In this document: positions 1 to 64,000 of the stretch, in pieces
How positions within the stretch are numbered: position 1 is the first letter of the stretch
Layout of the letters: each line of letters opens with the position of its first letter
Assembly (NCBI GenBank): GCA_050250375.1
Contig: JBFWOS010000003.1
Coordinates: 739,359 to 803,358 of the forward strand
Source of the DNA: Candidatus Omnitrophota bacterium
GTDB lineage: Bacteria > Omnitrophota > Gorgyraeia > Zapsychrales > Zapsychraceae
Length of the DNA stretch: 64,000 nucleotides
Direction: 5' to 3'
Notes under the pieces: generated by a model
Databases searched by the model: none
Seen by the model: the letters and a program-made list of their open reading frames with translations, nothing else
What the model was told of the DNA's origin: nothing
Position numbers and translations under genes: made by a program

Positions 1-3000
1 CCCCAGCCAAATCTAAGGCAATCCTTTCGGCTTCGGGACTATGTTCAAGATTTAGATTTACCCGACGGCCCTGTGGTGTTTCTCCCTTGGACGAACTCAG
101 ATCAATAAAAATAACATCACCGGATTCAGTAATAATCGGTGTGGCTTGAGCTTCTAATTTAATATTGTCTTTTTGTAATCTTTCAAATGTACTTTCAAAA
201 TTTTCCGCCATTTTTTGCTTAACCGCATTCCCGCCTTCTTTGGACATGCTTAAAGCCGCCATAGCCAAATCTTCCCCAACGTGCAAATCAATTCCGCGTT
301 CAGCGATGGCCTCTCTAAAGGATTTTTCATATCCCGTACCCAACAATGTTTTGAGGTCAATATTGGTAATATGCCCAACATCTCCAGTCTTAATAGCTTC
401 AATAATCTGTTCTGGTGTCATTCTTGAAAGTTCAAGTCTTTGAACAGAAAGCTGTGGACCCTCTTTACCCGACAACAATTCACCCGTCCGGATTCTCCCA
501 GCCCAAATAGCTGTTTGTTCTGAGTTTTGCCGCAATTGCGAGGCATCAGTTTCAACAGAAAGAACAAAAGGCGCTTGAAGTTTTCTGCCTAATTTTTGAG
601 ACAACTGTTCATACCGCACCTTTAATTCAGCCGCAATGGCCGGAACAGAAACCGAACTTTTACCTGAACCGGTCGCACCGGCGACAGAATAAATCTCACC
701 TTTCCCGGCTTCACCAGACATTACTTGCCGTTCTACTAAATCAAGTTGATAGTCTAATTGGTCTTTTAATGCCGCGTCCATATTAACCTGTTCTTGGTTG
801 CGACCTTTTTGCATAGCATTTCGCAACGGACCAACTAATTCGTCTTCTGTTGTTCTTTGCTTATCCTTTAATCCATCCGAAGCACCGACGCGCAGGCGAG
901 ACGTTGATGTTTCAGCTGAAGTTCCTCTTCTGGACATTAAGAACGGGAGGGTGGTTGAAAGTATTCCGGTTGGCGGACCGGTGATTGGAGGAGTAAGAAT
1001 ATCCGGCAACTTAAGCGGACTATCCGGAGCGCGCGGCTGTAAGCCGCTGGCTTTTTCCGCAATAGTCCGTCCCTGACCTGCTTCCCCAACATACCCTAAC
1101 ACATTTTCAACAAAATCATGCGGCGTGCTTGTAGACAGCCTATCCGCTACTTCAGCAGACACGACCACTTTTCCCAAATCCATCATATCTTTTTGACGGG
1201 TGCGAGCCATTTCAGAAATTTCATGCAATCGAACAGAACCTTCACCATTATGGATTAAAACTGTTCGGGTGCGCCCATTGCTGCCAGAACCTTGCTGTGA
1301 ATACCAAAGACCAGACCGACCAATGGATTCCGCACTTGAAGCCAGAGGATCAATATATTCATAAACTTCAATGGCATTACCTTCAGTAATACGTACCCTT
1401 AACTGTCCATTACTATCCCGGAATTCTCTTACGCTTAAAGGTGATGTCCCCTGTCCTAATTGCTGCCGGGTCTCTGTCCAATTTTCCCGTCCACCGCCTT
1501 GCGCTTCTAATCTGACAATTTGGGTGTTCACAAGCATTTCAACTTGAGAATTAGTTAAACTTCGCGCACCATCCGATGCGCCTGTAGATGAATCAGAAGC
1601 CATATTAGTTGTTGGATTATTTGCCCTCCACTCTCGTAACTCGCTTACTTGCGCAGATCGCCATCCATTAAACTCAGCATTTTGAGCTGCTAATTGTTCT
1701 GCCTGTGAACGACTTAAAGGTGTTCCGCTTGTTTGTTCCGCTTGACCTTTAGAATCCGCCATGATTTGATCTACATTAGTAGTTTTTTCCGGAGCAAATC
1801 TTAGAGCTTGTTCTAATATGTCCGCCCCTTCGACATTTCCGCGCGAATGAAGATCCTTTGCCTGCTGAATTGTCACCTCAAATACGCCTCTTCCTCCAGA
1901 TGTTAACGCTAATCCTAATTGGTCTGCTTCAAATCCTGTCCTAGATCCGACAGAACCCGTTTCTCCACTGCCGATACCAGTTGGCCCTCTTCGAGTAGAA
2001 GGAGTTATACCCGCTCCACTTCCCCCAGCCAAAGGCCCCTCTTCAAGTCCCGGGATGGTGCGACCTCTTCCGCCTGCCGCAAAGCCCGGCAAACTGTAAA
2101 ATGCTACCTGACTGGCCATTTCATCAACCTTTTGATCCACATAATTTCTTTCCGCATTCGCTTTAAATTGGGCCGCATCGGCGCCGGTTAATTCCTCATA
2201 ACCACGACTTCGTCTTCGGGAATTTTCTTCTCTAAGCGCTTGTTCAGCGGCAGCTGGGGCTGACGATTGTATAGATTGTATGAATAAATCATTTCCTCTA
2301 ATCATATTGGCTGTAATTTGATGGATGCTTGTTAGCTTTGCTACCGTAGCCAATTGCGAATGCATATATGGATGCGCCATCAGGGTGTCAAATGCCCCAG
2401 CCACATATTTTGTTTCTCCTGTAGCTGTCGTTCGGGCAAAGGCAATTGAAGATAATCTTTTTTGACCTAAAGCTAATGGCAAAGCTATGTCCGTACCCAT
2501 ATCAAATCCGGAAAGCATATGAACCAACATTGAGTTAAATATACCTATTTCTCTTCCTTGCGCATCAACGAGGAATAATTTATTTAAAGCGCCCCTGAAA
2601 TGTTGCGCCATTGTTTTATTATCATTTCCCATAGAAGATGTAATTATTCCTTCCACCGGAACCGTCATGGCCGCAAAGGCCGGCATAATTAAGGCAAAAT
2701 CCGCGGCCCCAAACATTGTGACAGACCGAACCAACTGTGGATTGTCTAGAAGAACCCGCAAACTCAATTGTTCCTTTGCTAATTCACCCAATACCTGCTG
2801 GCGAGCAAACTGCAACCCTCCGCGCATTGCGCCCATCACCCCACCGATAGCGCCACCTCCCAACGCATATAAAAGAGTGTTACCGGATAACAACGATTCA
2901 CTTACACTTTTTCCATTAGCCAAATTCGCAGAGACCCCCACACCATACCCCAATAATGCCCCCGAACCGGAGCCTAAAGCACTTTGACGTGCTATATATC

Positions 3001-6000
3001 CACCCAAAGTTTCATTGGTAAAAAATTTCCCAAGCCCTTGTTTAGTTGAACTGCTTAGCAACAGACTGTCTCTTAAAGGAAGGCCTTGCGGATTAACTCC
3101 CTTTGCCCATGCCGCCATCCTATTTACTGATCCTACTACTTCTGTTTTTGGCATACTTATTCCAATGGCCTCGGCTAACGACGATCCCCCGAAGTAAGAC
3201 GAAACAAAATAACCCGCTGCGGCGTTCAATAAGTATCCTGTTAGCCCATATTCCACAGGTTTTCCGTCTTTATCTATCTTATAATAAGTTTCCGCATGAG
3301 CTCCTAGCGCACCCATTAGGGCAAACCTTGGCCCTAATAAGCTTCCTACGCCTCGCTTAACGGCGACCTCTTGACCAAATAATTTAAAAATTTGCCCGCC
3401 GCCCATTTGAAGCGCTTGCATATTTGTCCCCAAACGCCCCCTAGATAATATTCCAGGTAAATTACGCCCTCCCAATACAGTGCCTAAAGCAGCTCCAACC
3501 AAAAAATCACCTGCAGTAGCACCAATTCCATTATTATGCTGTCCATCCCGAGCAAAATCTGCTCCAGCGCCACGAGCCATATTAAATACGCCTCCTGGCA
3601 GTGCACGCGTCATAATCACCCGTCGGGTGGCTTCTGTCATTGAGATGCCTAATATTTTTGTATTTTGAAGATTTAACGCTCGGCCAGCAATTAAAAAATC
3701 TTGGAAGGTTGCCGTTTCTTTCAACCCAAGGGTATAAATATTCATGAACCGTTGTCCTGCGGCCGTTTTAAGTAATCCCAAACCCAGTCCGCCTACAACC
3801 AACGCCCCCGCAAATCCAGCCCCATAACCTTGAGCAAAAGACTTTATAAACTCATACCCACTAAAGTCTTTCCCAGACGCAATTACGCCGCCAAGATATC
3901 CTGCTTGATTTCCTAACCCGGCAATTAAACCGAAATCTCTTGCTCCAACAAATAAATTCCTTGCTGACGTAGATGTCAACGCTGAAGCCACGGCCGCACC
4001 TCTGGCGCCGCCCACATATGTAAATGCACGCGTTAATAGTCCAGGCGTTGCTGCTACTGTTGCTGCTCCGGCCTCGGCCGCAGCGCCAGCCTTTACACCA
4101 CCGCCAAGCATGGTAAGACCCCGGCCAACAGCAAGCACCGAAAGCGGCGCAGAAGCCCCAACTAAAGCCCAATTTCCTAAATTATTTCCAATATTATCCC
4201 ATCCGCCGGACATAACATTATAACTCGCACCAAGCCCAGTTGCCAACGCTGATGTCGCCGCTGATAATTCTAAAAATCCAACCACTCGAGCTAAATTTGG
4301 GGCATTTTGAATACCCACTCTTGCCAACGTATAAGTACCAGCCGTTAACATTGCTGTGGTTGTATATCTAGTGGTCGCAGTACCAACTGTTCCCAAGAAA
4401 CCAAATCTTAACGGTGTGATTGCGCCTAAGACCCCATACAAAGCAATTTCTCCCCCCGTGAGGTGTCTACCCGTTTCACCGTGTTTTAAAATGTCCGCAC
4501 CTATGACTGATGTGGCAGCGACCCCTGTTGCAATAAGGCCACCAGCTAAAACTTTGGAACCAGCTACAGATGGATCAAAAAACGTACTAACAATTCCGAA
4601 AATGGCTCCACCAACGATTAATGTGTATCCGCCGAGTTCAGACCAAGTGACCGCATCATTCACGGCTAACATCGGAGTCCCGTATTGCATCATCTGATCG
4701 ACAGACATTTTTGACAACACCAAATCCATCTGTTCCCGATTAACTCTTCTCATCGCATCAACATATGCCGGATTAATAGCCCCACTATCTAAGGTAAACG
4801 AAATCCCATCAATAGCATTCTCCCGAATACTGTAATAACGGTCTCTATCGCTTGAACTTGTCAATATGCGCGCTAGGCCAATTTGTTCTTCTGAGGATTG
4901 CCCTAACATAGAACCATCAAACAATAAATCATCATCATTACCGAAAACGGTTGATCGAGCAAAAAAGAAATTTTTTGCCCTTTGCAACGCCCCCTCAAAG
5001 TTGTGAATTGAAGCTACTTCCTGCTGAAGTGCGGCACGCTGTTCTTTTAACTGAGTCAACCGTTGTCTGTCCGTTGGACTTAATCTATCAATTGCCAATT
5101 GGTCTATATCGACGTAATCATAGGGCCCCACACCCATCCCCATGTCTCCCCCTCCGCTATTAGCGAAATAATCTGTCCAATGCCTTCCAGATCTAATAAT
5201 GGCTCTTATCTGACTATTTAAGGAATCAACCTGGTCTTCTTTCGCTGAAAGCGTGCGCGCTAAAGCAGACCTTTCATCCTCTAAAGCAAGTTCATTTTGT
5301 GCATCCTGCAGTAACGATTCGGTTATTTGCCGATATCGTTCAGACTGGACTATTGTATGAAACTCTCTTGATTGTGAATAAAATGCTGCGGCAAATTGTT
5401 CCCTAGTAGCCGATGTGCCGTTTTCGTTAAAATACAATACATCTGGTAAATTGAATGGATTTCCTTCCCTATTATCTCGAACCAGGGTGTACATTGTCAT
5501 ACCACCAACTGTTCGCTTTGTTCCATCGGGATCTGTCACCTCGATTCCTCTGATCCGTTGGGCCTGATAATTCGGGAAAAATTTCCTCCCCTGAGGTGTG
5601 CTTATAAGAGCTCCATTTATTAATCGACCATTCACCTCCAAACCAAAAGAATTTATTACCGCATGTACTTCGTCTCCTTCTTTAACGAAGCTCAAATTCT
5701 GGATAAGATCCCCTCGCATTCTTGTGTGACGATTAATCGTTGCTTGATCATCCCCATAGTAAATATTTTCAAAGTTGCGTTCTAATATGCTCTCAACATT
5801 CGTCTCTCCTCCCAGAAAAGCATAAATAACTTGCTCCGTAGTTCCCCGCCTTGTTACCCCGTATAAGAGGACAGGCGCCCTGTCCGTAATACCGCCCGCA
5901 TTAGAAAGCGTTATAGATTTAGCCTGTGAAAACTCAGGAAACACACCAGCGCGAGGAATTCCGCGCTCAGAATCAGCTCCCGCATAATATTTCATTTCAA

Positions 6001-9000
6001 AATTTCGATCTACGATTGTTGTGCTATCCTGACCCCATAACGGAAAATCCTGCATGACATTCCCTGTCGAACCTTCTGCGCGGAGAGTAGAGTCCAACCG
6101 AATGACAATTTCTTTATTTTCATCGCGTGAAAAAATCCTTCCAGGTAAATCCGAAGGAGTAGGCTGAATTGTCGGATCATCTTGCTGAGTAGACCCAATA
6201 GCTAAGGATAATCGGCCATCGCTTCCTAGAATAATTTTTGTTAAAACTGTTTCGCCTTCCCCTCTAACACGGGTTGTCTGAATAACATTTTCTTTGCCCC
6301 GATCCAAGAAGATATCCGGAGAAGACTCCCTGTAACCTGCTTCCAATCTACCGTCAGCCGTAGCATCTTGCCTAACCCTTGCCGCCACCTCTCTGGCTTG
6401 GGTCCTGGCTACATTTTCATCCAGCTGACCGGACGCGGTTCGTCCATTAATATCGTAGGTTCTGCCATCATTCATCTGAACCCGAATCACGCCCGTTTCG
6501 CGGTCAACGACAACTTCTCCTATCTTAGTATTATCACTTCGCCTGATATCCTCTCTTACTACGTTCTGTTGAGCATTGGCTCCTGGTAACGCTGAGGCGT
6601 TAACAAACACTTCCCCACCTTGAAGGATAAGCGCATCCCGCAATTTTCCTGTCCTGTCACGATATAGGTATACATTATTTCTTCCTGTAATATATGTTAC
6701 AGCTCGCTCTATCCCACCCCTCCGTGAATAGTTTGACCATACCTCACCAGTCGGGTTGTTCAAATATGTCGCAAATCCTCCGTCCGCGCTTGTTAATGTT
6801 TCCCCATTATCTCTGAAATTGATTAAACGACCGTCATCGACAAGATCGCCAACTATCCGGACATTATCCGCATACATACTCCATTGATTGGTAAAATTGT
6901 AATAACGTGAATTGCCTCTGGCGTCCATGCTAATAATTGATCCGCCTGCATTAGTCGAAAGCTTGTTGGTTTGACTCACCTGAGCCGTTCCCCCGCCTCT
7001 TTCATTGGCAATTACTTGAGAAACACTATTTGAAACAATCAATTGGTTTGCTCGATTTATCGCCGCATTGGGTTCATGCTTAAAGAAATAATTGGAATTG
7101 GACATAAACTCATTAAAGGTCATACCTTGATCGGTGATTCCATAAAACAATGCCGTCTCAGTATTGACTCCGCCCGCCTGATAAAATTGATCGCCTTCTG
7201 CACGAGGATCTGAATCCGTCGCTAAAACATTATTTTTGATTGTTTGAGCATCAGCACTGGCCTGTCGTCCAGCTCTAAGAAGAACCAATCCCCGGCCGCC
7301 ACCCTCATCAAGCGATTCAACTACCGCAGTTTGACCGGGATCACGGGAATCTGTTGTCCTTTGCTCAGCCGGCGGATTAGGCGCGTTTGGATTTTTATTT
7401 TTGTCAGGATCTAGATAATCTCTTATCACTTGAACCCCGTCGCTTGCTCCAATGAACAATTTGTTCCCGTCGCCAACCCGGGCTAAATTAAAGGTGGAAA
7501 CTTCTTCTCCCGAGCGACCTCGAATAAAATCAACCGCTTGTCCTAATGCTGTATAATAAACTGGTCCACTGGCGTCTCTTCTGCTATCAGGCGTGTTGTT
7601 TCCTCTTGAAGCGACAATTTCCCCCGCTTCCATACTCATGGAAGCTTCCGGGGAAGCAACTATAGTACCGTCAAAATATCGGGCGCTTCTGATCAGACCG
7701 CCCTCCCTAATCGTTCTCGTTCCAACAATCCTTAATTCACTTATACCAAACCCGACATTTGAAGGTACAGCACCTTCAGGTAAAGCTGGCGGTCGATCAG
7801 CACCAAACCCAGTTGCGTTTTCGGTGCCGGCGATCGCCCTTGCGACAGCTTGTTCAACATTATAAAAATCTCCCTGGGACTCGCTTCGCATGTTAAACCG
7901 TCCGTTTGCATCAATACCACCAATGGAACGTCGATTAACCGTCATCCATACTGTACCGCCCTGGGTTTCCGTTCTTCCATTGAATTCCGGGGATGTGCTA
8001 TTAAAAAGCCGCCCCATACGAACATCCCCGTTAATAGGATCGACCGTTAAATTCCCCTGCTTAATATTACCCGTCAACGGCACCAAACTGTTATTGGCCA
8101 GCAACATCTCAAATCGGCCCGTTGCCAAGTTAATGCCTGGTGAAGCGGCAGTTATTGTTGCCGTTCCGTCCGTATCAATCGGTACATTTAATGTCGCAGC
8201 CTCGGAGCCGGATTGATTGTCCCGTTGAGGTTCAGCTTCAGATTCAGCTTCAGTCGACTGAGTACTCGCTCTTAACTCATTTTTTATAGCTTCGGCTTGG
8301 GTAATAAATTCCTGCACGCCTTCCGTACTTTCCCCCCTGGCCGTTCTTCGAATAAATTCCGGATTTCTCACTTGATCCTCCGGTCTAATTGTTCTCTCAA
8401 GCCCTGGAGACCCAGCCGTCACAACACCAGTTAAGGTGTGGTACGTTAACCCCGCATTAACTGTTTCACTTATGATCGACCGGGCAGATATGGCTCCCAT
8501 CGCATCAGAAATGAGAATTTGATTTTGTTGACCGTTTTGACGTTCCGCCGGTGTAAATATCATAAGCCCTGTCGGCCCATCTCTTCGAATACCGCTAAAT
8601 AAAGCCAAATACGCTTCTCTTCTGGGCGTTAACCCTCCTCCTGCCATTGTTTCAGCACTCACCTCGCTGGCCAATCTGCGCTCTTGTGAAGCATCTGAAA
8701 CAACCACGTCTTGTTGGCTAATAACATAAGCTTCGCCTCGATTCGTAGGATCAACCGTTATCCATTCTTTGCGATCACCGTCATATACAAACGGCCGCCC
8801 TCTATTGGCAACAGCAACATAACCAGCCTCCCGGACAGCAGAAGCCCCCTCGCCAATTCGAGTTGACGCCCTGCCGGACAACGACAAGGCCAAGGCGCCT
8901 CGATTTAACTCATTTGGCTGTACCATTTCAGCGCCTATAATTTGACCATCTGGGCTGCCCCCTTCTCTCACAGGGCGAATGATATAAACCGTGCCCTGTT

Positions 9001-12000
9001 CCACTTGGCCATATACAGGCATCCCCTGATCATCTTGATAGAGAGCATTTGTAGTAGGATTATAATAAACTTGTTGGAATGGATTCTTACCAAAAACGGG
9101 ATCTCTTCTAACCAATTGGTCATTGCCGTCTCTGACTATATTGCTTGTACGAATGACGCTTCCCATTCCAATTTTAATGCCGTAATTTTGCTGAAAAGCG
9201 GATTCTCCATAAAAATCAAATGGTTCTACATACGCCTGGTCATACCGATCTCTTAACCCTAAAATAACAAGACCATTAATGGCAGCCTCTCCGGCAGGAT
9301 CAGGCCTCAAGGCCTGTGCGATAGTGGCTTCAGTTTTTACCTCATTTGATCTATTTTGATTTGACTCTGTAACAGGGGCGCGTAAAAATGGTGCTATTGT
9401 TGAATATACAGAATTTGTAACAAACATGCTCCTGGCCGCAGCACTATTATCATATCCTAAAAATCCCTGCGTAATGCCTGCACGTACAACTCGGTCTGTT
9501 TCGGGATTATAACGAAGCCTGAACAATGAATTCCCTAAATCTTCGGGATTAAGTTGCGGCTCTTGAATAAGCGTTCCGTCTGCGTTTCTAGCCCCCAGTC
9601 TCGCTTGTCCCATTTGATTGGCTTTATCAGGATTAATTATTCCTTCAGAAAAGAGAGCCCTAGAGGCCAGTGGCGTTCCAGCAGCTAAAACAGACTCCCT
9701 TGTCTCTGGTACAGAATTGGGGTCTGAATCGGCAGGACTGGTTCGAATACTAGTCGTTACGGGAGCCCCGCTTGCCAAGACTTGGTTCCCATTTTTATCC
9801 AGGATGAAAACATCATAAAATGCACGACCATTAATTACTTTTTCAATGTTAATAGTGCCATCCGCGTTCCTTGATAAAGTAGGGTCATTCGGATTGATTG
9901 CATCTGCTAAAATAACCTGGGTCGCAATCATCCCATCACCACCCGTCAACCCTTGTAAAAATGCTTCATTAATTCCAAGAGCTCTTAAACTGGCTCGTGT
10001 ATTTTCATCAATTGGACCTGCCGCAAGCATCGTCGCAGCCGGCCTGATCGCTTGGGCTCGATATAAAATATTACCAGCAAGATCCCGCGTAATAATTGTC
10101 ATACTGCTGCCCAAATCAACACCACCCCGACCAATATTAAACGATATTGGTGCTGTTAAAAATTGATTAGCCCTACTCGACAGAAGCCTTTTACCATCTG
10201 CACTATATATTTCTTCCCTGTCGGATGCCGTATAATTTATATTTACTGATATTCCATTAGCATAGGCCCCTCTGGCTAATGATAACATTCCGTTTACCCG
10301 GCCACTTACGGCAGGATCTATCCCCATTGCAGCAGCCAATTCTTCTGCTCTTTCAAGTTTTAACCCTGTAGATTCAGGATTTCTTACCAATACACCATTA
10401 TTTCCATCAGGGTTAGCACCTGCAATTAAATAGTGCTGGCCAATTAATCCTTGAATAGCTTTTCTGGTTTCTTGATTATCGTTTGTTATAATTTGAATGG
10501 TTTGCTGAAGAGTAAGAAAGTCAGACCTTCTGGTTCCGATAAATTTTAATACACCTGCTCCTTCTTCGCCCTCTTTAGGGGTAACAAAAGCAGCCGTTGA
10601 AATACCCTTAGTCAATGATGAGGCATCTAATGTAATTCCATCTTGTGCATTTACGACAGGATTATTAGAAACAAACAGTTCAAGTTGATTATTAAGATTA
10701 GCAACTACTTGAGATGAACCCGGAGCTCTTACCCGGGCTCCCCCAAATACAGTGTATACATCCCCCCGGCTTTCTATTTCCCGATTATGCGCCAATCGGG
10801 CACTATACTGCTGCGCAACAAACTCTCTCTGTTGCTCTATGGTAAATTCTTCTCCATCCCGCTCTCTCCGCAACCTTTCAAGATTTAAACGTCCCGCCGC
10901 AAATTGTTCTGCCTCATTCCTATCCCAACCGATTGCCCTTCTAAATCCAATCGGAGGACCCGGTTCAAATAGCGCATCACGATATGCTCTTTGGGACAAG
11001 TATAGCGCATCGTCCTTACTTTTCCCTTCTGATATAGCGTTTCTATAAGCTACAATTGACCGAGCAAATGCCTCTGACTCAGAACCAACAACCTTATTAT
11101 TCGTTAAAATAAAATTATCCGGCGTGTTTCCTGTTTTTCCTTGAGTGCTGGTTCTTAACGCTCCAAATTGAAATTCTTCACCACGCCTATTCATTAATCG
11201 GCCTTCTGAAATTTCTACATCCACGCCGTTTGCATTCATATAAGAAATAAAAGCAGGATCAACCAATGCTTGAATCTGCGTATCTTGGTTAGTTAATAAC
11301 GCAAGCTCGCCATCTTGATCAATTCGTACACGCTCGCCCGTAGTCGAGTTTACTCTATATAAGTACCCGTCATCGTCCCGTTGGAACATATACTGCCCGT
11401 CATACATATCTTGCATGGAAGTAAATCGTCCACCATTCCATACGCCCGCTGTTTCAGAAGTCAACCCAAAGACACTACTTAAAACTAGCGGATCAAATCG
11501 TTGAATCATTTTAAAACGTAATGTCCCCCCGCCAAGCCTGTCTACCATATTCAATCCATTCTGACCAAACCCGATAAAATCAGCACGATACCCGACTCCT
11601 GTTTCTGAAGGATTATTCTGATCAAATTCAAAACCATAGTGTCCGCCAAACAAATATGTTTGTCTGCTTTCTACACCAGCAGCATCTCTAAGCGCAAAGC
11701 TCCATCTTGTTGGCGCCCTAGCCTGGATACCTAAAGTATTTAAAGATTTGGTAAATGCGCTATTTTCACCAAGAATATTTACCGTATTTGAAGCTAATAC
11801 CGCATCTACAAAAGTTGGATTTTGTATATTTACTGAAGATGAACGAAGCGTATTGAGAGTTGCGTTAACATCGGATGCCGTTGCATCGTAGGCACCGAAT
11901 AACACCCCCCCCATTGTAATTAATTCTTCGACTCCTCGCAATCCAGGACTGTTTCCCCCTATTAAATATTCCCCTATATAACTATTAAACGTATCATAAA

Positions 12001-15000
12001 AATAATTACTCATGTTATTAAGAGGATTAATTTGATTGAACAAAGATGTAATTACTTGATTATGTATATCGTCATCTGATTTAACTTCACTTGCGTAGCC
12101 CATCTCAATTAATTCTTGATTGCGTTCCTTCATTCTCTTTTCTGTTAGCTCACGGTTTCTTTGAAACTGCGCGACTCTAATAGGACTTCCCCAGATTCCA
12201 GCCATATCTGCCTGCTGCATCCATCGCCCCATAAGAGCATTTCTAGATCTGACTGTCATTTCCGCATCAGACATCGTCGCATCAGCGCCTCCCCTTTCAT
12301 ACAAATCTCGCTGTAGCATATTCGTAGGGTCTGTCCCATTTAAAGTTCCCATAGCCACTAACGCCCCAAAAAGCGGCTGTCCAATTTCTTGGATTGCTCG
12401 CACTGCCATGTCGCCCCATATACCGCCATAAGTACTGTTGTATTGATTATTTATTTCAGTGGAAATACAGCTCGCCTCTTTACCTTTACAACTGGCAATA
12501 ACAGCCCCCATATCAACATACTGCGACCTTTCTGCTGTTTGCTCGATATCATCTAATTGTTGACTTGTTAAATCAGGATTATTGGCAAGAGCCAATTCCC
12601 GGGCAATGGCGCCCCTTCTGTTAGAAATAATTGCATCCGCCGCCGTCCCTATGCCCACATCAAGAGCACCCAAAATCAAAAGACCTGTAAAACGTATGCC
12701 CGCCATTTTTTGCCTGTCCAACTGATTAATCCCAGCACGATCTGATGTTGTCGCACTATCTTCCCATCGATCAAGTCCCGTAGCCACAAAATATCTAACT
12801 AAGCCACTAAACAAGATGGCCGACAATCCTAACATATTGTCTTTACTAGCTTGATTAGTAACTTCTGAAATTAAATTAGCTCTGGCCGTTCCTGTAATTG
12901 CCGACCGCCTCTCTTCCTCGGTGCGAGTCGCATTCGCTATACTAGCCTCCGTACTCCTTTCACTAAGAACGCTCTCCCCAGATGCGGATGCAGTCTGTGT
13001 GGCGCTTTCACCACCAATCCCCCAACTAAATCCTAATAAAGAGAAGAATGACATTTTTTTTGAAGTGCTTAAATATTCATTGTATCTCTCCTGAGCTTGT
13101 CGCTTAGCTTCTTCCGGATTATTAGATAGCGGCCTTGTGTCATTTTCCAACTGGGCCTTTGCATGATTTTCCGCCAAGACTTCCTTACCCCAAGCAATTG
13201 TAGTTCTAATAACGCTCTCAAGAACCATTAATGCCAAAGAATCCGGCTCTAACTTCTTATTAAACAATTTATCAAAAGCCTCAATAACAGCCATTTTAAT
13301 TGCTAGACCAAAAAGCCGATCTATAATAAAGTCGAGTTGCAAACTAAACGATGCCGTCAACCGATCCGTAAAATATTGACCAAATCCACCACTATTGGTT
13401 GTACCTGCTGGAGCGTTCGCTGCTCCCCCAGAAGCCGTATCACCACCAGAAGAACCATTAGTATTATTAGTATTTCTGTTAGTACCGTTATTTTTTTCTA
13501 ATCCGCCTTGTCGCCCCGCCCCAACACCTGTCTCCATAAAATAATCAAACGGCGTAGAGGCAATATCTCCGGCAAAGTTTCCGATTGCGCCAGACACTAT
13601 TCCAACAAAAGCTTGCTCTAAAATTCCAAGAGAGTCATCCTCATCATCAATAAACATCTTTGAGAGTTCTTCAGCCACCAATTTTTGCACATACATAGAG
13701 GTCAATGAATACGCCAACGCCGCGGGCAATTGCTGCGCGACTTGAGAAAATATTTGACCAAAAGTTGCTGAAAGCGTTGCTGACTTTGCTGTTCCAGCAG
13801 CCGCTTGTTCTCCGCCAACTTTTAAGGCAGCCCCCTTAAATAAAGACCCACCAACAGCGATAGCCATATTTAACAACATGGCTTGATTTTCGTTGCACAC
13901 CCCCTTCATGTAACAAACTGTTGCTACAGCTGATGCAAATTGGGATAGCCCATATGAAAAATTAAACGCTGCCGCAAAACTAGCAAATGAATCAAATGCT
14001 CCCGCACTGGAACTAAACAACTCTGCCAACTTAGCCAACAATTGGGCCAGTTTGCTCATTTCATTTGCAGCCTTAGCGGCTTCTGCTGCAGCGGTCAGCG
14101 CTTGCCCTATACCCCAAGTCACAACAATGATGACAAGAGTTGTGATAACCCCGCTCCATTCTTCGCTGGAGCTTACAAGACCAGGTAAATCATCTGATTG
14201 ATCACGCCATTTATCACCCCACACAAACGCCGCCATTGAATCTGGAATGAATTCAATTTCTAAGTCTTTTTTATTCTCCAGGTTTTTAGCAAGAACGAAA
14301 CCGCTTAATTCTGAAATAAATACATCTTTTGCTAAATATACTGGAAGACCTATATCATTATAATAAATTTTATTATCATCAATAGCTGTGACCGTCACAA
14401 AGTGTTCGTTCTTGAAACTGGCAATGAAAGGGGGTTCCAATTTTACAACATCTTCAGGGGCTAATTTAGCATTTTTAAAATTTAAGCCATACGCATTTAC
14501 GATTTTACTGATTGAATAAAGAGATGTTTTTAGCTTTTTCTCCCCCGGCTTAACAATATTACTCATTAAATCTACCGTCAAGGAGGTCACAGATAACTCT
14601 TCTAATTCAATATCAAATTCATAAGATTTTAAAATATCCTTAAGAGAATAAACACCACAATTTAACGGATGAATTTCAGGATTCGTTAACCAATTTGTTA
14701 TCTGAGAAATATAGCTATCATTAAAATTATTATTATTTTCTAATAGAATACTATAAATTTCATTATTTTTATTGGAAGATTTAGGCAACTCAAGCTTTAC
14801 GCGTGAATTCTCTTGGTAGGCTATTTGATCTAATAAATTTTTAATGCTTTTAGAAATTTTGTTTGAAACTAAATCACTGGAAGATTCACCCTGAATGTGT
14901 GAGGTAGTTTGCGAAGGATAAACACTCTTATCTCCCCATAAGACTAAAGGATTATAATTAAACGCCCAACTAGCCTGCTCTGGAACAAAAACTAGTATAA

Positions 15001-15241
15001 TAACTAAAGATACAGCCCTCATCCACGACTTAAATCGACTTCGAAAACGAACATCAGATCTATTAGATTGGACATATGGGCCAAGATCTAACTGATTTTG
15101 ATACACGATTCCCGCATCATTATCAGCAAAATTTAACTCCAAAGATTTCATTTGGGATAAATCTTGCCAATCATCGGATTTCGGTTTTTTTAAGTTACCC
15201 CGATTGATATCTAAATTGTCCTCTTCAGAACCCATATCCAT
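1..15241 (-). CDS. Giant protein, edge-truncated (C-terminus off window; more than 5,080 aa in window). N-terminal TM helix, Gly/Asn/Thr low-complexity linker, long Gly/Ala-rich hydrophobic (glycine-zipper-like) segments, and Walker A GATGSGKSS near the window edge.
   Basis: Manual translation from ATG at 15241 (MDMGSEEDNLDINRGNLKKPKSDDWQDL...AVSLVIILVFVPEQASWAF...) runs to position 1 without a stop. The ORF track has no long ORF in any frame over 1..15.2 kb, as expected if the only long frame hits the window edge. The P-loop at 656..682 was translated base by base: MSGEAGKGEIYSVAGATGSGKSSV. Confidence 0.7.
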   Translation of the reverse strand, partial: MDMGSEEDNLDINRGNLKKPKSDDWQDLSQMKSLELNFADNDAGIVYQNQLDLGPYVQSNRSDVRFRSRFKSWMRAVSLVIILVFVPEQASWAFNYNPLVLWGDKSVYPSQTTSHIQGESSSDLVSNKISKSIKNLLDQIAYQENSRVKLELPKSSNKNNEIYSILLENNNNFNDSYISQITNWLTNPEIHPLNCGVYSLKDILKSYEFDIELEELSVTSLTVDLMSNIVKPGEKKLKTSLYSISKIVNAYGLNFKNAKLAPEDVVKLEPPFIASFKNEHFVTVTAIDDNKIYYNDIGLPVYLAKDVFISELSGFVLAKNLENKKDLEIEFIPDSMAAFVWGDKWRDQSDDLPGLVSSSEEWSGVITTLVIIVVTWGIGQALTAAAEAAKAANEMSKLAQLLAKLAELFSSSAGAFDSFASFAAAFNFSYGLSQFASAVATVCYMKGVCNENQAMLLNMAIAVGGSLFKGAALKVGGEQAAAGTAKSATLSATFGQIFSQVAQQLPAALAYSLTSMYVQKLVAEELSKMFIDDEDDSLGILEQAFVGIVSGAIGNFAGDIASTPFDYFMETGVGAGRQGGLEKNNGTNRNTNNTNGSSGGDTASGGAANAPAGTTNSGGFGQYFTDRLTASFSLQLDFIIDRLFGLAIKMAVIEAFDKLFNKKLEPDSLALMVLESVIRTTIAWGKEVLAENHAKAQLENDTRPLSNNPEEAKRQAQERYNEYLSTSKKMSFFSLLGFSWGIGGESATQTASASGESVLSERSTEASIANATRTEEERRSAITGTARANLISEVTNQASKDNMLGLSAILFSGLVRYFVATGLDRWEDSATTSDRAGINQLDRQKMAGIRFTGLLILGALDVGIGTAADAIISNRRGAIARELALANNPDLTSQQLDDIEQTAERSQYVDMGAVIASCKGKEASCISTEINNQYNSTYGGIWGDMAVRAIQEIGQPLFGALVAMGTLNGTDPTNMLQRDLYERGGADATMSDAEMTVRSRNALMGRWMQQADMAGIWGSPIRVAQFQRNRELTEKRMKERNQELIEMGYASEVKSDDDIHNQVITSLFNQINPLNNMSNYFYDTFNSYIGEYLIGGNSPGLRGVEELITMGGVLFGAYDATASDVNATLNTLRSSSVNIQNPTFVDAVLASNTVNILGENSAFTKSLNTLGIQARAPTRWSFALRDAAGVESRQTYLFGGHYGFEFDQNNPSETGVGYRADFIGFGQNGLNMVDRLGGGTLRFKMIQRFDPLVLSSVFGLTSETAGVWNGGRFTSMQDMYDGQYMFQRDDDGYLYRVNSTTGERVRIDQDGELALLTNQDTQIQALVDPAFISYMNANGVDVEISEGRLMNRRGEEFQFGALRTSTQGKTGNTPDNFILTNNKVVGSESEAFARSIVAYRNAISEGKSKDDALYLSQRAYRDALFEPGPPIGFRRAIGWDRNEAEQFAAGRLNLERLRRERDGEEFTIEQQREFVAQQYSARLAHNREIESRGDVYTVFGGARVRAPGSSQVVANLNNQLELFVSNNPVVNAQDGITLDASSLTKGISTAAFVTPKEGEEGAGVLKFIGTRRSDFLTLQQTIQIITNDNQETRKAIQGLIGQHYLIAGANPDGNNGVLVRNPESTGLKLERAEELAAAMGIDPAVSGRVNGMLSLARGAYANGISVNINYTASDREEIYSADGKRLLSSRANQFLTAPISFNIGRGGVDLGSSMTIITRDLAGNILYRAQAIRPAATMLAAGPIDENTRASLRALGINEAFLQGLTGGDGMIATQVILADAINPNDPTLSRNADGTINIEKVINGRAFYDVFILDKNGNQVLASGAPVTTSIRTSPADSDPNSVPETRESVLAAGTPLASRALFSEGIINPDKANQMGQARLGARNADGTLIQEPQLNPEDLGNSLFRLRYNPETDRVVRAGITQGFLGYDNSAAARSMFVTNSVYSTIAPFLRAPVTESNQNRSNEVKTEATIAQALRPDPAGEAAINGLVILGLRDRYDQAYVEPFDFYGESAFQQNYGIKIGMGSVIRTSNIVRDGNDQLVRRDPVFGKNPFQQVYYNPTTNALYQDDQGMPVYGQVEQGTVYIIRPVREGGSPDGQIIGAEMVQPNELNRGALALSLSGRASTRIGEGASAVREAGYVAVANRGRPFVYDGDRKEWITVDPTNRGEAYVISQQDVVVSDASQERRLASEVSAETMAGGGLTPRREAYLALFSGIRRDGPTGLMIFTPAERQNGQQNQILISDAMGAISARSIISETVNAGLTYHTLTGVVTAGSPGLERTIRPEDQVRNPEFIRRTARGESTEGVQEFITQAEAIKNELRASTQSTEAESEAEPQRDNQSGSEAATLNVPIDTDGTATITAASPGINLATGRFEMLLANNSLVPLTGNIKQGNLTVDPINGDVRMGRLFNSTSPEFNGRTETQGGTVWMTVNRRSIGGIDANGRFNMRSESQGDFYNVEQAVARAIAGTENATGFGADRPPALPEGAVPSNVGFGISELRIVGTRTIREGGLIRSARYFDGTIVASPEASMSMEAGEIVASRGNNTPDSRRDASGPVYYTALGQAVDFIRGRSGEEVSTFNLARVGDGNKLFIGASDGVQVIRDYLDPDKNKNPNAPNPPAEQRTTDSRDPGQTAVVESLDEGGGRGLVLLRAGRQASADAQTIKNNVLATDSDPRAEGDQFYQAGGVNTETALFYGITDQGMTFNEFMSNSNYFFKHEPNAAINRANQLIVSNSVSQVIANERGGGTAQVSQTNKLSTNAGGSIISMDARGNSRYYNFTNQWSMYADNVRIVGDLVDDGRLINFRDNGETLTSADGGFATYLNNPTGEVWSNYSRRGGIERAVTYITGRNNVYLYRDRTGKLRDALILQGGEVFVNASALPGANAQQNVVREDIRRSDNTKIGEVVVDRETGVIRVQMNDGRTYDINGRTASGQLDENVARTQAREVAARVRQDATADGRLEAGYRESSPDIFLDRGKENVIQTTRVRGEGETVLTKIILGSDGRLSLAIGSTQQDDPTIQPTPSDLPGRIFSRDENKEIVIRLDSTLRAEGSTGNVMQDFPLWGQDSTTIVDRNFEMKYYAGADSERGIPRAGVFPEFSQAKSITLSNAGGITDRAPVLLYGVTRRGTTEQVIYAFLGGETNVESILERNFENIYYGDDQATINRHTRMRGDLIQNLSFVKEGDEVHAVINSFGLEVNGRLINGALISTPQGRKFFPNYQAQRIRGIEVTDPDGTKRTVGGMTMYTLVRDNREGNPFNLPDVLYFNENGTSATREQFAAAFYSQSREFHTIVQSERYRQITESLLQDAQNELALEDERSALARTLSAKEDQVDSLNSQIRAIIRSGRHWTDYFANSGGGDMGMGVGPYDYVDIDQLAIDRLSPTDRQRLTQLKEQRAALQQEVASIHNFEGALQRAKNFFFARSTVFGNDDDLLFDGSMLGQSSEEQIGLARILTSSSDRDRYYSIRENAIDGISFTLDSGAINPAYVDAMRRVNREQMDLVLSKMSVDQMMQYGTPMLAVNDAVTWSELGGYTLIVGGAIFGIVSTFFDPSVAGSKVLAGGLIATGVAATSVIGADILKHGETGRHLTGGEIALYGVLGAITPLRFGFLGTVGTATTRYTTTAMLTAGTYTLARVGIQNAPNLARVVGFLELSAATSALATGLGASYNVMSGGWDNIGNNLGNWALVGASAPLSVLAVGRGLTMLGGGVKAGAAAEAGAATVAATPGLLTRAFTYVGGARGAAVASALTSTSARNLFVGARDFGLIAGLGNQAGYLGGVIASGKDFSGYEFIKSFAQGYGAGFAGALVVGGLGLGLLKTAAGQRFMNIYTLGLKETATFQDFLIAGRALNLQNTKILGISMTEATRRVIMTRALPGGVFNMARGAGADFARDGQHNNGIGATAGDFLVGAALGTVLGGRNLPGILSRGRLGTNMQALQMGGGQIFKLFGQEVAVKRGVGSLLGPRFALMGALGAHAETYYKIDKDGKPVEYGLTGYLLNAAAGYFVSSYFGGSSLAEAIGISMPKTEVVGSVNRMAAWAKGVNPQGLPLRDSLLLSSSTKQGLGKFFTNETLGGYIARQSALGSGSGALLGYGVGVSANLANGKSVSESLLSGNTLLYALGGGAIGGVMGAMRGGLQFARQQVLGELAKEQLSLRVLLDNPQLVRSVTMFGAADFALIMPAFAAMTVPVEGIITSSMGNDNKTMAQHFRGALNKLFLVDAQGREIGIFNSMLVHMLSGFDMGTDIALPLALGQKRLSSIAFARTTATGETKYVAGAFDTLMAHPYMHSQLATVAKLTSIHQITANMIRGNDLFIQSIQSSAPAAAEQALREENSRRRSRGYEELTGADAAQFKANAERNYVDQKVDEMASQVAFYSLPGFAAGGRGRTIPGLEEGPLAGGSGAGITPSTRRGPTGIGSGETGSVGSRTGFEADQLGLALTSGGRGVFEVTIQQAKDLHSRGNVEGADILEQALRFAPEKTTNVDQIMADSKGQAEQTSGTPLSRSQAEQLAAQNAEFNGWRSAQVSELREWRANNPTTNMASDSSTGASDGARSLTNSQVEMLVNTQIVRLEAQGGGRENWTETRQQLGQGTSPLSVREFRDSNGQLRVRITEGNAIEVYEYIDPLASSAESIGRSGLWYSQQGSGSNGRTRTVLIHNGEGSVRLHEISEMARTRQKDMMDLGKVVVSAEVADRLSTSTPHDFVENVLGYVGEAGQGRTIAEKASGLQPRAPDSPLKLPDILTPPITGPPTGILSTTLPFLMSRRGTSAETSTSRLRVGASDGLKDKQRTTEDELVGPLRNAMQKGRNQEQVNMDAALKDQLDYQLDLVERQVMSGEAGKGEIYSVAGATGSGKSSVSVPAIAAELKVRYEQLSQKLGRKLQAPFVLSVETDASQLRQNSEQTAIWAGRIRTGELLSGKEGPQLSVQRLELSRMTPEQIIEAIKTGDVGHITNIDLKTLLGTGYEKSFREAIAERGIDLHVGEDLAMAALSMSKEGGNAVKQKMAENFESTFERLQKDNIKLEAQATPIITESGDVIFIDLSSSKGETPQGRRVNLNLEHSPEAERIALDLAG

Positions 15242-16841
15242 AGCCTTTTATGTCCAATCTAAGCACCCCAACGACATAATTTTTTAGGACTATCCATACA
15301 CACCCAAACCAGCCCCATACTTACGGATCGTGAATTTAGCACCACCCCTAAAAACACAAATTTTAACAAAGAATACATGAATTCAAGTTTTTTATATAAA
15401 CTAACCGCACCCTTGTTATAAATGACCATATTCGACCTTACCTTGGACAGATTGATTTAAAGACAAAAAAAATGACCACCCTTTTTGAGGTAGCCATTAT
15501 AAATTGACGCTGACTGGATTGAAAAAATTGAATTTTGGTTAAGGATCTATTCATTCTTATCCCTTTTCGTCAATCTAGCGTTGATTTATCTTAAGATCGA
15601 AATTTGGGAATTTATAACGATAAAAGCGCAAATTATGTTTATTCCCCTATAACTTGAGTATAATATATTATAACTGTCGGAACACAATGTTTCAAGTTTT
15701 TTTATACTTAAAAATCTTTTATTTTCAAAGATTTACAACATTTTAATGGCGAAATGAATATTTATTTTCTGCAACAAAATTTAATTCAATTTTTTTATTA
15801 ATACAATAAACTAAAATAAATTTTTAAGAATTATATATATAAAATATACTATATTTATGTATATATCAAGAAAAATTTCAAATATTTTTTAGAGATACAT
15901 CTTTTGAAGAATTAATCGTCGACGATAAAATTTAATTTTTGAGATTTTAGTAAATATTTTCTTGAAATTAATTTTTTAAAGTTAATTTCTATTTGATTTT
16001 TTATGTTTAAACTAAATACCTTCTTTTTCTTTTTTTAAAATATTCAAACTAGCAACTCCGAAGTTTCTTTTTTCGATGAACCCTCAATAATGTCCATTCT
16101 GCGCTCTAGTATGGCCTATTTTTAATTTTTTTATTTTGGACAATAGATTCTATGACTCCCTCTATTTCTTTCAAAATTAGGCCAAATAAGCGAAAAATAG
16201 AGCCATTTAAAATTCAAGTGCCCTGCTTGCATTGATTATTTCGTTTTTTTATGCCCCATATGTTGTATTAAATCTTTTGTTGGGCTCAGTATCTGGTGCC
16301 TACACTAGTTCGATTTTGAAATCCCCCCCCTAATTACAACCATCTTGATATATTTGGTGTTAAGTATCGCGTTTAATTCTTTATAAAAATGACGGCCCTA
16401 TTAAACTTAAAATGAATTAACAGAATTTTTAATCATTTTATAATTTTTGCATAAACATATAATTTAATATAAAAACCTGTGCTTCTAGAAAATCTACCTG
16501 GGGTAATTATTGGGCATATTTCAGTAAGAATAATAATGCTTTAAACAAATATTTCTGTTCTTTTACATATCGCAATATTCGCATCTAAAAGCCAACCATA
16601 ACACCTAATGTATCTATATCATTCACTATATATATTTAATTAAAATTTCTGATTAAAAGTGCTACCCAACACCATAAATACTTATGTACAAGATGACTTA
16701 TTAAAAATATTAATAAACATGGTTATTCCTATTTAAATGTTAGTTATTAAAAACTTATAAATTTTGAAATTTAAGAAAGAAATCTAATAATCCACGATCA
16801 GAAAATAACAATCAAGTAGGGATAATAAAATTTCGACAGGA
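15242..16841. other. 1.6 kb AT-rich non-coding region between the Tad locus 3' end and the giant gene 5' end; contains a C8 homopolymer at 16323..16330.
   Basis: No ORF of 60 aa or more in any frame; extreme AT content; runs of A/T; poly-C tract read directly. Confidence 0.5.
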
Positions 16842-17723
16842 TTATCCGCCGGAAAGATGTTCGAATGGATTGTTTTCGACAAAATCTAATAGGATGGGAC
16901 CTGCAACAAGAATACCAACAACAGGAAAGATAAAAAGTAACAAGGGCACCAACATTTTCATAGGTGCTTTGAGAGCCAATTGTTCCCCTCTACGATACCT
17001 CGCAAGCCGCATATCTTCTGAAAGAATATTTAACGCTTCGGTTACGGAGGTCCCCATTTTATCAGCTTGAATTAATGTGCGAGAAAAAGTCGATAAATCT
17101 GGCAATTCATACCTTGCTGCCAAATCTTTTATTGCATCTCTTCGGGTCTTTCCAACATTAATTTCTTGAAGGACAACGTTTAATTCATCAATCATAACTG
17201 ACGGCGGCGACTTTTCAACAACCCATTTCAATGAAAGCATAAAGTCCAACCCTGCATTGACACACAACCCGAGCAAATCAATAGCATCCGGCAACTCTTT
17301 GACTATAATCGCCTTAACTTTTTTGATTTTTCCGCGTATTAGCATTTCTGGAAGAAGGTATCCGACCCCGAGACTCATAAATAACCAAAACATCATCATA
17401 TCAGGGTTAATTGCAGGAAATGTTACGAATAGTACTAATATAATACATAATTCTTTGGCGAGTATAAATTCTTCAGGCGTAATATTAATATGCGCTACAG
17501 CCAAATCCTTTTCAATTCTCTGTCGCATGGCACCTTGACAAACAGGTTTATTCAATTTTGCCACAATTCTTACAACTGAAGATAAACTCTTCTTCTTCTT
17601 TGGGGCTGTCGGCTGTATCCCTAATGCACTTAGAGTTGGTCTATGTTCCCATTCAACAGGAATTAGCCCTAGGATAAAGAAAAATATACATAAATAAGTG
17701 TTAATTAACAATATCGTGAACAC
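16842..17723 (-). CDS. tadC: Tad pilus inner-membrane platform protein TadC (T2SS-F domain)
   Basis: 293 aa, multiple TM helices, GspF/TadC-like C-terminal region (…TSVTEALNILSEDMRLARYRRGEQLALKAPMKMLVPLLLFIFPVVGIL…); adjacent to the tadB-like gene. Confidence 0.75.
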   Translation of the reverse strand: MFTILLINTYLCIFFFILGLIPVEWEHRPTLSALGIQPTAPKKKKSLSSVVRIVAKLNKPVCQGAMRQRIEKDLAVAHINITPEEFILAKELCIILVLFVTFPAINPDMMMFWLFMSLGVGYLLPEMLIRGKIKKVKAIIVKELPDAIDLLGLCVNAGLDFMLSLKWVVEKSPPSVMIDELNVVLQEINVGKTRRDAIKDLAARYELPDLSTFSRTLIQADKMGTSVTEALNILSEDMRLARYRRGEQLALKAPMKMLVPLLLFIFPVVGILVAGPILLDFVENNPFEHLSGG

Positions 17724-17725
17724 GT

Positions 17726-18583
17726 TTAAAAGTCCTTGAAAGTACTAATTTTCCACACCATATATGCTCCAAACGACCAAGAAAATCCAGCATAAATTAG
17801 CATTGTTCTACCTAATTTTGACGTGAACATATTATCAAACATTTGCGGATTGGTTGAATATATAACAAAACCGAAGCCGATAGGAAGTAAAGTTAGTACT
17901 GCGCCCTGAATTTTACCTTGAAGCGTTAGTGTATCCAAATTTTGTTGTATTTTTCTGCTTTCACGGATATTTGTAACAATGCGATTAAAAATTACAGGTA
18001 GGTTTCCGCCCGTTTCTCTTGCTAATAAGATAGCGGTAATCATTTGTTGTAATGCTATGGAGGACATCCTGTTATATAAATGATTTAGAGCTTCTTCTAA
18101 TGAAACTCCCATCTTATTTTCACCTAAGACAATCCCAAACTCTTTTCGAATGGGATCCGGCATTTCTTGTTCAACAGCTTCCATTGCCTGCACCAAACTC
18201 AATCCGCCCCGAAAAGAACTCGACATAATCATTAGCGCATCAATCAATTGACCGTCAAATTTATCCCGGTTCTTTTTGGTTAACATTTGTATATAAATAC
18301 CCGGAAATAAAAGGCCCAAAATGACGCCAAAAATAATCCCAAAAAATCGCATTTCCTCTGGAAAAATGAAATAAAACCCTGCTGCCAATATTAATGGAGC
18401 TAAAATAAATACACGACTAAGCTTCCTAGCATCTGTACGGGACATCAACTTTTCCATGTTATTGGATAGCTTTTGTTGACGGCGCTCGCTAATCACTGCG
18501 GTTCTGCTATAAACACTAGGAATAAGTTGATAGCCAATTAATGTTACTGTCGCAAATACTAATAATAAAATAATTATTAACAT
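17726..18583 (-). CDS. tadB: Tad pilus inner-membrane platform protein TadB (T2SS-F domain)
   Basis: 285 aa, T2SS-F-like (…GVSLEEALNHLYNRMSSIALQQMITAILLARETGGNLPVIFNRI…), TM helices; position in the Tad locus. Confidence 0.75.
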   Translation of the reverse strand: MLIIILLLVFATVTLIGYQLIPSVYSRTAVISERRQQKLSNNMEKLMSRTDARKLSRVFILAPLILAAGFYFIFPEEMRFFGIIFGVILGLLFPGIYIQMLTKKNRDKFDGQLIDALMIMSSSFRGGLSLVQAMEAVEQEMPDPIRKEFGIVLGENKMGVSLEEALNHLYNRMSSIALQQMITAILLARETGGNLPVIFNRIVTNIRESRKIQQNLDTLTLQGKIQGAVLTLLPIGFGFVIYSTNPQMFDNMFTSKLGRTMLIYAGFSWSFGAYMVWKISTFKDF

Positions 18584-18741
18584 TCTAAATTCCCAATTTC
18601 AATATTTTAATATAATTCTATTATACAATATAAAATTAAGATTACCAGTATTGAAAACACAATTTTTTACATTTGATATTAATCTGCGGGGGGATAATTT
18701 TGGAATTTAAGCCATTAAATCAGAAAGGTTTGAAGGCGAAG

Positions 18742-19101
18742 TTAAAGATTGCACACATCTCTGCCCCCATAACTTGAACGACAAGTTGTATTAATACATT
18801 CTTGGCAATCAATCGGGTTGGCTGTTTCCGCAACGCAATCTGGCTCACCACATGTAGCATCAAAACAAACCGCGTTATACCATAAACCTGTATTTTGCCA
18901 CCGATCGTATCCACATTCGATTGTAAGGTTTGGATCATATAGTCGACCATGACCTATCGAATCACCCACCCCTTTCCATCTCCCATATATGCCTCTTGCT
19001 ATATATTTTTGAAAGATTAACATAGCTGTCAATACAAACATTAATAATGCAATAATTTCAATTACAGATTGCGCTTTATTTGCATAAAATTTTTTTAACA
19101 T
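18742..19101 (-). CDS. Long Flp/TadE-like prepilin paralog with Cys-rich C-terminal tail
   Basis: Start placed at the internal Met (MLKKFYANKAQSVIEIIALLMFVLTAML…ARGIYGRWKGVGDSIGHGRLYDP), which aligns with the neighbouring Flp-like paralogs (KRGIQGRWKDSVDELADQYDP). C-terminus is CGYDRWQNTGLWYNAVCFDATCGEPDCVAETANPIDCQECINTTC. The longer 160-aa ORF would overlap the upstream gene. Confidence 0.5.
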   Translation of the reverse strand: MLKKFYANKAQSVIEIIALLMFVLTAMLIFQKYIARGIYGRWKGVGDSIGHGRLYDPNLTIECGYDRWQNTGLWYNAVCFDATCGEPDCVAETANPIDCQECINTTCRSSYGGRDVCNL

Positions 19102-19120
19102 AATGATCCCAAAATAATTT

Positions 19121-22100
19121 TTAAAAACCTGCCGCCGGACAGTCAATGAACGAAAATGTAAGGCCTGGTCGAACGCCGTCTTTATAATAATATTGTGCAC
19201 ATGTTTCCGATGCAATCCCCGCATTTGCTAAGATCGCATGCGAACGGTTCCAACAATTCCAATTATTTCCTGGCGCATCATCCCCCCCACAATCTGCTAA
19301 ACAGTTTCCAGAACAGGCGGGACACCCCGGCCCTCCACAGGCGGCAACACAGGCCGGTGGAGCTGCTGGGCCCGCCCCTATTCTTTTATTCATCAAAAAT
19401 GCCCCTTTAAAAGTATCGGGAGGAACAGCGGGATCAGTGATCATAATTGGCTCACAGGTAGAACCCAATGTTGCTGCGCTCATGTCCGCCCGCCCCGGAT
19501 TTGGATGAAAATATTTAAATTTCCATAACGGTTGTCCATTTGGAAAAACTAGCCCGGTGCCTGCGGTAGAATTAGGACTTTCATCAAATCTTGTAACTCT
19601 GAATTTTACAATACCATCTGTGTTAACCAACTCATAACACCTCTTAAATCCGCCCTTCTCAGTATAAGTGCGAACTTTTGGCCACTCCGGATCCGGACCT
19701 CCGCCTAAACCACAGGCATTATCACATCTTTTCGGCATTCTTCCTTCCACTTTCGTTATGTGCCAATAAGATTCTCCTCCCGGCGCGCCTAATCTAAACT
19801 GTGGTGGAATTTCGTCTTGCCAGCCATAAACTACGTGAAACGGAAAGGCATCCGGCGGATCTGCATCATAATCAAATCGTGCTTGAATTAAGTCCGCAAC
19901 TGGACCAGTTAAAAAGTCACTAAATCGATTACTTGCGGTAATTAAAAATGGTATGTGACTATTCAAATCCGTCGATATGCTACTTAAATAATCTCGACGC
20001 ATCTCTAATTTTTTACTGTGATTTTGTGCCTCTATTGCGGCTGTTCCTGTTAACTGTAACCAACCCCCAGAATTTATATCACAGATGGGATTAGCTTGAA
20101 CCAATGCATCCCTAACTAAGGTCCTAAAATTGTTTGTATTATTTAATGCGAACCCTGTACAATCAACAAATTGATCAAAAGTTCCAATAGTCGCTTGATA
20201 TGGATACGCCGCTGCCGTTGAACTTTGAGTTGCTGGCATCGCTGTACAAGAAACATTCGAGCAATTATAAACACATTGCAACATCGCCAACATATCTGGC
20301 TCATCCGCAGGATCTGCAGCCACATACGCACTTGGATCATACGTTGCCAAAGGAATAACTGAACGCGGAAGATTACTACAATTAGCTGAGCTACAAGTTA
20401 ACATACATTGCAAATATCTCCAGGTATTTCCTTGATTAGTGCCCGGACCATTAACACAACTTATATCCGGTACGCCACCATTACAAGCATAATCATACCC
20501 TTCCACATTAAAATTCATACAGGCGACAATATCTTCTAAGTCACCATCAATACCATTTCCGTTGGCATCAAAAGTAACCTCCTCATAAGGTGATACACCT
20601 GGACATCCCCTCGGGGGAATACACCACGGCGATCCACAGGCTGCACCTTGAAAACTTTGATCTCTTAAGTTAACCAACTCATCCTTAATTAATTCAATAT
20701 TGTTATGCCATATATAAAGCTTACCTGGCTGGGTTTGACACGCATTGGCTGTTACAGGATCATAATCACTATCCCACGGATAACATTGCCCGTATGGGTT
20801 CGGTGCAGACGCAGGAAAAGTGACTCCAGCTAATGGCCCTGGATCAATCCAAGCCTGCCAATCATTGAACCATTCTGTAAATTTTTGGGATAGTTGGGCC
20901 CTACTCGTTCCGAGTAGTTTATTTGCTTCTGCTATAAAAACAGTTAAATCATAGACCATATCATCTAACAAATCCTCCGGAAATAATGCGGGAGCTACAT
21001 CTAGAGGATTTGCCGCGGATGGATCTCCGCATTCGCATAAAGCAGGAATCGGATTGTTAGATGAATCGCATTCCGCAGGACAATCTGCAACCCCATTCCT
21101 ATTTGGATCCAGAAAACAATTACCATCATAATACTTTCGACACTGACCTTCATACGGCCAAGCAGTATCACCACCTATATCTCCTTCAGAACAAAACCGA
21201 TCAGCCCCTCGTTTCCAAAACGGTCCACCACCATAACTATAAGGATCCGCGCAAATATCCTGACTCATTTCAAATGAACCGGTTAAAGCCAACGTAACAT
21301 CATCAATATCTGTATCAACACAATAAGATGTTTGATATGTCAACGCCAATGGATTTTGAACCAAATCTAACTGTGTCATTAAATAAGGAAGGTTTGGATT
21401 ACATACTACTCCTCGATTAGCGTCGCACCATTTGCACCTTTGATCATTCGGATTATCAACGGGTTCTGGCGAACCTCCCGTTATAACATCGTCTAAATCA
21501 AACCCCCAATCACTAACCATATAAAGGAAAGGAAAGATTCCTATACGATTTTCAGCAACAGCTGGAGGAACAACAGTTAAACCTGAATAAAATCCAGTTG
21601 TGTCGTCTACATAATAGCCCGACCCATTCCATGGTGGTGCAAATTGTTGCGCCCAATTCGGGTCGCTCGAATCTTTGAAATATAACTGATGTTCATCATC
21701 TCTCCCGATTAATTCTCTAAATGAAAAAAAGGCATTTTCGTAATCTTCAACATAAACATCATATACCCATTGATAAAAAGTTCCAAGTGTTGGCTCTATA
21801 GCTCCATATGGACTTAAAGCCTGACAGGTTGAAGCCGTACCACACTCCAAACTAGGATTAACTGTTCCACAATTTGGATCAAAACCACAATAATCGGGAT
21901 TAGTTACAGTGATCGTATTTCCAGGGTTTGTTGGATCTGGAATATCTATTGTTGGGGGTTTTGTACAACAATCACAACAACCAGGTCTAATAGGTAATTG
22001 TCCAAACGCAGGTCCACGGGGATCAGGGGATGTCTCCGGTAAACAGCATGAACTACAAACAGATGGTATGGCTGCTGGATTAATAAAACAGGGGTGTGTT

Positions 22101-23002
22101 GGATTAGCCGCTTTATTAAATCCAAAACTGATCGGTGGAGTACCTGGAAAACTTGGCCCAGGAATATATCCTTGAGGAAGAGGATCATATAGCCCCCAGG
22201 CTGTTTGACAAGTTCCGGCAACACATTCTTCACTTGGAGCACATAATGCCCCCCCACCACAATCTGTAGTTGTTCCAGGCATTGGACCATACGGGGGCAA
22301 TTGATACACAAAATTTTGCAACTCTATTTGAAAAACTTCTGCTTCAAGGATAAAATTAATAACAATTCCCTCAAAAACTTTGTTCCAATAAAGTGAAAAA
22401 CGACTAACCACATCGTGAGCTTGCCCCAAACCATCTAAGCCAAAAGAGCCATCTGTATCAAAATCATACAAATCAGGAACTTGTTTTGAATCATTAGTCG
22501 AATTTTGCATAGAATTTCGTAAAGCTGATTCCATGAATTGATCAACCAACGGCAATATTTCGGCTGCTAAGCTGTTCCAAGCACTTGTAATGCCTGGTTG
22601 AATAACTGTAACCTGAAGGACAACATTCGCCACAGACAGTACCGCTCCAACAACAGCCAAGGCAACATAAGCCGTCGCTCCTACAGTATAAATAGCTACA
22701 ACTAACAAGATAATCGCAATGATGGCGCCTACAATTGCCCCTAAAAGGCCAGTAGAGGCACATTTTTTTCTTTCTCCTCCCAACTGTGTCATTAATAGAG
22801 AATGACCATAGCTTGCCATAGCGGACGCTAAGGATGCAGCCCCTTGATTAGAGCCGATCTGTGTTGATGTCTTATTTTGACCTACTCGACCTAAATTAAG
22901 CGTAACCGCATAAAATATCAAAGCAAAAGCAACTATAAGCAAAATAACAACTGAAACTTGGCCATTTTTTTTAATTAATGATTTTTTTGAAAAAATGTGC
23001 AT
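19121..23002 (-). CDS. 1293-aa TadG-like pilus-associated protein. N-terminal TadE/G-type hydrophobic segment plus extra TM helices; extremely Cys/Pro/Gly/Asp-rich extracellular region.
   Basis: N-term KKNGQVSVVILLIVAFALIFYAV resembles the TadE/TadG N-domain but lacks Glu at +5. More than 60 Cys arranged in CxxC/CC/CxC clusters (e.g. CSSCCLPETSPDP…PGCCDCCTKPP; C-terminus CVAACGGPGCPACSGNCLADCGG). Sits between the tadB/C genes and the TadE-like genes. Confidence 0.6.
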   Translation of the reverse strand: MHIFSKKSLIKKNGQVSVVILLIVAFALIFYAVTLNLGRVGQNKTSTQIGSNQGAASLASAMASYGHSLLMTQLGGERKKCASTGLLGAIVGAIIAIILLVVAIYTVGATAYVALAVVGAVLSVANVVLQVTVIQPGITSAWNSLAAEILPLVDQFMESALRNSMQNSTNDSKQVPDLYDFDTDGSFGLDGLGQAHDVVSRFSLYWNKVFEGIVINFILEAEVFQIELQNFVYQLPPYGPMPGTTTDCGGGALCAPSEECVAGTCQTAWGLYDPLPQGYIPGPSFPGTPPISFGFNKAANPTHPCFINPAAIPSVCSSCCLPETSPDPRGPAFGQLPIRPGCCDCCTKPPTIDIPDPTNPGNTITVTNPDYCGFDPNCGTVNPSLECGTASTCQALSPYGAIEPTLGTFYQWVYDVYVEDYENAFFSFRELIGRDDEHQLYFKDSSDPNWAQQFAPPWNGSGYYVDDTTGFYSGLTVVPPAVAENRIGIFPFLYMVSDWGFDLDDVITGGSPEPVDNPNDQRCKWCDANRGVVCNPNLPYLMTQLDLVQNPLALTYQTSYCVDTDIDDVTLALTGSFEMSQDICADPYSYGGGPFWKRGADRFCSEGDIGGDTAWPYEGQCRKYYDGNCFLDPNRNGVADCPAECDSSNNPIPALCECGDPSAANPLDVAPALFPEDLLDDMVYDLTVFIAEANKLLGTSRAQLSQKFTEWFNDWQAWIDPGPLAGVTFPASAPNPYGQCYPWDSDYDPVTANACQTQPGKLYIWHNNIELIKDELVNLRDQSFQGAACGSPWCIPPRGCPGVSPYEEVTFDANGNGIDGDLEDIVACMNFNVEGYDYACNGGVPDISCVNGPGTNQGNTWRYLQCMLTCSSANCSNLPRSVIPLATYDPSAYVAADPADEPDMLAMLQCVYNCSNVSCTAMPATQSSTAAAYPYQATIGTFDQFVDCTGFALNNTNNFRTLVRDALVQANPICDINSGGWLQLTGTAAIEAQNHSKKLEMRRDYLSSISTDLNSHIPFLITASNRFSDFLTGPVADLIQARFDYDADPPDAFPFHVVYGWQDEIPPQFRLGAPGGESYWHITKVEGRMPKRCDNACGLGGGPDPEWPKVRTYTEKGGFKRCYELVNTDGIVKFRVTRFDESPNSTAGTGLVFPNGQPLWKFKYFHPNPGRADMSAATLGSTCEPIMITDPAVPPDTFKGAFLMNKRIGAGPAAPPACVAACGGPGCPACSGNCLADCGGDDAPGNNWNCWNRSHAILANAGIASETCAQYYYKDGVRPGLTFSFIDCPAAGF

Positions 23003-23020
23003 TCTTACCGACCCATTAAA

Positions 23021-23299
23021 TTAATTTGTCCAAATTGCGTTCATATCTGAACCACCTGAAAAATAAGGAGAAATTTGTTTTATTTGCTCACTATCCGCGG
23101 GATCAACATAACCTCTAGTTCCTGTAGATCTTAATACTGTGTCATGCTTTTGCCTTCGGTCGGTAAACTCCCTTCCGCTCCATTCAAAAATTTTTGTAAG
23201 TGAATAAATCATTAAGAAAACTATAATCATGCACAAAGTAAATTCAATCATTACTTGACCAAGTTTTTTTGATCTATCTTTCCTTTGCAAGCGCAACAT
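23021..23299 (-). CDS. tadE: TadE-like minor pseudopilin
   Basis: 92 aa; N-term KKLGQVMIEFTLCMIIVFLMIY has the class-III prepilin G/xxxxEF motif followed by a TM helix. Confidence 0.65.
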   Translation of the reverse strand: MLRLQRKDRSKKLGQVMIEFTLCMIIVFLMIYSLTKIFEWSGREFTDRRQKHDTVLRSTGTRGYVDPADSEQIKQISPYFSGGSDMNAIWTN

Positions 23300-23325
23300 A
23301 ATTTCGAACTCCTACCGTAACAGCA

Positions 23326-24618
23326 TTATTTCAAATATTGCACATTTGGATCATTGTCCGTGGGGGTAATCCATTTCCTTCCATGTTTATCTACAATTCG
23401 ACTTCTAACAAAAATAATAGGATCTAAGGTTCCTGGTCCGGCTGTAACCATGCATGTTCTGGTAAAATTAGCAGCATTAAAACAGCATAAATTATCCGGA
23501 CAGCAAACTTCTACAGGATTTGTAATAGATGCTGTCCAACCCGCTTGATTTCCTAAAATTGTTCCGGGCAAAACAACCGTTGTCCCATCACAAAATCTGC
23601 GAGTATCATAGCTTAATTGTAATGTACGCTGAATAATATCTACTGAATCCTTCCTTTGAGCTGATCGTACATATCTTCTAGTATCCCCGCTAACTTCATA
23701 CAATTTCCCTTCATCAATTAATAAGTACGTTCCTACGCCATCCCCGGAAGCCAAGGGATTTTTACTATAAGTGTACATTTGAACATCCTGATTTGAAAAA
23801 CCAGGCGATGGCCGGGTTTCATCAGGGCTAAAGGATAGATCCCCTTCCTGAAAATCCATAACATCGACCGAAATATTCCCATTCTTTCCTAAAACTCTCT
23901 CTGTAAAACCATCGCCATCCACATCCACTAATGTAAACGCGCCGCTCTCCGTATCTATTTGACTTGGATCTGCAGCAATCCACTGCCACCAAAATGCATC
24001 ACAATTCGTATTATCAACGCCATCGTCCAATAAACCATTTTGATCCAAATCAAATCTGTAATGTGTCACTCCCCCAACGACATCAAAACAACTATTTACA
24101 TTACCACCACATCTACAAAAATCTGTAGCAGGATGATTATATTGCTGCTTAAAAACTCCCTGATTAAGGGGATATGTCCTTAAGCTTGCCGCTGTTAAAG
24201 GAAAATGAACTCCATTTACAAAAAAATCAGTCATCGGTAAATTTGCAAACTCCCCTGGATCCACGGGCATAAATAAATTTCTGGAATGTGAGGCGGAACC
24301 AGTCGCTATTTGAGGCGTTCGATCAATCGCACCATATTTCGCTGATTGTGCAGTTAAACGATCTTCCAAAATAAACACTGTGGCAGAATTACGAGAGGCC
24401 GTTCCATCTTGCCAATTTCCTGGTGGAGCTTTTATTCCCTCACTATACTCAAATGAAGTTAACATAGCCATTCTAAAGGCCTTTAAACGAGTATCTTGCT
24501 GGTAAGAAGAACCTAAAATTGTCCTTACAATAAGTCCCACCAAAAATATTACGACCGCCCCAAATACGGCCAATTCTAATGTTGTCTGTGCTTTTTGCAT
24601 ATAATTAAAAGTCATCAA
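23326..24618 (-). CDS. Large (430 aa) TadE/pseudopilin-like protein with Asp-rich putative Ca-binding repeats
   Basis: N-term KAQTTLELAVFGAVVIFLVGLIV is prepilin-like. C-terminal half has FDLDQNGLLDDGVDNTNCD and VDVDGDGFTE motifs (DxDxDG-type). Confidence 0.55.
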   Translation of the reverse strand: MMTFNYMQKAQTTLELAVFGAVVIFLVGLIVRTILGSSYQQDTRLKAFRMAMLTSFEYSEGIKAPPGNWQDGTASRNSATVFILEDRLTAQSAKYGAIDRTPQIATGSASHSRNLFMPVDPGEFANLPMTDFFVNGVHFPLTAASLRTYPLNQGVFKQQYNHPATDFCRCGGNVNSCFDVVGGVTHYRFDLDQNGLLDDGVDNTNCDAFWWQWIAADPSQIDTESGAFTLVDVDGDGFTERVLGKNGNISVDVMDFQEGDLSFSPDETRPSPGFSNQDVQMYTYSKNPLASGDGVGTYLLIDEGKLYEVSGDTRRYVRSAQRKDSVDIIQRTLQLSYDTRRFCDGTTVVLPGTILGNQAGWTASITNPVEVCCPDNLCCFNAANFTRTCMVTAGPGTLDPIIFVRSRIVDKHGRKWITPTDNDPNVQYLK

Positions 24619-24627
24619 TATTGTATG

Positions 24628-24942
24628 TTAATATGCCCCGACGGCAATTGATCCCCTTCTTAAATCCAAAGAATTAGTGCTGTCAATTCTTGTCGTTTGT
24701 AGCCCCAACGGCGTGTCGATTGAAAACAAAGTTGTTTCTGTATTTGATAATAATGTATGAAGTACGCTCGTATTAGCCGTTCTTGGATCATATTGATCAG
24801 CCAATTCATCTACTGAATCTTTCCAGCGCCCCTGAATACCTCTTTTGAAATAATTAGATGAAGCCAATAGTGCCCCCATAATGATGATCAATAAAACAGA
24901 ATATTCTATTGCGGATTGCCCTTTTTTTAATTTTTTTAACAT
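24628..24942 (-). CDS. Flp-like prepilin paralog (104 aa)
   Basis: MLKKLKKGQSAIEYSVLLIIIMGALLA: class-III signal G/QSAIEY plus TM helix; conserved KRGIQGRWKD segment; SD upstream. Confidence 0.65.
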   Translation of the reverse strand: MLKKLKKGQSAIEYSVLLIIIMGALLASSNYFKRGIQGRWKDSVDELADQYDPRTANTSVLHTLLSNTETTLFSIDTPLGLQTTRIDSTNSLDLRRGSIAVGAY

Positions 24943-24957
24943 AATAAATCCCCATTT

Positions 24958-25308
24958 TTAATTAGGATTTGGTTGTACCCCTAAATTAATTACTGCATTA
25001 GTATAAATAAACACAACATCATCATACACATAGTTCATAACGCCGGCTACATCATTCGTTCGTTTATTGACATCGGCTCTTGAAATCGAAAATGAACTAT
25101 CCAAATGGCTTTGAGACATATCATTAAATCTCTGATCCGCTAAATTCTGAACACCAATTTGATCAGCTACAAGCTTAGTCCATCCTTGCGAGGACCTTCT
25201 AACCATCGGCCCCATAGCGGCCATAATCGCAATTATTGTTGCTAGAATAATTGTGTACTCTATCGCCGATTGTGCTAACCGCTTTTTGTATTTAGTTAAT
25301 CTAAGCAT
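24958..25308 (-). CDS. Flp-like prepilin paralog (116 aa)
   Basis: KKRLAQSAIEYTIILATIIAIMAAMG: A/QSAIEY motif plus TM helix. Confidence 0.6.
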   Translation of the reverse strand: MLRLTKYKKRLAQSAIEYTIILATIIAIMAAMGPMVRRSSQGWTKLVADQIGVQNLADQRFNDMSQSHLDSSFSISRADVNKRTNDVAGVMNYVYDDVVFIYTNAVINLGVQPNPN

Positions 25309-25313
25309 ATATT

Positions 25314-25709
25314 TTAATCAGCATTTACTGGAGACGCCGTCGTGCTGACTGAACCCGTACTTGTCGTTTCACTTAAACTTTTACGAAATATTCCAGATGA
25401 CAATGGATACGAAGGTAAATCTTGACTGATATTGTCTACGGTTCGTACAACATCAGATACGCTACTAGTATAATAGGGTTCATATTGTATATATACGTTT
25501 GTGCCAGCATAGGCAGTACCAACACGCGTTCTGACAGTATTCAACATAGAATTGTGCGCGTCTCTTACTCTAGCCTGAATAGCTCTTCTGAAATATGCTG
25601 ACATCCCGGAAATTACTGCAATTGCAACAAAAAAAACAATAACATATTCACTTGAAATCATTTGAGCTTTTTGGCTTATAATTTTTTTGTTTTTAAGAAT
25701 TCTAAGCAT
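25314..25709 (-). CDS. Flp-like prepilin paralog (131 aa), divergent
   Basis: SQKAQMISSEYVIVFFVAIAVISGMSAYFRRAIQARVRDA: prepilin-like motif with 6-residue spacing; shares the RRAIQARVRDA segment with the 26283 gene. Confidence 0.5.
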   Translation of the reverse strand: MLRILKNKKIISQKAQMISSEYVIVFFVAIAVISGMSAYFRRAIQARVRDAHNSMLNTVRTRVGTAYAGTNVYIQYEPYYTSSVSDVVRTVDNISQDLPSYPLSSGIFRKSLSETTSTGSVSTTASPVNAD

Positions 25710-25784
25710 AATTAGTTAATAACCCTGATACTAATATTATACATTACTACTCATAAAAACACCAAAATTAATTATAGTCATTGA

Positions 25785-25842
25785 AAGTTTTAAAAACAAA
25801 ACATGGCTTACCTGAGAAAATTTACTTCTCAAGTAAGCCATG
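25785..25842 (-). terminator. Strong hairpin plus U-tract inside the pilin gene array (intrinsic terminator/attenuator)
   Basis: catggcttacctgagaa / ttctcaagtaagccatg form a 17-bp stem with one mismatch and a 7-nt loop (25802..25842). On the minus strand it is followed by TTTTGTTTTT. Lies about 45 nt downstream of the stop of gene 25889..26218. Confidence 0.55.
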
Positions 25843-25888
25843 CATTGTGAATGTTTTTTAATAACATATTGTGATTAATTACACAATA

Positions 25889-26218
25889 TTAGTTACCCCA
25901 AAACTCCTGATTAACGTTCATAACTGATGAATTCATCAGATCAGTTGTTACTTCAGCTTTTGTTAAAGTTGATTGCGTAACGCCTGACAAGAACGTATCT
26001 TGTGTTTGAGATGAAGTAACCATTTTCTTAATAACATTAGTATTACCTGTTGAGAATTGGTCACCGATGTCATCAGCAGCACTCTTCAATCGTCCTTGAA
26101 CACCACGTTTGATGTATACCTGGATAGACAAAAGGGCACCGATAATGATGATAATCAGAATCGCATATTCCAATGTACTCTGACCTTTTTTTCTATTTTT
26201 GTTAAAATACTTAAGCAT
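25889..26218 (-). CDS. Flp-like prepilin paralog (109 aa)
   Basis: KKGQSTLEYAILIIIIIGALLSIQVYIKRGVQGRLK; AGGAGG SD 8-12 nt upstream. Confidence 0.65.
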   Translation of the reverse strand: MLKYFNKNRKKGQSTLEYAILIIIIIGALLSIQVYIKRGVQGRLKSAADDIGDQFSTGNTNVIKKMVTSSQTQDTFLSGVTQSTLTKAEVTTDLMNSSVMNVNQEFWGN

Positions 26219-26282
26219 TGATATATCCTCCTAAATTAATCCTCTAACATAATCGCAGAGGGATTAAGTTATTAACTTCTGA

Positions 26283-26642
26283 TTACAGACCTTGAATTAA
26301 CCCCAGGGTTGTATTATATGACGATTGTTGAAAACCACCAATACCTCTACTTCGTTGGTCTTCTAACTCTGTGCGTGTCGTAGTATTGTCCAATAATTGA
26401 GATTGAACTGAGTTAGTACTAACTAGGTAGTTTGTTGTTAAGTAGTATGGTTCATACTGGTTTGTTGTACCCAATGCCGCTGATTGCGTAGTTAGATACT
26501 GCCCAGCATCACGAACCCTCGCTTGTAGAGCGCGTTGAGCGTATGTCTGCATCGCAATAATACCCGCAACAACCAGAGAGATAAGGATTGCATATTCAGC
26601 GGTATTTTGCGCCTTTTTATTTTTAATTAACTTTCTAAACAT
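26283..26642 (-). CDS. Flp-like prepilin paralog (119 aa)
   Basis: KKAQNTAEYAILISLVVAGIIAMQTYAQRALQARVRDA; AGGAGG SD upstream. Confidence 0.6.
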   Translation of the reverse strand: MFRKLIKNKKAQNTAEYAILISLVVAGIIAMQTYAQRALQARVRDAGQYLTTQSAALGTTNQYEPYYLTTNYLVSTNSVQSQLLDNTTTRTELEDQRSRGIGGFQQSSYNTTLGLIQGL

Positions 26643-26691
26643 TTATTTATCCTCCTAAGATTAAATTCACAAAAAATTGAATTTTCGAGCA

Positions 26692-26913
26692 TTAGTTAGA
26701 TGTAGGCCGTGATGTAAGTAATCGGTTGGCCATATCTTCCATACCATTGGTGCCCGTAGCTAATGTACCGTTAAACGCCGTTCGGAAAATACCACCAGGC
26801 CCTAGAAAAACAAGTAGGGCAGCCAAAACAGCAGCTACCAAGATGATATACTCAACGGTACTCTGACCTTTCTTTTTCTTTTTAGGGTTATTCACAATAT
26901 TCCTTTTAAGCAT
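26692..26913 (-). CDS. Flp-family pilin (73 aa)
   Basis: KKKKKGQSTVEYIILVAAVLAALLVFLGPGG: classic Flp G/xxxxEY plus TM; AGGAGG SD. Confidence 0.7.
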   Translation of the reverse strand: MLKRNIVNNPKKKKKGQSTVEYIILVAAVLAALLVFLGPGGIFRTAFNGTLATGTNGMEDMANRLLTSRPTSN

Positions 26914-26970
26914 TGTATTCCTCCTTAAAAAAGTTCACTTTAGGATAATCTCCGTTGGAAAAATAACGGA

Positions 26971-27138
26971 TTACTGATTTCTGGATTCTTGAAGTATTAT
27001 CTGTTGTGTAGCTTGAACCGATCTAAATACATAGGTACTCATGGCAATAGCCGCTGCTGCCACAATAGTTGCGATTAAGGCATATTCTAATATGCTTTGG
27101 CCTGTTTTGTTGTTTCTAATTTCTTGTTTTAGCCTCAT
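26971..27138 (-). CDS. flp: Flp pilin (55 aa). Not in the ORF track because it is under 60 aa; first gene of the pilin array.
   Basis: Manual translation: MRLKQEIRNNKTGQSILEYALIATIVAAAAIAMSTYVFRSVQATQQIILQESRNQ. Textbook Flp size and motif. Confidence 0.7.
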   Translation of the reverse strand: MRLKQEIRNNKTGQSILEYALIATIVAAAAIAMSTYVFRSVQATQQIILQESRNQ

Positions 27139-27313
27139 CGTAACCACCTTATGTACTTCTCAGATAATCTTTGCTCTTATCACATTATTTTGCGACTGAA
27201 TCCTAAGAGCTATATTGCCAAATCTAGGTATAAAATAACCCTAGACTTGACACTTCAAAATGACCCAAAAGTCATTCTGAAGAATAAAACACCTAATCAG
27301 GTGTGCACAACTC

Positions 27314-27343
27314 AAAAAAAAGCCTCTATATTTTTATAGAGGT
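27314..27343 (-). terminator. Intrinsic terminator after the upstream Tad operon (HTH gene), before the pilin-array promoter region
   Basis: cctctata / tatagagg 8-bp stem with a 4-nt loop, followed on the minus strand by U8 (A8 on the plus strand at 27314..27321). Confidence 0.55.
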
Positions 27344-27538
27344 TATATCTTAATTCAATAATTCTTTCAAAGAACTATAAGAACATCTATTTATTAAGTT
27401 ACTATATAATAAATCTTTCATCAAATTCTCCAAGCAGAATTTCATATTAAATACTGTATATAAATGTTCAAAGTGTTAAAAGTATAGCATATGAATCACT
27501 GCTGTCAAGGCGAAATGCCAAACTATTTAATAATTTAA

Positions 27539-29248
27539 TTATACCCTAATTTTTACACATCTTCCGAAAGAATCGAGGACGTCTCTATTATTTAAAACCT
27601 TCATCGCGTCATTAATTAGACAAAAAAGTGGTGCGCTTTCTTTAATATCCAAGGTAAAGATTAATTCATTTTCCTGAAAATCGACTGTCCCGCAAATTTT
27701 ATAAATTTCTATAAGTATATTATTTTCAATGTCATAAGAATCATCTATTTTAAAATAATGACAAATCATGTAAGTTCTTAGAAAGTTATATACCTTCATA
27801 TAAATATCCTTTAAATGACAAAAATCTGCAAGATCTTGTTCTTTTTGCGCATGAGCTGTTAAAATTGACTTTTCAGGTGAAAAATCTACCTTAGACTCAC
27901 CAATTTTTTCCAAATATCGGCTAATAACATAATTATATCCTTCTTTTAGATTTGTAATTATTGCAAATAACGGGGCCAGATTCTCCCCCTTCCAAACTGT
28001 CAAAACTGTTAAATCCCCCTTTAATCCATCTACTTTTTTATTAAAATAGTCCGTTTTTGTTGTAGTATACAAGATTGCCTCTTTGCAACTCCAAACCTTA
28101 AAACATTCTTTAGGTGCCCATTGTGAGGCTTTTGTAATTTTTGTAAAGTTTATATTATTTTCAAAAACACCAAAGGCAAATTTTCTACGAAACTGGGGGA
28201 TAAATGAAAAGCTTGCTAAAATATTATCGGCATCCTTGGTTCCAATTACACAAATTTCTTCTATCTTATAACCGTCTACTCCCTCTAAAGCACCCATTAG
28301 ATCAAAAAAGTCATTTGAGAATATATCTTCAGATAAGTGATCAACCATTATTAGTGGATGCGTATTGTTTATGATGAAATTCGATAATTTGTCCAATGAG
28401 GTTTTCAATGGAAAAAAACTTTTTATAACTGTATCCGCACCAATTAATTCTGTAAGATTTGCGTTTAATTTTATTGCTTTTTTGTTTTCTAGTCTAATTA
28501 AAAAACCACCAACCTGACTTAATAACTGATCTAATTCAAGTTCTAACTTTGAAATCATCGAAAGCCTAGTATTCATTTTTATCTCTTCGTCCAATATTTG
28601 TGTAGTAATGCTCAAATCTTTAATCTGGTCCGTAATAGACAAAAACAAATTTAAATCCCTATTTTCTTGAATTATATCTAAAGCCACATACATAAATACG
28701 GAATTACAAAATTTATCATACACTTCTTTGTTATGATCTGTATTATATGCCTGCATTAATGTCCCCAGGAATCCTTCTTCTAAATTTTCTAAAAATGCTA
28801 ATTTTAAGAAAATTAGTCCTGCATATTTAATATTTATCTGCGAAAGAGAGACATCAACAGCATTTTTAATCAAAACCGCTTTTTGTTCAGTTAAACTAAC
28901 ACCTGAACCTGTTGAATTCTGATTGGACAAAAATTCATTTTTAGTTTTTACAGAATTTGTATCTTTTGGAAGAGGTATCTTGTGTAGCTCTTTTGAGATT
29001 TGCTGTTTCTTCTCAGAGGGTATTTGAAATTTTTTATTCTTTTCTTCAATTTTCTTACTAGGACGTCCCACTGAATTACTTAAATTAGTACTTTTAATGA
29101 TTGAATTTACGGATGATTTCGAAACTTTAATTTTAAATTTCTCAGAAGTCAATTCGGCTAATTCTCTACAACCAAATTTTGGATTATCCCTTTTCTGATC
29201 AATTATAAAATTTATTACATCTTGTTTAAGTTTATGTGTAACGCCCAT
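27539..29248 (-). CDS. Hypothetical 569-aa protein with N-terminal helix-turn-helix-like segment; inside the Tad locus
   Basis: Start placed at MGVTHKLKQDVINFIIDQKRDNPKFGCRELAELTSEKFKIKVSKSSVNSIIK (HTH-like). The annotated 619-aa ORF would overlap the DUF192 gene. The rest of the protein has no domain I can recognise by eye. Confidence 0.5.
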   Translation of the reverse strand: MGVTHKLKQDVINFIIDQKRDNPKFGCRELAELTSEKFKIKVSKSSVNSIIKSTNLSNSVGRPSKKIEEKNKKFQIPSEKKQQISKELHKIPLPKDTNSVKTKNEFLSNQNSTGSGVSLTEQKAVLIKNAVDVSLSQINIKYAGLIFLKLAFLENLEEGFLGTLMQAYNTDHNKEVYDKFCNSVFMYVALDIIQENRDLNLFLSITDQIKDLSITTQILDEEIKMNTRLSMISKLELELDQLLSQVGGFLIRLENKKAIKLNANLTELIGADTVIKSFFPLKTSLDKLSNFIINNTHPLIMVDHLSEDIFSNDFFDLMGALEGVDGYKIEEICVIGTKDADNILASFSFIPQFRRKFAFGVFENNINFTKITKASQWAPKECFKVWSCKEAILYTTTKTDYFNKKVDGLKGDLTVLTVWKGENLAPLFAIITNLKEGYNYVISRYLEKIGESKVDFSPEKSILTAHAQKEQDLADFCHLKDIYMKVYNFLRTYMICHYFKIDDSYDIENNILIEIYKICGTVDFQENELIFTLDIKESAPLFCLINDAMKVLNNRDVLDSFGRCVKIRV

Positions 29249-29315
29249 AATTATTTCAACGTTCCAGATTGGACAAAAACTTAGTATAACAAGAGTTTTC
29301 AAGGCGGTCAATGAC

Positions 29316-29657
29316 TTACTGAAAGATAATTTTGTCCCCCAATTCACTTTTTGATATAGAAATGGCTCCAACCGGTAATTCAATCGCAACCGAAGCATTC
29401 CAATAAATCCTACTCATTTGATTAGGTTTTATATTTTTGATTAAACCAACTACTTTCTTTGAATTATTAACAAAAATTACGTCTATTGCAAATTTCATAA
29501 AAAACATATGAATAGAATTACACCGGGTAATAACTAGCGCCTCATTGTTTAAAAGTTGTTCATGTTTCAGCAATCCAATCATTCTGGACAAAAATGTATC
29601 TGCGATTTTTGCTTTGTTTGCAATAACCGTTTTTTTCGAATCATTAAAAATAATCAT
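29316..29657 (-). CDS. DUF192 (COG1430) family protein
   Basis: 113 aa; …FLSRMIGLLKHEQL…ALVITRCNSIHMFFMKFAIDVIFVN… matches the DUF192 signature pattern (GLMGR…C.SIHTFFMRFPIDV.F) as I recall it. Confidence 0.5.
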   Translation of the reverse strand: MIIFNDSKKTVIANKAKIADTFLSRMIGLLKHEQLLNNEALVITRCNSIHMFFMKFAIDVIFVNNSKKVVGLIKNIKPNQMSRIYWNASVAIELPVGAISISKSELGDKIIFQ

Positions 29658-29687
29658 AAATTAGAAGAGATTTATTATGGTTTGATT

Positions 29688-31853
29688 TTATAATTTGGGG
29701 CTATTAAACGCAGACTTGTCGAATTTAATCCCCCTTGTTACGAAGTCATCATAACACTTAGGAATATAACCTGTCGCCTCAAAATCACCTATAATTTTAC
29801 CGTCAGAATCCAAACCTTTTTGCTTAAAAATAAAAACGTCTTGTAATTTCAACTGAAAATCATCGCTTAACCCCAAGGTTTCGCTGATTCCTGTGATCTT
29901 TCTAGAACCATCAGAATAACGATTGATATGTACAATAACTTGAACCGCAGAGGAAATCATTTCATTAATTGCTCTTACTGGCAATTCAATCCCGCTTAAT
30001 AAAATCATTGAATGCATCCGGGTAAGAACATCTCTGGTTGAATTAGCATGAAGCGTTGTCATAGAGCCATCATGCCCCGTGTTCATGGCCTGAAGCATAT
30101 CCAAAACCTCCGCTCCGCGGCACTCTCCAACGACTATTCGATCCGGCCGCATTCTCAGACAATTTATGAACAAATCCCTAATAGTAACCTGCCCTTTCCC
30201 CTCAACGTTTGAAGGACGAGACTCTAACCTTCCCCAATGACTCTTTTTTAGCTTTAACTCGGCAGCATCTTCTATCGTTATAATTCTTTCATCATCTGGA
30301 ATAAACTCCGAAACAACATTTAATAGGGTCGTTTTTCCTGCCCCTGTACCGCCCGACACAATTATATTTTTTCTAGATATTACACTAGCTTGTAAAAATT
30401 CCGCCATTGGTTTAGTCAGACTATGGTATTTGTTTATAAGATCTGATGCTTCCAACCTTTCTTGGCCAAACTTTCGAATGGTGATCATCGGCCCCGCAAG
30501 AGAAAGCGGAGGAATTATCGCATTAATACGCGAACCATCTTGTAATCGCGCATCAACCATTGGAGTAGATTCATCAATCCGGCGGCCAAGTGGAGCGACA
30601 ATACGATCTATGATGGATCGCATTTTCTCATTTGAAACAAATTTTTTATTAGTAAAAATCAATTTTCCATTCTTTTCTACATATATCTCATCCTTATTAT
30701 TTGCCATAATATCCGTAACATCCGGATCTGCCAAAAAATCCTCCAACGGACCCAACCCCAACGCTTCATTGACAATATCGCGCACTATTCTAGTTCGATC
30801 CTCTTGGTTTGTAATTTTTCCTCCCGCTTCATCCAATAAAAGTGTTAATACAACCTGTTCGGCGCTTTTTTTAATCCTTTCAGCCGATTCAGGGTCGGCC
30901 AAAGCATCTGTAGAAATCCCGTCTAAATTCAACCGTTCCACTAATTTTTCATGTATTCGTTTTTTTAAAATAATCGTTTCATCTTCTTCAGACACATATT
31001 GATTAACTGAGGAACCCCATGTGTGTTGAGAAACACCAAATTTTTTCCAGAAAGATCCTGGTGAAAATATTCCTTCCATGGATCGCGCTTTGCCTATATC
31101 GCCTGTTTGTATATAGATCGAATCTTTTTTAAGGGCTACCGCGATTTTAAAAAACGCATCTGAAACAGGGCTTTTAGGATTATCCAGTACACATGGAATG
31201 CCACTATTTAATGCCATTCCAACCGTTTTTCCATCTGACGGAACATGACCAAATATTTCGACTTGTATGGCTGATCTTATTTCTTGCCAAGCAACACTTC
31301 CTCGGCTTTCGGAACGATTAAGAATTAATTTAATCATTGTAAGGGGATAATGCAGGCTCTGAAAAATTTCCAAACACCATTTTATCTGATAAACGGATAA
31401 AATATCCGGAGTTCCAACCAATAAAATCAAATTAGTAAAATCGAGTGCAGAAATAAGAATTTCACTAAACGACCGTCCAGCATCAATAATGATATATTCA
31501 TATCGATCTTTCGCAACTTGTAGAAAAGGCTTTATGTTGTCCGGAGTTATATAACCAATTTGTTTATTATTCTTTACGGCGGGAATGAAGTGGAGACCAC
31601 ATTGATGCTTGGTGGCATGTTGTTCTATTTCTAAAGCTTCTCCCCCTTGTTGTAAAAGAGGAATAATATCGACGATCGAATTTCGAATGGTCAAATTCAA
31701 CATGCGGGACATATCTTGACCCGCTTGAAAATCCAGATCAATCAATAATACTTTGTTATCAGATTTGCTTAGAGCGGCGGCAAGATTAACGGCGGCTAAT
31801 GTTTTTCCTACTCCTCCCTTACTGCTAAATATCGTAATAACTTTACAGTCCAT
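29688..31853 (-). CDS. Fused CpaE/TadZ-like ParA/MinD-type ATPase (N-terminal) plus CpaF/TadA secretion ATPase (C-terminal)
   Basis: N-term VITIFSSKGGVGKTLAAVNLAAAL is a deviant Walker A of MinD/ParA/CpaE type. C-terminal half has the VirB11/CpaF Walker A IIVSGGTGAGKTTLLN plus Asp/His boxes. 721 aa in one frame. Confidence 0.7.
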   Translation of the reverse strand: MDCKVITIFSSKGGVGKTLAAVNLAAALSKSDNKVLLIDLDFQAGQDMSRMLNLTIRNSIVDIIPLLQQGGEALEIEQHATKHQCGLHFIPAVKNNKQIGYITPDNIKPFLQVAKDRYEYIIIDAGRSFSEILISALDFTNLILLVGTPDILSVYQIKWCLEIFQSLHYPLTMIKLILNRSESRGSVAWQEIRSAIQVEIFGHVPSDGKTVGMALNSGIPCVLDNPKSPVSDAFFKIAVALKKDSIYIQTGDIGKARSMEGIFSPGSFWKKFGVSQHTWGSSVNQYVSEEDETIILKKRIHEKLVERLNLDGISTDALADPESAERIKKSAEQVVLTLLLDEAGGKITNQEDRTRIVRDIVNEALGLGPLEDFLADPDVTDIMANNKDEIYVEKNGKLIFTNKKFVSNEKMRSIIDRIVAPLGRRIDESTPMVDARLQDGSRINAIIPPLSLAGPMITIRKFGQERLEASDLINKYHSLTKPMAEFLQASVISRKNIIVSGGTGAGKTTLLNVVSEFIPDDERIITIEDAAELKLKKSHWGRLESRPSNVEGKGQVTIRDLFINCLRMRPDRIVVGECRGAEVLDMLQAMNTGHDGSMTTLHANSTRDVLTRMHSMILLSGIELPVRAINEMISSAVQVIVHINRYSDGSRKITGISETLGLSDDFQLKLQDVFIFKQKGLDSDGKIIGDFEATGYIPKCYDDFVTRGIKFDKSAFNSPKL

Positions 31854-31913
31854 ACCTTACTTTCAAAAATAAACAATTGAATTAAAATATTGAAAAGGTA
31901 TTATATCCCGCTG

Positions 31914-33590
31914 TTAGTTTCTTTGCAAACTATAAACAATTGGAATTGTAATATTTAATTCCTGCAGGTCGGTATCCGTAGGAAAACCTTCGTAAGGCGC
32001 ACTATTTTTCGCTGTATTTAGTGCGTAATCGTCAAAAATTTCATGTCCAGAGGATTCTTTGACTAAAGCATACGCCAAAGTTCCATCATTAAGAATGTGC
32101 AACCCTAACTTTACTGTTCCTTCCCAACCATACTCTTTAGCCTCGCTCGGATAAACCACCTGCTGTGAAATTTTCTTTTGAACTGCCCGCACATAATCCT
32201 TCATTTCATCCGGAATCATAATCGCCGTTTGTGCAGCCGGTTTATCTTGTGATAAAACTCTTGATGTCCTTGGGATCGAAGTTTGTTCTTTTTGTGTTTT
32301 TTCTTTGGCTGTCAATGGATTTAACCCTGTATCAATTCTATGCGGAGTCATTGAAATGACAACTTCCGTGTCTTGATCAGGAGTTGGGTTTGATCTTGAT
32401 CTAAACACTAATCCTAATATGGGAATGTTTCCAAGATAAGGAACCTTTTTGATAAGCTCCCCATGGCGTTGTTGAATTAATCCAGCAAGAACTATCGTTT
32501 GCCCGTCATCCAAAAACAACTGCGTGCTTGCGCTTCGAGTAACAAAAGCCACATCATCGCCAACTGCATTAGATGCGTCAACATCACTAATCTCTAAATT
32601 CATGAGTACATCTATTTTATTTTTTCGAATTGTCGGAGTAATAGTCATCCCAACCCCATATTCTTTAAATTCCACATTTTCCTGTGTGGAAGTACCCGAA
32701 GATGTTGTTGTTCTAATAGGAATTTCGCCACCCACTAAGAAGCTGGCCTCTTCTCCGCTTAGAACTACAAGCTTGGGTTGAGAAAGTACGCGCCCCATCC
32801 CTTCTTCAAGCAGCGCATTGACAGTTGCAATTAATGCAGAAGTTCGGCGAAAATCACCAATTTTAAAAAAATCTCCGATCGAACCATCAAAATCTGGAAG
32901 GTCTTCCCCATAATCAATATTTATTCCAGCGCCACTTCCTGTGTCCCCCTGCCCTCCAGCAGAAGCCCAGTCAATCCCCATACTTTTGGTCAAAGTCGTA
33001 TTTAGTTCTGTAATCTGCACATCTATTTGAATTAAATCTTCAATGTCTTGCTGTTCAACTAGACTGATTATATGGTCATCAAAATTTATGACAATATCCT
33101 CAAATATAGGTTCTTTATACTCGGGAACCGTGCCAGTAAGCACGACCCTTCCTTCATTCTTATTCACGGTTAAATACACATGATACAGTTCTGCATCATT
33201 AAGAAGCTTTTGAATCCTATTTTTAATAACATTTAATTCGGCCCCGGAAACATTAATCATGATAACACGCTTTCCATGTTCATCCCAAATAAAGAGCGGG
33301 GTTTGCCCTACATTTTTAGCAATAAGAAGAACCTCTTGGTCATCGGCATCAACAACATCAGCAATTTCAGGATCCGTCATAGAAAGACGCGTTAACGAAT
33401 AGACTTTCAGTTGGGTTAACTCACCCAACACCATATTAACTTCATCAATATAAATGGTGTCTATCACTTCTTCCGACGAATTAGATGTTTTAGCAAAAGA
33501 TTTTTGTGGAGCCCACGTGCAAACACCTATTACGATTATCACAAATGAAAGAAATAAATTTTTCTTGAAGCAACTCATCGTTGTTTTCAT
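31914..33590 (-). CDS. CpaC/RcpA-type secretin with a C-terminal TonB_C-like domain
   Basis: Signal peptide; secretin core (…VPYLGNIPILGLVFRSRS…). C-terminal 90 aa is QQVVYPSEAKEYGWEGTVKLGLHILNDGTLAYALVKESSGHEIFDDYALNTAKNSAPYEGFP, the TonB C-terminal fold pattern (YP..A...G.EG.V.V.F.I..DG.V…SSG). Confidence 0.65.
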   Translation of the reverse strand: MKTTMSCFKKNLFLSFVIIVIGVCTWAPQKSFAKTSNSSEEVIDTIYIDEVNMVLGELTQLKVYSLTRLSMTDPEIADVVDADDQEVLLIAKNVGQTPLFIWDEHGKRVIMINVSGAELNVIKNRIQKLLNDAELYHVYLTVNKNEGRVVLTGTVPEYKEPIFEDIVINFDDHIISLVEQQDIEDLIQIDVQITELNTTLTKSMGIDWASAGGQGDTGSGAGINIDYGEDLPDFDGSIGDFFKIGDFRRTSALIATVNALLEEGMGRVLSQPKLVVLSGEEASFLVGGEIPIRTTTSSGTSTQENVEFKEYGVGMTITPTIRKNKIDVLMNLEISDVDASNAVGDDVAFVTRSASTQLFLDDGQTIVLAGLIQQRHGELIKKVPYLGNIPILGLVFRSRSNPTPDQDTEVVISMTPHRIDTGLNPLTAKEKTQKEQTSIPRTSRVLSQDKPAAQTAIMIPDEMKDYVRAVQKKISQQVVYPSEAKEYGWEGTVKLGLHILNDGTLAYALVKESSGHEIFDDYALNTAKNSAPYEGFPTDTDLQELNITIPIVYSLQRN

Positions 33591-33592
33591 AT

Positions 33593-34474
33593 TTATAGCT
33601 CCCTACCTCCCCGAAAGATTTCAACAAAAGGCGCGTCATCTGCTTCAACCTCTTCGGTTTCAACAACTTCATTTTGTTTTTGTTGTTTTTTTGCTTTAGG
33701 TAAATTTAATTCTGTTCCTTGCTTATCCAAAACATAATCCGATAAAGAGTCCCAGGCCGCAACTTGTAGTGCTTTTGTATCTTTCTCGGCAGGAGATCGT
33801 AAGGCTAATTTCAACTGTCCGTATTTTTGAGCAAATGTAATAAGACCAACTTCTTCCGGGGCAATCGCCAAAGTAATATCCAAGGAACGGGACTTTTGTT
33901 GCTGTTGATAAATAAGAGCACTTCCTACTGGTTTAAAATTAGAATTAACAGCTAATACCTGTATGTTTTGGAACAATACAGAGGTTACCTGCATAGGCTT
34001 TTCTTTTGGGTCTTGCGGATAAGGCACTTCAAGATCCGCAAGTATATCGACAAAATCTCCGGGATTAATCAATCCACCGACAGCTGATAATGCATCAATC
34101 ATAATCGTCATAGCGCGTTTTCCTGGGGGAGTAATCGAAGCAAATACCGTACTATCAACTATTTGTGTAGGAACGCCTGTTGTTGATTTAACTGCTCCGC
34201 CTTTGGGCAGATTTGCTAGTTGTTGCGCTAAAGCTTGTTGCTGCTGTTGCGCCATAGTCTGCATTTGTTTTTGTAACTCCCTATTCTTTATTTCCATTTC
34301 CTTTCTAAGCGCCGCCGTTTGAGCTGCGGCCTTTTTTTCATAATCTAAGGCCAAAGCTTTTGTTTGTGATTCAATACTGGTCTTAACATATTGGCTCATT
34401 AAGAATGCCGCCACGAGCCCCAACCCAACAGCTAAAAGAATAGTGGCAAATTGTTTTTTATTCTCAATATTCAT
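33593..34474 (-). CDS. cpaB: CpaB/RcpC-like Flp pilus assembly protein with Gln-rich coiled-coil insert
   Basis: N-terminal TM anchor, Q-rich coiled-coil, then SAF-like region; position next to the secretin. Confidence 0.55.
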   Translation of the reverse strand: MNIENKKQFATILLAVGLGLVAAFLMSQYVKTSIESQTKALALDYEKKAAAQTAALRKEMEIKNRELQKQMQTMAQQQQQALAQQLANLPKGGAVKSTTGVPTQIVDSTVFASITPPGKRAMTIMIDALSAVGGLINPGDFVDILADLEVPYPQDPKEKPMQVTSVLFQNIQVLAVNSNFKPVGSALIYQQQQKSRSLDITLAIAPEEVGLITFAQKYGQLKLALRSPAEKDTKALQVAAWDSLSDYVLDKQGTELNLPKAKKQQKQNEVVETEEVEADDAPFVEIFRGGREL

Positions 34475-34489
34475 AATTTCTCACCTCAA

Positions 34490-35440
34490 TTAATTTAATA
34501 ATTCTTCTCTAACCTCAACGGGTATTTGTTTACGAATCTGGTCAATATGCCCCAATATCGCTTCCTGCTGTTTTAATAAAGTCTGCGATTGAATAATTTC
34601 ATTTTTAATTTCATCAAAAGGAATAACCTGCCCATCCTTAATTTCCTCTAACTTTATCACATAGAACCCATTTGGCCCTTTAAATACATTACTTGTTTCT
34701 CCTGCTTTAAGTGCCAAAATTTCAGTTGCCATTTCTGGAAAAGGTTCCTGGGTAATGTATCCCAAATCTCCCCCTTTTGAAGCTGAGGTGCTAATGGAGT
34801 TAAGTTTTGCTAATTCAGAAAAATCGGACCCCTTAAGAACTTCCACCAATATTTCATTTGCCTTAATTTGATCTTTTAGAACAATTTCCCTTACCCTGTA
34901 TTGTGGAGGATCAACCAACTGATCCTTTTTCTCAATATAAAAATTCTGAGCGTCTTGATCTGTCACAACTATTTTCTCAACAAGATTTTTCGCAGCCTCT
35001 CTAACGATTAGGGTTCGTCTAAACTCCTCAACAGCGGCTAAAATGTCTTTATTTTTATCCAAACCGGTCTTTTCGGCTTCTTCAACTAATAATTGTTGAC
35101 GTACAAGCTCATCCAAAACTAACTTTTTTGCATCAATATTTGTAATATCAAATTCAGGGATAACTTCCTTTAAGGCCGATAGCCGTTCATTAAATTCCTC
35201 AATTGTTATTGTCCATCCACCTACCCGAGCTAATTCGTTTCCTGAAAGTGGCTTAGCTTGTGTTGACACTGATGTTTTCGGCGTTTGTTGTGAAGTTGTC
35301 TGAGATGCTTCCTTGGGAACGGCTGATTGCTTTTTGTCATTATCTAAATCACTCTTCTTGGAAGGCGTCATATCACATCCGGAAATACTTAAAACTACAA
35401 GACTGAATAAAACAAAATTTTGACATGAACTGGATTTCAA
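34490..35440 (-). CDS. PpiC-type peptidyl-prolyl cis-trans isomerase (SurA/PrsA-like) lipoprotein
   Basis: Lipobox SISGC. C-terminal parvulin-like block (…SKGGDLGYITQEPFPEMATEILALKAGETSNVFKGPNGFYVIKLEEI…). Confidence 0.55.
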   Translation of the reverse strand: MKSSSCQNFVLFSLVVLSISGCDMTPSKKSDLDNDKKQSAVPKEASQTTSQQTPKTSVSTQAKPLSGNELARVGGWTITIEEFNERLSALKEVIPEFDITNIDAKKLVLDELVRQQLLVEEAEKTGLDKNKDILAAVEEFRRTLIVREAAKNLVEKIVVTDQDAQNFYIEKKDQLVDPPQYRVREIVLKDQIKANEILVEVLKGSDFSELAKLNSISTSASKGGDLGYITQEPFPEMATEILALKAGETSNVFKGPNGFYVIKLEEIKDGQVIPFDEIKNEIIQSQTLLKQQEAILGHIDQIRKQIPVEVREELLN

Positions 35441-35679
35441 TGGTATCTCCTAACTATTAATTTAAATTTAGGTTCACTAAGTATATCCTTTAACCTTCGA
35501 ACTGACAAGGCATTTAAAGCACAAGAGTAAAGAAAAACAAAATATTACAGTTTTTTCACAACATTTTCTTTTACTTGCCTAATTATTGGGCAACATTAAC
35601 AATGATATCATATAAACTCACTGAATCAAATTTTTTTTGTTTTTTTTTAACTTGTTTCAAATATTATAGTTATGCATGA

Positions 35680-36675
35680 TTAAACCATGCTTTTTACGGC
35701 ATCTTTTTCTTCCTGCAGTTCCTTATAGGTAATATTAATTTTATCTTGTGCAAATTCATTATGTTGAATTCCCTGAACAATTTTCCATTTTTCCCCATCT
35801 GATTGAATGGGAAACCCAAAAATAAGTCCCTTTTCAATTTCATAGCTTCCATCAGAACTTACAGCGACGGAAAAAAATTGATTTTGTGGAGTGGGCGTGA
35901 TTAGATTTTTTACAGTATCAACCACAGCATTGGCGGCCGACGCCGCTGAAGACATACCCCTTGTTTTAATAATTTCAGCTCCCCGCTTCTGAATCGTTTC
36001 TATAAATGTTGACTTTAACCAACTTTCATCAGTTATAACTTCCGGTATAGCCCGTTTATTGATTGAACCATGATAAAAATCTGGAAATTGTGTCGAAGAA
36101 TGATTTCCCCAAACAGCAATATTTTCAATATTACCTACATCTGTACACGCTTTTTTAGCAATTTGAGCAAATGCTCTATTCTGATCCAACATTGTCATGG
36201 CAAAAAAATTTTCGCTTGGCAAATTAGGGCAAAATTTTTTAGCTATATAAGCATTTGTATTACAAGGATTTCCAACGACAAGAACTTTGCAATTCTTATT
36301 GGCGTGATCGGAAATAGCTTTGCCCTGAATGGTGAATATCTCTCCATTAATCCTCAGTAAATCGCTTCTTTCCATTCCAGCCTTTCTAGGTACACTTCCG
36401 ATCAGCAAAGTCCAATCAGCATCTTTAAAAGCGACATTGGGATCCGATGTTTGAATTATTGATTTTAGTAGTGGAAACGCGCAATCTTCCAACTCCATGC
36501 ATACACCTTTTAAGGCCGGCAATGCGACTTCCAACTCCAATAAATTTAAATGAATATTCGTAGTTTTCCCAAACATTTGTCCTGAAGCAATGCGAAATAA
36601 TACCGCATAACCAATTTGACCCGCCGCCCCTGTGACGGCAACACGTACAGTTTTATTTGACATAGTTTCTCCCAA
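35680..36675 (-). CDS. mdh: Malate dehydrogenase (NAD-dependent, LDH-like MDH family)
   Basis: [29 protein letters not shown] Rossmann N-term; overall MDH-like sequence. Confidence 0.75.
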
Positions 36676-36712
36676 TATCCTTTAAGATAATTGTATTTCT
36701 AGATTTTATTTA

Positions 36713-36931
36713 TTAATTAATGGTACCAATATCATTGAAGATATCCGTGGCGGTTAGATTCATTGATGTAATAGTTAATTCAACAGCTTGATTGACAGAT
36801 GTGGCAAACATTCCACCAGGGCGAGTAAAAATAACAATCACAGCAAGAACAGCTCCCATCATCATCAAATATTCAGCTAAACTCTGGGCAGTTTCGCATG
36901 AATTTTGTTTTTGATTGCGTTTTAACATCAT
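36713..36931 (-). CDS. Solitary Flp-family pilin (72 aa), outside the main Tad locus
   Basis: MMLKRNQKQNSCETAQSLAEYLMMMGAVLAVIVIFTRPGG: A/QSLAEY motif plus TM helix; shares TRPGG with the 26692 paralog (FLGPGG). Confidence 0.6.
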   Translation of the reverse strand: MMLKRNQKQNSCETAQSLAEYLMMMGAVLAVIVIFTRPGGMFATSVNQAVELTITSMNLTATDIFNDIGTIN

Positions 36932-36954
36932 CTTCTCCTATACATCCTGATTCG

Positions 36955-37746
36955 TTAGTCAATCAATAACGTTTGTCGTTTTTTTTTGATGGTTTTCATA
37001 TCAAGTGTAGCATAAATTATTTCTTCGCGATCAGCTGTAGCTTCTTTCAATATCTTCCCCCATGGATCAACAATCAAACTGTGTCCGTAATATTCAATTC
37101 CTTTTGCATCCCGCCCGATTTGGTTTGGCGCAAGAACATAACTCAAATTTTCAATGGCCCTAGCTCTAAGCAGAATTTCCCAATGGGCTTTACCTGTAAT
37201 TTTTGTAAAAGCCGATGGTACACATAAAATATGAACACCCTGCTTATAGTAACCTTTATAAAGTCCCGAAAATCTCAGATCAAAACAAATCGATAGTCCG
37301 ATCTTAAATTTTCCGATTCTCGCGACCACTGGATCTTTTCCACTTAAAAATTGCTGAGATTCGCTAACCTTTTTATTACCAATTATAGCCTCAAATAGAT
37401 TCATCTTTCGGTATTTAGCTATAATTTTCCCTTTATTATTAATTAATACTGAGGAATTATAAGCTTTCTTTTCGTTCTTACTTTTCTCAAATATTGATCC
37501 TATTAAGATATTCGTTGAATACTTTTTAGCTAATTCGGAAAAAATCGCTGTCGTATCTCCTGGTATATTTTCAAATACTTCGATTCTGGTATCTTTTTCA
37601 TTCAACTTCCCCCGGTACACAAACACCTCTGGCAATAAAATAAATTCAGCTTTAGCTTTGGCCGCTTTCTCAACAAAAAAAACAGCTTTTTTTATGTTTT
37701 CGCTTTTATGGTTTGTCGCATTTAGCTGAATTACAGCTGTTTTCAT
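36955..37746 (-). CDS. Carbon-nitrogen hydrolase (nitrilase superfamily)
   Basis: …ILLPEVFVYRGK…KIGLSICFDLRFSGLYK… (catalytic Cys context). Confidence 0.65.
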   Translation of the reverse strand: MKTAVIQLNATNHKSENIKKAVFFVEKAAKAKAEFILLPEVFVYRGKLNEKDTRIEVFENIPGDTTAIFSELAKKYSTNILIGSIFEKSKNEKKAYNSSVLINNKGKIIAKYRKMNLFEAIIGNKKVSESQQFLSGKDPVVARIGKFKIGLSICFDLRFSGLYKGYYKQGVHILCVPSAFTKITGKAHWEILLRARAIENLSYVLAPNQIGRDAKGIEYYGHSLIVDPWGKILKEATADREEIIYATLDMKTIKKKRQTLLID

Positions 37747-37842
37747 TGGATTGAAATAATTTAGTAATCTCTATTGGTCACGCTGTGACCAAATTCAGTG
37801 TATAGTTATTCTAAGTTCTAACAAAAAAAAACGCAACGGCTA

Positions 37843-38811
37843 TTATTGGACTAGAATTGGATGTGGAAAGTTTCCTGTATTAAAAAAGCATTCCAACGAA
37901 TCAATGGTAATTCTTGCCTTTTGAAAAATTGCTTCTTCTGTGTTAAATGCATTGTGCGGCGTACATAAAACATTTTCTCTGTTGGAAAAATCAATTACCT
38001 TTTTCGCATATCCACGGCCCGATCCCCCGCCCCTTAAATCCTCAGCCAAAACATTCTCATCCTGATAGACGTCCAAACTAACCCCCGCCAAAATATTTTC
38101 ATTCAAAAGTTTAACCAAATCCTCAAAAGGCGAGATCTCTCCACGTGATATATTAATAAAAATCACCCCTTTTTTAACATCTTTTAACACCTCATAATTA
38201 AAATATCCCCGTGTTTCATCGGTTAACGGTAACGCACAAAAAATTATTTCTGCCCATTGCATTCCTTCAATCAAACTTACATAATTGATATCACCACGTT
38301 TTGGAAAAATATCAATTCCTCTCACCTCCATGTTCAAGGCCTTTGTCAGATCGATAATTTGTGAACCAATTTCTCCAACCCCCGCAACAAGAACTTTTCG
38401 TCCAAAGAATTCTATCCCTGTTAATCCATCCCTATTAAATGTGGCAAAATGTTTTATTTGCCTCTTTAATTTCTTTGCTAAAACGAACATACTTAAAATC
38501 GCATGTTCAGCCACAGCTCGACTACAATAGGCTCCTAAAAAACCAAGTTTAGGTGGTTTTGATATCATTTTAAACATTCTTATCAAATGGTCATATCCTT
38601 GACTTCGAGTGAGCACGGCTTCTATACGGCCATAACACTCCTTAGGTATTATGGATTGTGTTCTTATGCACAATACTCGACCCGATGGGATATTTTCCAG
38701 GCTTTCTTGAATAGTTTCCGGAAAATACAGAGCATTTAAAGACTCCGGCAGACGTTCTTTCAGGGCTTTCTGTTCTTCATGAAACGCTTCGTAAAATACA
38801 ATGTCATACAT
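37843..38811 (-). CDS. D-isomer-specific 2-hydroxyacid dehydrogenase family protein
   Basis: NAD-binding KVLVAGVGEIGSQIIDLTKALNMEVRGIDIF; catalytic-domain pattern. Confidence 0.65.
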   Translation of the reverse strand: MYDIVFYEAFHEEQKALKERLPESLNALYFPETIQESLENIPSGRVLCIRTQSIIPKECYGRIEAVLTRSQGYDHLIRMFKMISKPPKLGFLGAYCSRAVAEHAILSMFVLAKKLKRQIKHFATFNRDGLTGIEFFGRKVLVAGVGEIGSQIIDLTKALNMEVRGIDIFPKRGDINYVSLIEGMQWAEIIFCALPLTDETRGYFNYEVLKDVKKGVIFINISRGEISPFEDLVKLLNENILAGVSLDVYQDENVLAEDLRGGGSGRGYAKKVIDFSNRENVLCTPHNAFNTEEAIFQKARITIDSLECFFNTGNFPHPILVQ

Positions 38812-38853
38812 TTTATTGAGTTTTCTTATAATTAGATTTGAATCCCAATTCGA

Positions 38854-39369
38854 TTATTTAATTGGGCGTATCCAAATTTTAAAATGTTCAGCCGGAAAAA
38901 TATATGTCCAAAATCGTTCGTAGGTCACTGGACAAAAATTAAAAATTTTATTAAGAAAAAATCTTCGATGGGCTCGATGAAAAGTCAACTCTCTTTTAAT
39001 CAGTTCAAACTTTTTTCCTTTTAACCAGGTATGTTCATTCTGAATATAATCGTCGAATCCGAAATAATTAAACCGCAGCTTATGGTGAGGGGTATTAGCG
39101 CACCATGAAGAGTGGTGTGGAACTTCTATATATATTGTTCCTTGTTTTTTACAAATCCTATGCAATTCGGACATAACCGGAGGAAGATCCGTTAAATGCT
39201 CTAAAACATGATGGCAGGTGATATCTTGAAATTGATTGTCGTCAAAGGGATAAGGAAGGATATTCAAATCATGGATTACATCCGGATTGTGCTCCGGATC
39301 AATGTCCACAGTAATGGCGGTCTCATCATTTTTACCAGCGCTTCCAAGAATAAGTTTGTGTTTTTTCAT
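38854..39369 (-). CDS. Class I SAM-dependent methyltransferase (Methyltransf_11-like)
   Basis: …ITCHHVLEHLTDLPPVMSELHRICKKQGTIYIEVPH…. Confidence 0.55.
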   Translation of the reverse strand: MKKHKLILGSAGKNDETAITVDIDPEHNPDVIHDLNILPYPFDDNQFQDITCHHVLEHLTDLPPVMSELHRICKKQGTIYIEVPHHSSWCANTPHHKLRFNYFGFDDYIQNEHTWLKGKKFELIKRELTFHRAHRRFFLNKIFNFCPVTYERFWTYIFPAEHFKIWIRPIK

Positions 39370-39470
39370 TTGTACAGGTCATTCCATAACAAATATGAAT
39401 TGAGTACTTTGAATATTTAAGATTTTTAGGCGCCTTGTGTCTCCAAATATTTTATCCGTGTCAGCCTAAA

Positions 39471-39498
39471 CATAAAAAGACCACCTAAAAGGTGGTCT
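39471..39498 (-). terminator. Intrinsic terminator downstream of tRNA-Glu
   Basis: agaccacc-taaaa-ggtggtct perfect 8-bp hairpin followed on the minus strand by TTTTAT. Confidence 0.6.
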
Positions 39499-39506
39499 TT
39501 CAAAAA

Positions 39507-39584
39507 TGGTGACCCCAGCGGGATTTGAACCCGCGCTGCAAGCTTGAAAAGCTTGTGTCCTAACCAGGCTAGACGATGGGGTCA
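39507..39584 (-). tRNA. tRNA-Glu (anticodon UUC), CCA encoded
   Basis: Reverse complement folds as a cloverleaf: acceptor TGACCCC/GGGGTCA, anticodon arm CAAGC-TTTTCAA-GCTTG (TTC), T-arm GCGGG-TTCAAAT-CCCGC. Close to E. coli tRNA-Glu. Confidence 0.85.
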
Positions 39585-39653
39585 TGATTTTAAATAATGA
39601 TCACCTATTATATTAAAGATTTTTTTAGGGTCAAGAAAAATATTATGTCAACC

Positions 39654-42104
39654 TTATTCATCTTTGGTGACAACGTTCGCGATAGAAGTGACAAGATCAC
39701 TTTCTTTAAGAGAAATCAGCCTTACCCCAACAGCACTTCTTCCTGTTTGCCTGATTTCTGCAGGGGAACAGCGAACAATCATTCCTTCCTTTGTAACCAC
39801 CATCATTTCATTGCCCTCCATAACAGCGAGAACCCCGACTACAAGACCGTTTCTGTCCGTAACTTTAACATTAATAATCCCCTTCCCTCCTCGGGTTTGG
39901 GTACGGTAATCATTGAAGTCAGACCTTTTGGCATACCCTTTTTGTGTTACGGTTAACAAGGTGCTCCCAGTTTTAGCTATATCCGGAGGAAACACAATCA
40001 TGCTGACCACCTCGTCATTTTTTGCCAAGTTAATGCCTCTGACCCCCTTAGCGGTTCTCCCCATGTCTCTAATATTTTTTTCAGGAAACCGTAAAGCTTT
40101 TCCTTCCCGTGTAGCCAAAAGAATTTCACTTTTCCCGCCGCTCAACGCCGTTCCTATCAACATATCATTTTTTTCTAATGTTATACCAACGATACCGCCT
40201 TTACGTGGATTGCTGAAAAACGATAAGTTTGTCTTTTTAACATTTCCTTTGGCCGTAGCCATAACCAATGAAAAATCTTCAGAAAATGCCTTTACCGAAA
40301 CAATAGAACTTATCTGTTCATCTTTTTGCATGGATAAAAGATTAACGATATTCTTTCCTTTGGCCGTTCGAGCAGCTATCGGTATCTCATAAACCTTAAG
40401 CCACCTTACAATCCCCAAGGTAGAAAAAATCAATAAATAATCTTTAGATGAGGCGACAAAAAGTTGTTTAACAAAGTCTTCCTCTTTCATGGACATGGCC
40501 GATACGCCTTTGCCACCCCTGCGTTGTTTACGGTAAGAGGAAACGGCCAGACGTTTAATATACCCCGTGTTACTTATGGTAATCGCCATATCTTCTTCGG
40601 CAATTAAATCTTCGACTTCAATTTCTTCAGCCTTTGCTGCAATTTCCGTTCGACGTTCATTGGAATACTTACTTTTAACCTCTAATAGTTCGTCTTTGAT
40701 AATTCCATCTATCTTTTTTTCAGACGCCAGAATTGCCCGGTAATTTTCAATATCCTTTAGTAATTCCTTATATTCCTTTTCAATTTTATCTCTCTCCAAG
40801 GCGGTCAAGCGTTGAAGTTGCATTTCCAAAATGGCCTGCGCTTGCATTTCGGACAAACCGAATTTATCCATTAAATTTATCTTGGCCGCTTGAGTACTTT
40901 TCGATTCACGGATGGTCTTTATTATCTCGTTTATTCTGTCAATGGCGATCTTCAAACCTTCAAGGATATGGGCGCGCTTTAAAGCTCGGTCTAAATCAAA
41001 TTGTGTCCTTCGTCGAACGACGACACGTCGATGGTCAATATAGTGTCCTAATATTTCTTTTAAATTCAATACTTTAGGACGATTATTGACTAGGGCAAGA
41101 TTGATGACGCCAAAAGTGGTTTCCAATTGCGTATGTTTATACAAGCTGTTAAGAATTATTTGTGGCTCAACATCGCGCCTCATTTCTATTACAATGCGTA
41201 TACCGTCTTTATCGGACTCATCGCGGATATCCGTTATGCCCTCTATTTTTTTATTTTGGACAAGATTCGCGACCGTCTGAATCAGATTTGATTTATTAAC
41301 CTGATAAGGAATTTCAGTAACAACAATACTGTCTTTTTTACCTTGTTGTTTTTCAATAATAGCTTTTGCACGAACAATGAGTTTGCCCCTGCCTGTTTCA
41401 TAAGCTTCTTTTATGCCTTCTCGACCGCAAATAATTCCCCCTGTTGGAAAATCAGGCCCCTTGACGATTCGTCCAAGTTCTTTTATTGATATGTCAGGAT
41501 TTTCAATCAATTGAACCGTGGCGTCTGCTACTTCTCCAAGATTATGTGGAGGCATATTTGTCGCCATACCAACAGCAATACCACTTGAACCATTGACTAA
41601 TAAATTGGGAATGATCGCCGGTAAAATTTCTGGTTCTTTGTGCTCTCCATCAAAATTAGGCAACAGATTTACCGTGTTTTTTTCAATATCCGTCAGCATC
41701 GCTGTAGATATTGGGGCCAATCTTGCTTCCGTGTAACGATAGGCCGCGGCAGCATCTCCATCAATGGATCCAAAATTTCCTTGCCCCTCAATTAAAGGAT
41801 ACCGCAGTGAGAAGTCTTGGACCATACGGACTAGGGTGTCATAGACAGCAGAATCTCCATGAGGATGATATTTTTTAAGAACCTCTCCAACAACGCCTGC
41901 GCATTTTGAAAATCTTTTATTGGGCAACAATCCTTCATCGTACATCGCATATAATATTCTTCGGTGGACTGGTTTAAGACCGTCCCGAACATCCGGTAAA
42001 GCGCGGCCGACGATAACGCTCATCGAATACGCCAAATAGGACTTCTTCATTTCCTCTTCTATGTAAACTGGGATTATCTTTTCTTGCATGGATGGATCTT
42101 GCAT
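39654..42104 (-). CDS. gyrA: DNA gyrase subunit A
   Basis: …AAYRYTEARL… active-site Tyr region, GyrA box, beta-pinwheel C-terminus. Confidence 0.9.
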   Translation of the reverse strand: MQDPSMQEKIIPVYIEEEMKKSYLAYSMSVIVGRALPDVRDGLKPVHRRILYAMYDEGLLPNKRFSKCAGVVGEVLKKYHPHGDSAVYDTLVRMVQDFSLRYPLIEGQGNFGSIDGDAAAAYRYTEARLAPISTAMLTDIEKNTVNLLPNFDGEHKEPEILPAIIPNLLVNGSSGIAVGMATNMPPHNLGEVADATVQLIENPDISIKELGRIVKGPDFPTGGIICGREGIKEAYETGRGKLIVRAKAIIEKQQGKKDSIVVTEIPYQVNKSNLIQTVANLVQNKKIEGITDIRDESDKDGIRIVIEMRRDVEPQIILNSLYKHTQLETTFGVINLALVNNRPKVLNLKEILGHYIDHRRVVVRRRTQFDLDRALKRAHILEGLKIAIDRINEIIKTIRESKSTQAAKINLMDKFGLSEMQAQAILEMQLQRLTALERDKIEKEYKELLKDIENYRAILASEKKIDGIIKDELLEVKSKYSNERRTEIAAKAEEIEVEDLIAEEDMAITISNTGYIKRLAVSSYRKQRRGGKGVSAMSMKEEDFVKQLFVASSKDYLLIFSTLGIVRWLKVYEIPIAARTAKGKNIVNLLSMQKDEQISSIVSVKAFSEDFSLVMATAKGNVKKTNLSFFSNPRKGGIVGITLEKNDMLIGTALSGGKSEILLATREGKALRFPEKNIRDMGRTAKGVRGINLAKNDEVVSMIVFPPDIAKTGSTLLTVTQKGYAKRSDFNDYRTQTRGGKGIINVKVTDRNGLVVGVLAVMEGNEMMVVTKEGMIVRCSPAEIRQTGRSAVGVRLISLKESDLVTSIANVVTKDE

Positions 42105-42130
42105 TATATAGGCCTTTCTTATGGTTCTAT

Positions 42131-44901
<2,771 letters not shown>

Positions 44902-44941
44902 AGCGGAATTTTAATATCTATAAAAATTTTTATTTATTTGA

Positions 44942-46030
44942 TTAAATACGCATAGGAAGGGCTAAATATAGATAGTCATCCATTCGCATAACAGCGGGTT
45001 TATCCACCCCTAATAATTCCATATAAATTTTTTCTTCGTTAATATTTTTTAAAAAATCAATTAAAAATTGAGGATTAAACCCGACAACCATTTCAGAGCC
45101 TTTATATTCTACCGTTATCTCCTCTCTAGACTCCCCAATATCTGGTGTACTTTTAGAGACAACCATTTTATCTGAAAAAATTTCAAATTTAACTGCTTGA
45201 AAATCAGGGGTTGATAATAAATTAGCCCTTCTTATAGAAGCTAATAATTCTTGAGTTTTCATAACTATTCTATTTTCAATCGGTTTCGGAATAACTTGGT
45301 TATAGTTTGGAAATTCTCCTTCAATAATTCTAGTCGCAATTAAAGTTCCATCAATATTGAATAATACTTGATTTGCTCCGACAACTAACGACAAATCTCC
45401 ATCATCAGTTAAATTTCTATTAATTTCTTGAATTGCTTTGATTGGAATAATAACATTAACATCTTTTTTTAGGGTTGAATTTATTTTACGTTCAATTTTT
45501 GCTAATCGTCTACCATCTGTAGCGACTATTCTCATAAGATTACCGTTAATCTCTAATAAAACACCATTTAATACATATCTGGATTCTTCATGAGAAACAG
45601 CAAAAGATGTTAATTTTAACATTTCTTTAAATATAAATTGTCCAATTTGAACGTTTTCTTTATTATTAAATTCTGGAAATTTAGGAAACTCATCTTTCGG
45701 TAATCCGATTAATTTAAATCGATAATTTGTACCTTCAATATCAATTTGATTATTCTTTTTTGTGTTTATTAAAATATCCCCACTAGGTAATTCTTTTATT
45801 ATGTCACTAAATCTTTTTGCAGGAACAGTTATTGCGCCTTCTTCATGTGTTTCCACAGGGATTTCACAAGATATTCCGATATCTAAATCTGTAGCATTAA
45901 ATTGTAAAATGTTATTTTTTGTTTCTAATAATATATTAGATAGTATAGGTAATGTAATTTTATTAGAAACAACATTTTGAACTGTTTGAATTCCATGGAG
46001 TAGGTTTTCTTTTGTTACTTTAAATTTCAT
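44942..46030 (-). CDS. dnaN: DNA polymerase III beta sliding clamp
   Basis: 362 aa; N-term MKFKVTKENLLHGIQTVQNVVSNKITLPILSNILLE. Confidence 0.85.
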   Translation of the reverse strand: MKFKVTKENLLHGIQTVQNVVSNKITLPILSNILLETKNNILQFNATDLDIGISCEIPVETHEEGAITVPAKRFSDIIKELPSGDILINTKKNNQIDIEGTNYRFKLIGLPKDEFPKFPEFNNKENVQIGQFIFKEMLKLTSFAVSHEESRYVLNGVLLEINGNLMRIVATDGRRLAKIERKINSTLKKDVNVIIPIKAIQEINRNLTDDGDLSLVVGANQVLFNIDGTLIATRIIEGEFPNYNQVIPKPIENRIVMKTQELLASIRRANLLSTPDFQAVKFEIFSDKMVVSKSTPDIGESREEITVEYKGSEMVVGFNPQFLIDFLKNINEEKIYMELLGVDKPAVMRMDDYLYLALPMRI

Positions 46031-46178
46031 TTATTAACACCTCGTTTATCTAAAATTTTAGTTAAAACTAGTTGTAATATTAGTAGTGGCTGTGAATTTT
46101 TATAATATACTTCTAAGTTATTCGTTATTAATATTTTGTAGAGTTTTTATCTGTTAATAACCTCTTTAAAAAAAGTTA

Positions 46179-47516
46179 TTATTGTCTTAATTGTGTTGAT
46201 AATTTTAGGATTGCAATTTTCAAGTCTTCATTGTTTATGGCTTCTTTTTCAATTTTTTTGCAAGAGTGTAAAACAGTTGTGTGGTCTTTTCCACCAAAAG
46301 CGTTACCGATTTCAGGTAATGACATATTTGCTAATGTACGAGCTAGATACATCGCAACTTGTCTGGCTAGGACAATATTCTTATTTCTCTTTTTAGCGCG
46401 CATATCTGTCAAATTGATACCGAAGAATTGAGATACGGTCTTTTGAATCAACTCAACGCTAATGATCTTCATGCTTTCACGGACCATATCTTTAAGTATA
46501 ATTTTAGACATTTCAAGCGATATGGGTTTTTCTTCTAATAAAGCATATGCGGCTACACGGATGAGCGCTCCTTCCAGTTCGCGAATATTTGTTTTAATCT
46601 GTTCCGCTATAAAAAAAATGACATCATCCGGGACTTTGACTGTTTCCGATTCCATTTTTTTTCTTAGGATTGCAACTCTAGTTTCAAAATCAGGGGGTTG
46701 AATGTCGGTTATTAATCCCCAAGAGAACCGCGAACTTAATCTTTCTTCAAGGTTGGATATTTCTTTTGGGGGGCGGTCGGAAGTAATGATAATTTGGCGT
46801 CGGTTATCGTGAAGATAATTAAATGTGTGAAAAAATTCCTCTTGGGTAGATTCTTTGCCGGCAATGAATTGAATGTCGTCAATTAATAAAACATCAATGT
46901 CACGATATCGTTTTCTAAAGTCGTTGGTTGATCGAGTTCTAATTGAGTCGATTAGTTCGTTTGTAAATTTTTCAGAGGACATATAAAAATGTTTTAAATG
47001 AGGATGTAGAAGGGAAATTTTATGGGTTATCGCTTGAATCAAGTGGGTTTTGCCCAAGCCGACATGACCGTAGATAAATAAGGGATTGTAAGCTTTTGCG
47101 GGAGATTCTGCAACAGCCAATCCGGCAGCCGCCGCAAATCGATTGGATGGACCGACGACAAAATTATCAAACGTAAATCGTGTGTTTAATTTCGACAATG
47201 ACGTGCTGGATATCTCAGGGAAGCCTTTTTTAAGTTCGTTCAGCCGATTTTGTGTATCTTTTTTTAAGATATTGGGGTTAACGGTAAATTCGATTTGAAA
47301 ACGTTTTTGAGACGCATTATTCAATGTATCATAAATAAAGTTCTGATAATGTTCAATAATCCAATTTTTAAAGAAGTCGTCAGGGGTTTCTATTATTAAT
47401 GTATTTGGCTCTATTTCTTTCGCCTGAACCGTCGAGAACCAGGTTTCATATGAGGTATTACCGACTTTTGATTTTATTTCGGGTTGGGCATTTTTCCAAA
47501 TATCAGTAAGGCTCAT
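46179..47516 (-). CDS. dnaA: Chromosomal replication initiator DnaA
   Basis: AAA+ Walker A GHVGLGKTHL; domain IV HTH (…VLARQVAMYLARTL…GGKDHTTVLHSCKKIE). Confidence 0.9.
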   Translation of the reverse strand: MSLTDIWKNAQPEIKSKVGNTSYETWFSTVQAKEIEPNTLIIETPDDFFKNWIIEHYQNFIYDTLNNASQKRFQIEFTVNPNILKKDTQNRLNELKKGFPEISSTSLSKLNTRFTFDNFVVGPSNRFAAAAGLAVAESPAKAYNPLFIYGHVGLGKTHLIQAITHKISLLHPHLKHFYMSSEKFTNELIDSIRTRSTNDFRKRYRDIDVLLIDDIQFIAGKESTQEEFFHTFNYLHDNRRQIIITSDRPPKEISNLEERLSSRFSWGLITDIQPPDFETRVAILRKKMESETVKVPDDVIFFIAEQIKTNIRELEGALIRVAAYALLEEKPISLEMSKIILKDMVRESMKIISVELIQKTVSQFFGINLTDMRAKKRNKNIVLARQVAMYLARTLANMSLPEIGNAFGGKDHTTVLHSCKKIEKEAINNEDLKIAILKLSTQLRQ

Positions 47517-48041
47517 ACTATGGTTGGCTCCAATAGATTATAGGTTGATAACTTGAAACGCGTAATTCATTAAAAACAATGTATTTACAGCTATAAAGTT
47601 AAACAATTAACAAGTTTTCCACAAGCGTCTGGAATTATGCTTATAGATAAAAAGTGATTCTTATAAGTGGGTAATCCCACAATCTTCATGAAGTGATAAC
47701 CTTCGAGAAGGACTAAAGCAATTGATAAGATTGTTCAGAGTAAAATTTGTTTTATTATAACAAAGAAAAAACGTATTTCAAATCTTATTTTCCGTATTAA
47801 ACTATTTTTTAGAGTTTAATTCCTCTATTAGGAATTTTATCTAAATTTAAATAAATTCGTCGAGACAAACAATAGATTTAAATCTGTAATCCTATGGAAA
47901 ATAGAAACTTTTGTGCGTATTGCATCAAAATGTCTTGACTATCATATGACCTATGTTATAATTGTGCCCATTAAAGATTAGGTTTAGAAAAATATAAAGG
48001 GATGGTTCATATGCCATCCTCTTTTACTATTAGGGACTATA
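47517..48041. promoter_or_regulatory. Candidate oriC / divergent promoter region between dnaA and rpmH
   Basis: Site of the strand switch of all genes in the window. AT-rich stretch 47740..47830. Single near-consensus DnaA box TTTTCCACA at 47615..47623. rpmH promoter TTGACT-16-TGtTATAAT at 47935..47962. Confidence 0.45.
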
Positions 48042-48179
48042 ATGAAAAAAACGTTAAAAACACCAACGATTCTTAAAGGTAAAAAAACGCACGGTTTTCG
48101 TAAGAGGATGAGTACGAGAGACGGTCGCGATGTCCTTAGTCGCCGCAGAAAAAAGGGTCGAAAAAGACTAACAAAGTAA
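48042..48179 (+). CDS. rpmH: 50S ribosomal protein L34 (under 60 aa, absent from ORF track)
   Basis: Manual translation [45 protein letters not shown]. Confidence 0.85.
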
Positions 48180-48253
48180 AGCATCTGAACCCCCATCGAA
48201 ACTACAGTCATTAAATTTATTTTCCATACAAGGGTGTGGTATAATTTAAAAAT

Positions 48254-49876
48254 ATGGAAAAAAGACTTGTTTTATCCTTTGTTTTGTCTTTTCTGGTTCT
48301 TTATATTTGGGCAAGCGTAACTCCAAAGGCTCAAAAGGAAAGTGTGCCCTTAGAAAAATCAGAAACCATTGATAATAAAGAGTTTTCAATGGATTCTTCC
48401 TCCAGTTCCAACCTTGAAAACCACTCGACTCCAACTCTTCTTAAGCCTACATCTGATCAGATACAAGAAAAAAATTACACATTAGATTCCGAAAATTTTA
48501 TTCTTATTTTTTCAAGTTTGGGTGCAAAAGTTGAGAATGTGTTTTTGAAAGAATATAACGTTAGTTTACCTTTAAATAATATTGCCACGATTGATTTATA
48601 TAATAATATTTCATTTGATGTGGTCGAACAAAGCGAAAATAGCATTGAATTTTTTTATAGTTCAGATAATATTAATATAAAAAAGATATTTAAAATTACA
48701 AATGGATTTACATTTAATCTAGAAATCCAAGTTAAAAACAAAACATTAGCGCAAGAAAACACGCCAATTGATTTTAAATGTTTCACGTTAAACATGAATA
48801 AATTGGACAATAATGAAAAAATGTCCAAAGGAGGAGATGATTCTTTATATGAGTACGTTTTAAATTTAAATAGTGGAATTAAGAGAAAGAACAAGGCGCA
48901 TAAGTTTAGTATGAAAGATAATGTGAAAAATAGTGAGGCCGTTCAGTGGATTGGATTTAGAGATCGATATTATTGTGCAATTTGTAAGCCGCATTTTAAT
49001 TCGCAAGGATACTCTGTTAAAATGATTGACGAAAAAAATCTTGATATTACTATTACTTCTGAGAATGCTCAATTAAGTTCGGAAGATATGATAAATTACT
49101 CCGCTATGTATTATATTGGGCCTGAGAAAACGGATATTCTTTCAAAATATGATTTTGGGTTTCAAGATATCAAACGATATTATAAATTTGGTTTATTTGA
49201 TAAAATTGCAAAACTAATAGACTGGATAATGAAGTTGTTATTTAAATTTATCCCTAATTGGGGAACATCCATTATATTAATAAGTATAATAATATATTAT
49301 TCGATGTATCCTTTGACCGCCCGTGGCATGGCATCTATGAAGAAGATGCAGTCGTTGCAACCTAAAATTCAAGTGTTAAAGGAAAAATATGAAAAGAATC
49401 CACAAAAGCTAAATCAAGAAATGTTAGATCTTTATCGTAAAGAAAAAATAAATCCTTTGGGGGGCTGCTTTCCAATTCTTTTACAAATGCCGGTTTTTGT
49501 TGGGTTGTATCAAGTTTTATGGCGAAATGTTGACTTTAAAGGTGCAAAATTTTTATGGATTAAGGATTTATCACAGCCGGATCGGCTTTTTTACTTACCA
49601 TTTGATTTGCCTGTTATTGGGAATGAAATAAATTTATTGCCAATACTAATGATTTTTATTATGTTTTTTCAGCAAAAATTTTCTTCAAAAAATATGGTGT
49701 TAACTGATCCTATGCAAATACAGCAGCAAAAAATGATGGCTACAATAATGCCACTATTACTTGGTTTTATTTTTTATAAGTTTGCAAGTGGATTAACGCT
49801 ATATTTCACGATGTTTTATATATTCTCCACGCTAACACAATGGAAGTTATCAAAAGAAACTACGGTTAAAAAATAG
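48254..49876 (+). CDS. yidC: Membrane protein insertase YidC
   Basis: 540 aa; periplasmic domain plus C-terminal 5-TM core (…GGCFPILLQMPVFVGLYQVL…). Confidence 0.85.
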   Translation: MEKRLVLSFVLSFLVLYIWASVTPKAQKESVPLEKSETIDNKEFSMDSSSSSNLENHSTPTLLKPTSDQIQEKNYTLDSENFILIFSSLGAKVENVFLKEYNVSLPLNNIATIDLYNNISFDVVEQSENSIEFFYSSDNINIKKIFKITNGFTFNLEIQVKNKTLAQENTPIDFKCFTLNMNKLDNNEKMSKGGDDSLYEYVLNLNSGIKRKNKAHKFSMKDNVKNSEAVQWIGFRDRYYCAICKPHFNSQGYSVKMIDEKNLDITITSENAQLSSEDMINYSAMYYIGPEKTDILSKYDFGFQDIKRYYKFGLFDKIAKLIDWIMKLLFKFIPNWGTSIILISIIIYYSMYPLTARGMASMKKMQSLQPKIQVLKEKYEKNPQKLNQEMLDLYRKEKINPLGGCFPILLQMPVFVGLYQVLWRNVDFKGAKFLWIKDLSQPDRLFYLPFDLPVIGNEINLLPILMIFIMFFQQKFSSKNMVLTDPMQIQQQKMMATIMPLLLGFIFYKFASGLTLYFTMFYIFSTLTQWKLSKETTVKK

Positions 49877-49878
49877 GA

Positions 49879-50067
49879 ATGATTAGAAAAGATTCTAAAA
49901 GTTATGAGTTTGAAGGCGGGACGGTAGAGGAGGCGATTAATCTAGCTTTAAAAAAATTATGTGTGACCCGAGATGATATTATTGTAAAGGTTGTATCTGA
50001 GGAGAAAAAAGGTTTATTTGGTATGGAGGGGGCAAATCCCGCAAAAATAAAAGTGATTCTAAAATAA
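49879..50067 (+). CDS. Jag/KhpB N-terminal-domain-only protein (62 aa)
   Basis: Jag_N-like sequence directly after yidC; no KH/R3H part follows (next stop, then parS/parA). Confidence 0.5.
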   Translation: MIRKDSKSYEFEGGTVEEAINLALKKLCVTRDDIIVKVVSEEKKGLFGMEGANPAKIKVILK

Positions 50068-50130
50068 TTGTGATTATTCTTGATTTTTTTATTATTTATA
50101 GGAAAATATTTATTAAATATAAATCACACC

Positions 50131-50146
50131 TGTTTCACGTGAAACA
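50131..50146. promoter_or_regulatory. parS: parS centromere site, perfect 16-bp palindrome TGTTTCACGTGAAACA
   Basis: Exact match to the canonical bacterial parS consensus; 29 nt upstream of parA. Confidence 0.8.
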
Positions 50147-50174
50147 AAATCTAACCGAATGATCGTTATTTAAC

Positions 50175-51023
50175 ATGACTAAAATTATATCAGTATGTAA
50201 TCAAAAAGGTGGGACTGGAAAGACAACAACGGTAGTTAATCTATCTGCTGCATTGGCTCAGCTGGGAAAGAAGGTGTTGATAGTAGACGTTGACCCACAG
50301 GGCAATGCAACGAGTGGCGTTGGTGTTAATAAAAGTGAGTTAAATAAAACAATTTATGATCTTTTATTACATAGAGCTGTTACCGATGAGGTTATTGTTA
50401 AAAATGTATATCCGAATTTGGATATTATTCCCTGTAATATAAATTTAACAGGCGCTGAAATCGAATTAGTTGGAGCTATCGCCAGAGAAACACGATTAAA
50501 AAATGCATTAACAGCTATCCAGAACAATTACGATTTTATTTTTACAGATTCCCCGCCGTCCTTAGGTTTATTAACCCTAAATGCCTTAGTTGCTTGTAAT
50601 TCAGTAATAATTCCAATCCAATGTGAGTTTTATGCATTAGAAGGGGTTTCTCAGCTTTTAAATACTCTAAATTTGATAAGAGAGGGGTTAAATCCAAATC
50701 TATCAATAGAGGGTGTTTTATTAACAATGGCAGATTATAGAACAAACTTAACAAACGAAGTAATTAGTGAAATCAAATCTTATTTCAAAGATAAGGTTTA
50801 TACCACCATAATTCCTCGAAATATTCGACTAAGCGAGGCACCAAGTCATGGAAAACCAATTACGGTATATGATGATAATTCTATCGGGGCTATAAGGTAT
50901 GAGGAATTGGCCCAAGAAGTACTTGGTATATCCAGCCATGATCATAAGTCGTTGGAAGAGAATAGCTTAAATAAAAATCGCCAAATCATAAATTTGACGG
51001 AAAAAAATAAAACCAGTAGTTAA
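50175..51023 (+). CDS. parA: Chromosome partitioning ATPase ParA/Soj
   Basis: KGGTGKTTTVVNLSAALA deviant Walker A. Confidence 0.85.
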   Translation: MTKIISVCNQKGGTGKTTTVVNLSAALAQLGKKVLIVDVDPQGNATSGVGVNKSELNKTIYDLLLHRAVTDEVIVKNVYPNLDIIPCNINLTGAEIELVGAIARETRLKNALTAIQNNYDFIFTDSPPSLGLLTLNALVACNSVIIPIQCEFYALEGVSQLLNTLNLIREGLNPNLSIEGVLLTMADYRTNLTNEVISEIKSYFKDKVYTTIIPRNIRLSEAPSHGKPITVYDDNSIGAIRYEELAQEVLGISSHDHKSLEENSLNKNRQIINLTEKNKTSS

Positions 51024-51068
51024 TTTTGGATTGTTCAGTGGTTCAAATATTGAACAAAGGAGATCTAA

Positions 51069-51944
51069 ATGGAAAATCGAGCTTTAGGAAAAGGGTTGTC
51101 GGCTCTTATTCCCGAGAAAACTAAAGTAACCGCAATGGATCATCCGGTCAATGATGCGAATCAACCAGTTATTCTTGTTAATATAAATTTAATAAATGAC
51201 AATAGGTTACAACCTCGAATTAATTATAATCAGGATCGTCTGGAAGAACTAAAAAATTCTATTAGGGAGCAAGGACTTTTGCAACCTATTTTGGTAAGGA
51301 TCAAGGATAATGGATATGAGGTAATTGCGGGCGAACGACGGCTGAGGGCGGCCCGCTCGTTAAAATTAGAAAAGATACCCGTTATTGTAAAAGACGTTAC
51401 AGACAAAGAGGCCCTGGAAATTGCATTGGTAGAAAATATTCAACGTGAAGAATTGAATCCGATTGAAGAGGCAAAAGCATTTAGAAAACTAATCGATGAA
51501 TTTCAATATACTCAGGAAGAGGTGGCGCAGGCTGTCGGTAAAGATCGGACAACGATTACTAATTTATTGAGAGTTCTTAACCTCCCCGAAAACATTCAGC
51601 AGGGTGTCTTTGATGGAGCGATTAGCGTTGGGCACGCACGGACATTATTAGGGGTTGAATCCGATAGTGAAAAAAACAGGATGTTTGAAAAGATTATTAA
51701 AGAGGCTTTATCGGTTAGAGAGCTTGAAAACATAGTAAAAACTCAGACACAAAATTTTGGTGGTGCCCGGAAAATAAAAAATGAAAAGCAAAAAAATTAT
51801 GAAATTATAAAGCTAGAGGAAGACCTGCAGAAAATTTTAGGAACAAAGGTTAGAGTTGATGCCTCTAAAAAGAGAGGAAAAATAATTATAGAATATTATT
51901 CCTTTGAAGATTTAGAGCGTGTTTTACAATTAATTAGAAAATGA
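51069..51944 (+). CDS. parB: Chromosome partitioning protein ParB/Spo0J
   Basis: ParB box VIAGERRLRAARSL; HTH region. Confidence 0.85.
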   Translation: MENRALGKGLSALIPEKTKVTAMDHPVNDANQPVILVNINLINDNRLQPRINYNQDRLEELKNSIREQGLLQPILVRIKDNGYEVIAGERRLRAARSLKLEKIPVIVKDVTDKEALEIALVENIQREELNPIEEAKAFRKLIDEFQYTQEEVAQAVGKDRTTITNLLRVLNLPENIQQGVFDGAISVGHARTLLGVESDSEKNRMFEKIIKEALSVRELENIVKTQTQNFGGARKIKNEKQKNYEIIKLEEDLQKILGTKVRVDASKKRGKIIIEYYSFEDLERVLQLIRK

Positions 51945-52444
51945 AAGAACCTGTTTTAGTCATTATTAAACCGGATGGAATTAGTAAAGGCTTAACCGGC
52001 CCCATCTTTACAAAATTCTCACAAGCCGATTTGGAGATTGTTGCAATAAAAATTGCAAAGTCCAACCGGACGCTAATTGAAAAACACTATGATCATTTGA
52101 AAAAAGAACCATTTTTCAATGACGTTATAAGCTATTTGCTTGGAGAAGGTTATAAACGAAAAAAACTCCTGGCCGTTATTTATTACGGTGAAGGTGCAAT
52201 AAAAAAATGCCGTAAGATTGCTGGAGCCACAAATCCAGAAGATGCCCACCCGTTCAGCATTCGCGGATCTTATGGACGAATTACAACAAAAGGTTTGTTT
52301 GAAAATGTGGTTCATGTATCGTCTGATAAAAAAGAAGCAAAAAGAGAGATCAAGCTTTGGTTTGATCCAAACGAAATAACACGAGATTTATATCCCACCG
52401 ATATAATTCGAATATCCAGTTTAAAAAAGCGGATTTGGAAATGA
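51941..52444 (+). CDS. ndk: Nucleoside diphosphate kinase-like protein
   Basis: NDK fold pattern with the active-site NVVHVSSD (NxxHxSD). Confidence 0.6.
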   Translation: MKEPVLVIIKPDGISKGLTGPIFTKFSQADLEIVAIKIAKSNRTLIEKHYDHLKKEPFFNDVISYLLGEGYKRKKLLAVIYYGEGAIKKCRKIAGATNPEDAHPFSIRGSYGRITTKGLFENVVHVSSDKKEAKREIKLWFDPNEITRDLYPTDIIRISSLKKRIWK

Positions 52445-53262
52445 TAAAAGGTATGACAGGATTTGGATGCTCGCAGATAGCATCTGGAGAAATGAAGGCC
52501 ATAGTCGAAATCAAAAGCCTCAACCATCGATATCTTGATATTAATTTTTATTTACCCATTGGCTTTGGGTCTATTGAACAAAGTATACGCCAATTAATCC
52601 AAAAATATATTGAAAGAGGCCGGGTGACTGTATCGATTAAAATTATTGATAAACCCAGTCAAACAATTATTTGTCATAAAGACACAATAAAGAAGCACTT
52701 GAATTATGCAAATCAATTAAAAAAAGAGTTTAATTTAAAAAATGATCTAACGCTTTCGGATATAGTTAAGTTGCCGGGAGTATTTGAAATAAAAGAAACG
52801 TTAATTTATCCGGAACAAATTTGGCCAAGCTTAAATAAGAGCATGACTAAAGCGTTGATTGCTCTTGAGAAAATGCGGAAAAGTGAAGGCCGCAGTCTTT
52901 CCGGCGACGTTTCTGATCAGTTACAGAAAATGAGCGAACAAATTCAAATCATTCTAAAAAAATCAAAAGAATTATTAAAGGAAAAGAAGAAAAAATTAAC
53001 AGCTGAAGAATACACTTCTTATCAAAAAAGTTCCGATATAAATGAAGAAATATCCCGATTAAAACATTATATCGCTGAGGTAAAGATTCTGTTGAAAGCT
53101 AAGATATCCGTCGGGAAAAATGTGGATTTTATCGCTCAAGAAATGCAACGCGAAACAAACACTATTGGCTCCAAACTGCAAGTTACGGCTATATCCAACG
53201 CGGTTATTACATTGAAAAGCAAGATTGAAAAGATCCGCGAGCAAGCGCAAAATATTGAGTAG
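52435..53262 (+). CDS. yicC: YicC-family protein (YicC_N / DUF1732)
   Basis: N-term MTGFG…IKSLNHRYLDI typical of YicC; conserved adjacency to gmk. Confidence 0.65.
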   Translation: MEMIKGMTGFGCSQIASGEMKAIVEIKSLNHRYLDINFYLPIGFGSIEQSIRQLIQKYIERGRVTVSIKIIDKPSQTIICHKDTIKKHLNYANQLKKEFNLKNDLTLSDIVKLPGVFEIKETLIYPEQIWPSLNKSMTKALIALEKMRKSEGRSLSGDVSDQLQKMSEQIQIILKKSKELLKEKKKKLTAEEYTSYQKSSDINEEISRLKHYIAEVKILLKAKISVGKNVDFIAQEMQRETNTIGSKLQVTAISNAVITLKSKIEKIREQAQNIE

Positions 53263-53282
53263 CCGGAAAATTTAAAAACGAT

Positions 53283-53897
53283 ATGTCTAAAAACAAAAAT
53301 AAGGGCAAAATTATTATTTTATCCGGCCCTTCAGGCGCAGGTAAAACCACTCTCTACAAAGACCTTCTTAAAAAAAACAAAAATCTTGTAAAATCTGTTT
53401 CGGCAACGACCCGCCCCATGCGCACGGGTGAAGTTCACAAAAGGGATTATTTTTTTATAAGCTTTAAAATGTTTGCATATAAACTTAAAGCAGGGCACTT
53501 TTTGGAATATGAAAATTTTTTTGGTAATTATTATGGAACTCCGCACAAAGCGGTCCGGAATTTGGTCAGCTTAGGAAAAAACGTTTTGTTGTGTATTGAT
53601 GTTAACGGCGCTAAAAATGTAGTTAAAAAATATCCCAATGCAATTAAAATTTTTATTATGACTCCAACTATCGAAGATTTGAAGCAGCGGTTGCTTAAAA
53701 GAGGGTCGGAAGATTTAAGAACAATAGAAAATCGTTTAAAACGAGTAAAGCAGGAGTTAAACGAGGTAAAGAATTATGAATTTGTCATTGTAAATGACAA
53801 TTTATCCCAAGCCAAATCAAAACTTAATAAAATTATTAAGGGGCAAATAGGGCGTAGTTCAGAGGTAATGATGCGTAAGCCTAGCAAGGACATATAG
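53283..53897 (+). CDS. gmk: Guanylate kinase
   Basis: P-loop ILSGPSGAGKTTL; Gmk pattern. Confidence 0.8.
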   Translation: MSKNKNKGKIIILSGPSGAGKTTLYKDLLKKNKNLVKSVSATTRPMRTGEVHKRDYFFISFKMFAYKLKAGHFLEYENFFGNYYGTPHKAVRNLVSLGKNVLLCIDVNGAKNVVKKYPNAIKIFIMTPTIEDLKQRLLKRGSEDLRTIENRLKRVKQELNEVKNYEFVIVNDNLSQAKSKLNKIIKGQIGRSSEVMMRKPSKDI

Positions 53898-53968
53898 TTA
53901 AAAAATATGATTAAATTTGCTTACAGAACTTTCTTTTGACAATAGACGTGAGGTGTGTTAAATTACTC

Positions 53969-54000
53969 CCTATTATATTTTTATTATAATAGGTTTTTTT
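53969..54000 (+). terminator. Weak AT-rich hairpin plus T7 between gmk and rpoZ
   Basis: cctattata-ttttttat-tataatagg followed by ttttttt. A candidate TTGACA-17-TGtTAAATT promoter lies just upstream at 53936..53964. Confidence 0.35.
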
Positions 54001-54039
54001 ATGTAAATTTCATATTGAATTTATAGGAGGCAATTTGCA

Positions 54040-54306
54040 ATGGCACATCAACCGATTGAAGAACTTTTACCAAAATCCGGATACAGCGTATATCGATTAG
54101 TGCGTATGGCTGCAACGCGGGCATTAGAGTTGGCCGATGGCAAACCACCGCTTATTAAAAAGCCCTCAACGGACAAATTAACATCAATTGCGTTGGAAGA
54201 AATTTATCAAGGAAAGATCGAAACCTCAGGAGCTGCTGTAGTGCGGGAAGAAATGGAAAAAAGTCGAAATAGGAATACAAAGGCATCGGAAAGTGAACAA
54301 AAGTAA
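54040..54306 (+). CDS. rpoZ: DNA-directed RNA polymerase omega subunit
   Basis: …YRLVRMAATRALEL…; gmk-rpoZ synteny; SD TAGGAGG. Confidence 0.8.
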   Translation: MAHQPIEELLPKSGYSVYRLVRMAATRALELADGKPPLIKKPSTDKLTSIALEEIYQGKIETSGAAVVREEMEKSRNRNTKASESEQK

Positions 54307-54311
54307 AGCCA

Positions 54312-54854
54312 GTGACGAAAAAACAAAGAATTATATTAGGTGTTACGGGAAGTATTGCCGCGTATCGGTCAGCAGATATTGTTAGGGGGTTTATTGAAAA
54401 GGGGTTAAGAGTATCGGTTGTGATGACAAAATCAGCCGAAAACTTTATAACCCCTTTGACATTATCGAGCTTAAGCGGTGAAAAAGTCTATACATCCATG
54501 TTTGACGACTCGATCGATGGTAAAATGATACATATAAATTTAGCTGGTGAGGCGGACGCCTTGCTCATAGCACCGGCAACGGCTGATATTATTGGTAAAT
54601 TATCTAATGGGTTAGCCGACGATCTTTTGACATGCATTGCTCTAGGAACAAAAGCCCCGATACTCTTGGCCCCTGCAATGAATACAGAAATGTATCAGAA
54701 CAAAATTGTCCAGGATAACTGTGCAAAATTGAAAAATTATGGGATGAAATTTATAGATCCTGTAAAAGGTAAATTAGCCTGCGGGGTTACCGGTGAAGGA
54801 CACATTGCGGACCAGCAAACAATTATTAAGGCAGTTCTAGCGGCCTTGAAGTAG
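54312..54854 (+). CDS. coaC: Phosphopantothenoylcysteine decarboxylase (CoaC flavoprotein domain only, 180 aa)
   Basis: ILGVTGSIAAYRSADIVRGF flavoprotein N-term; no CoaB domain follows (tRNA genes follow instead). Confidence 0.65.
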   Translation: MTKKQRIILGVTGSIAAYRSADIVRGFIEKGLRVSVVMTKSAENFITPLTLSSLSGEKVYTSMFDDSIDGKMIHINLAGEADALLIAPATADIIGKLSNGLADDLLTCIALGTKAPILLAPAMNTEMYQNKIVQDNCAKLKNYGMKFIDPVKGKLACGVTGEGHIADQQTIIKAVLAALK

Positions 54855-54859
54855 ATATT

Positions 54860-54934
54860 GGCGTGGTAGCCAAGTGGTAAGGCGGAGGCCTGCAAAGCCT
54901 TTATTCACCGGTTCGATTCCGGTCCACGCCTCCA
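54860..54934 (+). tRNA. tRNA-Cys (GCA), CCA encoded
   Basis: Acceptor GGCGTGG/CCACGCC; anticodon loop CTGCAAA; T-arm GGTTCGATTCC. Confidence 0.85.
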
Positions 54935-54948
54935 TATTTGAAGCTGTT

Positions 54949-55031
54949 GGGCAAGTGGTGGAATGGCATACACGTTGGACTTAAAATCCAATGGCCGTAA
55001 GGCTGTGTGGGTTCGACTCCCACCTTGCCCA
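54949..55031 (+). tRNA. tRNA-Leu (UAA), long variable arm, no encoded CCA
   Basis: Acceptor GGGCAAG/CTTGCCC; anticodon arm TTGGA-CTTAAAA-TCCAA; T-arm GGGTTCGACTCCC. Confidence 0.8.
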
Positions 55032-55184
55032 TTTATATTTGTTTGCAAGAGTGGCAAACAAAACTATGACAACATAGGGCTTTCTCAAAATTTATTATAT
55101 CTGATATCGTTTTGTAATTAAAAGCGGGGGTGTTCCCGGCCAAATATATAAATTTTTATGAAAAAATGTAAACAATAAAAATAT

Positions 55185-55261
55185 GGACCCGTAGCTCAGT
55201 TGGTTAGAGTGTTACCTTGACATGGTAAAGGTCAGAGGTTCGAGCCCTCTCGGGTCCACCA
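55185..55261 (+). tRNA. tRNA-Val (GAC), CCA encoded
   Basis: GGACCCGTAGCTCAGTTGGTTAGAGTG…; anticodon loop TTGACAT; GGTTCGAGCCC T-arm. Confidence 0.85.
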
Positions 55262-55282
55262 TTTATAAAGGGAGAATATAAG

Positions 55283-55843
55283 ATGAAATTAAAATTAATT
55301 TGTTTGTTAATGGTGCTGAGTTTAGGCTGTATCGCTAAGGATGGATTTTGCGATGAGGTTTCGAAAAGAGAGAAAACAGAAAAACTTTTAATTTTGTTAA
55401 AAGTCGATCAGCAAATGGCTGTAACAAACGAACGGATGAAATTGACCGCGAAACGACAGCTGAGTGCATCTAACTTGCCTCAGAATTTACTGGAAAGAAT
55501 GGAGAAAATTTTTGATAAACAATTTGATCTTATTGCGCAAGCGACGAGTTGGGAATTAACCAAGAATGAACTTATTGGGGCGTATTCAACTGTTTTTACG
55601 GAAGAAGAAATTGAAAATTTAAATAATTTTTATGAAAGTGACCTCGGGCGAAAACTTGTAGAAAAATTACCTGAGCTTTTTACAAAAGGAATGGAAATCG
55701 GTCAGGAAAAGTTATTGGCAAAACAGTCCGAAATTCAGAAAACGATGATGGAAGAGTGGGTTAAATTTGAAGCCTCCTTGACCGAAGAAGAACGAAAACT
55801 ATTTCAAATGAATTCAGTGCCCGCTAATGGAATGCAAAACTGA
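55283..55843 (+). CDS. Secreted DUF2059-family protein
   Basis: Signal peptide/lipobox LSLGC; …FYESDLGRKLVEKLP… resembles the DUF2059 motif; overlaps the thrS start by 17 nt. Confidence 0.45.
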   Translation: MKLKLICLLMVLSLGCIAKDGFCDEVSKREKTEKLLILLKVDQQMAVTNERMKLTAKRQLSASNLPQNLLERMEKIFDKQFDLIAQATSWELTKNELIGAYSTVFTEEEIENLNNFYESDLGRKLVEKLPELFTKGMEIGQEKLLAKQSEIQKTMMEEWVKFEASLTEEERKLFQMNSVPANGMQN

Positions 55844-57560
55844 TTTAGATAAGTTAAGACACAGCTGTTCGCATATAATGGCCCAGGCTGTACAGGAAAT
55901 TTGGCCGGAAACAAAAGTGACGATTGGCCCCGCTATTGATAACGGTTTCTATTATGATTTTGATAAAAAAGATCCATTCACGGATCAAGATCTTAAAAAA
56001 ATAGAAAAGCGGATGCGAAAAATAATTGAACGTAAACCGGCGTTTAAACAAACTTTCATGCCGAGGCAAGAGGCGATTTCATTTTTTAAAGAAAAGGCCC
56101 AGCCTTACAAAGTTGAGCTCATTGAAAATTTGGAAGATAGTGAAGTATCTATATTTCATACTGGTGAGGAGTGGTTGGATTTATGTAAGGGTCCTCATAT
56201 TGAAAATGCCGGAGCCATTAAGGCATTTAAGCTGCTGTCGGTAGCAGGGGCGTATTGGCGGGGTGATGTCAATAAACCCCAGCTTCAACGGATATATGGC
56301 ACGGCCTTTTTTTCTCAGGAAGAACTGGATGCTTACCTTAAGCTTTTGGAAGAAGCCCAAAAAAGGGATCATAGGAAATTAGGTCCTCAGCTAGATCTTT
56401 ACAATATTTATCAGGAATCCGCAGGCGCCGGCTTGATTTTTTACCCGCCGGCAGGGGCAACCTTACGAAATACTATTGAGAATTATGTGCGGGAAGAAAA
56501 TATAAAAAGAGGGTATGAATTGGTTATAACCCCCCATTTGTTACGAGGAAAATTGTGGGATAAAAGCGGTCATTCAGGACATTATAGGGAAAACATGTAT
56601 TATCTTGATATTGATAACGAAGAATACGCCGTAAAACCAATGAATTGCCCCGGCCATAATTTAATATATAACTCAAAAGTACGCTCTTATAGAGAGTTGC
56701 CGATTCGGTTTTTTGAATTGGGAACGGTTTATCGTCAAGAAAAGGCCGGAGTTTTACATGGGCTTTTGCGCGTGCGCGGATTTACCCAAGATGATGCCCA
56801 CATTTATTGCCGTGAAGATCAATTGAAAGATGAAATAAAAAATGTTATCGATTTTGTTTTTAGCATTTCGAATGATTTTGGATTTAAAGATATAGAAATT
56901 GAATTGAGTACACAACCTGAAAAATTTATCGGAGAACAAAAGAATTGGGATCATGCTACAAAAACATTAAAGGAATCGTTAGAGGAAAAGGAAATTAAAT
57001 ATAAAATCAATGAAGGTGACGGGGCGTTTTACGGACCGAAAATAGATTTCAAATTAAGGGACGCATTAAATCGTGAGTGGCAATGTGCAACGATACAGTG
57101 TGATTTTTCATTGCCGGAACGATTCGATTTAACTTATGTAAATGAAGAAGGAAATCGAGTGCGTCCGATAATGATCCATCGGGCAATATTAGGAAGCGTC
57201 GAAAGATTTATAGGAACCTTGATTGAACATTTTGCCGGGGCGTTTCCTTTATGGTTGGCGCCAACCCAAGTTTTGATCGTACCCATTAGAGATGAGCATG
57301 TTGCATATGCGACGCTTCTAAAAGGAGATTTACAAAATAAAGGATTTAGAGTTATAATTGATCAGCGCAATGAAAGCCTTAACAAAAAAATTAGAGAAGG
57401 AACGATGAAAAAAATCCCATATTTGTTAATTATTGGGGATAAAGAAGTTAGTGAGCAGAGAGTTTCAATTAGAAAATATGCTGAGCAGGGCGATACTGAG
57501 ATTATGTCGATTGAAGAGCTGACTGAGTGTATGTTAAGTGAACTAAAAAATAAAAAATAA
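55827..57560 (+). CDS. thrS: Threonine--tRNA ligase (lacks N-terminal TGS domain)
   Basis: Starts at the editing-domain HSCSHIMAQA motif; class II core and anticodon-binding domain. Confidence 0.85.
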   Translation: MECKTDLDKLRHSCSHIMAQAVQEIWPETKVTIGPAIDNGFYYDFDKKDPFTDQDLKKIEKRMRKIIERKPAFKQTFMPRQEAISFFKEKAQPYKVELIENLEDSEVSIFHTGEEWLDLCKGPHIENAGAIKAFKLLSVAGAYWRGDVNKPQLQRIYGTAFFSQEELDAYLKLLEEAQKRDHRKLGPQLDLYNIYQESAGAGLIFYPPAGATLRNTIENYVREENIKRGYELVITPHLLRGKLWDKSGHSGHYRENMYYLDIDNEEYAVKPMNCPGHNLIYNSKVRSYRELPIRFFELGTVYRQEKAGVLHGLLRVRGFTQDDAHIYCREDQLKDEIKNVIDFVFSISNDFGFKDIEIELSTQPEKFIGEQKNWDHATKTLKESLEEKEIKYKINEGDGAFYGPKIDFKLRDALNREWQCATIQCDFSLPERFDLTYVNEEGNRVRPIMIHRAILGSVERFIGTLIEHFAGAFPLWLAPTQVLIVPIRDEHVAYATLLKGDLQNKGFRVIIDQRNESLNKKIREGTMKKIPYLLIIGDKEVSEQRVSIRKYAEQGDTEIMSIEELTECMLSELKNKK

Positions 57561-57570
57561 TTACGGAGGT

Positions 57571-58095
57571 GTGGCTATTAGAAAGTTTACAAGAATTAAT
57601 GATCGGATTAAGGCCCAGGAGGTTCGGGTTATAGGCCCGGATTCTGAACAATTAGGCGTAGTAGTTTTAAGCCGTGCGTTGGTTTTGGCTCAAGAACATG
57701 AGCTTGATTTGGTTGAGATTGCTCCGACAGCAAACCCGCCTGTTTGCCGAATAATGGATTATAGTAAATTTAAGTATGATCAGGAGAAAAAAGAACGGCG
57801 GATAAAAAAGAACCAACATGTGACGCATTTGAAACAAATCAGACTGAAGCCGCATATCGGAGAGTCGGATTATCAAATAAAGCTTAGACAAGCTATAAAC
57901 TTTTTAAAGAAAAAAGATAAAGTAAAGGCTAATATGTTTTTCCGGGGGCGTGAATTGATGCATAGGGATTTGGGCAAGGAAATATTAGACCGTCTAATTA
58001 AGGACATAGCTGAACACGGGACACCCGAAAAATCCCCATCAATGGAGGGGAAGGTCATGTCCGTGTTATTTAATCCACTTACGGAAAAAAAATAA
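57571..58095 (+). CDS. infC: Translation initiation factor IF-3 (GTG start)
   Basis: …RINDRIKAQEVRVIGPDSEQLGV…; thrS-infC-rpmI-rplT synteny; GGAGG SD. Confidence 0.85.
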   Translation: MAIRKFTRINDRIKAQEVRVIGPDSEQLGVVVLSRALVLAQEHELDLVEIAPTANPPVCRIMDYSKFKYDQEKKERRIKKNQHVTHLKQIRLKPHIGESDYQIKLRQAINFLKKKDKVKANMFFRGRELMHRDLGKEILDRLIKDIAEHGTPEKSPSMEGKVMSVLFNPLTEKK

Positions 58096-58175
58096 TTTTG
58101 CATATTAACCACAGGGGTTTCCCATGACAGCGTTTTTATGCGTATTATGAAAAGTTTAGAAAGAGAGGATAAAAA

Positions 58176-58373
58176 ATGCCAAAATTGAAAACAAATAAAT
58201 CTGCGGCGAAGCGGTTTAAAATTACCAAAACAGGTAAGCTTAAGAAAAGAAGCGCTCGTCGGGGACATATTTTAGGAAAAATGACTCGAAAATCAAAAAG
58301 AAAATTGCGTCAGAGCGGATATGTTTCAAAAGTAGATGCAAAAAGGATAAGGAGGTTGTTGCCATATGGTTAG
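58176..58373 (+). CDS. rpmI: 50S ribosomal protein L35
   Basis: MPKLKTNKSAAKRFKITKTGK…. Confidence 0.85.
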   Translation: MPKLKTNKSAAKRFKITKTGKLKKRSARRGHILGKMTRKSKRKLRQSGYVSKVDAKRIRRLLPYG

Positions 58374-58764
58374 GATTAAAACATCTGTTGCCTCGCACAG
58401 AAGAAAAAAGCGTGTATTAAAGGAAGCAAAGGGACAATTTGGCCATCGAAGTCGACGATACCTTCAAGCAAAAAGATCCGTTATTAAAGGGTTAGTCTAT
58501 GAATATCGCGACAGGAAAGTAAAAAAACGTGAATTCAAGCGGCTCTGGATTATTCGTATTAACGCGGCTTGTCAGGAGTCAGGCATAAAATATAGTCGGT
58601 TTATTAAAGGTCTGACGGATGCAAAAGTAGAAGTTAACCGAAAAGTAATTGCTGAATTAGCGGTAAGTTCTCCAGACGCTTTTAAAAAACTTGTTACTAT
58701 TGCCCAAGAAGCAAAACCTGAAAAAATGGTCAATAAAGAAAAGAAACAAAAAGTAACAAGTTAA
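58366..58764 (+). CDS. rplT: 50S ribosomal protein L20
   Basis: MVRIKTSVASHRRKKRVLK…. Confidence 0.85.
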   Translation: MVRIKTSVASHRRKKRVLKEAKGQFGHRSRRYLQAKRSVIKGLVYEYRDRKVKKREFKRLWIIRINAACQESGIKYSRFIKGLTDAKVEVNRKVIAELAVSSPDAFKKLVTIAQEAKPEKMVNKEKKQKVTS

Positions 58765-58788
58765 CGCATAAATTAGTTAGAATAAATT

Positions 58789-58825
58789 AAATTGGGCCCT
58801 TAATATAGGGCCCAATTTTATTATT
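58789..58825 (+). terminator. Intrinsic terminator after rplT
   Basis: aaattgggccc-ttaatata-gggcccaattt perfect 11-bp stem, followed by a T-rich tail. Confidence 0.7.
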
Positions 58826-58908
58826 AAAATTATTTGCAAGAATCGAAACATTTCCATCCATGGCGTACCTCGCGGGGATTTCAAATAATAATTTAAATAG
58901 AGACTAAG

Positions 58909-59919
58909 ATGCTTTGGGATTTTGAAAAAATAAAATTGGATATAAATAAAGAGGCCCAATCGCTTTCCAACGATCAGGATTTAGAAACATTCAGAATTAA
59001 ATATCTTGGAAAAAAAGGACTTATTCAGGATATATATGCCTCTTTAGTTAAAGTCTCAAATGAAGAAAAGCCTTTATTGGGGAAGAGCGCAAATGAAATC
59101 AAACTTCTAGCAAATTCTTTGCTGGAAGAAAAGAAACAAGCCATAAAGGCCAATCAATCACGTCTCCAGAATTATACCATTGATCCAACAATTCCAGGAG
59201 TGGCGCAGGCCATAGGACATAAACACATCCTGACTCAGACCATTGAAGAAATATGCCAAATTTTTGAAAAATTAGGATTCGTCATTCAAGAAGGTCCTGA
59301 AATAGAAACAGAGTTTAATAATTTTACAGCGTTGAATATACCCGAAGATCATCCTTCCCGTGATGGATTTGATACATTTTATACGAACGTTCATGACCCT
59401 CAGAATAAGAACCGTCATTTGTTATTGAGAAGCCACACATCTCCAGGACAAATTCGCATCATGAAAGAATACAATCCGCCGTTAGCGGTCATAATACCCG
59501 GTAAGGTTTATCGTCCGGATGCGGTTGATGCCAGTCATTCATTTATGTTTCATCAGATTGAAGGGTTATTGGTGGATAAAGATGTAAAATTTTCCGATTT
59601 AAAGGGACTTCTATCGAGCTTTTGTAAAAGTCTTTTCGGGAAAGATATCAAGATGCGTTTTCGACCGCATTTTTTTCCATTTACTGAGCCATCAGCCGAA
59701 GTTGACATTTCATGGAAGGGCGGAAAAAAAGAATGGCTGGAAATAATGGGGTGCGGGATGGTTCATCCAAAAGTATTTGAATACGCTGGCTATCCTAAGG
59801 GAAAATATACTGGTTTGGCTTTTGGGTTGGGCGTGGAACGGATGACAATGCTTAAATACGGAATTAATGATATAAGATTGTTTTATGAAAATGATAAACG
59901 TTTTTTGGAGCAGTTTTGA
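58909..59919 (+). CDS. pheS: Phenylalanine--tRNA ligase alpha subunit
   Basis: Class II motifs (…FRPHFFPFTEPSAEVDI…, GLAFGLGVERM). Confidence 0.85.
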   Translation: MLWDFEKIKLDINKEAQSLSNDQDLETFRIKYLGKKGLIQDIYASLVKVSNEEKPLLGKSANEIKLLANSLLEEKKQAIKANQSRLQNYTIDPTIPGVAQAIGHKHILTQTIEEICQIFEKLGFVIQEGPEIETEFNNFTALNIPEDHPSRDGFDTFYTNVHDPQNKNRHLLLRSHTSPGQIRIMKEYNPPLAVIIPGKVYRPDAVDASHSFMFHQIEGLLVDKDVKFSDLKGLLSSFCKSLFGKDIKMRFRPHFFPFTEPSAEVDISWKGGKKEWLEIMGCGMVHPKVFEYAGYPKGKYTGLAFGLGVERMTMLKYGINDIRLFYENDKRFLEQF

Positions 59920-59922
59920 GAG

Positions 59923-61950
59923 ATGAAAATTAGTTTAAATTGGTTAAAAGATTATGTAAAGCCCGGCGTAACTAAAGATATTCTTGCCCATAAATTAACT
60001 ATGGCCGGGCTAGAGGTAGAAAACGTCTCCACGAAGGATGGCGATACGGTGTTTGAGCTTGAAATAACGCCGAATCGTGCAGACTGCTTGAGTTTGCTGG
60101 GCTTGGCGCGTGAAATTTCTGCTATATTGGATAAACCGCTTATTGATCCACGTATTAAACCGACCGCCGCTCCTAAAGGAAAGATTCCAATTACTGTTCA
60201 AGAGACGAAAGACTGCCGCGTATACACAGCTGCTCTGATTGAGAATGTTATCGTCAAGGATTCGCCCAATTGGATAAAAGAAAGGATATCTGCGTTAGGT
60301 ATTCGTCCAATTAACAATTTGGTTGATATTACTAATTTTTGTTTAATGGCGTATGGACAGCCGCTACATGTTTTCGATTTTGATAAAATTGAAGGTGGCT
60401 ATGTGGAGGTTCGTCGTTCTAAAAAAGGCGAGAAAATAATAACGCTTGATGGTGTGGAGCGGGAGTTAGATCCATCAATTTTAGTTGTTGCAGACGCTAA
60501 AAAGCCGGTGGCAATCGCGGGTATTATGGGTGGGAAATTAACGGAAGTAACACCTACGACTAAAAATGTATTGCTTGAGAGTGCGTATTTTGACCCTATA
60601 GTAACCAGACGGGCGTCACGTAAGTTGGGTTTAACCAGTGATTCTTGTTATCGTTTTGAACGGGGAGTGGATATTGCTGGGGTTGTCAAGGTGTCACAAC
60701 GCGCCATAAATTTAATTTTGGAAATCGGTGGAGGAAAAATAATAAAATACGGAAAAGCAGGGTCAGTGGTTGTAAAAAATCAAAAGGCCATTACGTTGCG
60801 TTTGGAAAAAATTAACTCTTATCTGGGGTCAGAAATTTCATTGTCAAAGATAAAAAAAATAATGGCGCAGTTGAATTTTAAGGTAACTATATCTAAGGCG
60901 CTTATGAGTGTTGTTCCGCCGTCCTCTAGGAGTGATATAAAATCAGATGTGGACGTCATTGAGGAAATCGCAAGAATTATCGGATATGACAATTTGCCAG
61001 AGACCGTTCCAAATATCAAGATTTCAAATATAAAAACAAATCCGCAACGATTGACCAGGAACAGGATTAGAGACTTTATTATTGCGCAAGGATTCGACGA
61101 AGCGATTAGTTTTTCATTGCTTAACCGAAGCGCGCTAATACAATCAAAAGTACAGAGTGAAGATGTCGTTTACATAACAAATCCGTTATCATTGGATCAA
61201 GAGGTTCTGCAGCCGTCGATGCTGCCGTGTCTATTATCCGTTTTAAGAACGAATATTAATCGGGGACAAAAAGACTTGAAAGTATTTGAACTTGGAAAAA
61301 TTTATCTATCGAATGGAGAAGAACGTGAGATGGTAAGTTTGATTATGACCGGAACACAACGGCATGATTGGAGAGATCGGGTTAAACCATCCGTTGATAT
61401 TTACGATTTAAAAGGCACATTGGAGCAGATGTTTCATCATATGACAATTGAAGATGTCCAATTTATAAAAAAGGACAAGAATGTTCTAGAGCAGAACCAA
61501 AGTATAATTCTAGAAATAAATCAAAAGGAAATCGGTTATCTAGGTGAAGTTGACAATACAATTCTGCAGAATTACGGTATTAAGAAAGAAGGGGTTTTAT
61601 TCGCTCAAGTTGAAATTCCGTTTCAAAATATGATGGATCTAGGTAAACGAAAGTATGTTCCTTATTCCAATTTTCCAGCTATTATGCGCGATGTCAGCTT
61701 ATCGGTCGCGCAATCGGTCAATTTCGAAACTATTAGAGCCTTGGCAATGAAAGAAGGCGGCGACTTGTTGAAGTGGGTGTCGTTTACAGAGTTGTATCTA
61801 GGAGAGAAAATCCCTGCAGGTATGAAAGGGCTGATTTTTTCATTGTTATATCAATCGGATGAGAGGACCCTTACAGAAGGAGAGGTAAACGAAATTCACC
61901 AGAAAATCCTGAACAGTTTGACAGGTATTCTAAAGGCAACGATACGATAA
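59923..61950 (+). CDS. pheT: Phenylalanine--tRNA ligase beta subunit (short form, 675 aa)
   Basis: B3/B4, B5 and FDX-ACB arrangement; pheS-pheT synteny. Confidence 0.8.
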   Translation: MKISLNWLKDYVKPGVTKDILAHKLTMAGLEVENVSTKDGDTVFELEITPNRADCLSLLGLAREISAILDKPLIDPRIKPTAAPKGKIPITVQETKDCRVYTAALIENVIVKDSPNWIKERISALGIRPINNLVDITNFCLMAYGQPLHVFDFDKIEGGYVEVRRSKKGEKIITLDGVERELDPSILVVADAKKPVAIAGIMGGKLTEVTPTTKNVLLESAYFDPIVTRRASRKLGLTSDSCYRFERGVDIAGVVKVSQRAINLILEIGGGKIIKYGKAGSVVVKNQKAITLRLEKINSYLGSEISLSKIKKIMAQLNFKVTISKALMSVVPPSSRSDIKSDVDVIEEIARIIGYDNLPETVPNIKISNIKTNPQRLTRNRIRDFIIAQGFDEAISFSLLNRSALIQSKVQSEDVVYITNPLSLDQEVLQPSMLPCLLSVLRTNINRGQKDLKVFELGKIYLSNGEEREMVSLIMTGTQRHDWRDRVKPSVDIYDLKGTLEQMFHHMTIEDVQFIKKDKNVLEQNQSIILEINQKEIGYLGEVDNTILQNYGIKKEGVLFAQVEIPFQNMMDLGKRKYVPYSNFPAIMRDVSLSVAQSVNFETIRALAMKEGGDLLKWVSFTELYLGEKIPAGMKGLIFSLLYQSDERTLTEGEVNEIHQKILNSLTGILKATIR

Positions 61951-61986
61951 AATAGAATTTATTGACTATTATGTTATAATAGCTTC

Positions 61987-62260
61987 TAAAGAAACTCCCT
62001 GCTGTGTGCGTTAGGGGGATAAAAAAATGAACCTAACATGTAAAACGGGACGCCTAAGATCTAATTTGCCTTTGGGCTGTTAGCAAGGGTACCCACTTGG
62101 TGACTGGTTCACCATTTATATCTCTCGACGGCATGAGCGGGGATTTCACTTTTGTAAGACGTTGTATTTCAAGGCTTTAAAAATCGATTAGCCCCAAAAC
62201 CTATCCCTGAAACCATCTCTCCCAGGCCTTATAATTTAAGATTGTATAAATTTTAAAATA
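61987..62260 (+). ncRNA. ssrS: Candidate 6S RNA (ssrS) upstream of the 5-formyl-THF cyclo-ligase gene; boundaries approximate
   Basis: 364-nt ORF-free gap. Extended -10 TGtTATAAT at 61972..61980. Long-range complementarity, e.g. 62017..62038 (GGGGGATAAAAAAATGAACC) with 62107..62135 (GGTTCACCATTTATATCTCTC). The conserved ssrS-ygfA linkage is the main argument. Confidence 0.3.
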
Positions 62261-62314
62261 ATGTTATGATATGCCACATCATGAATTTAAAAAGGTCTAT
62301 TAATTAACTAAAAA

Positions 62315-62872
62315 GTGCGATTTAGTACAAAAAAGGATCTACGAGAAAAGGTCAAAACGCTTTTAAGGAGTCAGGAGGAGGAAAAGCGGTTAGAAAAAAG
62401 TTTATTGATTAAAAATAAACTTTTTAATATGGATGTGTTTCACCGCGCATCTAATATTCTGTTTTATGCATCATTTGATGGGGAAGTGGATACATTTGAC
62501 ATGATAATTAGTTCAATAAAATTGGGTAAGACTGTGGGATTGCCTGTAATCAAAAAGGACAGCACACAGCTTTTGCCCAGAATAATTCATAGTTTTGAAA
62601 GAGATTTGGAAAAAGGCCCGTATGGTATTAAGCAACCTAAAATTAATCCGGAAAATGAGATGAAAACGATCGATTTGGTCATAGTCCCTGGTATTGTGTT
62701 CGATAAACGCAATTACCGAATAGGACGAGGGGCGGGGTTTTATGACCGGTTTTTGAGTACATTATCGGATAAGATTTATACATTAGGTTTGGCTTTTGAC
62801 TTTCAAATTATTGAACGCTTTCCTCAGATTGATCAACATGATGTTCCCGTAAAACATGTTCTTACCAATTAA
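62315..62872 (+). CDS. 5-formyltetrahydrofolate cyclo-ligase (GTG start)
   Basis: …VPGIVFDKRNYRIGRGAGFYDRFL… MTHFS family pattern. Confidence 0.75.
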   Translation: MRFSTKKDLREKVKTLLRSQEEEKRLEKSLLIKNKLFNMDVFHRASNILFYASFDGEVDTFDMIISSIKLGKTVGLPVIKKDSTQLLPRIIHSFERDLEKGPYGIKQPKINPENEMKTIDLVIVPGIVFDKRNYRIGRGAGFYDRFLSTLSDKIYTLGLAFDFQIIERFPQIDQHDVPVKHVLTN

Positions 62873-62944
62873 CCGCCAGGTATTCTTCCAAAGATGATTA
62901 TCAACAGTTTTTTCTCGTGATACAGATATTGAGAGGAGTTTTAT

Positions 62945-64000
62945 ATGACCGAAGAAGTTGGTATTTATACGCAGAGTATTATATTGTCCATTATTGTCAT
63001 GGTTTCTGTTTTGGCCGGATATTTATTGCGTTGGTTTTTTGCCAGCAAGAAATTCAGAGATGCCCAAGCTATGGCAAAAGACATCATCGAACAAGCCAAG
63101 AGGGAAGCAGATAATAGAAAAAAGGAAGTAGAGCTTCATGGAAAAGACTTGTTGTTAAAAATGCGCCAGGAATTTGAAGCCGAAACCAAAGAACGCCGTG
63201 AAGAAACCATATTGGTCGAAAAGCGCCTTCTTCAGAAAGAAGAGAATCTGGATAAACGGGTCGATCTGCTGGAAAGAAAGGAAAAGGATATAGATGCCCG
63301 ATTAATGGCTTTAAAAGCAAATGAAGAAAAGGTTTCTGAAAAAAAGAACAATTTAAATCAGTTGATTGAGGAAGAAAAACAGCGGTTACAGAAAATTTCT
63401 TCAATGACAGAAGAAGAGGCCAAGAAGCTTTTACTTTCGAGAATTGATGAAGAGTTATTACAGGAAAAAGCAGCCCGTATCCGATCGATGGAAGATGAAA
63501 TCAAAGATTCGTCCGAAAAAAAGGCCAGGGAAGTGGTTAGTGTTGCAATTCAACGGTGCTCTTCGGAACATACGGCAGCTTCCACGGTAACGGTCGTGCT
63601 TCTTCCGAGCGATGAAATGAAAGGCCGTATAATCGGTCGTGAAGGTAGAAACATCCGTGCGTTGGAAGCAGCTGCGGGAGTAGATATCATTATTGACGAT
63701 ACTCCGGAAGCGGTAACTATTTCAGGGTTCGATATGTATAGACGGGAAACCGCCAGAATAGCACTTGAAAACCTTATAGCTGATGGCAGAATTCATCCCG
63801 GGCGGATTGAAGAGGTTGTAGAAAAAGCCAAAAAAGAGATGGAGACTATCATTAAAGAAGAGGGTGAGAAGACAGCCTTTGATTTAGGGATTCATGGCAT
63901 GCATCCTGAGTTATTGAAATTGGTTGGCCGACTGAAGTTTAGAACCAGTTATGGTCAAAATGGTTTACAACACACCAGAGAAGTTTCAATGTTGATCGGA
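62945..64000 (+). CDS. rny: Ribonuclease Y, 5' portion (continues beyond window)
   Basis: N-terminal TM helix, long coiled-coil, KH domain [15 protein letters not shown], start of HD domain; SD GAGAGGAG upstream. Absent from the ORF track because there is no stop in the window. Confidence 0.8.

Follow-up and report, generated by a model that had tools for sequence, protein, structure and literature searches.

The window, that is, the whole 64,000-nt stretch of DNA analyzed here, begins within a giant gene on the minus strand, followed on the upstream side of this gene by an AT-rich gap and a co-oriented Tad (type IVc pilus) locus. The features are listed below; TM stands for transmembrane.

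16842..35440, minus strand: Tad locus, upstream of the giant gene and in the same orientation (Pfam, prepilin motifs)
15242..16841, no strand: AT-rich 1.6-kb gap separating the giant gene from TadC (no ORF longer than 56 aa)
1..15241, minus strand: giant gene, first 5,080 codons (65%) (stop-free frame, codon statistics, database protein P0011)
13742..15220, minus strand: conserved head, residues ~8–500 (alignment, 38–52% identity to P0001–P0010; 66 genome loci)
14960..15016, minus strand: TM helix 1, residues 76–94 (hydropathy 1.75; kept in 11 of 12 aligned sequences)
14297..14662, minus strand: Peptidase C39 domain, residues 194–315 (PF03412)
14096..14152, minus strand: TM helix 2, residues 364–382 (hydropathy 1.92; alignment)
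13380..13520, minus strand: Gly/Asn/Thr low-complexity linker, residues 574–621 (direct translation)
4637..12625, minus strand: hypervariable body without recognized domain, residues ~873–3535 (profile searches, tblastn against the loci)
2642..4636, minus strand: cluster of Gly/Ala-rich TM-like helices, residues 3536–4200 (hydropathy, composition)
2090..2809, minus strand: patch of weak conservation surrounding the last TM helix and extending past it, residues ~4145–4384 (similarity to relatives)
872..1579, minus strand: conserved internal module X, residues 4555–4790 (also given as aa 4553–4785), with an h-h-A[SA]DG motif on either side
2..871, minus strand: start of the putative NTPase region, continuing to about residue 5,480 past the window edge (position only)
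656..679, minus strand: strict Walker A / SF2 motif I GATGSGKS, residues 4855–4862 (regular expression)

The giant gene, its family and the Tad locus

Translation of the reverse complement of 2..15241 yields 5,080 codons without a stop, an in-frame stop is located three codons 5' of ATG 15241, and the remaining two frames of the minus strand contain 324 and 455 stops. As random codons at 38% GC are calculated to include about 6.6% stops, the chance of a 5,080-codon open frame is approximately e^-340. In each of the eleven tiles of 500 codons, the giant frame has a higher codon likelihood than either off-frame, hence there is no sign of a chimera in the gene. The single minus-strand ORF of more than 5,080 codons reported from the sequence-only reading is therefore retained, with uniform coding statistics and with neither internal stops nor misassembly seen within the window in the translation and codon statistics. 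We found no nucleotide tandem repeats in the gene and no internal repeats within the in-window 5,078 residues. The full-length database protein P0011 (7,820 aa) is 100% identical over 5,078 residues, its gene call probably coming from the same assembly and thus not being independent. The full gene spans 7,820/7,822 codons with the start at ATG 15241 or ATG 15235 (23.5 kb), and runs ~8.2 kb past window position 1.

The head has been identified in 66 genome loci, nearly all of them in Candidatus Omnitrophota MAGs. All ten homologues retrieved with a word index (P0001–P0010) carry PF03412, and their names are Omnitrophica or Omnitrophota, with one labeled Elusimicrobia. In 35 of 39 loci no stop interrupts the ORF before the fetched DNA ends, more than 3,700 codons in; in L002, L003, L035, L047, and L061 it is short or split, the L002 region being called as several ORFs.

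The Tad locus had already been seen to adjoin the giant gene, and Pfam matches at 16842–35440 bear this out. Its order is Rotamase_2 PPIase, CpaB/RcpC, a secretin fused to TonB_C, a TadZ–TadA fusion, five Flp-like prepilins, a 430-aa ORF, a 1,293-aa Cys-rich ORF, TadB, and TadC. The prepilin motif G/A-Q-x-x-x-EY is present in five ORFs, and no A24 prepilin peptidase was found within the window. The neighborhood is conserved in related genomes, 42 of 47 loci having TadB–TadC directly upstream in the same orientation. Relatives, too, have a gap between TadC and the giant gene (median 1.1 kb), though without sequence conservation, and the 1.6-kb gap itself has no Rfam match and no promoter enrichment.

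The TadB/C proteins are 85–91% identical to those of Omnitrophota HKST-UBA13, HK-STAS-OMNI-4, and Gw_Eff_bin_307, plus 8_bin.41. In these nearest relatives the identity falls to 56–68% in the head, and the rest of the giant protein is at 30% or less, or unalignable; that is, the body diverges far faster than the adjacent Tad genes.

Domain organization of the protein

The head (~480 aa) is the sole part that can be aligned across the whole family, and consists of a basic stretch, a TM helix, the C39 cysteine peptidase, and more TM helices. The one TM helix previously read near residue 80 is placed by hydropathy at residues 76–94, between the basic RFRSRFKSWMR and the conserved PEQxSWAFNYNP. 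The Peptidase_C39 domain at residues 194–315 had been overlooked in the sequence-only reading; the protein is not domain-less, and its head is the signature of the class. The PF03412 match has E = 1.1e-8 and 35.4 bits, compared to the Pfam cut-off of 22. The Cys of the C39 domain is residue 195 (nt 14657–14659), the His and the Asp belong to EHFV and NDIG, respectively, and all three are invariant across the 11–12 aligned sequences. The family profile matches LahT150 (PDB 6MPZ) with E = 1.6e-6, the Cys, His, and Asp aligning to ECG, NHFVV, and NDP, and the cysteine peptidase reads as catalytically intact. Ala-rich hydrophobic segments come after TM helix 2, as does a conserved pair of cysteines (residues 443 and 449).

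C39 peptidases prefer GG, GA, or GS cleavage sites. On inspection, neither the head nor the neighboring prepilins show a convincing conserved double-glycine site. The C39 domain was also considered as a processor of the Flp prepilins, and this candidate was rejected, as the prepilin sites (between G/A and Q) are unlike GG sites.

The Gly/Asn/Thr low-complexity tract suggested by eye at 13380–13520 is indeed present, reading GAGRQGGLEKNNGTNRNTNNTNGSSGGDTASGGAANAPAGTTNSGGFG in direct translation. The body beyond it, some 3,000 aa long, aligns, at ~30% identity, only to the closest relative, L007 (tblastn against the loci). Searches with Pfam, NCBIfam, and PHROGs over all in-window tiles, and a PDB sequence search with in-window residues 81–5,080, produced nothing beyond C39; the out-of-window tiles have no Pfam match. 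The initial impression that adhesin repeats, RHS/YD, and cadherin modules are lacking agrees with Pfam, which gave no adhesin, RHS, or cadherin matches, and no toxin, immunity, or Rhs/CDI-type domains were detected.

Kyte–Doolittle hydropathy, the single criterion on which topology was assigned, peaks at residues 76–94, 364–382, 846–872, 3536–3582, 3806–3828, and 4174–4200. Past the last of these strong TM helices, ~3,600 residues follow without another strong TM segment. The Gly/Ala-rich hydrophobic region noted at 3200–4700 holds as regards composition (18% Gly, 15% Ala) and TM-like segments. The glycine-zipper part of that description does not, as GxxxG spacings (22 observed) are not above those in shuffles of the same residues (20.3 +/- 3.9, z = 0.43), so that the glycine content alone accounts for them. 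The cluster at residues 3536–4200 is probably a multi-pass membrane anchor. The patch at residues ~4145–4384 shows 25–35% identity to L041, L048, L058, and L059.

Cysteine makes up 0.06% of the giant protein; the corresponding figures are 0.81% for 12 housekeeping proteins encoded in the window (P = 2e-21) and 0.19% for the family ORFs. This depletion, together with the fast divergence, suggests that the body may be exported or surface-exposed.

Module X and the P-loop region

The core of module X is RLHEIxEMRVxRQ, with the invariant pattern LHExxE...RQ...H...LGY, and a TGPP proline linker stands just before the second ASDG. The A[SA]DG pair around the module is positionally conserved in every homologue. 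The module is without any known fold, and ASDG is unlike the GG/GA/GS site preferred by C39.

Downstream of module X, the motif GATGSGKS at 656–679 is preceded by the beta-strand-like EIYSVA. It had been described as part of a C-terminal P-loop (GATGSGKSS, 656..682); the motif is real, but as the full protein has 7,820 aa, the P-loop (residue 4,853, 62% of the length) is not C-terminal. The SF2 motif I consensus is AxTGSGK[ST], and GATGSGKS fits it. Loose Walker A patterns occur in the family ORFs at 0.15 per 1,000 aa, with about one expected by chance in a protein of this size, and the strict GxxGxGK[ST] is absent from 170,896 residues of these ORFs; by this count the strict instance in the giant protein appears only modestly unusual.

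An NTPase domain at this motif has gained no backing. The region has no Pfam, NCBIfam, or PDB match: the best Pfam matches are sub-threshold (ResIII, E = 0.19; AAA_16 and ABC_tran, E about 0.1–0.2), and PF07517 (SecA_DEAD) does not match at E up to 1–10. No homologue of the C-terminal 800 aa or of the complete P-loop region was found in the word-indexed database; as the index missed the protein itself too, these nulls are weak. A comparison of the C-terminal 600 aa with genome and metagenome contigs retrieved no related locus. The single-sequence AF2 model of the region (pLDDT 37) is unusable, and the Walker B candidates, FVLSVETD and IDLHVGED, both read as non-canonical.

For comparison with SecA we used residues 1–650 of the E. 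coli protein, checked against PDB. The P-loop region does not align significantly to it (Smith–Waterman against shuffles, z = 1.2) or to the relative P0017 (z = 0.25), and hhalign of the region was negative. At the matching position after module X, P0017 and L071 have GEGKTL and LDELTDSL, and P0017 is collinear with E. coli SecA residues 13–277 at a marginal level (z = 3.3, the score being reached by 4 of 300 shuffles). With tests non-significant in the giant protein and marginal in P0017, the SecA-like reading is a lead and not a finding.

It is thus quite possible that the Walker A motif has arisen by chance or is a relic, and that the giant protein has no functional NTPase. Such an origin would agree with the missing profile, homologue, and fold support, with a loose motif being expected about once, with the non-canonical Walker B, and with the failure to align the region to the SecA-like region of P0017. 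It agrees less well with the absence of the strict pattern from 171 kaa of family sequence, with the fit to the SF2 consensus, and with the position of the motif, since beyond the TM cluster and module X is where SecA-like motors are located in relatives and in published giants.

Proposed role and comparison with known systems

The giant proteins of Omnitrophota rank among the largest that have been predicted; their functions are only hypothesized, and they have been proposed as the basis of a predatory or episymbiotic lifestyle in this widespread, uncultured phylum. Such giants have been described downstream of a T2SS/Tad-like locus (West-Roberts et al., 2023, bioRxiv 10.1101/2023.11.21.568195), and a “PF03412 architecture cluster” has been delineated among them (Nielsen and Lui, 2026, bioRxiv 10.64898/2026.06.07.730766). 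We consider it likely that the window ORF is the 5' two-thirds of one genuine Omnitrophota gene, and a new example of these C39-headed, Tad-linked, membrane-anchored giants.

In the mechanism that we propose, the head would put the protein into the inner membrane, and the C39 domain would mature it by self-cleavage or by cleavage of a partner. The long body, which is free of Cys and evolves fast, would be exported and exposed, contacting a host or prey cell and working with the Tad pilus, which would give attachment and retraction. The region past the TM cluster would remain cytoplasmic, and the P-loop, if functional, might supply NTP-driven force for export, as has been proposed of SecA-like domains in other giants. 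The cell-surface or host-interaction role suggested earlier from the vicinity of the Tad genes reads as probable, given that the Tad linkage is conserved across Omnitrophota and described in the literature, with which host interaction as the role of the giant protein is consistent.

A bolder version, which we regard as speculative and improbable, makes the protein a Tad-pilus-coupled system for self-processing and self-export, composed of the TM–C39–TM head, the cassette ASDG–module X–TGPP–ASDG, and a SF2/SecA-like motor. The ASDG motifs would mark cleavage sites or module boundaries, the motor would thread the protein's own hypervariable body out, the body would be the determinant of host specificity, and the giant protein would constitute a minimal machine.

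Other explanations place the body elsewhere or deny the gene. The protein could be a membrane-tethered but essentially cytoplasmic scaffold of the “TM-only” kind, its body staying inside and organizing or regulating the Tad machinery or metabolism. This is unlikely. In its favor, 46% of Omnitrophota long proteins have been classed as TM-only, a group predicted to reside mostly at the cytoplasmic face (Nielsen and Lui, bioRxiv 10.64898/2026.06.07.730766), an NTPase motif must be cytoplasmic, and the long stretch past the last strong TM helix has no further one. On the other hand, extreme Cys depletion and very fast divergence are typical of exported, interaction-facing proteins, the basic stretch with the TM helix resembles a signal anchor placing C39 outside, and Pfam identified neither a cytoplasmic enzyme nor scaffold repeats.

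A polymorphic effector or toxin-like cargo, with a conserved export and processing head and a swapping body that is cleaved (e.g., at ASDG) and delivered to target cells, as opposed to a permanent adhesin, would explain the conserved head with a hypervariable remainder, the presence of a protease domain, and the A[SA]DG motifs around module X in every homologue. We consider it highly improbable, as toxin, immunity, and Rhs/CDI-type domains were not detected and ASDG differs from the site of C39 peptidases. Finally, giant ORFs are error-prone in metagenome assemblies, a single assembly stands behind this gene, and the L002 relative is called in pieces. Still, an assembly artefact, chimera, or decaying pseudogene is scarcely credible in view of the minute chance of such an open frame, the uniform codon statistics, the absence of nucleotide tandem repeats, the homologous ORFs open in 35 of 39 independent genomes, and the conserved modules at three places along the gene.

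Compared to RTX/T1SS adhesins (LapA, MpIBP) and Bap-like proteins, the giant protein is likewise very large, Cys-poor, and probably acting at the surface, but Ig-like, cadherin, and RTX repeats are all missing from it, as is a C-terminal T1SS signal, and it possesses multiple TM helices and an N-terminal protease. Its peptidase shares the fold family and the aligned Cys/His/Asp with the C39 domains of PCAT/AMS ABC exporters (LahT150, PDB 6MPZ), but follows a TM helix at the protein head, is not fused to an ABC transporter, and has an insertion of ~12 residues. With the SecA DEAD-like motor (PF07517) of other giants it shares an SF2-type motif I located after the membrane anchors, and the relatives P0017 and L071 add GEGKT, the DE(L)TD motif II, and weak collinear similarity to SecA. 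The giant protein itself is unmatched to SecA by Pfam, phmmer, Smith–Waterman, and hhalign, its Walker B is degenerate, and a preprotein cross-linking domain, if any, is unrecognizable.

In the published giants C39 lies near the N-terminal signal and TM anchors are followed by SecA-like domains (West-Roberts et al., 2023; Nielsen and Lui, 2026); the class comprises proteins of at least 10–30 kaa, mostly with enzyme, dockerin, or Pfam-detectable SecA_DEAD domains. Our protein has in common with them the phylum, the upstream Rotamase_2 PPIase, RcpC, secretin, GspE, ORFs with class-III signals, and two GspF, in the same layout as in West-Roberts et al. (2023, section 11, bioRxiv 10.1101/2023.11.21.568195), as well as the N-terminal signal/TM beside C39, TM anchors, a unique body, and a P-loop after the anchors. 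At 7,820 aa it is far shorter than the published proteins (at least 10,000–147,000 aa) and falls below the length limits of the class (at least 10,000 aa for the catalogue and at least 30,000 aa for a “giant”). It is also without enzyme, dockerin, TSP3, or repeat domains, without Pfam SecA_DEAD, and the SecA_DEAD/SecA preprotein-binding domain present in most published giants was not found here by HMM. It would thus sit in the fraction that is Pfam-dark apart from C39, under the size cut-offs of both catalogues.

The protein is not categorically new: a compact representative of the class, it has shed the enzyme domains and reduces the architecture to the conserved core, namely the C39 head, the TM cluster, module X and its flanking ASDG motifs, and a possible motor. 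A core so compact, combined with a body evolving faster than the Tad genes, makes it a convenient minimal target for hypotheses of processing, export, and host contact, and, should the self-export reading be true, a 7.8-kaa protein would be more tractable than the giants of 40–147 kaa.

Coding frame and extent of the giant gene

The minus-strand ORF occupying window positions 1–15241 is a real coding sequence without signs of chimerism. The translated reverse complement of positions 2–15241 comprises 5,080 stop-free codons, with 324 and 455 stops in the remaining two frames of the same strand; as about 6.6% of random codons would be stops at the window base composition, we calculate the chance probability of this frame as approximately e^-340. 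Codon usage, with the other genes of the window as the reference, favors the frame over both shifted ones in all 500-codon tiles, GC1 > GC2 > GC3 holds along the entire ORF, and no nucleotide tandem repeats are found in it. The single long frame seen in the sequence-only reading is borne out by this uniform codon signal, and neither translation nor the codon tiles reveal the internal stops or chimeric joints for which a check had been proposed in the window. That the ORF is an assembly artefact is very unlikely.

The ORF starts at ATG 15241, three codons after an in-frame stop, and the protein opens with MDMGSEED. An exhaustive HMMER search with residues 4281–5080 as the query recovered P0011, a database protein of 7,820 aa with 100% identity over the query. 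Residues 3–5080 of the window ORF match P0011 exactly, and hence the gene runs approximately 2,740 codons past window position 1, a length that P0011, probably coming from the same assembly, does not independently validate. P0011 starts at the second ATG (15235), both 15241 and 15235 being possible. Internal repeats, absent from the in-window part of the protein, are present only beyond it, as two triplicated sets (3 × ~105 aa and 3 × ~84 aa) at P0011 residues 5717–6011 and 6383–6665 (Smith–Waterman z 6–15).

Conserved head and divergent body

The sole Pfam domain in the whole protein is Peptidase_C39 (residues 194–315, E 1.1e-8, 35.4 bits vs. a cut-off of 22), and for the in-window part, searches against NCBIfam, PHROGs, and PDB sequences yielded nothing further. 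Ten homologous proteins were obtained with query residues 1–1200; PF03412 is present in all ten, and their similarity is limited to the first ~480 residues (38–52% identity), hereafter the head. Most are labelled "partial," and those with source names are named as Candidatus Omnitrophica/Omnitrophota, except one labelled Elusimicrobia. In the alignment, the head starts with a basic stretch and TM helix 1 (residues 76–94, in accordance with the helix anticipated near residue 80), followed by PEQxSWAFNYNP, the C39 domain, FVWGxKWxDxSxxLPG, TM helix 2, and a conserved Cys pair. The C39 domain is intact: its invariant residues include Cys in HPLNCG, His in EHFV, and an Asp, and the profile of this segment matches LahT150, a double-glycine protease of solved structure (6MPZ, E 1.6e-6), and all three catalytic residues fall at matching positions. 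Judging by sequence, the peptidase is probably active.

The protein also has clusters of TM helices, and its body, that is, the variable remainder, is hypervariable and Cys-free.

Identity to the window in the nearest relatives (loci L005–L008, n = 4)
TadB and TadC: 85–91%
Giant protein, head, first ~360 residues: 56–68%
Giant protein, residues 428–556: 38–48%
Rest of the protein, L007: about 30%, to residue 1,982
Rest of the protein, L006: one 22%-identical stretch, residues 794–1087
Rest of the protein, L005 and L008: similarity undetectable

The giant protein contains five Cys in 7,820 residues (0.06%), whereas twelve housekeeping proteins encoded in the window have 0.81% (P = 2e-21) and the family ORFs 0.19%. 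Exported, interaction-facing bacterial proteins are expected to be Cys-poor and fast-diverging, and these two features suggest that the giant protein may be exported and interaction-facing.

The Gly/Asn/Thr tract (13380–13520) and the Gly/Ala-rich region (3200–4700; 18% Gly, 15% Ala) are present as originally described. The supposed GxxxG-rich core is not: 22 spacings are observed vs. 20.3 ± 3.9 in shuffles, so that the count reflects only glycine content.

A deep HMMER search delineated an internal conserved segment, module X (P0011 residues 4553–4785), common to the database homologues P0012–P0017, of which P0017 (5,637 aa) has the head as well. Its invariant residues include LHExxE...RQ...H...LGY. 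An h-h-A[SA]DG motif is found on both sides of the module wherever the flank is present (P0011, P0012, P0013, P0015, P0016, P0017, and locus L071), P0013 ending before the downstream copy and P0014 lacking both flanks; the downstream copy is preceded by a TGPP proline linker. This motif, which does not look like a C39 GG site, may delimit a module or be a site of processing. A further patch, less strongly conserved, lies around the last TM helix.

Tad linkage and the genomic context

The head alignment was scanned against a single genome of each species, which yielded 66 loci, nearly all in Candidatus Omnitrophota MAGs (Ca. Zapsychrus, Ca. Aceula, and Ca. Omnitrophus among them). Of the 47 loci whose upstream sequence extends for at least 4.5 kb, 42 have co-oriented TadB and TadC homologues upstream (median gap 1.1 kb), and the Tad neighborhood, which was to be sought in relatives, is thus conserved. 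Where 9 kb or more of downstream sequence was available (39 loci), the ORF remains open to the end of the fetched DNA (>3,600 codons) in 35.

Many TPA metagenome bins, whose head and Tad arrangement are Omnitrophota-specific, are titled "uncultured Planctomycetales bacterium" (L013, L016, L020, L025, and other CAZ*/CAY* records), probably a taxonomic mislabel. In L002 (10001–22907; ENA ERZ25039459 contig_38025) the homologue is called as consecutive ORFs of 968 + 1,943 + 738 + 2,265... aa, and in L003 (a 1,198-aa version, convergent with the Tad locus), L035, L047, and L061 the gene is also short or in consecutive ORFs; these could be frameshift errors or true splitting of the giant gene.

The order in the window is Rotamase_2 PPIase, CpaB/RcpC, secretin, TadZ–TadA fusion, five Flp-type prepilins, a 430-aa ORF, a 1,293-aa ORF, TadB, TadC, the gap, and the giant gene, the same layout as in relatives.

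Features of the window
31914–33590, minus: Tad secretin (Secretin + T2SS-T3SS_pil_N) with a C-terminal TonB_C domain (E 5e-15)
29688–31853, minus: 721-aa ORF, TadZ-like ParA/AAA_31 domain fused to TadA T2SSE ATPase
27539–29398, minus: 619-aa ORF within the Tad locus, between the prepilins and TadZ–TadA
19121–23002 and 24628–26642, minus: five Flp/TadE-type prepilin ORFs, then the 1,293-aa ORF
15242–16841: TadC–giant gene gap, 1.6 kb, AT-rich, without ORFs
15498–15471, minus: terminator-like hairpin and T-run, ~230 nt 5' of the giant start
39654–51944: chromosomal origin region
47517–48253: intergenic region from which dnaA, dnaN, gyrB, gyrA (minus) diverge from yidC, parA, parB (plus)
61993–62147 (plus); 54860–55258 (plus); 39510–39583 (minus): 6S RNA and four tRNA genes

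The TonB_C fusion is unusual in an RcpA/CpaC-type secretin. The five paralogous prepilin ORFs share a G/A-Q-x-x-x-EY motif and are all Cys-free; no A24 prepilin peptidase is seen within the window. The 1,293-aa ORF, kept beside TadB in most relatives, has no Pfam match and contains 58 Cys (4.5%), the opposite of the giant protein, and the 619-aa ORF has weak transposase-type HTH matches only (HTH_Tnp_Tc3_2, HTH_32). The TadC–giant gap recurs in relatives, its sequence not conserved, and has no Rfam match in the window. The giant gene lies ~32 kb from the origin region and is transcribed co-directionally with replication. The 6S RNA scores 52.9 bits vs. a gathering score of 46.4.

P-loop region, possible roles, and the described class

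The strict Walker A motif GATGSGKS is present at 656–679, as had been read; it is not C-terminal, being located at 62% of the 7,820-aa length. It is preceded by a beta-strand-like segment and fits the SF2 motif I consensus. The strict pattern occurs 0 times in 170,896 residues of family ORFs, the loose one, 0.15 times per 1,000 aa. Beyond this motif, an NTPase is unsupported: no match is found in Pfam (best ResIII, AAA_16, and ABC_tran, E about 0.1–0.2), the P-loop region has no PDB sequence match and no homologue, and its AF2 model has pLDDT 37. A rival reading is that the Walker A is non-functional. P0017 and L071 carry GEGKTL and LDELTDSL after module X, with further SecA-like motifs seen by eye, and this region is collinear with SecA residues 13–277, marginally (z = 3.3, the score being reached by 4 of 300 shuffles). 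The alignment of the giant protein P-loop region with E. coli SecA (sequence verified) is not significant (z = 1.2). As the giant protein does not align with the SecA-like region of P0017/L071 either (z = 0.25), hhalign also being negative, a SecA-type motor in it is a lead from position and literature, not a result.

We suggest that the head would be the inner-membrane anchor of the giant protein, the C39 domain would serve in maturation of the giant protein or a partner, and the body would be exported, touching host or prey cells together with the Tad pilus, while the post-TM region would be cytoplasmic and may drive export. There are two rival explanations: the giant protein may be a tethered, mainly cytoplasmic scaffold, or a polymorphic effector that is cleaved. 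The Cys depletion and fast divergence are as expected for export, as in the scheme of an anchored protein with an exported body. The sequence-only reading was largely correct in its observations, and its interpretation, a cell-surface or host-interaction role, is partly supported.

The same locus precedes published Omnitrophota giant genes; in their products, a C39 domain and a signal peptide lie close together at the N-terminus, TM helices are numerous, and divergent domains resembling SecA occur (West-Roberts et al., 2023; 10.1101/2023.11.21.568195). The same flanks were found in 13 of 14 giants; the bodies are mostly unique in sequence, and PF03412 marks an architecture cluster (Nielsen and Lui, 2026; 10.64898/2026.06.07.730766). 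As the window layout matches these descriptions, the giant gene belongs to an already described class. Compared to the published giants, its product is below the size thresholds of the catalogues, and the enzyme, dockerin, and Pfam-detectable SecA domains of those giants are missing from it; by the standards of the phylum, it is an ordinary member of a described, functionally unexplained class.

What the first reader, a model, noticed from the sequence alone, without database searches (positions are those of the whole stretch)
18742..27138. Expanded array of eleven class-III prepilin-like genes in one Tad locus
Seven genes of 55-131 aa start with a basic stretch, then G/A-Q-x-x-x-E-Y, then a TM helix. 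That is the Flp/TadE processing motif. Two TadE-like genes (92 and 430 aa), the Cys-tailed gene at 18742..19101 and the 1293-aa protein carry related N-termini. Model Tad loci have one or two flp genes plus tadE and tadF. Here most paralogs are 2-3 times longer than a canonical Flp, with C-terminal globular extensions and a shared K/RRG-IQ-GRWKD segment. Each of the first four genes is preceded by a strong AGGAGG SD. A strong hairpin terminator (25785..25842) sits after those four, which suggests differential stoichiometry between major and minor pilins. This looks like a heteropolymeric or decorated Tad pilus that is not described for model systems.
Basis: partly seen in the sequence, partly recalled or inferred. 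Interest (0 to 1): 0.75.

Follow-up and report, generated by a model that had tools for sequence, protein, structure and literature searches.

The report
Omnitrophota Tad locus with eleven pilins
This is the pilin gene block of a Tad-type pilus machine that Omnitrophota bacteria (suspected nano-predators) keep next to their giant surface-protein gene; its eleven pilin-like genes are a fixed, phylum-wide set rather than a local expansion, and the locus type has already been reported in outline.

Summary
Ten minus-strand genes between 18742 and 27138 carry a basic leader, G/A|Q-x-x-x-E-[YFLI] and a hydrophobic helix. Shuffled sequence gives 0-1 such ORFs. The 1293-aa protein has G|Q but no Glu, plus two extra hydrophobic helices, so it is TadG-like and not a prepilin.

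The window comes from a Candidatus Omnitrophota MAG, near oriC. The block lies inside a Tad (type IVc) locus: PPIase, RcpC, secretin-TonB_C, TadZ-TadA fusion, DUF192, an HTH protein, the pilins, TadB, TadC, then a giant gene of more than 5000 aa.

In 39 other species' loci every one of the eleven genes has a positional ortholog, and 29 of 39 loci have exactly the same order. This is an ancient fixed set, not an expansion. Also conserved are a strong promoter upstream, AGGAGG sites on genes 2-4, and a covarying RNA hairpin terminator after gene 4.

AlphaFold2 predicts the 104-aa pilin as a helix plus a long beta-hairpin. It predicts the 430-aa protein as a pilin-like helix plus a beta domain with no PDB match.

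West-Roberts et al. (2023) already noted this locus and its "class III signal peptide" genes. Herrou et al. (2025) described composite Tad pili with minor-pilin tips. I call it a new variant of a known kind.

The parts
27481..27508 (-). Near-consensus sigma-70 promoter with extended -10 (TTGACA-16-TG-n-TATACT), about 340 nt upstream of the first pilin gene
   Evidence: Found by the consensus scan. The same CTTGACA...TGnTATACT element lies 180-460 nt upstream of the p55 ortholog in 38 of 62 loci. It is one of the few conserved pieces of this intergenic region by blastn.
27323..27342 (-). Hairpin plus U8 inside the long 5' leader of the pilin operon; role unknown, possibly an attenuator
   Evidence: Terminator-like site found by the scan. 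Conserved only in close relatives L003 and L004. No Rfam match.
26971..27138 (-). p55: canonical-size Flp pilin (leader, G|QSILEY, about 42-aa mature helix). Single copy in every locus.
   Evidence: The window protein hits Flp_Fap at 20 bits, below the 32.2-bit cutoff. 27 of 29 orthologs hit Flp_Fap, best E 3.2e-7. Mean ortholog identity is 0.56.
26692..26913 (-). p73: short Flp/class-III pilin and first gene of the p73-p119-p109 cassette. Preceded by AGGAGG.
   Evidence: PF04021 at 28.4 bits, above the 23.7-bit cutoff. An SD site with at least 5 of 6 matches occurs in 91% of loci. The cassette is duplicated as a unit in L044, L075 and L081.
26283..26642 (-). p119: long Flp-like pilin (A|QNTAEY, conserved QYEPYY). 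Preceded by AGGAGG.
   Evidence: SD site present in 100% of loci. hhalign probability to p131, p109 and p104 is 99-99.8.
25889..26218 (-). p109: long Flp-like pilin (G|QSTLEY, KRGVQGRLK), highly conserved and a candidate abundant subunit. Preceded by AGGAGG.
   Evidence: 1350 database clusters, with the top 120 hits at least 72% identical. Mean ortholog identity 0.55. hhalign to p104 gives probability 99.9.
25791..25843 (-). RNA hairpin (19-bp stem, core GGCUUAC...GUAAGCC) plus U-run. Acts as an intrinsic terminator or attenuator between the high- and low-expression pilin blocks.
   Evidence: A strong hairpin plus T-run sits at this position in 28 of 36 loci. In RNAalifold, 11 of 18 pairs show compensatory changes and G.U pairs occur on the sense strand only.
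25314..25709 (-). p131: long Flp-like pilin with Glu at +6, weak SD. First gene after the terminator.
   Evidence: An SD site with at least 5 of 6 matches occurs in only 12% of loci. Homologous to p104 over 101 columns.
24958..25308 (-). p116: long Flp-like pilin (A|QSAIEY), tightly packed against its neighbours, weak SD.
24628..24942 (-). p104: long Flp-like pilin with invariant Y-x-KRG-x-QGRW...D...QY-P.
   Evidence: 37-sequence alignment. AlphaFold2 gives helix 11-48 and a beta-hairpin at 56-77/80-101, mean pLDDT 76. 116 GTDB species genomes encode a relative. 3671 clusters at 50% identity have E<=1e-3.
23326..24615 (-). E430: large pseudopilin (A|QTTLEL) with 10 Cys and a conserved Asp-rich VDVDGD segment.
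23021..23299 (-). E92: TadE-like pseudopilin (G|QVMIEF).
   Evidence: 17 of 31 orthologs hit PF07811 TadE, best E 6e-5, below the cutoff. Q15 and E19 are invariant.
19121..23002 (-). G1293: TadG-like, Cys-rich (58 Cys) 1293-aa protein. It has G|Q but no Glu, and two further hydrophobic helices at aa 80-138. Candidate tip or anchor component.
   Evidence: 4 of 32 N-termini hit PF13400 Tad, best E 1.6e-4. No other Pfam family in 27 orthologs. Many Cys are conserved.
18742..19101 (-). C119: p104-like N-terminal half (A|QSVIEI, ARGIYGRWKG) fused to an 8-Cys tail.
   Evidence: hhalign to p104 gives probability 99.6 over 51 columns. Cys are conserved in orthologs.
16842..18583 (-). tadB-like (17726-18583) and tadC-like (16842-17723) platform genes, which close the operon.
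   Evidence: One T2SSF domain each. Present downstream in 38 of 39 loci.
27539..35440 (-). Upstream machinery genes: HTH protein X619 (27539-29248), DUF192 (29316-29657), TadZ-TadA fusion (29688-31853), secretin with TonB_C (31914-33590), RcpC/CpaB (33593-34474) and a SurA-like PPIase (34490-35440).
   Evidence: Pfam and NCBIfam hits. Same order in other species.
36713..36928 (-). Orphan twelfth prepilin-like gene, p73-like (A|QSLAEY...RPGGMF), between mdh and a CN-hydrolase gene.
   Evidence: Regex hit. No Pfam family at E<=0.001.
2..15235 (-). 5' part of the giant gene that follows the Tad locus. More than 5000 aa lie inside the window, and the gene is called as 7782 aa on the matching contig.
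   Evidence: A homolog follows tadC within 10 kb in 20 of 39 loci. This linkage is reported by West-Roberts et al. 2023.

Best explanation
The region is the complete pilin and pseudopilin gene set of the Tad-like (type IVc) filament machine that Omnitrophota keep directly upstream of their giant membrane-protein gene.

Shown:
- There are ten prepilin genes and one TadG-like gene. Each has a 1:1 positional ortholog across the phylum.
- They sit in one co-oriented gene block between the ATPase/secretin genes and tadB/tadC.
- A conserved strong promoter, strong ribosome-binding sites on genes 2-4, and a conserved RNA hairpin terminator after gene 4 divide the block in two. The first part is p55, p73, p119, p109. 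The second part is p131, p116, p104, E430, E92, G1293, C119, followed by tadB and tadC.

Inferred:
- A prepilin peptidase encoded elsewhere cuts after Gly/Ala and leaves an N-terminal Gln.
- The first block supplies the abundant filament subunits.
- Read-through of the terminator supplies small amounts of the second block. Those products form the priming, adapter and tip assembly, by analogy with KilK/KilO plus KilL/M/N in the Myxococcus Kil pilus and with the minor pilins of type IV pili and type II secretion systems.
- The Cys-rich proteins (E430, C119, and the large exposed part of G1293) form the distal end that contacts a host or prey cell.
- G1293 lacks Glu at +5, as the tip-most subunit does in other type IV filaments.
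- The long pilins add beta-hairpins to an otherwise all-helical Flp shaft.
- The machine works together with the downstream giant protein in cell attachment.
For: - Machinery identity.
- Organism and locus.
- Motif well above chance.
- Pilin families at ortholog level: Flp_Fap in 27 of 29, TadE in 17 of 31, Tad/TadG-like in 4 of 32, PF04021 above its cutoff for p73.
- All long pilins are homologous to each other, hhalign probability 98-99.9.
- Strict synteny in 39 species' loci, 29 of them identical in order.
- The first four genes are the most conserved: 0.50-0.56 mean identity against 0.33-0.44 for the rest. p109 has 1350 clusters, with the top hits at least 72% identical.
- SD sites with at least 5 of 6 matches occur in 91-100% of loci for p73, p119 and p109, against 9-45% for the later genes. 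A hairpin plus T-run follows p109 in 28 of 36 loci.
- The hairpin covaries (11 of 18 pairs) and has sense-strand G.U pairs.
- A promoter is conserved in 38 of 62 loci, and no full sigma-70 match occurs between p109 and p131.
- Pilin-like AlphaFold2 models for p104 and E430.
- Cys are confined to E430, G1293 and C119, like the disulfide-rich Kil tips.
- The p73-p119-p109 cassette was duplicated as a unit three times.
- Residual co-evolution splits the genes into the same two groups.
- Published context: the Tad complex is expressed in V. archaeovorus co-culture, and the locus is conserved upstream of giant genes.
Against: - There are no expression, processing or filament data for these genes.
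- Most Pfam matches are below their gathering thresholds.
- No Peptidase_A24 gene lies in the 64-kb window.
- Which gene encodes the major pilin is unresolved. p55 has the weaker SD (36% of loci). In the Kil system the short Flp proteins are adapters, not the shaft.
- p55 co-varies with E430 rather than with p73/p119/p109, which fits p55 belonging to the tip-side group.
- The two extra hydrophobic helices of G1293 argue against its extraction from the membrane into a filament.
- Only monomers could be modelled.
- Partial Mantel tests over-call significance when sequences share phylogeny.
Confidence: 0.6

Rival explanations
1. The machine is a type II secretion-like system. The many pilins form a short periplasmic pseudopilus piston that pushes the giant protein, or other substrates, through the secretin. 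No external adhesive pilus is made.
For: - West-Roberts et al. call it a T2SS-like locus that always precedes the giant gene.
- A giant-gene homolog follows tadC in 20 of 39 loci.
- Multiple low-abundance pseudopilins plus a secretin is the T2SS layout.
- A SurA-like PPIase is encoded in the locus.
Against: - The parts are Tad-type. The ATPase scores best against a TadA-family model (TIGR03819, 323 bits), against about 43 bits for GspE.
- The platform is split into two one-domain T2SSF genes. CpaB passes its NCBIfam cutoff. A TadZ domain is present.
- No GspC/L/M-like genes are present.
- The giant protein starts with a transmembrane segment, and the giant proteins are reported to have numerous transmembrane regions. 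That makes an unlikely secretin substrate.
Confidence: 0.15
2. Two separate assemblies are encoded. p73, p119 and p109 form their own heteromeric fibre or sheath. p55 together with the seven downstream genes forms a conventional Flp pilus with its tip complex.
For: - p73-p119-p109 is duplicated as a unit without p55.
- Residual co-evolution: p73-p109 r=0.50, p119-p109 r=0.42. p55 correlates with E430 (r=0.37) but not with p109 (r=-0.05).
- In L075 the p55 gene sits after the cassettes, next to p131.
Against: - Only one ATPase, platform and secretin set is present.
- In the normal arrangement p55 lies upstream of the terminator, together with the cassette.
- All the proteins share the same N-terminal assembly helix with Glu.
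- The Mantel statistics are only suggestive.
Confidence: 0.15
3. The small genes are interchangeable alternative major pilins, used one at a time for antigenic or host-range variation. This would resemble the multiple flp genes of Bdellovibrio or the PilA1-6 set of Haloferax.
For: - Several paralogs have the same N-terminus.
- Some species carry extra copies of p73 or of the whole cassette.
- An orphan p73-like gene lies elsewhere in the window.
Against: - Each paralog has kept its own conserved sequence features and its own position across about 40 species. That indicates distinct, non-redundant roles.
- One promoter and tight spacing imply co-expression.
- There are no inversion or recombination repeats. 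This was seen only in passing and was not searched exhaustively.
Confidence: 0.07
4. The N-terminal motifs are chance matches, or the genes are decaying pseudogenes.
For: The Pfam scores for most of the window proteins are below their cutoffs.
Against: - Shuffled sequence gives 0-1 motif hits against 12 observed.
- Orthologs are intact and conserved along their full length in about 40 species, and thousands of database clusters exist.
- The models are confident.
Confidence: 0.01

Closest known systems
Conserved 'type II secretion-like' / Tad locus upstream of Omnitrophota giant genes (West-Roberts et al. 2023, bioRxiv 10.1101/2023.11.21.568195; Tad complex of Ca. Velamenicoccus archaeovorus in Seymour et al. 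2023, PMC10066038)
   Same: This is the same locus type. [quoted passage not shown] It is conserved across the phylum. In V. archaeovorus the locus also lies close to the start of the chromosome (12382-29832).
   Different: In the passages I read, those papers do not resolve the small genes. They give no count, orthology, cassette structure, regulatory signals, structural predictions or TadE/TadG-like assignments. Those details come from this analysis.
Myxococcus xanthus Kil Tad pilus with interchangeable tips (Herrou et al. 2025, PMC12075869)
   Same: Both are Tad-type machines in a predator or suspected predator. Both combine a major pilin, small all-helical Flp adapter pilins transcribed at very low levels, and TadE/F/G-like minor pilins. 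In Kil the minor pilins bundle their N-terminal helices into a disulfide-rich tip, with one very large subunit (KilN) at the extremity.
   Different: Here all pilin genes lie in one operon rather than in several dispersed tip clusters. There is a family of five or six long pilins of about 105-130 aa, with a beta-hairpin predicted for the one that was modelled (p104). Four genes, not one, carry high-expression signals. The large protein has two extra hydrophobic helices and no Glu at +5. No T3SS* partner is seen in the window. The Kil tip HMM families were reported as restricted to Myxococcota, so homology to them was not shown.
Canonical Tad loci (Aggregatibacter flp-1...tadG; Caulobacter pilA-cpa)
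   Same: Shared parts are the TadA/CpaF ATPase, TadB+TadC, the RcpA/CpaC secretin, RcpC/CpaB, TadZ/CpaE, an Flp pilin with G|xxxxEY, TadE-like pseudopilins and a TadG-like protein.
   Different: No tadV/cpaA peptidase and no tadD or rcpB in the locus. TadZ is fused to TadA. The secretin carries a TonB_C domain. DUF192, an HTH protein and a PPIase are added. There are ten prepilins instead of three or four. The +1 residue is nearly always Gln. From my own knowledge, the mature N-termini of Aggregatibacter Flp1 and Caulobacter PilA start with Val and Ala respectively.
Methanococcus maripaludis Epd (EppA-dependent) pili (Nair et al. 2013, PMC3875500; Denise et al. 2019, PMC6668835)
   Same: The signal-peptide signature is identical: a short basic leader ending in Gly, Gln at +1 and Glu at +5. 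It matches the same Pfam family (PF04021/DUF361; JGI names some homologs UPF0333). Both have many small pilin paralogs, one major pilin plus several essential minor ones, and two separate platform genes. Tad is thought to derive from an Epd-like system.
   Different: This is a bacterial, diderm system with a secretin and RcpC. No EppA gene is seen in the window. The long beta-hairpin pilins and the Cys-rich giant pseudopilins have no described Epd counterpart.
Minor-pilin priming complexes of type IVa pili and type II secretion (FimU-PilVWXE; GspH-I-J-K)
   Same: The logic is the same. A low-abundance set of four or five pilin-like proteins, encoded together, primes assembly and sits at the tip. 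From my own knowledge, the tip-most subunit GspK is large and lacks Glu5.
   Different: The machinery lineage is different (Tad, not T4aP or T2SS). There is no sequence or fold match, since E430 has no PDB neighbour.

Membership tests
Tad / type IVc pilus machinery | TadA/CpaF-family secretion ATPase | tested here: met
   T2SSE domain at 1.4e-58. The best NCBIfam hit is the TadA-family model TIGR03819 at 323 bits, below its 373-bit equivalog cutoff.
Tad / type IVc pilus machinery | Two adjacent platform genes, each with a single T2SSF domain (TadB and TadC) | tested here: met
   17726-18583 and 16842-17723 each carry one PF00482 domain. The pair is present in 38 of 39 related loci.
Tad / type IVc pilus machinery | RcpA/CpaC secretin and RcpC/CpaB | tested here: met
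   Secretin plus T2SS-T3SS_pil_N domains. RcpC matches PF16976 at 4e-24. CpaB TIGR03177 scores 104.7 bits, above its 71-bit cutoff.
Tad / type IVc pilus machinery | TadZ/CpaE ParA/MinD-like protein | tested here: met
   Present as the N-terminal domain (aa 3-240; AAA_31, ParA, CbiA) of the 721-aa ATPase, so it is a fusion. The fusion length of 718-774 aa is conserved in other loci.
Tad / type IVc pilus machinery | Dedicated prepilin peptidase (TadV/CpaA, Peptidase_A24) in the locus | tested here: not met
   No Peptidase_A24 hit in any ORF of at least 120 aa in the 64-kb window. No unassigned gene lies between the PPIase and the giant gene in related loci. A peptidase elsewhere in the genome could not be checked.
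Tad / type IVc pilus machinery | TadD / RcpB outer-membrane accessory proteins | tested here: not met
   Every ORF of the locus is accounted for, and none gives a TPR or lipoprotein-type hit.
Flp pilin (Pfam PF04964 Flp_Fap) | Score above the Pfam gathering threshold; short all-helical protein with G|xxxxEY | tested here: inconclusive
   The window's p55 scores 20.4 bits against a 32.2-bit cutoff. 27 of 29 orthologs match, best E 3.2e-7. The motif and the size (about 42 aa mature) fit. In a weak alignment to the mature PilA/Flp chains 8u1k and 8u2b (E about 2), chain residue 4 aligns with profile position 17. By offset, Gln at profile position 14 then falls at +1.
TadE/TadF pseudopilins (Pfam PF07811) | TadE N-terminal domain | tested here: inconclusive
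   E92 scores 16 bits against a 22.9-bit cutoff. 17 of 31 orthologs match, best E 6e-5. E430 matches in only 1 of 30 orthologs, but its model has a pilin-like helix plus a beta domain.
TadG (Pfam PF13400 Tad) | TadG-type N-terminal membrane helix followed by a large extracytoplasmic domain | tested here: inconclusive
   4 of 32 N-termini match PF13400, best E 1.6e-4, and 1 of 27 full-length orthologs. The architecture fits: an N-terminal helix followed by about 1150 aa rich in Cys. No vWA or other known domain was found.
Archaeal class III signal peptide / EppA-type pilins (PF04021, DUF361) | Short basic leader ending in Gly, Gln at +1, Glu at +5; Pfam match | tested here: met
   G|Q or A|Q occurs in nearly all orthologs of ten families. 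p73 scores 28.4 bits, above the 23.7-bit cutoff. p109 and p104 are sub-threshold. The signature is as described for EppA substrates.
Archaeal class III signal peptide / EppA-type pilins (PF04021, DUF361) | Processing by an EppA-type peptidase; archaeal Epd machinery without a secretin | tested here: not met
   The genome is bacterial (dnaA-dnaN-gyrBA, YidC, SurA-like PPIase) and the locus has a secretin and RcpC. No peptidase gene is in the window.
Kil-type predatory Tad system (Myxococcus) | KilL/M/N (TadE/F/G-like) heterotrimeric disulfide-rich tip plus Flp adapter pilins | not testable with these tools
   There is an analogous gene content: E92, E430 and G1293, with Cys counts of 1, 10 and 58. 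The Kil tip HMMs are reported as restricted to Myxococcota.
Type II secretion system | GspE/F/D together with GspC, L, M and the G-H-I-J-K pseudopilins (N-methyl motif) | tested here: not met
   Only superfamily-level similarity was found: GspE TIGR02533 at 43 bits against a 630-bit cutoff, and GspD at 136 against 351. No GspC/L/M is present. The platform is split. The pilins carry the Flp/class-III motif, not the G|F/M-xxxE N_methyl motif.

The most novel reading that the evidence does not exclude
Omnitrophota build a truly heteropolymeric Tad filament. Its repeating unit would be a fixed trio, p73-p119-p109, which is co-duplicated, co-evolving and equally strongly translated, possibly one pilin per start of the three-start Tad helix. 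The C-terminal beta-hairpins of the long pilins would form an outer beta layer around the helical core. The filament would be primed by p55 and three adapter pilins. It would be capped by a disulfide-rich complex of more than 1800 aa (E430, E92, G1293, C119). The hydrophobic helical hairpin of that cap, together with the adjacent giant protein, would engage or breach the envelope of a host or prey cell. No Tad pilus with several stoichiometric shaft subunits or a beta-hairpin coat has been described.
Probability: 0.15. Interest if true: 0.8.

Novelty: new variant of a known kind. Interest (0 to 1): 0.5.

Why it matters
Omnitrophota are widespread, mostly ultra-small, uncultured bacteria thought to live as predators or parasites. 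Their Tad locus and the adjacent giant gene are the main genomic candidates for how they attach to other cells.

This analysis shows that the "many small genes" in that locus are a fixed set of ten prepilins plus a TadG-like protein. The set has a conserved two-tier expression design and two co-evolving modules. That turns a vague annotation into a parts list that can be tested by:
- complex structure prediction;
- re-analysis of existing V. archaeovorus proteomes and transcriptomes;
- cryo-tomography.

It also adds an independent case to the recent idea, from Myxococcus, that Tad pili are customised by minor-pilin tips. It documents bacterial Tad pilins that keep the archaeal Epd-type Gln(+1) signature, which bears on the proposed archaeal origin of Tad systems.

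Tried and rejected
1. Pore-forming stem reading of the p104 beta-hairpin. The top Foldseek hits were the stem hairpins of aerolysin, lysenin and iota toxin, but none was significant (best E 0.1). The hydropathy profile across 37 homologs is mostly Ser/Thr/Asn/Asp/Arg and shows no alternating lipid-facing side. I dropped the idea as unsupported.
2. The hairpin after p109 as a DNA operator for the HTH protein. The spacer between the conserved half-sites varies by more than 10 nt, and G.U pairs exist on one strand only. It is therefore an RNA element. The invariance of the GGCUU/AAGCC core in alignment A8 partly reflects my regex selection. By eye, about 23 of 36 full loci have that core, and the others have unrelated hairpins at the same place.
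3. The 619-aa gene as an insertion sequence. Its Pfam and NCBIfam hits are weak and cover only a transposase-type HTH. It is present at the same position in 36 of 39 loci, and 11 of 29 orthologs give the same HTH hit. It is a locus component, not a mobile element.
4. Known RNA families. Rfam, at E-value up to 1, found nothing in 15000-37500.
6. Sequence conservation of the 1.6-kb gap between tadC and the giant gene. None was found.
7. A second promoter between p109 and p131. There was no full sigma-70 match in 59 loci. Some loci have -10-like TATAAT boxes, so weak internal promoters are not excluded.
8. A prepilin peptidase gene. None is in the window.

Full report
**1. What is in the sequence**

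On the minus strand between 27138 and 18742 lie eleven ORFs. I name them by length:
- p55: 26971-27138
- p73: 26692-26913
- p119: 26283-26642
- p109: 25889-26218
- p131: 25314-25709
- p116: 24958-25308
- p104: 24628-24942
- E430: 23326-24615
- E92: 23021-23299
- G1293: 19121-23002
- C119: 18742-19101

Ten of them begin with a short Lys/Arg-rich leader, then G or A, then Q-x-x-x-E-[Y/F/L/I], then about 20 hydrophobic residues. A regex for this pattern finds them, plus one further gene at 36713-36928. Twenty shuffles of the window give 0-1 hits.

There are two deviations. p131 has one extra residue before the Glu (AQMISSEY), which is a family trait. G1293 has G-Q but Val in place of Glu, and it has a second hydrophobic stretch at aa 80-138.

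The shared post-helix segment is real. Y-x-x-[KR]-R-[GA]-x-Q-[GA]-R is present in p55, p119, p109, p131, p104 and C119.

Genes 2-4 are preceded by AGGAGG and gene 1 by AAGGTGG. A 19-bp hairpin with a T-run sits at 25843-25791.

**2. Context and organism**

The flanking genes make this a Tad (type IVc) locus:
- one-domain T2SSF genes at 17726-18583 and 16842-17723;
- a 721-aa protein with a ParA/MinD-type domain fused to a T2SSE ATPase;
- a secretin carrying a TonB_C domain;
- a DUF192 protein;
- RcpC/CpaB, above its NCBIfam cutoff, and a SurA-like PPIase.

The ATPase scores best against a TadA-family model and poorly against GspE and PilB.

Downstream of tadC, after a 1.6-kb AT-rich gap, an ORF of more than 5000 aa runs off the window. 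The other side holds gyrA, gyrB, dnaN and dnaA, and the GC skew switches sign there. So the locus lies about 20 kb from oriC.

The p104 protein is identical to a protein of a Candidatus Omnitrophota MAG. The same locus is found on an 87-kb metagenomic contig, where the giant gene is called as 7782 aa.

No prepilin peptidase is encoded anywhere in the window.

**3. Are they pilins?**

Single-sequence Pfam scores are mostly sub-threshold. Only p73 passes a cutoff, and it is for PF04021, the archaeal "class III signal peptide" family.

Scanning sets of orthologs gives consistent answers:
- the p55 family hits Flp_Fap in 27 of 29 members;
- the E92 family hits TadE in 17 of 31;
- the G1293 N-terminus hits the TadE/G-like family PF13400 in 4 of 32;
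- E430 and the rest of G1293 match nothing.

Profile-profile comparison of the ortholog families shows the relationships. p119, p109, p131, p116 and p104 are homologous over 52-103 columns, with probabilities of 97.6-99.9. C119 shares the first 60 or so columns. p55 and p73 share only the N-terminal 26-51 columns. E92 and E430 share about 20-30 columns.

AlphaFold2 with a 37-sequence alignment predicts p104 as a helix (11-48) followed by a long two-stranded beta-hairpin at 56-77/80-101, with strand pLDDT of 82-93.

With a 56-sequence alignment, E430 is predicted with pLDDT 80.6 and pTM 0.76. It has a 56-residue N-terminal helix on a large beta-rich domain, which is a pilin-like architecture. 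The domain has no PDB neighbour.

Cysteines are absent from the seven small pilins. They are concentrated in E430 (10), C119 (8) and G1293 (58).

**4. Comparison across genomes**

A scan of one genome per GTDB species with the p104 alignment found relatives in 116 genomes. I examined 80 loci. Most are labelled Omnitrophota; many of the rest carry auto-assigned Planctomycetales-type labels.

In the 39 loci of at least 18 kb, best-hit labelling of ORFs gives the following order: PPIase, RcpC, secretin, TadZ-TadA, DUF192, HTH protein, p55, p73, p119, p109, p131, p116, p104, E430, E92, G1293, C119, TadB, TadC and, where the flank reaches far enough, the giant gene.

The eleven-gene order is identical in 29 of 39 loci. 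The other ten differ by a duplicated p73-p119-p109 cassette, an extra p73-like gene, a split G1293, an E92 that went undetected (L044, L081), ambiguous labels between close paralogs, or, in L078, an irregular order.

The set therefore predates the radiation of these lineages.

The first four genes are the most conserved, at 0.50-0.56 mean pairwise identity. The others are at 0.33-0.44. p109 alone has 1350 database clusters, and its 120 best hits are at least 72% identical. The p104 profile finds 3671 clusters at 50% identity with E<=1e-3.

Cleavage-site residues are G|Q or A|Q almost everywhere.

**5. Regulation**

A near-consensus promoter with an extended -10 box (window 27508-27481) lies 180-460 nt upstream of p55 in 38 of 62 loci.

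SD sites with at least 5 of 6 matches to AGGAGG precede p73, p119 and p109 in 91-100% of loci. They precede p55 in 36% of loci and the later genes in only 9-45%.

Gaps between the first four genes are about 50 nt. The gap between p109 and p131 is about 158 nt. After that the gaps are 8-26 nt.

A strong hairpin plus T-run follows p109 in 28 of 36 loci. In 40 aligned copies, 11 of 18 pairs show compensatory changes. G.U pairs occur on the sense strand and the loop length varies, so this is an RNA structure on the pilin mRNA. The conserved GGCUUAC/GUAAGCC core is partly an effect of how I selected the copies.

No full promoter match lies between p109 and p131. This is the signature of one operon with an attenuated distal part.

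**6. Modules**

The p73-p119-p109 trio has been duplicated as a unit at least three times, with copies 43-92% identical. p55 was never duplicated with it.

I also regressed out the divergence of the machine core (TadZ-TadA, TadB, TadC) in 24 genomes and compared the residual distances:
- p73-p109 correlate at r=0.50 and p119-p109 at r=0.42 (permutation p about 0.001);
- the downstream genes correlate among themselves (r=0.33-0.49);
- p55 correlates with E430 (r=0.37);
- cross-module pairs do not correlate (r=-0.14 to 0.11).

Partial Mantel tests are liberal when sequences share phylogeny, so this is a lead and not a proof.

**7. Most likely mechanism**

Shown: gene content, homology classes, conservation, and signals for two expression tiers.

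Inferred:
- A peptidase encoded elsewhere cleaves at G/A|Q.
- The promoter-proximal block supplies the abundant filament subunits.
- Terminator read-through supplies small amounts of the long adapter-type pilins p131, p116 and p104.
- The TadE-like E92, the large E430 and C119, and the TadG-like G1293 prime assembly and form a Cys-rich distal complex.

This mirrors the Myxococcus Kil pilus. There a major pilin, Flp adapters transcribed at very low levels, and disulfide-rich TadE/F/G-like trimers with one very large subunit form the tip.

G1293 lacks Glu at +5, which fits a tip-most position. From my own knowledge, GspK in type II secretion also lacks Glu5. On the other hand, the two extra hydrophobic helices of G1293 fit a membrane anchor better, so its placement is open. 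Which gene encodes the shaft subunit is also open.

The constant linkage to the giant gene and the reported expression of the Tad complex in V. archaeovorus co-culture point to cell-cell attachment.

**8. Relation to what is known, and novelty**

The locus type is published. West-Roberts et al. describe the conserved secretion-system locus upstream of giant genes and mention the class III signal peptide genes. Seymour et al. describe Tad complexes in Omnitrophota. A 2026 preprint confirms the linkage.

Composite Tad pili with tips were shown in 2025.

The Gln(+1)/Glu(+5) signature equals that of the archaeal EppA substrates. That is in line with the proposed Epd-like origin of Tad.

I did not find the following described in the papers I could search:
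- the fixed eleven-gene set and its two-tier, two-module organisation;
- the family of long pilins and the beta-hairpin predicted for p104;
- the E430 fold;
- the architecture of G1293;
- the conserved terminator and promoter.

I therefore rate it a new variant of a known kind, of moderate interest.

Noticed in passing
window 2-15235 (-): A giant ORF of more than 5000 aa runs off the window start. It is Gly/Ala/Leu/Ser-rich and has an N-terminal transmembrane segment at about aa 78-95. On the matching contig it is called as 7782 aa. A homolog follows tadC in 20 of 39 related loci.
   Followed up: partly
window 15236-16841: A 1.6-kb AT-rich stretch (about 32% GC) between tadC and the giant gene. 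It holds no ORF of 40 aa or more apart from one 56-aa ORF next to the giant-gene start, and it has no Rfam hit. A gap of similar size exists in close relatives, but the sequence is not conserved.
   Followed up: partly
window 27539-29248 (-): A 569-aa protein with a transposase-type helix-turn-helix at its N-terminus and about 480 aa that match nothing. It looks like an IS remnant, and the region has low GC. Yet it sits between DUF192 and the first pilin gene in 36 of 39 loci, so it is a conserved component and possibly the regulator of the locus.
   Followed up: partly
window 29316-29657 (-): A DUF192 (PF02643) gene is conserved between the ATPase gene and the HTH gene. A DUF192 gene next to Tad genes was also reported in Bulleidia and Helcococcus (PMC12786226). 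Its function is unknown.
   Followed up: partly
window 29688-31853 (-) and 31914-33590 (-): Two domain fusions are conserved across the phylum. The ParA/MinD-like TadZ is fused to the TadA ATPase (718-774 aa in other loci). The secretin carries a C-terminal TonB_C domain.
   Followed up: partly
window 36713-36928 (-): An orphan twelfth prepilin-like gene (71 aa, p73-like) lies about 10 kb from the locus, between the malate/lactate dehydrogenase gene and a CN-hydrolase gene. Some other species carry an extra p73-like gene inside the locus instead (L038, L049, L061).
   Followed up: partly
window 27139-27538 (-): The conserved promoter implies a 5' leader of about 330 nt ahead of p55. In this genome the leader contains a hairpin followed by eight U (27342-27323). 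This could be an attenuator or a small RNA. It matches no Rfam family.
   Followed up: partly
window 25805-25839; loci L003-L080: The terminator hairpin after p109 keeps the same stem sequence (A)UGGCUUAC...GUAAGCCAU in about two thirds of species, although their proteins are only about 50% identical. That is unusual for an intrinsic terminator and hints at recognition by a protein or an RNase.
   Followed up: partly
loci L044, L075, L081: The p73-p119-p109 trio is tandemly duplicated as a cassette, with copies 43-92% identical. In L075 the p55 gene has moved to a position behind the two cassettes.
   Followed up: yes
window 35680-47516 and 46000-48000: The window spans the replication origin region. 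It contains dnaA, dnaN, gyrB and gyrA, and the GC skew changes sign at about 46-48 kb. The Tad locus lies within about 20 kb of the origin. The Tad locus of V. archaeovorus is likewise at 12-30 kb of its chromosome (PMC10066038).
   Followed up: no

Follow-up and report, generated by a model that had tools for sequence, protein, structure and literature searches.

The 1293-aa cysteine-rich protein described here, encoded by an Omnitrophota bacterium, is probably the large cap minor pilin of a Tad-like pilus (TadG/CpaL/KilN type), where it would initiate pilus assembly and carry a variable binding domain. As part of the same reading it would be the functional counterpart of TadG, CpaL and KilN, and also of GspK/PilK of other type IV filaments. 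It belongs to a large family so far without a name and differs from the known TadG/CpaL/KilN proteins by a conserved hydrophobic hairpin and a missing vWA domain.

A cysteine-rich protein of Omnitrophota

ORF calling and translation of the window (the whole 64-kb stretch of DNA that was analysed) yielded a minus-strand ORF with ATG start at 19121-23002. The original prediction had recognised this ORF correctly; its strand is corrected here to minus. The features of the protein are as follows (-, minus strand).

19121-23002 (-): gene of the Cys-rich TadG-like protein, 1293 aa, stop codon 19121-19123 (ORF and translation)
22961-23002 (-): prepilin-type basic leader MHIFSKKSLIKKNG, aa 1-14, ending on a conserved Gly (128 relatives)
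22781-22960 (-): pilin-like alpha1 helix, aa 15-74 (AlphaFold; PF13400 alignment)
22604-22759 (-): helical hairpin, hydrophobic and conserved, aa 82-133, with a basic cluster and C81 ahead of it (hydropathy; two model helices)
19124-22603 (-): disulfide-rich ectodomain, aa 134-1293; its C-terminal beta-strand region is conserved (AlphaFold; Cys statistics)
22208-22261 (-): lineage-specific four-Cys insert, aa 248-265 (106 relatives)
20078-20455 (-): hypervariable hot-spot of insertions, aa 850-975 (highest number of inserted residues per relative)
19289-19351 (-): lineage-specific six-Cys insert CVAACGGPGCPACSGNCLADC, aa 1218-1238 (homolog alignments)
aa 316-328: Cys motif CSSCCLPETSPDP
aa 341-351: Cys motif PGCCDCCTKPP
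aa 641-661: Cys motif CAECDSSNNPIPALCECGDPS
aa 1218-1240: Cys motif CVAACGGPGCPACSGNCLADCGG

The protein contains 58 Cys, not more than 60 as claimed before, and all four motifs quoted earlier are found in it. Cys makes up 4.5% of the residues vs 0.79% in the remaining window proteins (binomial P = 2.6e-25). C81 is located just ahead of the hydrophobic hairpin and the remaining 57 lie beyond residue 248. Gly and Ala account for 9.0% each, Pro for 8.5%, Asp for 7.2%, Asn for 5.9% and His for only 0.9%.

The family comprises 460 clusters at 50% identity. Relatives with an organism name are all from Omnitrophota, and the other records are labelled ‘uncultured Planctomycetales’ or ‘bacterium’. A MAG protein at NCBI (Candidatus Omnitrophota) is 100% identical and annotated as ‘hypothetical protein’. 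None of the Pfam and NCBIfam models matches the protein, those for a vWA domain included. The Cys patterns suggested earlier as a clue to its identity gave nothing either, as the EGF, metallothionein and keratin-type Pfam models all remain without a match. Within the family R201, D435, D436, R1002, Y1059 and H1081 are invariant polar residues, and the extreme C-terminus is conserved among relatives.

The gene is part of a conserved Tad-like locus next to a giant gene

The surrounding genes are listed below in minus-strand order.

34490-35440 (-): SurA-like peptidyl-prolyl isomerase, head of the locus (Pfam Rotamase_2 1.4e-19)
33593-34474 (-): RcpC/CpaB (Pfam RcpC 4.1e-24)
31914-33590 (-): RcpA-type secretin with C-terminal TonB_C (Pfam Secretin 1.6e-39, TonB_C 5e-15)
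29688-31853 (-): TadZ-TadA fusion ATPase, ParA/MinD-like and T2SSE domains (Pfam T2SSE 1.4e-58, AAA_31; NCBIfam TadA-family model 1.8e-96)
29316-29657 (-): DUF192 protein (Pfam; position kept in related loci)
27539-29398 (-): 619-aa conserved protein, function unassigned (position kept in related loci)
24628-27147 (-): seven Flp-type pilin genes in tandem, motif (G or A)/Q-x-x-x-E-Y, no Cys (24628-24942, 24958-25308, 25314-25709, 25889-26218, 26283-26642, 26692-26913, 26971-27147)
23326-24618 (-): 430-aa pilin-like protein, Glu5 (KA/QTTLE), 10 Cys
23021-23299 (-): 92-aa TadE-like pseudopilin (LG/QVMIEF; weak PF07811 TadE match, E 0.014)
18742-19101 (-): 119-aa minor-pilin-like protein, Glu5 (KA/QSVIE), 8-Cys tail (translation; homologous loci)
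17726-18583 (-): TadB platform protein (Pfam T2SSF 1.6e-16)
16842-17723 (-): TadC platform protein (Pfam T2SSF 5.3e-13)
1-15241 (-): 5’ part of the giant gene; its frame stays open for more than 5080 codons, up to the window edge (ORF)

Among the Flp-type genes 26692-26913 has the best ribosome-binding site, and its 73-aa product matches PF04021 (Class_IIIsignal, E 1.5e-6); it likely encodes the major pilin.

Three genes beside the Cys-rich gene encode proteins with Glu5 (430, 92 and 119 aa). The 430-aa gene is conserved directly upstream of the 92-aa gene; a Pfam search of its product returned no match, and we regard it as a candidate TadF/KilL equivalent. Homologs of the 92-aa pseudopilin retain Glu5 and the position of their gene. 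The 119-aa protein has a prepilin-type N-terminus and 8 Cys within its final 57 residues. This Cys-rich tail had been pointed out before and proves to be conserved, with 6-8 Cys in five compared homologs. In most related loci the 119-aa gene homolog directly follows the homolog of the Cys-rich gene. A 160-aa ORF version of the same gene is a mechanical extension; the correct start is 19101.

Gene order was compared in related loci where each gene lies within the fetched stretch. The conserved order is TadZA, DUF192, 619-aa gene, pilins, 430-aa gene, 92-aa gene, Cys-rich gene, 119-aa gene, TadB, TadC, giant gene. The Cys-rich protein is present in every related locus covering its position, and the N-terminus of a giant gene comes next in 29 of ~32 loci extending far enough. 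Giant genes after TadC encode 11,892 to 47,583 aa in related loci. That of the window has a C39 peptidase domain near its N-terminus and only 5 Cys. Neither a prepilin peptidase nor a disulfide-forming enzyme is encoded in the 64-kb window.

A Tad-like locus upstream of Omnitrophota giant genes has been described (West-Roberts et al. 2023 bioRxiv; Seymour et al. 2023), and our locus corresponds to it. Both contain rcpC, genes for a secretin and for gspE-like and gspF-like proteins, small genes with a class III signal peptide, a C39 giant gene and the Rotamase_2 (SurA-like) isomerase, the latter already noted by West-Roberts et al. In one of the papers the remaining locus proteins are called ‘less well conserved’, in contrast to the constant presence of the Cys-rich protein in our comparison. 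Cysteine content, a TadG-like subunit or a protein of 1100-1700 aa are not mentioned in the searched passages of either account.

The protein could also be a secreted effector, i.e. an enzyme or toxin exported in type II style by the Tad-like machine without being structural itself. The signal peptides of type II secretion substrates are of the Sec or Tat type, unlike the prepilin-type leader and hydrophobic alpha1 found here. Moreover the gene is placed among pilin genes and not apart from them, and enzyme or toxin families are matched neither by sequence nor by fold. In its favour, an active site could be made up of the invariant polar residues, and West-Roberts et al. 2023 interpret the locus as encoding type II-like secretion. 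Weighing both sides, we consider an effector very unlikely.

The ectodomain is predicted to be held by disulfide bonds

The AlphaFold model of aa 130-1293 has a mean pLDDT of 85.5 and a pTM of 0.83. A PDB fold search with this ectodomain model retrieved no resembling solved structure.

The number of Cys in the mature protein ranges from 30 to 83 among relatives and is even in 99 of 114. Moreover Cys columns come and go as reciprocal pairs (342-387, 526-561, 789-800, 523-534, 740-755 and 629-656). In an alignment with 106 relatives, about 31 of the 58 Cys reach a conservation of 90% or more. Even counts together with paired gain and loss argue for disulfides rather than metal sites. The bonding is hence supported statistically, and the ectodomain would be held by ~29 disulfide bonds. 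The same two observations bear out the original placement of the Cys-rich part outside the cytoplasm in disulfide-bonded form.

The metal binding considered in the same prediction fares differently. By this explanation the CC, CxC and CxxC clusters would bind metals or Fe-S or act in redox reactions, making the region an extracellular metal-binding or electron-transfer module. CCDCC, CKWC, CPAEC and the CxxC runs of aa 1218-1238 do superficially resemble metal sites. The even counts and the pairwise gain and loss speak against it, as do the low His content and the absence of any match to metallothionein, ferredoxin, cytochrome or other metal-site models of Pfam/NCBIfam. Moreover the densest clusters are inserts found in less than 10% of relatives. 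We therefore regard a metal site as extremely improbable.

Judging from the alignments, the two most striking Cys clusters are inserts confined to close relatives. The Cys of aa 1218-1238 are shared by 2-4 of the 16 homologs aligned first, and their frequency among the 106 relatives is 2-7%. The four Cys of aa 248-265 are found in ~7-8% of the latter and co-occur with a phi of 0.8-1.0.

Insertions concentrate in the hot-spot at aa 850-975. It is framed by two CX3CX4C motifs (aa 866-875 and 910-919), helical in the AlphaFold model, and inserts of 10 aa or more occur in 55 relatives within aa 900-924 alone.

The N-terminus resembles TadG and continues into a hydrophobic hairpin

Hydropathy locates three hydrophobic segments at aa ~14-36, 82-104 and 106-128, in line with the N-terminal one plus two further ones seen before. 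The leader is 5-56 aa long in 128 relatives with a mean net charge of +5, always ending on G with Q next. Cleavage at the G14/Q15 junction is predicted. Glu at +5 is found in 0 of the 128 family members.

The alpha1 helix starts with a hydrophobic alpha1N (aa 15-36) and is amphipathic thereafter. In the AlphaFold N-terminal model it forms a single continuous helix of 59 residues, with pLDDT 80-92 in the first 50 residues. PF13400 (TadE/G-like, ‘Tad’) is the leading Pfam family for the N-termini of the family (13 of 34 members, best E 2.5e-5). For the protein itself it reaches 12 bits, under the cut-off of 22.3, and aligns in register from the conserved G14 to residue 53. Together with the position of the gene between TadE/F-like pseudopilin genes and tadB/tadC, this upholds the designation as TadG-like.

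The hairpin has a median length of 56 residues in 66 relatives and a mean hydropathy of 2.0; Gly and Ala together make up 25% of it, and the median number of charged residues is 1. All of the first 16 homologs have C81, and wider alignments retain it at 90% or more. We found no report of a hydrophobic hairpin after alpha1 for TadG, CpaL or KilN. No pilin-like beta-domain is recognised after alpha1, and neither AlphaFold model of the protein matches a pilin or GspK/PilK-like structure.

These features have to be weighed against a role as pilus cap. The hairpin would need to be extracted from the membrane along with alpha1 or to be buried in a complex, which counts against it. The same holds for the PF13400 score below cut-off, the missing match to pilin or GspK/PilK-like structures, and the lack of genes for a prepilin peptidase and a disulfide-forming enzyme in the window. 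Alternatively, alpha1 and the hairpin may be a permanent three-helix anchor of a resident inner-membrane protein that never enters the fibre. Its disulfide-rich domain would then remain in the periplasm as a component of the machine, for example a scaffold or gate that connects the Tad platform with the secretin or with giant-protein export. A conserved, strongly hydrophobic and almost uncharged hairpin with a basic cluster ahead and the missing beta-domain fit such an anchor, and a gene so strictly linked with the giant one would also suit the handling of a giant protein. However, the prepilin-type leader of variable length with its conserved G/Q looks like a maintained cleavage site, and one subunit without Glu5 beside three with Glu5 is the pattern of known priming complexes. 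The insertion hot-spot is likelier on an exposed, target-facing surface than in a machine part. Moreover TadG was detected in pilus preparations (PMC12607857). A resident inner-membrane protein thus appears doubtful to us.

Comparison with known systems

The cap reading draws on several minor pilins. GspK/PilK are Glu5-less minor pilins capping T2SS pseudopili and type IVa pili, with GspK at the tip. Like GspK/PilK (PilX in P. aeruginosa) the Cys-rich protein is the sole Glu5-less subunit and the largest minor pilin, with three Glu5-bearing partners. In contrast the sequences are not similar, no similarity of fold was detected, and its disulfide-rich ectodomain is several-fold larger.

PilY1/PilC, the tip adhesins of type IVa pili, are comparable in that our protein too would be tip-associated, ~120 kDa in size, and would both license assembly and mediate adhesion. 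Its size is similar to that of cargo for which passage through a secretin is known. PilY1 is however not a pilin, having a Sec signal, no alpha1 and a beta-propeller C-terminal domain, for which there is no Pfam match in our protein.

TadG/CpaL of Aggregatibacter actinomycetemcomitans and Caulobacter crescentus occupy the same tad operon position and share the N-terminal G-hydrophobic segment in register with PF13400, the score of our protein being below cut-off. A PilK/GspK-like initiating role is proposed for both, and both have a conserved C-terminal strand. This strand is needed for assembly in TadG/CpaL, which substitutes for PilK (PMC12918778). CpaL, modelled at the tip, has ~630 aa with a pilin module and a vWA domain that includes a MIDAS site (PMC12607857), whereas our protein lacks vWA, is double the length and has 58 Cys and the membrane hairpin.

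KilN is a TadG homolog forming ‘Tip’ complexes with KilL and KilM in the Kil (Tad-like) predation pilus of Myxococcus xanthus, and KilN and TadG were modelled as backbone of disulfide-rich tips in predatory Tad pili (PMC12075869, Herrou et al. 2025). Both KilN and our protein are large minor pilins by this reading, belonging to a Tad-type pilus of a predatory or host-dependent bacterium, adjoined by genes for TadE/TadF-like small minor pilins. Both have a prepilin-type alpha1 and a big C-terminal domain without PDB relative, with many predicted intramolecular disulfides and a variable distal part. They differ in the hairpin, in the number of non-Flp partners (four in all at our locus, three for KilN), and in context: KilN works with a needleless T3SS, while our gene is fixed beside a giant gene. 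By sequence Herrou et al. found KilN homologs only in myxobacteria, while relatives of our protein are Omnitrophota, unnamed or generically labelled.

The original prediction knew of no described TadG with this composition. The locus and disulfide-rich TadG/KilN tips are known (West-Roberts et al. 2023; Herrou et al. 2025), and in the accessible parts of both sources the family, its Cys content and the hairpin are absent.

Proposed role in attachment

In the cap role we favour, the protein would enter the inner membrane via its prepilin-type N-terminus, where a TadV-type peptidase probably cuts at G14/Q15. The ~1160-residue ectodomain would fold in the periplasm, locked by its ~29 disulfide bonds. 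As it is without Glu5, the protein would take the top-most place in a priming complex with the three Glu5-bearing neighbours (430, 92 and 119 aa). This complex would launch Flp pilin polymerisation on the TadZ-TadA/TadB/TadC platform and exit through the RcpA secretin as the fibre tip. A role as tip adhesin is inferred from the analogous KilN and CpaL. V. archaeovorus expresses its Tad locus when co-cultured with its prey (PMC10066038). At the tip, the disulfide-stapled scaffold would display the hypervariable aa 850-975 to the surface of a host or prey cell, and the pilus and the adjacent giant surface protein may act jointly in attachment.

Genomic setting and the Tad locus

The window covers a bacterial chromosome around oriC. 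One side carries dnaA, dnaN, dciA, gyrB and gyrA, the other yidC, parA and parB. A sign change of the GC skew at ~46-48 kb (46000-48300), between the minus-strand dnaA (46179-47516) and the plus-strand yidC (48254-49876), marks the likely oriC. Hence the Tad locus together with the giant gene begins ~11 kb from the origin. V. archaeovorus is reported to have its Tad locus at 12-30 kb on the chromosome. Further RNA features of the window are a 6S RNA (52.9 bits) at 61993-62147 on the plus strand after pheT, a tRNA-Glu and a tRNA-Cys/Leu/Val cluster (coordinates 39507-39583, minus strand, and 54860-55261, plus strand).

The open reading frame predicted at 19121..23002 for a Cys-rich TadG-like protein (the target) is real and encodes 1293 amino acids; its strand had to be corrected to minus. 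Its gene lies in a tad locus, with TadE/TadF-like pseudopilin, TadA/B/C and Rcp genes as neighbours, as is characteristic for TadG/CpaL proteins.

Genes of the Tad locus in the window
34490-35440, minus strand: SurA-like isomerase
33593-34474, minus strand: RcpC
31914-33590, minus strand: RcpA-type secretin with C-terminal TonB_C tail (TonB_C E 5e-15)
29688-31853, minus strand: TadZ-TadA fusion ATPase, 721 aa (ParA/MinD-like TadZ and T2SSE ATPase TadA)
29316-29657, minus strand: DUF192 protein
27539-29398, minus strand: 619-aa protein, function unassigned, faint HTH-like match only
24628-27147, minus strand: seven Flp-type pilin genes (58-131 aa, no Cys; G/A at the junction followed by QxxxEY)
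23326-24618, minus strand: 430-aa pilin-like protein with 10 Cys
23021-23299, minus strand: 92-aa TadE-like protein
19121-23002, minus strand: target
18742-19101, minus strand: 119-aa Cys-tailed pilin-like protein with prepilin-like N-terminus
17726-18583, minus strand: TadB
16842-17723, minus strand: TadC
1-15241, minus strand: giant ORF with C39 peptidase domain, running off the window

A Tad or 'type II secretion-like' locus upstream of Omnitrophota giant genes is described by West-Roberts et al. (2023) and by Seymour et al. (2023), and the locus in the window is that same locus. No mention of cysteine, TadG or pseudopilin was found in either paper, so that the target protein and its cysteine content appear undescribed there.

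A Cys-rich tail had also been proposed for the neighbouring Flp-like gene, and the 119-aa protein indeed carries 8 Cys in its tail. An alternative 160-aa reading of this ORF (18742-19224) was dropped in favour of the 119-aa form, which avoids an overlap with the target and has a typical prepilin leader at its start.

Several other genes of the locus show peculiarities of their own. The fusion of secretin and TonB_C is unusual and occurs also in the secretin of the related locus L001, while the TadZ-TadA fusion (721-722 aa) is shared with L001 and L003, another locus carrying a target homolog. The 619-aa gene and the DUF192 gene are kept between ATPase and pilin genes in nearly all related loci. 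Since both ORFs overlap by 83 nt in the window, the start of the 619-aa protein may lie further downstream. Flp-type pilin paralogs number seven in tandem here and 6-10 in related loci; among the seven, the 73-aa Flp gene (26692-26913) has the best ribosome-binding site and is the only one passing the Class_IIIsignal cut-off. The giant ORF stays open for more than 5080 codons up to the window edge, with Peptidase_C39 at aa 194-315. It is separated from TadC by a ~1.6-kb gap of low GC (~0.32; window 15242-16841) with a 56-aa ORF only. In related loci this gap measures 0.3-3 kb, and L001 has an 80-aa gene there. The gap may hold the promoter or regulatory region of the giant gene.

The target belongs to a large unnamed family with conserved gene order

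A word-index search returned 16 relatives of the target, none with a protein name. A HMMER profile run against 1.84 billion representative proteins gave 460 clusters with E values of 1e-3 or lower, 294 of which reach 1e-30 or lower, and the cluster annotations offered nothing beyond 'hypothetical protein'. An identical protein, annotated hypothetical as well, is present in an NCBI metagenome-assembled genome labelled Candidatus Omnitrophota.

Scanning one genome for each GTDB species yielded 42 loci, all of them in Omnitrophota or in assemblies labelled 'uncultured Planctomycetales', 'bacterium' or 'uncultured bacterium'. None of 72,556 plasmids, among them many with tad loci, gave a tblastn match. 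The gene order around the target homologs is near-invariant. TadC is followed by a homolog of the giant-gene N-terminus in 29 of the ~32 loci extending far enough, and the giant genes called in related loci encode 11,892 to 47,583 aa. The locus L004 contains the pilin block with TadB/TadC, but the giant gene is absent and there is no secretin within 10 kb. Its family member, P0016 (L004 10001-14863, JGI metagenome 3300076001), is a divergent protein of 1620 aa, and its neighbours differ as well (sigma-70/RskA, PALP enzymes).

Pfam and NCBIfam scans of the full target, 16 homologs and five unusually long homologs revealed no significant family. The sole match is a GH115_C-like beta-sandwich below threshold (E 0.0025), located in an insert of P0016 (aa 1049-1157). 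It is unlikely that the target is a secreted enzyme.

The N-terminus is of the prepilin type and lacks Glu5

The expected N-terminal hydrophobic segment and two further TM helices correspond to three hydrophobic segments at ~aa 14-36, 82-104 and 106-128. In 128 relatives the N-terminus consists of a basic leader of 5-56 residues (mean net charge +5), followed by a conserved Gly, then Gln, then ~20 hydrophobic residues. The target family thus shares with TadG/CpaL a prepilin-type leader ending in Gly and a hydrophobic alpha1, the pilin-like N-terminal helix. In the AlphaFold model aa 16-74 form one continuous, pilin-like helix of 59 residues.

The TadE/TadG-like model PF13400 is matched by the target at E 0.28 (12 bits), below the Pfam gathering cut-off of 22.3 bits, with G14 to residue 53 aligned to model positions 1-39. 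It is the commonest match among 34 family N-termini (13 hits, best E 2.5e-5), and the alignment to them begins exactly at the conserved Gly. Full-length scans of the target and its homologs gave no PF13400 match. A word-index search with a 79-aa N-terminal profile found no link to annotated TadG proteins and returned three same-family fragments only.

Glu at position +5 is present in none of the 128 family members, where Ile, Val, Leu, Met or Ala is found instead. In contrast, Glu5 is kept in the three neighbours (430, 92 and 119 aa) and their homologs as well as in the Flp paralogs. A subunit without Glu5 in a system whose other pilins have it is the hallmark of the GspK/PilK class, and the target shows this pattern. 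Priming or tip complexes combine one Glu5-less subunit with several subunits having Glu5, whereby GspK/PilK sits on top. For Tad pili, a recent paper assigns this role to TadG/CpaL (PMC12918778).

A conserved hydrophobic hairpin follows alpha1

Downstream of alpha1 there is a basic cluster, then C81 and a hydrophobic helical hairpin (aa 82-133, window 22604-22759). All of the first 16 homologs have C81, and its conservation is at least 90% in wider alignments. Across 66 relatives the median length of the hairpin is 56 residues and its hydropathy averages 2.0; Gly and Ala together make up 25%, and the median number of charged residues is one. No description of a comparable hairpin was found in the literature on TadG, CpaL or KilN, the TadG homolog of the Myxococcus xanthus Kil pilus.

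The hairpin faintly matches T3SS translocators, namely PRK15374 (SipB/IpaB-type; E 0.008, 15 bits, cut-off 828) and SseC (E 0.55, 10 bits, cut-off 30). An identity as T3SS translocator was rejected, as the matches are confined to the hairpin and far under the cut-offs; they are probably driven by composition. If the hairpin were exposed at a pilus tip, these matches would deserve a second look.

The ectodomain comes to lie outside the cytoplasm in either case, with a membrane-spanning hairpin or without. Anchoring by alpha1 and the hairpin would also suit a resident machine component of inner membrane and periplasm. This is the main rival to a cap minor pilin; set against the prepilin-type leader and the loss of Glu5 next to pilins that keep it, we consider it rather unlikely. 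More daring still, and a long shot in our estimation, the almost uncharged hairpin, placed right behind the Glu5-less alpha1 of what would be the tip-most subunit, might be a membrane-insertion device entering the envelope or membrane of a host or prey from the pilus tip, similar to a translocon or fusion-peptide hairpin. In that event it could tether the ultra-small Omnitrophota cell to its host or provide a passage for the giant protein encoded next to it, and a type IV pilus tip would penetrate membranes rather than just stick to them.

Cysteine content points to disulfides

The original prediction counted more than 60 Cys. The actual number is 58 (4.5%), so the Cys richness stands at a slightly lower count, and all Cys motifs quoted were found in the protein. 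Compared to a mean of 0.79% in the other proteins of the window, 58 Cys in 1293 residues are highly unexpected (binomial P 2.6e-25). Except for C81 just before the hairpin, the Cys (57) all lie beyond residue 248. The adjacent giant ORF, in sharp contrast to the Cys-rich pilin-like neighbours, has 5 Cys in 5080 residues (0.1%). Self-BLAST detected no internal repeats in the target.

The Cys had been proposed to form either disulfide-knotted or metal-binding modules. Across 114 full-length relatives the Cys number of the mature protein ranges from 30 to 83, and 99 relatives have an even number. About 31 Cys are conserved in at least 90% of relatives. Variable Cys columns come and go as reciprocal best pairs (phi 0.83 for 342-387, 0.76 for 526-561, 0.75 for 789-800 and 0.64 for 523-534; further pairs are 740-755 with 0.64, 629-656 with 0.53 and 260-265 with 1.0). 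Fewer than 10% of relatives have the two most conspicuous clusters (aa 248-265 and aa 1218-1238), which are lineage-specific inserts with even Cys numbers. Even counts combined with paired gain and loss indicate disulfides. Metal binding, the other half of the proposal, is unlikely. His amounts to 0.9% of the target, and Pfam scans of 16 members, with hits allowed up to E 1, matched no known Cys-rich module (EGF-like, metallothionein, keratin-associated, Fe-S or Zn sites).

The predicted ectodomain fold and comparison with known tip proteins

AlphaFold modelled aa 130-1293 with confidence based on a 62-sequence alignment (mean pLDDT 85.5, pTM 0.83). The ectodomain model has mixed alpha/beta parts, a 67-residue helix at aa 981-1047, two CX3CX4C helix-turn motifs (aa 866-875 and 910-919) and a beta-rich C-terminal region ending in conserved strands. 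Fold comparison with the PDB found no solved relative, and profile searches with ectodomain and N-terminus against PDB sequences gave nothing meaningful. Insertions in relatives cluster between the two CX3CX4C motifs and behind them (aa 850-975), and in one relative this region contains a weak carbohydrate-binding-like beta-sandwich.

A pilin-like globular module after alpha1, as in PilK, GspK or CpaL, was not seen; the model shows the helical hairpin and then further helices. The target has the absence of Glu5 in common with GspK/PilK, whereas no similarity to them was detected by Pfam/NCBIfam, PDB sequence or fold comparison. A vWA domain with MIDAS site is a feature of CpaL and many TadG proteins, although not a universal one; Pfam showed none in the target or in 15 homologs. 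A PilY1/PilC tip adhesin was rejected, as the PilC/PilY1 beta-propeller had no Pfam match and the N-terminus is prepilin-type instead of a Sec signal peptide.

Regarding published tips, Caulobacter CpaL is modelled at the tip (PMC12607857). Myxococcus Tad tips are modelled as disulfide-rich, with KilN as the backbone and a distal domain without PDB relative, and Herrou et al. (2025) did not find KilN sequence homologs outside myxobacteria (PMC12075869).

The target as candidate cap minor pilin

The most economical reading of the target is a cap minor pilin of the TadG/CpaL/KilN type. By analogy, this reading fits the published tip models of KilN and CpaL. Locus context, N-terminal signature, absence of Glu5, disulfide statistics and a confident fold without solved relative are the direct results behind it. 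According to this proposal, the target would probably be cleaved between G14 and Q15 and, together with its 430-aa, 92-aa and 119-aa partners, would prime Flp polymerisation. It would then ride at the pilus tip, which would display a disulfide-stapled scaffold with the variable region towards host or prey, presumably for binding. The target would also cooperate with the giant protein.

The locus has been described before, as has the concept of a large TadG-like tip rich in disulfides. What is new is the finding that this large family without a name has a fixed place in the Tad locus linked to giant genes, and that its cysteine content is extreme and paired, with even counts in 99/114 relatives. 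New as well are the conserved hydrophobic hairpin and the lack of a vWA domain or a recognisable pilin head.

Omnitrophota are widespread, ultra-small, uncultivated and thought to live on other cells. The target is the largest conserved component of the locus apart from the giant gene. The family represents a rare bacterial case of a scaffold with 15 to 40 disulfides, in a largely anaerobic phylum, and its members are defined targets for antibody work, metaproteomics and cryo-ET. If the protein is a pilus tip, its confidently predicted fold, having no solved relative, would be a new type of tip module for type IV filaments. The target would then be the phylum's prime candidate for a host-recognition molecule, and its hypervariable region would be a marker of host range.

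Follow-up and report, generated by a model that had tools for sequence, protein, structure and literature searches.

The open reading frame at 31914..33590 on the minus strand of the Candidatus Omnitrophota DNA analysed here (a stretch of 64,000 nucleotides, hereafter the window) encodes a CpaC/RcpA-type Tad secretin that continues through a linker into a canonical TonB C-terminal domain. The encoded protein is not itself a TonB, since an inner-membrane anchor is missing and the neighbourhood contains neither exbBD nor tol genes. The gene is complete in the ORF list and domain scans (558 amino acids plus stop, ATG start), and its nearest homologue shares 92% identity and an identical architecture. 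The fusion of a Tad secretin to a C-terminal domain of the TonB/TolA superfamily, which the original prediction had claimed from the letters of the DNA, is borne out by matches to PF13629, PF00263 and PF03544 within this one ORF. All features described below lie on the minus strand. The hydrophobic N-terminal segment (residues 1–33; 33492..33590), with a helix at residues 5–25 in the AF2 model, is, as judged by eye, probably a signal peptide that would be cleaved after SFA; secretin domains follow it, and an inner-membrane anchor of the TonB type is absent. Residues 64–114 (33249..33401) form a T2SS-T3SS_pil_N domain (Pfam PF13629, 3.3e-10), the periplasmic N-domain typical of CpaC/RcpA, which is present in place of the STN/N0 domain of GspD/PilQ, and the protein scores far under the cutoffs of all three of the NCBIfam models for GspD, PilQ and SctC. 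The β-barrel core of the secretin spans residues 260–417 (32340..32813; Pfam PF00263, 1.6e-39, 135.6 bits against a cutoff of 27.5), and the secretin part matches the solved secretins GspD, InvG, PilQ and RcpA in Foldseek with E values of 1e-26 to 1e-11 (1.6e-13 for RcpA, 8odn). The polar linker at residues 418–456 (32223..32339), delimited by pLDDT and pairwise identity, is poorly conserved and is predicted to be disordered, with pLDDT below 50 at 422–431 and 435–456 in the AF2 model.

The domain that follows matches Pfam TonB_C at residues 477–555 (31926–32162; PF03544, E 5e-15), reaching 56.2 bits where the gathering cutoff is 24.6 and covering profile positions 2–79 of 79, and it also matches the NCBIfam model tonB_Cterm (TIGR01352; 43.9 bits, cutoff 27.1). 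Its motif YPSEAKEYGWEGTVKLGLHILNDGTL... shows the YP / EG / DG / SSG signature in canonical form. The original prediction had assigned the last 90 residues to TonB_C; signature and profile match agree with this, but domain scans, AF2 and Foldseek together delimit a slightly larger domain from about residue 457 (457–558; 31917..32222) that includes an N-terminal helix, which is also found in the TonB domain of H. pylori. The model comprises helices at 461–477 and 482–487, strands at 491–500 and 505–512, a helix at 517–530 and a last strand, β3, at 544–553, with a pLDDT of 86–91 in the full-length model and a pTM of 0.67 when the tail is modelled alone. Structure prediction thus folds the tail as a TonB C-terminal domain, with TM scores of 0.59–0.78 (rmsd 1.8–4.6 Å) to TonB structures from H. 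pylori, P. aeruginosa, E. coli, N. meningitidis and others, and of 0.68–0.78 (rmsd 1.8–2.7 Å) to TonB bound to BtuB, FhuA, FoxA or TbpA. Domain III of TolA shares the superfamily fold but fits less well (TM 0.39–0.57, rmsd 4–9 Å), and the match to TonB_2 is also weak. With the TonB C-terminal domain (H. pylori 5LW8/6SLY; E. coli with BtuB/FhuA, 2GSK and 2GRX) the tail shares YP, EG, DG and SSG...D, the β-β-α-β fold and a low-complexity spacer ahead of the domain. The invariant residues of the tail are Y466, P481, A484, G491, G503, L505, S514, G515, D520, P532, F536, P537, P550 and Y553, and the tail conserves the residues that ordinary TonB domains conserve; β3 is almost invariant. A 'PYYAG' string before the tail, considered as a conserved self-docking strand, was rejected, being present in about 30% of the sequences and lying ahead of the conserved domain.

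The integrity of the fusion is clear from its relatives. No stop and no frameshift interrupt the junction of secretin and tail in the inspected ORF, and the two parts share a single stop-free frame in 79/79 related species-representative loci in which both were detected, each from an independent assembly, while both domains are present in all of the best 120 protein clusters. The single frame in these 79 loci rules out a gene merge or frameshift, so that the chance of a sequencing or assembly error having joined adjacent secretin and small TonB-like genes is negligible. Locus L073 was rejected as a natural tail-less exception, since this part of the record consists of a run of N. Of the best 150 representatives at 50% identity retrieved by a secretin-only query, about 125 carry the same tail, and these reach down to about 30% identity. 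Relatives are encoded on at least 546 species-representative stretches, and the best 80 of these carry the tail. Mean pairwise identity is 0.62 for the tail, 0.65 for the barrel and 0.15 for the linker, and this conservation indicates that the tail is under strong purifying selection. Linker length in the family ranges from 0 to 354 residues (median 43), the single value of 0 being an artefact of domain calling and the shortest plausible linkers having 13–19 residues; the linkers are of low complexity and rich in E/A/S/K/P, and some relatives have A/K/E helical repeats like those of TolA-II.

All named members of the family are Omnitrophota. Some relatives come from MAGs labelled Planctomycetales, Planctomycetia or Phycisphaerae, most of which have the same synteny. 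The expectation that this architecture would be unusual for a Tad secretin holds only against model organisms: no secretin with TonB_C was found among the characterised or solved secretins, but within the Omnitrophota, going by the best 80 of at least 546 relatives, the fusion is the norm. The secretins of two Omnitrophota-type operons (L081 and L087) lack the tail, and these operons have no separate TonB_C gene, so that the tail is best regarded as an accessory that is dispensable in some lineages.

The secretin gene is embedded in an operon that is the conserved Omnitrophota Tad-like locus upstream of giant genes, as reported for Omnitrophota generally (West-Roberts 2023). Two nucleotides upstream of it lies the gene for the alignment-complex protein CpaB/RcpC (33593..34474; Pfam RcpC 4e-24, TIGR03177 4.6e-30), itself preceded by a SurA-like parvulin PPIase gene (SurA_N and Rotamase_2 in the domain scan; 34490..35440) that directly adjoins cpaB in 72/80 loci and was also reported from the Tad-like locus by West-Roberts 2023. 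Sixty nucleotides downstream is a gene fusing TadZ to TadA (29688..31853), with a ParA/MinD-like domain at residues 3–240 and a T2SSE ATPase domain at 365–644 in the domain scans; TadZ and TadA share a single reading frame in 68/71 loci. The operon further contains a conserved DUF192 protein (29316..29657; Pfam 9.4e-16; in 63/80 loci), five paralogous pilin-like genes (24628..26642), whose translations have Flp-like N-termini (G/A-Q-S/N-x-x-E-Y) with a weak Class_IIIsignal match and which are conserved in about 49 loci, the TadB-like and TadC-like platform proteins (T2SSF; 16842..18583; Pfam PF00482, 1.6e-16 and 5.3e-13) and several unannotated large proteins, and a giant ORF, longer than 5,082 amino acids, lies immediately downstream of the locus. 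Tad synteny around the secretin (CpaB/RcpC, TadZ, TadA, TadB/C and Flp-type pilins) is kept in the 80 loci. Near dnaA, DnaA boxes of the E. coli type numbered 23 where 19.9 were expected, which is no enrichment.

RcpA/CpaC of the Tad (type IVc) pilus, as in the P. aeruginosa RcpA–TadD complex (8ODN, PMC10499894), shares with the fusion protein the PF13629 N-domain and the secretin core, and RcpA/CpaC systems share CpaB/RcpC, TadZ, TadA, TadB/C and Flp-like pilins as neighbours. The C-termini differ. The C-terminal S-domain of RcpA is the docking site for the pilotin TadD, a TPR lipoprotein into which the last four residues of the unstructured end of RcpA insert (PMC10499894), whereas in the fusion protein a linker of about 40 residues leads into a folded domain of the TonB type, some 100 residues long. 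The locus differs from RcpA systems also in its fused TadZ and TadA and in the absence of a TadD-like gene, no TadD-like or TPR pilotin having been detected in the domain scans of the Tad locus of the window; a TadD may be encoded elsewhere in the genome. A self-piloting liposecretin of the BfpB or HxcQ kind was rejected, as an N-terminal lipobox cysteine is not conserved among the orthologues: by a crude regular expression a lipobox-like string occurs in 12/215, most apparently by chance. The SurA-like protein, considered as a pilotin substitute, has a lipobox-like LSISGC in this genome and such a motif in 10/65 loci after crude extraction of the N-termini.

Secretins of the RcpA kind form a 13–14-mer pore in the outer membrane, and the established activity of the TonB fold is the capture of a short extended peptide as an added strand at the edge of the sheet, on β3; domain III of TolA likewise acts by strand augmentation, with the N-terminus of TolB and with phage g3p. 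We suggest that in the Omnitrophota secretin the S-domain of canonical RcpA has been replaced by a disordered spacer and a TonB-type C-terminal domain. By analogy with solved secretins the C-terminus would leave the barrel on its periplasmic side at the outer wall, and from this peripheral position the TonB_C modules on their tethers would form a crown around the assembled ring, directly under the outer membrane and 13–14 in number if the ring has as many subunits as RcpA; as some orthologues have tethers of only 13–19 residues, the tail is likely to be held next to that membrane. Given the strand capture known for the fold, the tail most likely docks a strand of a nearby partner, which it would take up on the β3 edge. 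The captured partner would then lie near the outer membrane; the secretin would be positioned, stabilised or mechanically coupled, with the tail in the role of a pilotin or anchor and not of an energy transducer. This role is on balance the probable one. Against it speak the lack of a TonB-box-like motif in the proteins of the Tad locus and the ability of TonB-like C-terminal domains to bind folded proteins as well.

The original prediction had also raised contact with an energising inner-membrane partner, and this is disfavoured. Such coupling would have the tail engage an ExbD/TolR-like component, or one bearing a TonB box, so that proton-motive or pilus-motor force would travel between the secretin and a different machine of the envelope. 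The layout of spacer and domain does resemble that of TonB and TolA, down to the E/A/S/K/P-rich linkers with their occasional TolA-II-like repeats; the Agl-Glt gliding machine of Myxococcus (GltG/GltJ) has likewise put TonB_C modules to a new use; and there is a weak match to tolA_full (TIGR02794), which at 21 bits however stays far under the cutoff of 59.45. Against it, the N-terminal transmembrane helix by which TonB couples to ExbBD is missing, neither the 64-kb window nor the set of genes syntenic across the 80 loci includes exbB, exbD, tolQ or tolR, and linkers of 13–19 residues are too short to reach the inner membrane. We therefore consider energy coupling of this kind highly improbable. 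Our search of the literature for the Ton/Tol or envelope genes that Omnitrophota possess returned nothing.

Attachment to the cell wall, likewise anticipated at the outset, is rather unlikely. Here the tail would bind peptidoglycan and pin the secretin to the sacculus against the force of pilus retraction, comparable to the AMIN domains of PilQ or the LysM protein TsaP. A position beneath the outer membrane and 13–14-fold multivalency would suit such an anchor, and the C-terminus of TonB itself is said, in one older study, to have been proposed to bind peptidoglycan. One related secretin (P0259) has two SH3_3 domains at the C-terminal position where TonB_C would sit, and a related Tad locus (L084) encodes an OmpA-family protein. 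The TonB C-terminal domain is nevertheless not an established peptidoglycan binder, the contact of the Ton system with peptidoglycan being made by ExbD (PMC11658791); the conserved residues of the tail are the ordinary ones of TonB domains; and a domain scan of the fusion protein detected no AMIN, LysM, SPOR, OmpA_C or SH3/SH3b domain. SjdR, a 'TonB-like' protein of Anabaena considered as a peptidoglycan-related analogue, has no TonB_C domain and was set aside.

The tethered TonB_C modules might alternatively act as receptors that hold pilins, or a giant protein of the 'archaeovorin' type, where the channel opens into the periplasm. TonB-like C-terminal domains also bind folded proteins, as the FusB domain does ferredoxin (PDB 9hi3, 7zc8), and candidate clients are at hand in the adjoining giant ORF, the five paralogous pilins and the unannotated large proteins of the operon. 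The C-terminus of the secretin would, however, lie on the outside wall of the barrel and not in the substrate lumen, to judge from the RcpA–TadD structure (PMC10499894). A regular expression for the TonB box ([DE][TS][ILVM][VIT]V[TS]), run over all ORFs of the window, gave its sole match in GyrA and none in the proteins of the Tad locus. In addition, Tad complexes and giant proteins may not strictly co-occur: most Gorgyraia lack Tad complexes (Seymour 2023), and a 2026 preprint finds giant proteins concentrated in Gorgyraia. A client receptor is accordingly an improbable function for the tail.

If the tail docks a partner strand, as we propose, the C-terminus of CpaB/RcpC is a candidate for that strand. 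RcpC engages RcpA by strand completion, its hairpin completing the sheet of the RcpA N-domain (PMC12307814). The C-terminus of the CpaB encoded in the window, '...PFVEIFRGGREL', forms a single terminal strand with no hairpin, and in 68/74 tail-bearing loci CpaB ends no more than six residues past strand 1, the second strand of the hairpin thus appearing to have been lost in most tail-bearing systems; the tail-less relatives with the CpaB motif all (6/6) retain 9–18 further residues. Because the correlation between short hairpin and tail probably reflects one evolutionary event, and because a deep-branching tail-bearing group (L076–L078 and L080) retains the full CpaB hairpin, CpaB as the partner of the tail is only a lead. 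A bolder version, a long shot in our estimation, would turn TonB upside down: 13–14 strand-capture domains anchored at the outer membrane would grip a strand resembling a TonB box on a second component of the envelope, be it the orphan C-terminal strand of CpaB, an outer-membrane barrel or the giant protein, and the gating or assembly of that partner would be driven by force that reaches it through the secretin from the Tad motor, and not by the proton-motive force.

The AMIN domains of PilQ, the TsaP (LysM) ring, ExeA/GspA, pilotins and S-domains resemble the fusion in concept, in that an additional module in the periplasm serves to position or stabilise a secretin. In its C-terminal location the tail corresponds to the S-domains. 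In fold it differs from all of these, and the anchors named are N-terminal domains or separate proteins. Like GltG/GltJ of Myxococcus, it is a TonB_C module used outside nutrient import in linking envelope machines, but GltG/GltJ are anchored in the inner membrane and coupled to a motor, whereas the fusion is anchored in the outer membrane. TonB, too, is held by an inner-membrane N-terminal helix and coupled to ExbB/ExbD, while the fusion protein is anchored at the opposite membrane by the secretin, with no evident energy source. We found no paper that combines TonB_C, secretin and pilus or that describes the fusion. Seymour 2023 and West-Roberts 2023 regard the Tad-like locus as central both to the predatory or parasitic lifestyle of Omnitrophota and to their giant genes, and neither mentions the TonB domain of the secretin.

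Homologues of the fusion are annotated by PGAP as 'TonB family protein', a misleading label that can be misread as a capacity for nutrient import, and the 'TonB-domain' genes counted beside giant genes in the 2026 preprint may be this secretin. The finding opens no long-standing question by itself and yields testable predictions concerning the partner of the tail, independence from a pilotin and the shortened CpaB hairpin. On the reading favoured here, the Omnitrophota would have drawn on the Ton/Tol systems for a module that solves the positioning or anchoring of a secretin, to all appearances with no pilotin of the TadD type, and with a TonB domain hung from the outer instead of the inner membrane. 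Should the improbable upside-down arrangement prove true, it would represent a previously unknown use of the TonB module together with pilotin-free secretin assembly in ultra-small predatory bacteria.

The gene at 31914..33590 on the minus strand encodes a protein of 558 aa, secretin::TonB_C, in which a CpaC/RcpA-type Tad secretin is followed by a C-terminal TonB-type domain, the tail (residues 457-558). Pfam places T2SS-T3SS_pil_N (PF13629) at residues 64-114 (3.3e-10), Secretin (PF00263) at residues 260-417 (1.6e-39) and TonB_C (PF03544) at residues 477-555 (5e-15), the last over the full 79-position profile with 56.2 bits (gathering score 24.6 bits). The NCBIfam model tonB_Cterm also matches (43.9 bits, threshold 27.1 bits), and the GspD, PilQ and SctC equivalog models of NCBIfam all fall far under their thresholds. 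Given the ORF, these matches and the DNA of the junction, which reads through without a stop or frameshift, the original prediction of a Tad secretin ending in a TonB_C-like domain describes the sequence correctly, and the tail belongs to the TonB_C domain family. Taken whole, the protein is neither a TonB protein, despite its PGAP name, nor TolA, and a liposecretin reading was rejected since a lipobox-like string occurs in only 12 of 215 orthologues.

The AlphaFold2 model, built from 46 homologues, presents a secretin body, a disordered linker (residues 418-456, with pLDDT <50 at 422-431 and 435-456) and a confident C-terminal domain (pLDDT 86-91 in the full-length model) composed of helices 461-477 and 482-487, strands 491-500 and 505-512, helix 517-530 and strand 544-553. 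In Foldseek the body resembles solved secretins, among them the P. aeruginosa Tad protein RcpA (8odn), and the tail resembles TonB C-terminal domains. For a tail-only model (pTM 0.67) the top 26 structure matches are exclusively TonB and TolA, TonB domains (TM 0.59-0.78, rmsd 1.8-4.6 A) giving a better fit than TolA domain III (TM 0.39-0.57); the matched TonB structures include complexes with BtuB, FhuA, FoxA and TbpA. Among solved structures the H. pylori TonB C-terminal domain comes nearest in sequence (single-sequence search 8e-5, profile search 2.5e-11), and it has an extra N-terminal helix in common with the tail.

PF13629, PF00263 and PF03544 occur together in 120 of the best 120 protein clusters (44-92% identity), where the named clusters are Candidatus Omnitrophica/Omnitrophota and the database names are 'TonB family protein' (NCBI) and 'pilus assembly protein CpaC' (JGI). 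A locus scan with one genome per species gave at least 546 stretches coding for relatives; in the best 80 of these, with identities as low as 34%, the match extends to the query's final residues, and wherever both parts were detected (79/79 loci) secretin and tail share a single stop-free frame. Locus L073 was rejected as an exception, its record having a run of N there. Searching 1.8 billion cluster representatives with the secretin part only (residues 1-425) returned 522 matches at E <= 1e-30, and an HMM made from tails detected the tail in about 125 of the best 150 (29-62% identity along the matched stretch), the tail-less ones being mostly fragments, with a few full-length proteins. Even the most divergent tail-bearers that have a name belong to Omnitrophota; some MAGs with the tail-bearing family are labelled Planctomycetales, Planctomycetia or Phycisphaerae, most with the same synteny, although these are labels only. 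The tail is thus present in relatives, the rival reading that a frameshift had merged two separate genes is rejected, and an assembly artefact is excluded.

The secretin gene belongs to a tightly packed minus-strand operon. A SurA-like parvulin PPIase (SurA_N plus parvulin, 34490-35440), whose gene immediately precedes cpaB in 72 of 80 loci, may be a chaperone dedicated to the secretin; its lipobox-like LSISGC did not appear conserved (10/65 loci in a crude test). The CpaB/RcpC gene (33593-34474) ends 2 nt ahead of the secretin gene. A 721-aa TadZ::TadA fusion (29688-31853) of a ParA/MinD-like TadZ and the T2SSE ATPase TadA comes next, its two parts being in frame in 68 of 71 related loci; Bdellovibrio too is reported to have a tadZA fusion (bioRxiv 10.64898/2026.07.08.737194). 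The DUF192 gene that follows is overlapped at its end by a 619-aa ORF (orf619, 27539-29398, G+C 0.31) with weak HTH (transposase-type) matches only, which was rejected as an insertion and is a regular component of the Tad operon because it holds the same position in 54 of 80 loci. Five paralogous pilin-like genes (104-131 aa, 24628-26642) encode Flp-like (G/A)Q(S/N)xxEY N-termini; a similar 'AEY' hydrophobic start is found in a 72-aa ORF at 36713-36931 on the minus strand, between the MDH and CN-hydrolase genes (15/80 loci). Conserved ORFs of 1293, 92 and 430 aa (19121-24618), lying between the pilin genes and TadB, have no Pfam match; each encodes a hydrophobic segment at the N-terminus, and their products may represent large minor pilins or parts of a TadG-like kind. 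Directly downstream of the TadB and TadC genes, a stop-free giant ORF of >5,082 aa (2-15247) leaves the window at its left edge; a Peptidase_C39-like domain (1.1e-8) lies in its N-terminal part, and the ORF fits the Omnitrophota 'archaeovorin' giant genes found after this secretion locus (West-Roberts 2023). The order CN-hydrolase, MDH, PPIase, CpaB, secretin::TonB_C, TadZ::TadA, DUF192, orf619, pilins, orf430, orf1293 is shared over the 80 loci. The locus is the same as the Omnitrophota Tad complex of Seymour et al. (2023) and the 'type II secretion-like' system that West-Roberts et al. (2023) describe as conserved ahead of the giant genes. The rest of the window is an origin-proximal chromosome segment, with dnaA, dnaN, dciA and gyrBA on one side and yidC and parAB on the other of a GC-skew sign change at about 46 kb (~46000-48250). 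As this flip adjoins dnaA (46179-47516), the Tad locus lies ~10 kb from a probable replication origin; DnaA boxes of the E. coli type show no enrichment near dnaA (23 observed, 19.9 expected).

In an alignment of 46 secretin::TonB_C homologues, mean pairwise identity is 0.65 for the secretin core, 0.62 for the tail, 0.52 for the pil_N domain, 0.41 for the second N-domain and 0.15 for the linker. Fourteen tail positions are invariant; the YP, EG, DG and SSG...D motifs and a large part of the final strand are among them. A Y-x3-(V/I)-Q-x-K-I helix, beginning ~21 residues ahead of YP, opens the conserved unit. Linkers abound in E, A, S, K and P; their median length is 43 residues, with 13-19 as the shortest plausible values and 354 as the longest, a single length of 0 being a domain-call artefact. 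The tail HMM detected two tandem tails in 4 of 242 proteins, and two others, P0078 and P0138, each have two TonB_C stretches by Pfam. Loci L081 and L087 have the Omnitrophota-type operon (PPIase, CpaB, secretin, TadZ::TadA, DUF192) with tail-less secretins (420 and 433 aa) that are not followed by a TonB_C gene, which makes the tail an accessory module rather than something the core requires. The next closest secretins, from a Halanaerobiales species, a Firmicutes/Bacillota MAG and metagenomic contigs, are of canonical length, and their examined loci are ordinary Tad loci with TadZ and TadA separate. Other related CpaC-type secretins (loci L082, L083 and L084) bear add-ons that are not TonB_C: two SH3_3 domains in P0259, TolA-II-like A/K/E/Q helical repeats in P0258, an E/K-rich, probably helical stretch in P0231 and a disordered S/T/N/P-rich stretch in P0265. 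This variety indicates that periplasmic add-ons recur at the C-terminus of this clade. Direct anchoring of the tail to peptidoglycan, as originally proposed, would be plausible by analogy with the SH3 tail of one relative and an OmpA-family gene at another locus, but is not supported by the known biochemistry of the fold; within the Ton system it is ExbD that makes the peptidoglycan contact (PMC11658791).

The TonB C-terminal domain acts by taking up a TonB-box peptide as an added strand of its sheet, as in the complexes matched by the tail. The short C-terminal S-domain of canonical RcpA is a coil whose last four residues dock in the TPR pilotin TadD, an interaction essential for assembly (PMC10499894). 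We infer, for an architecture that is itself well supported, that the tail takes the place of the S-domain on the outer wall of the barrel, in the periplasm, in which case the assembled ring would display 13-14 tethered strand-capture modules near the outer membrane. The linkers of 13-19 residues in some orthologues would place the target near the outer membrane or on the secretin itself, not at the inner membrane. Because of the S-domain position and these short linkers, a docking or anchoring role, in which the tail would substitute for a pilotin or anchor, is favoured over energy transduction. The energising inner-membrane partner of the original prediction is disfavoured: secretin::TonB_C has no counterpart of the region through which TonB couples to ExbBD, some linkers are not long enough, and there are no motor genes nearby, the ORFs scanned in the 64-kb window including no ExbB/ExbD, TolQ/R, Pal, TonB-dependent transporter or TPR lipoprotein. 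Cargo capture is possible by analogy with FusB-type TonB domains, which bind folded proteins (9hi3), but the predicted position of the tail outside the barrel lumen speaks against it.

For the docking role, CpaB is a concrete lead to the tail's partner. RcpC docks by completing the β-sheet of the RcpA N-domain via its C-terminal hairpin (PMC12307814); the CpaB C-terminus here (33593-33640) ends '...PFVEIFRGGREL', without the second strand of such a hairpin. CpaB ends <=6 residues past the strand '...(F/Y)IQIFRGG(R/K)EL' in 68 of 74 tail-bearing loci, while in all six tail-less relatives having the motif, L081 and L087 among them, it runs on for 9-18 residues that form the second strand. Tail-bearing loci that keep this strand are the divergent group L076-L078 and L080, and also L056 and L075; since the divergent group retains it, the pattern is probably a single loss following gain of the tail. 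The sequences are suggestive, in a non-statistical sense, of a tail that either assumed some of the hairpin's function or binds the orphaned strand.

None of the solved or characterised secretins that we found carries TonB_C, and we found no publication describing the fusion; 'TonB' is absent from Seymour 2023 and West-Roberts 2023, and 'fusion' from Seymour 2023. To this extent the architecture is as unusual for a Tad secretin as had been supposed, although with so many stretches encoding relatives it is not rare, and it is already apparent in automated annotation and precomputed Pfam architectures. A 2026 preprint describes two 'TonB C-terminal domain' genes flanking giant genes (bioRxiv 10.64898/2026.06.07.730766); these may be secretin::TonB_C, not import machinery.
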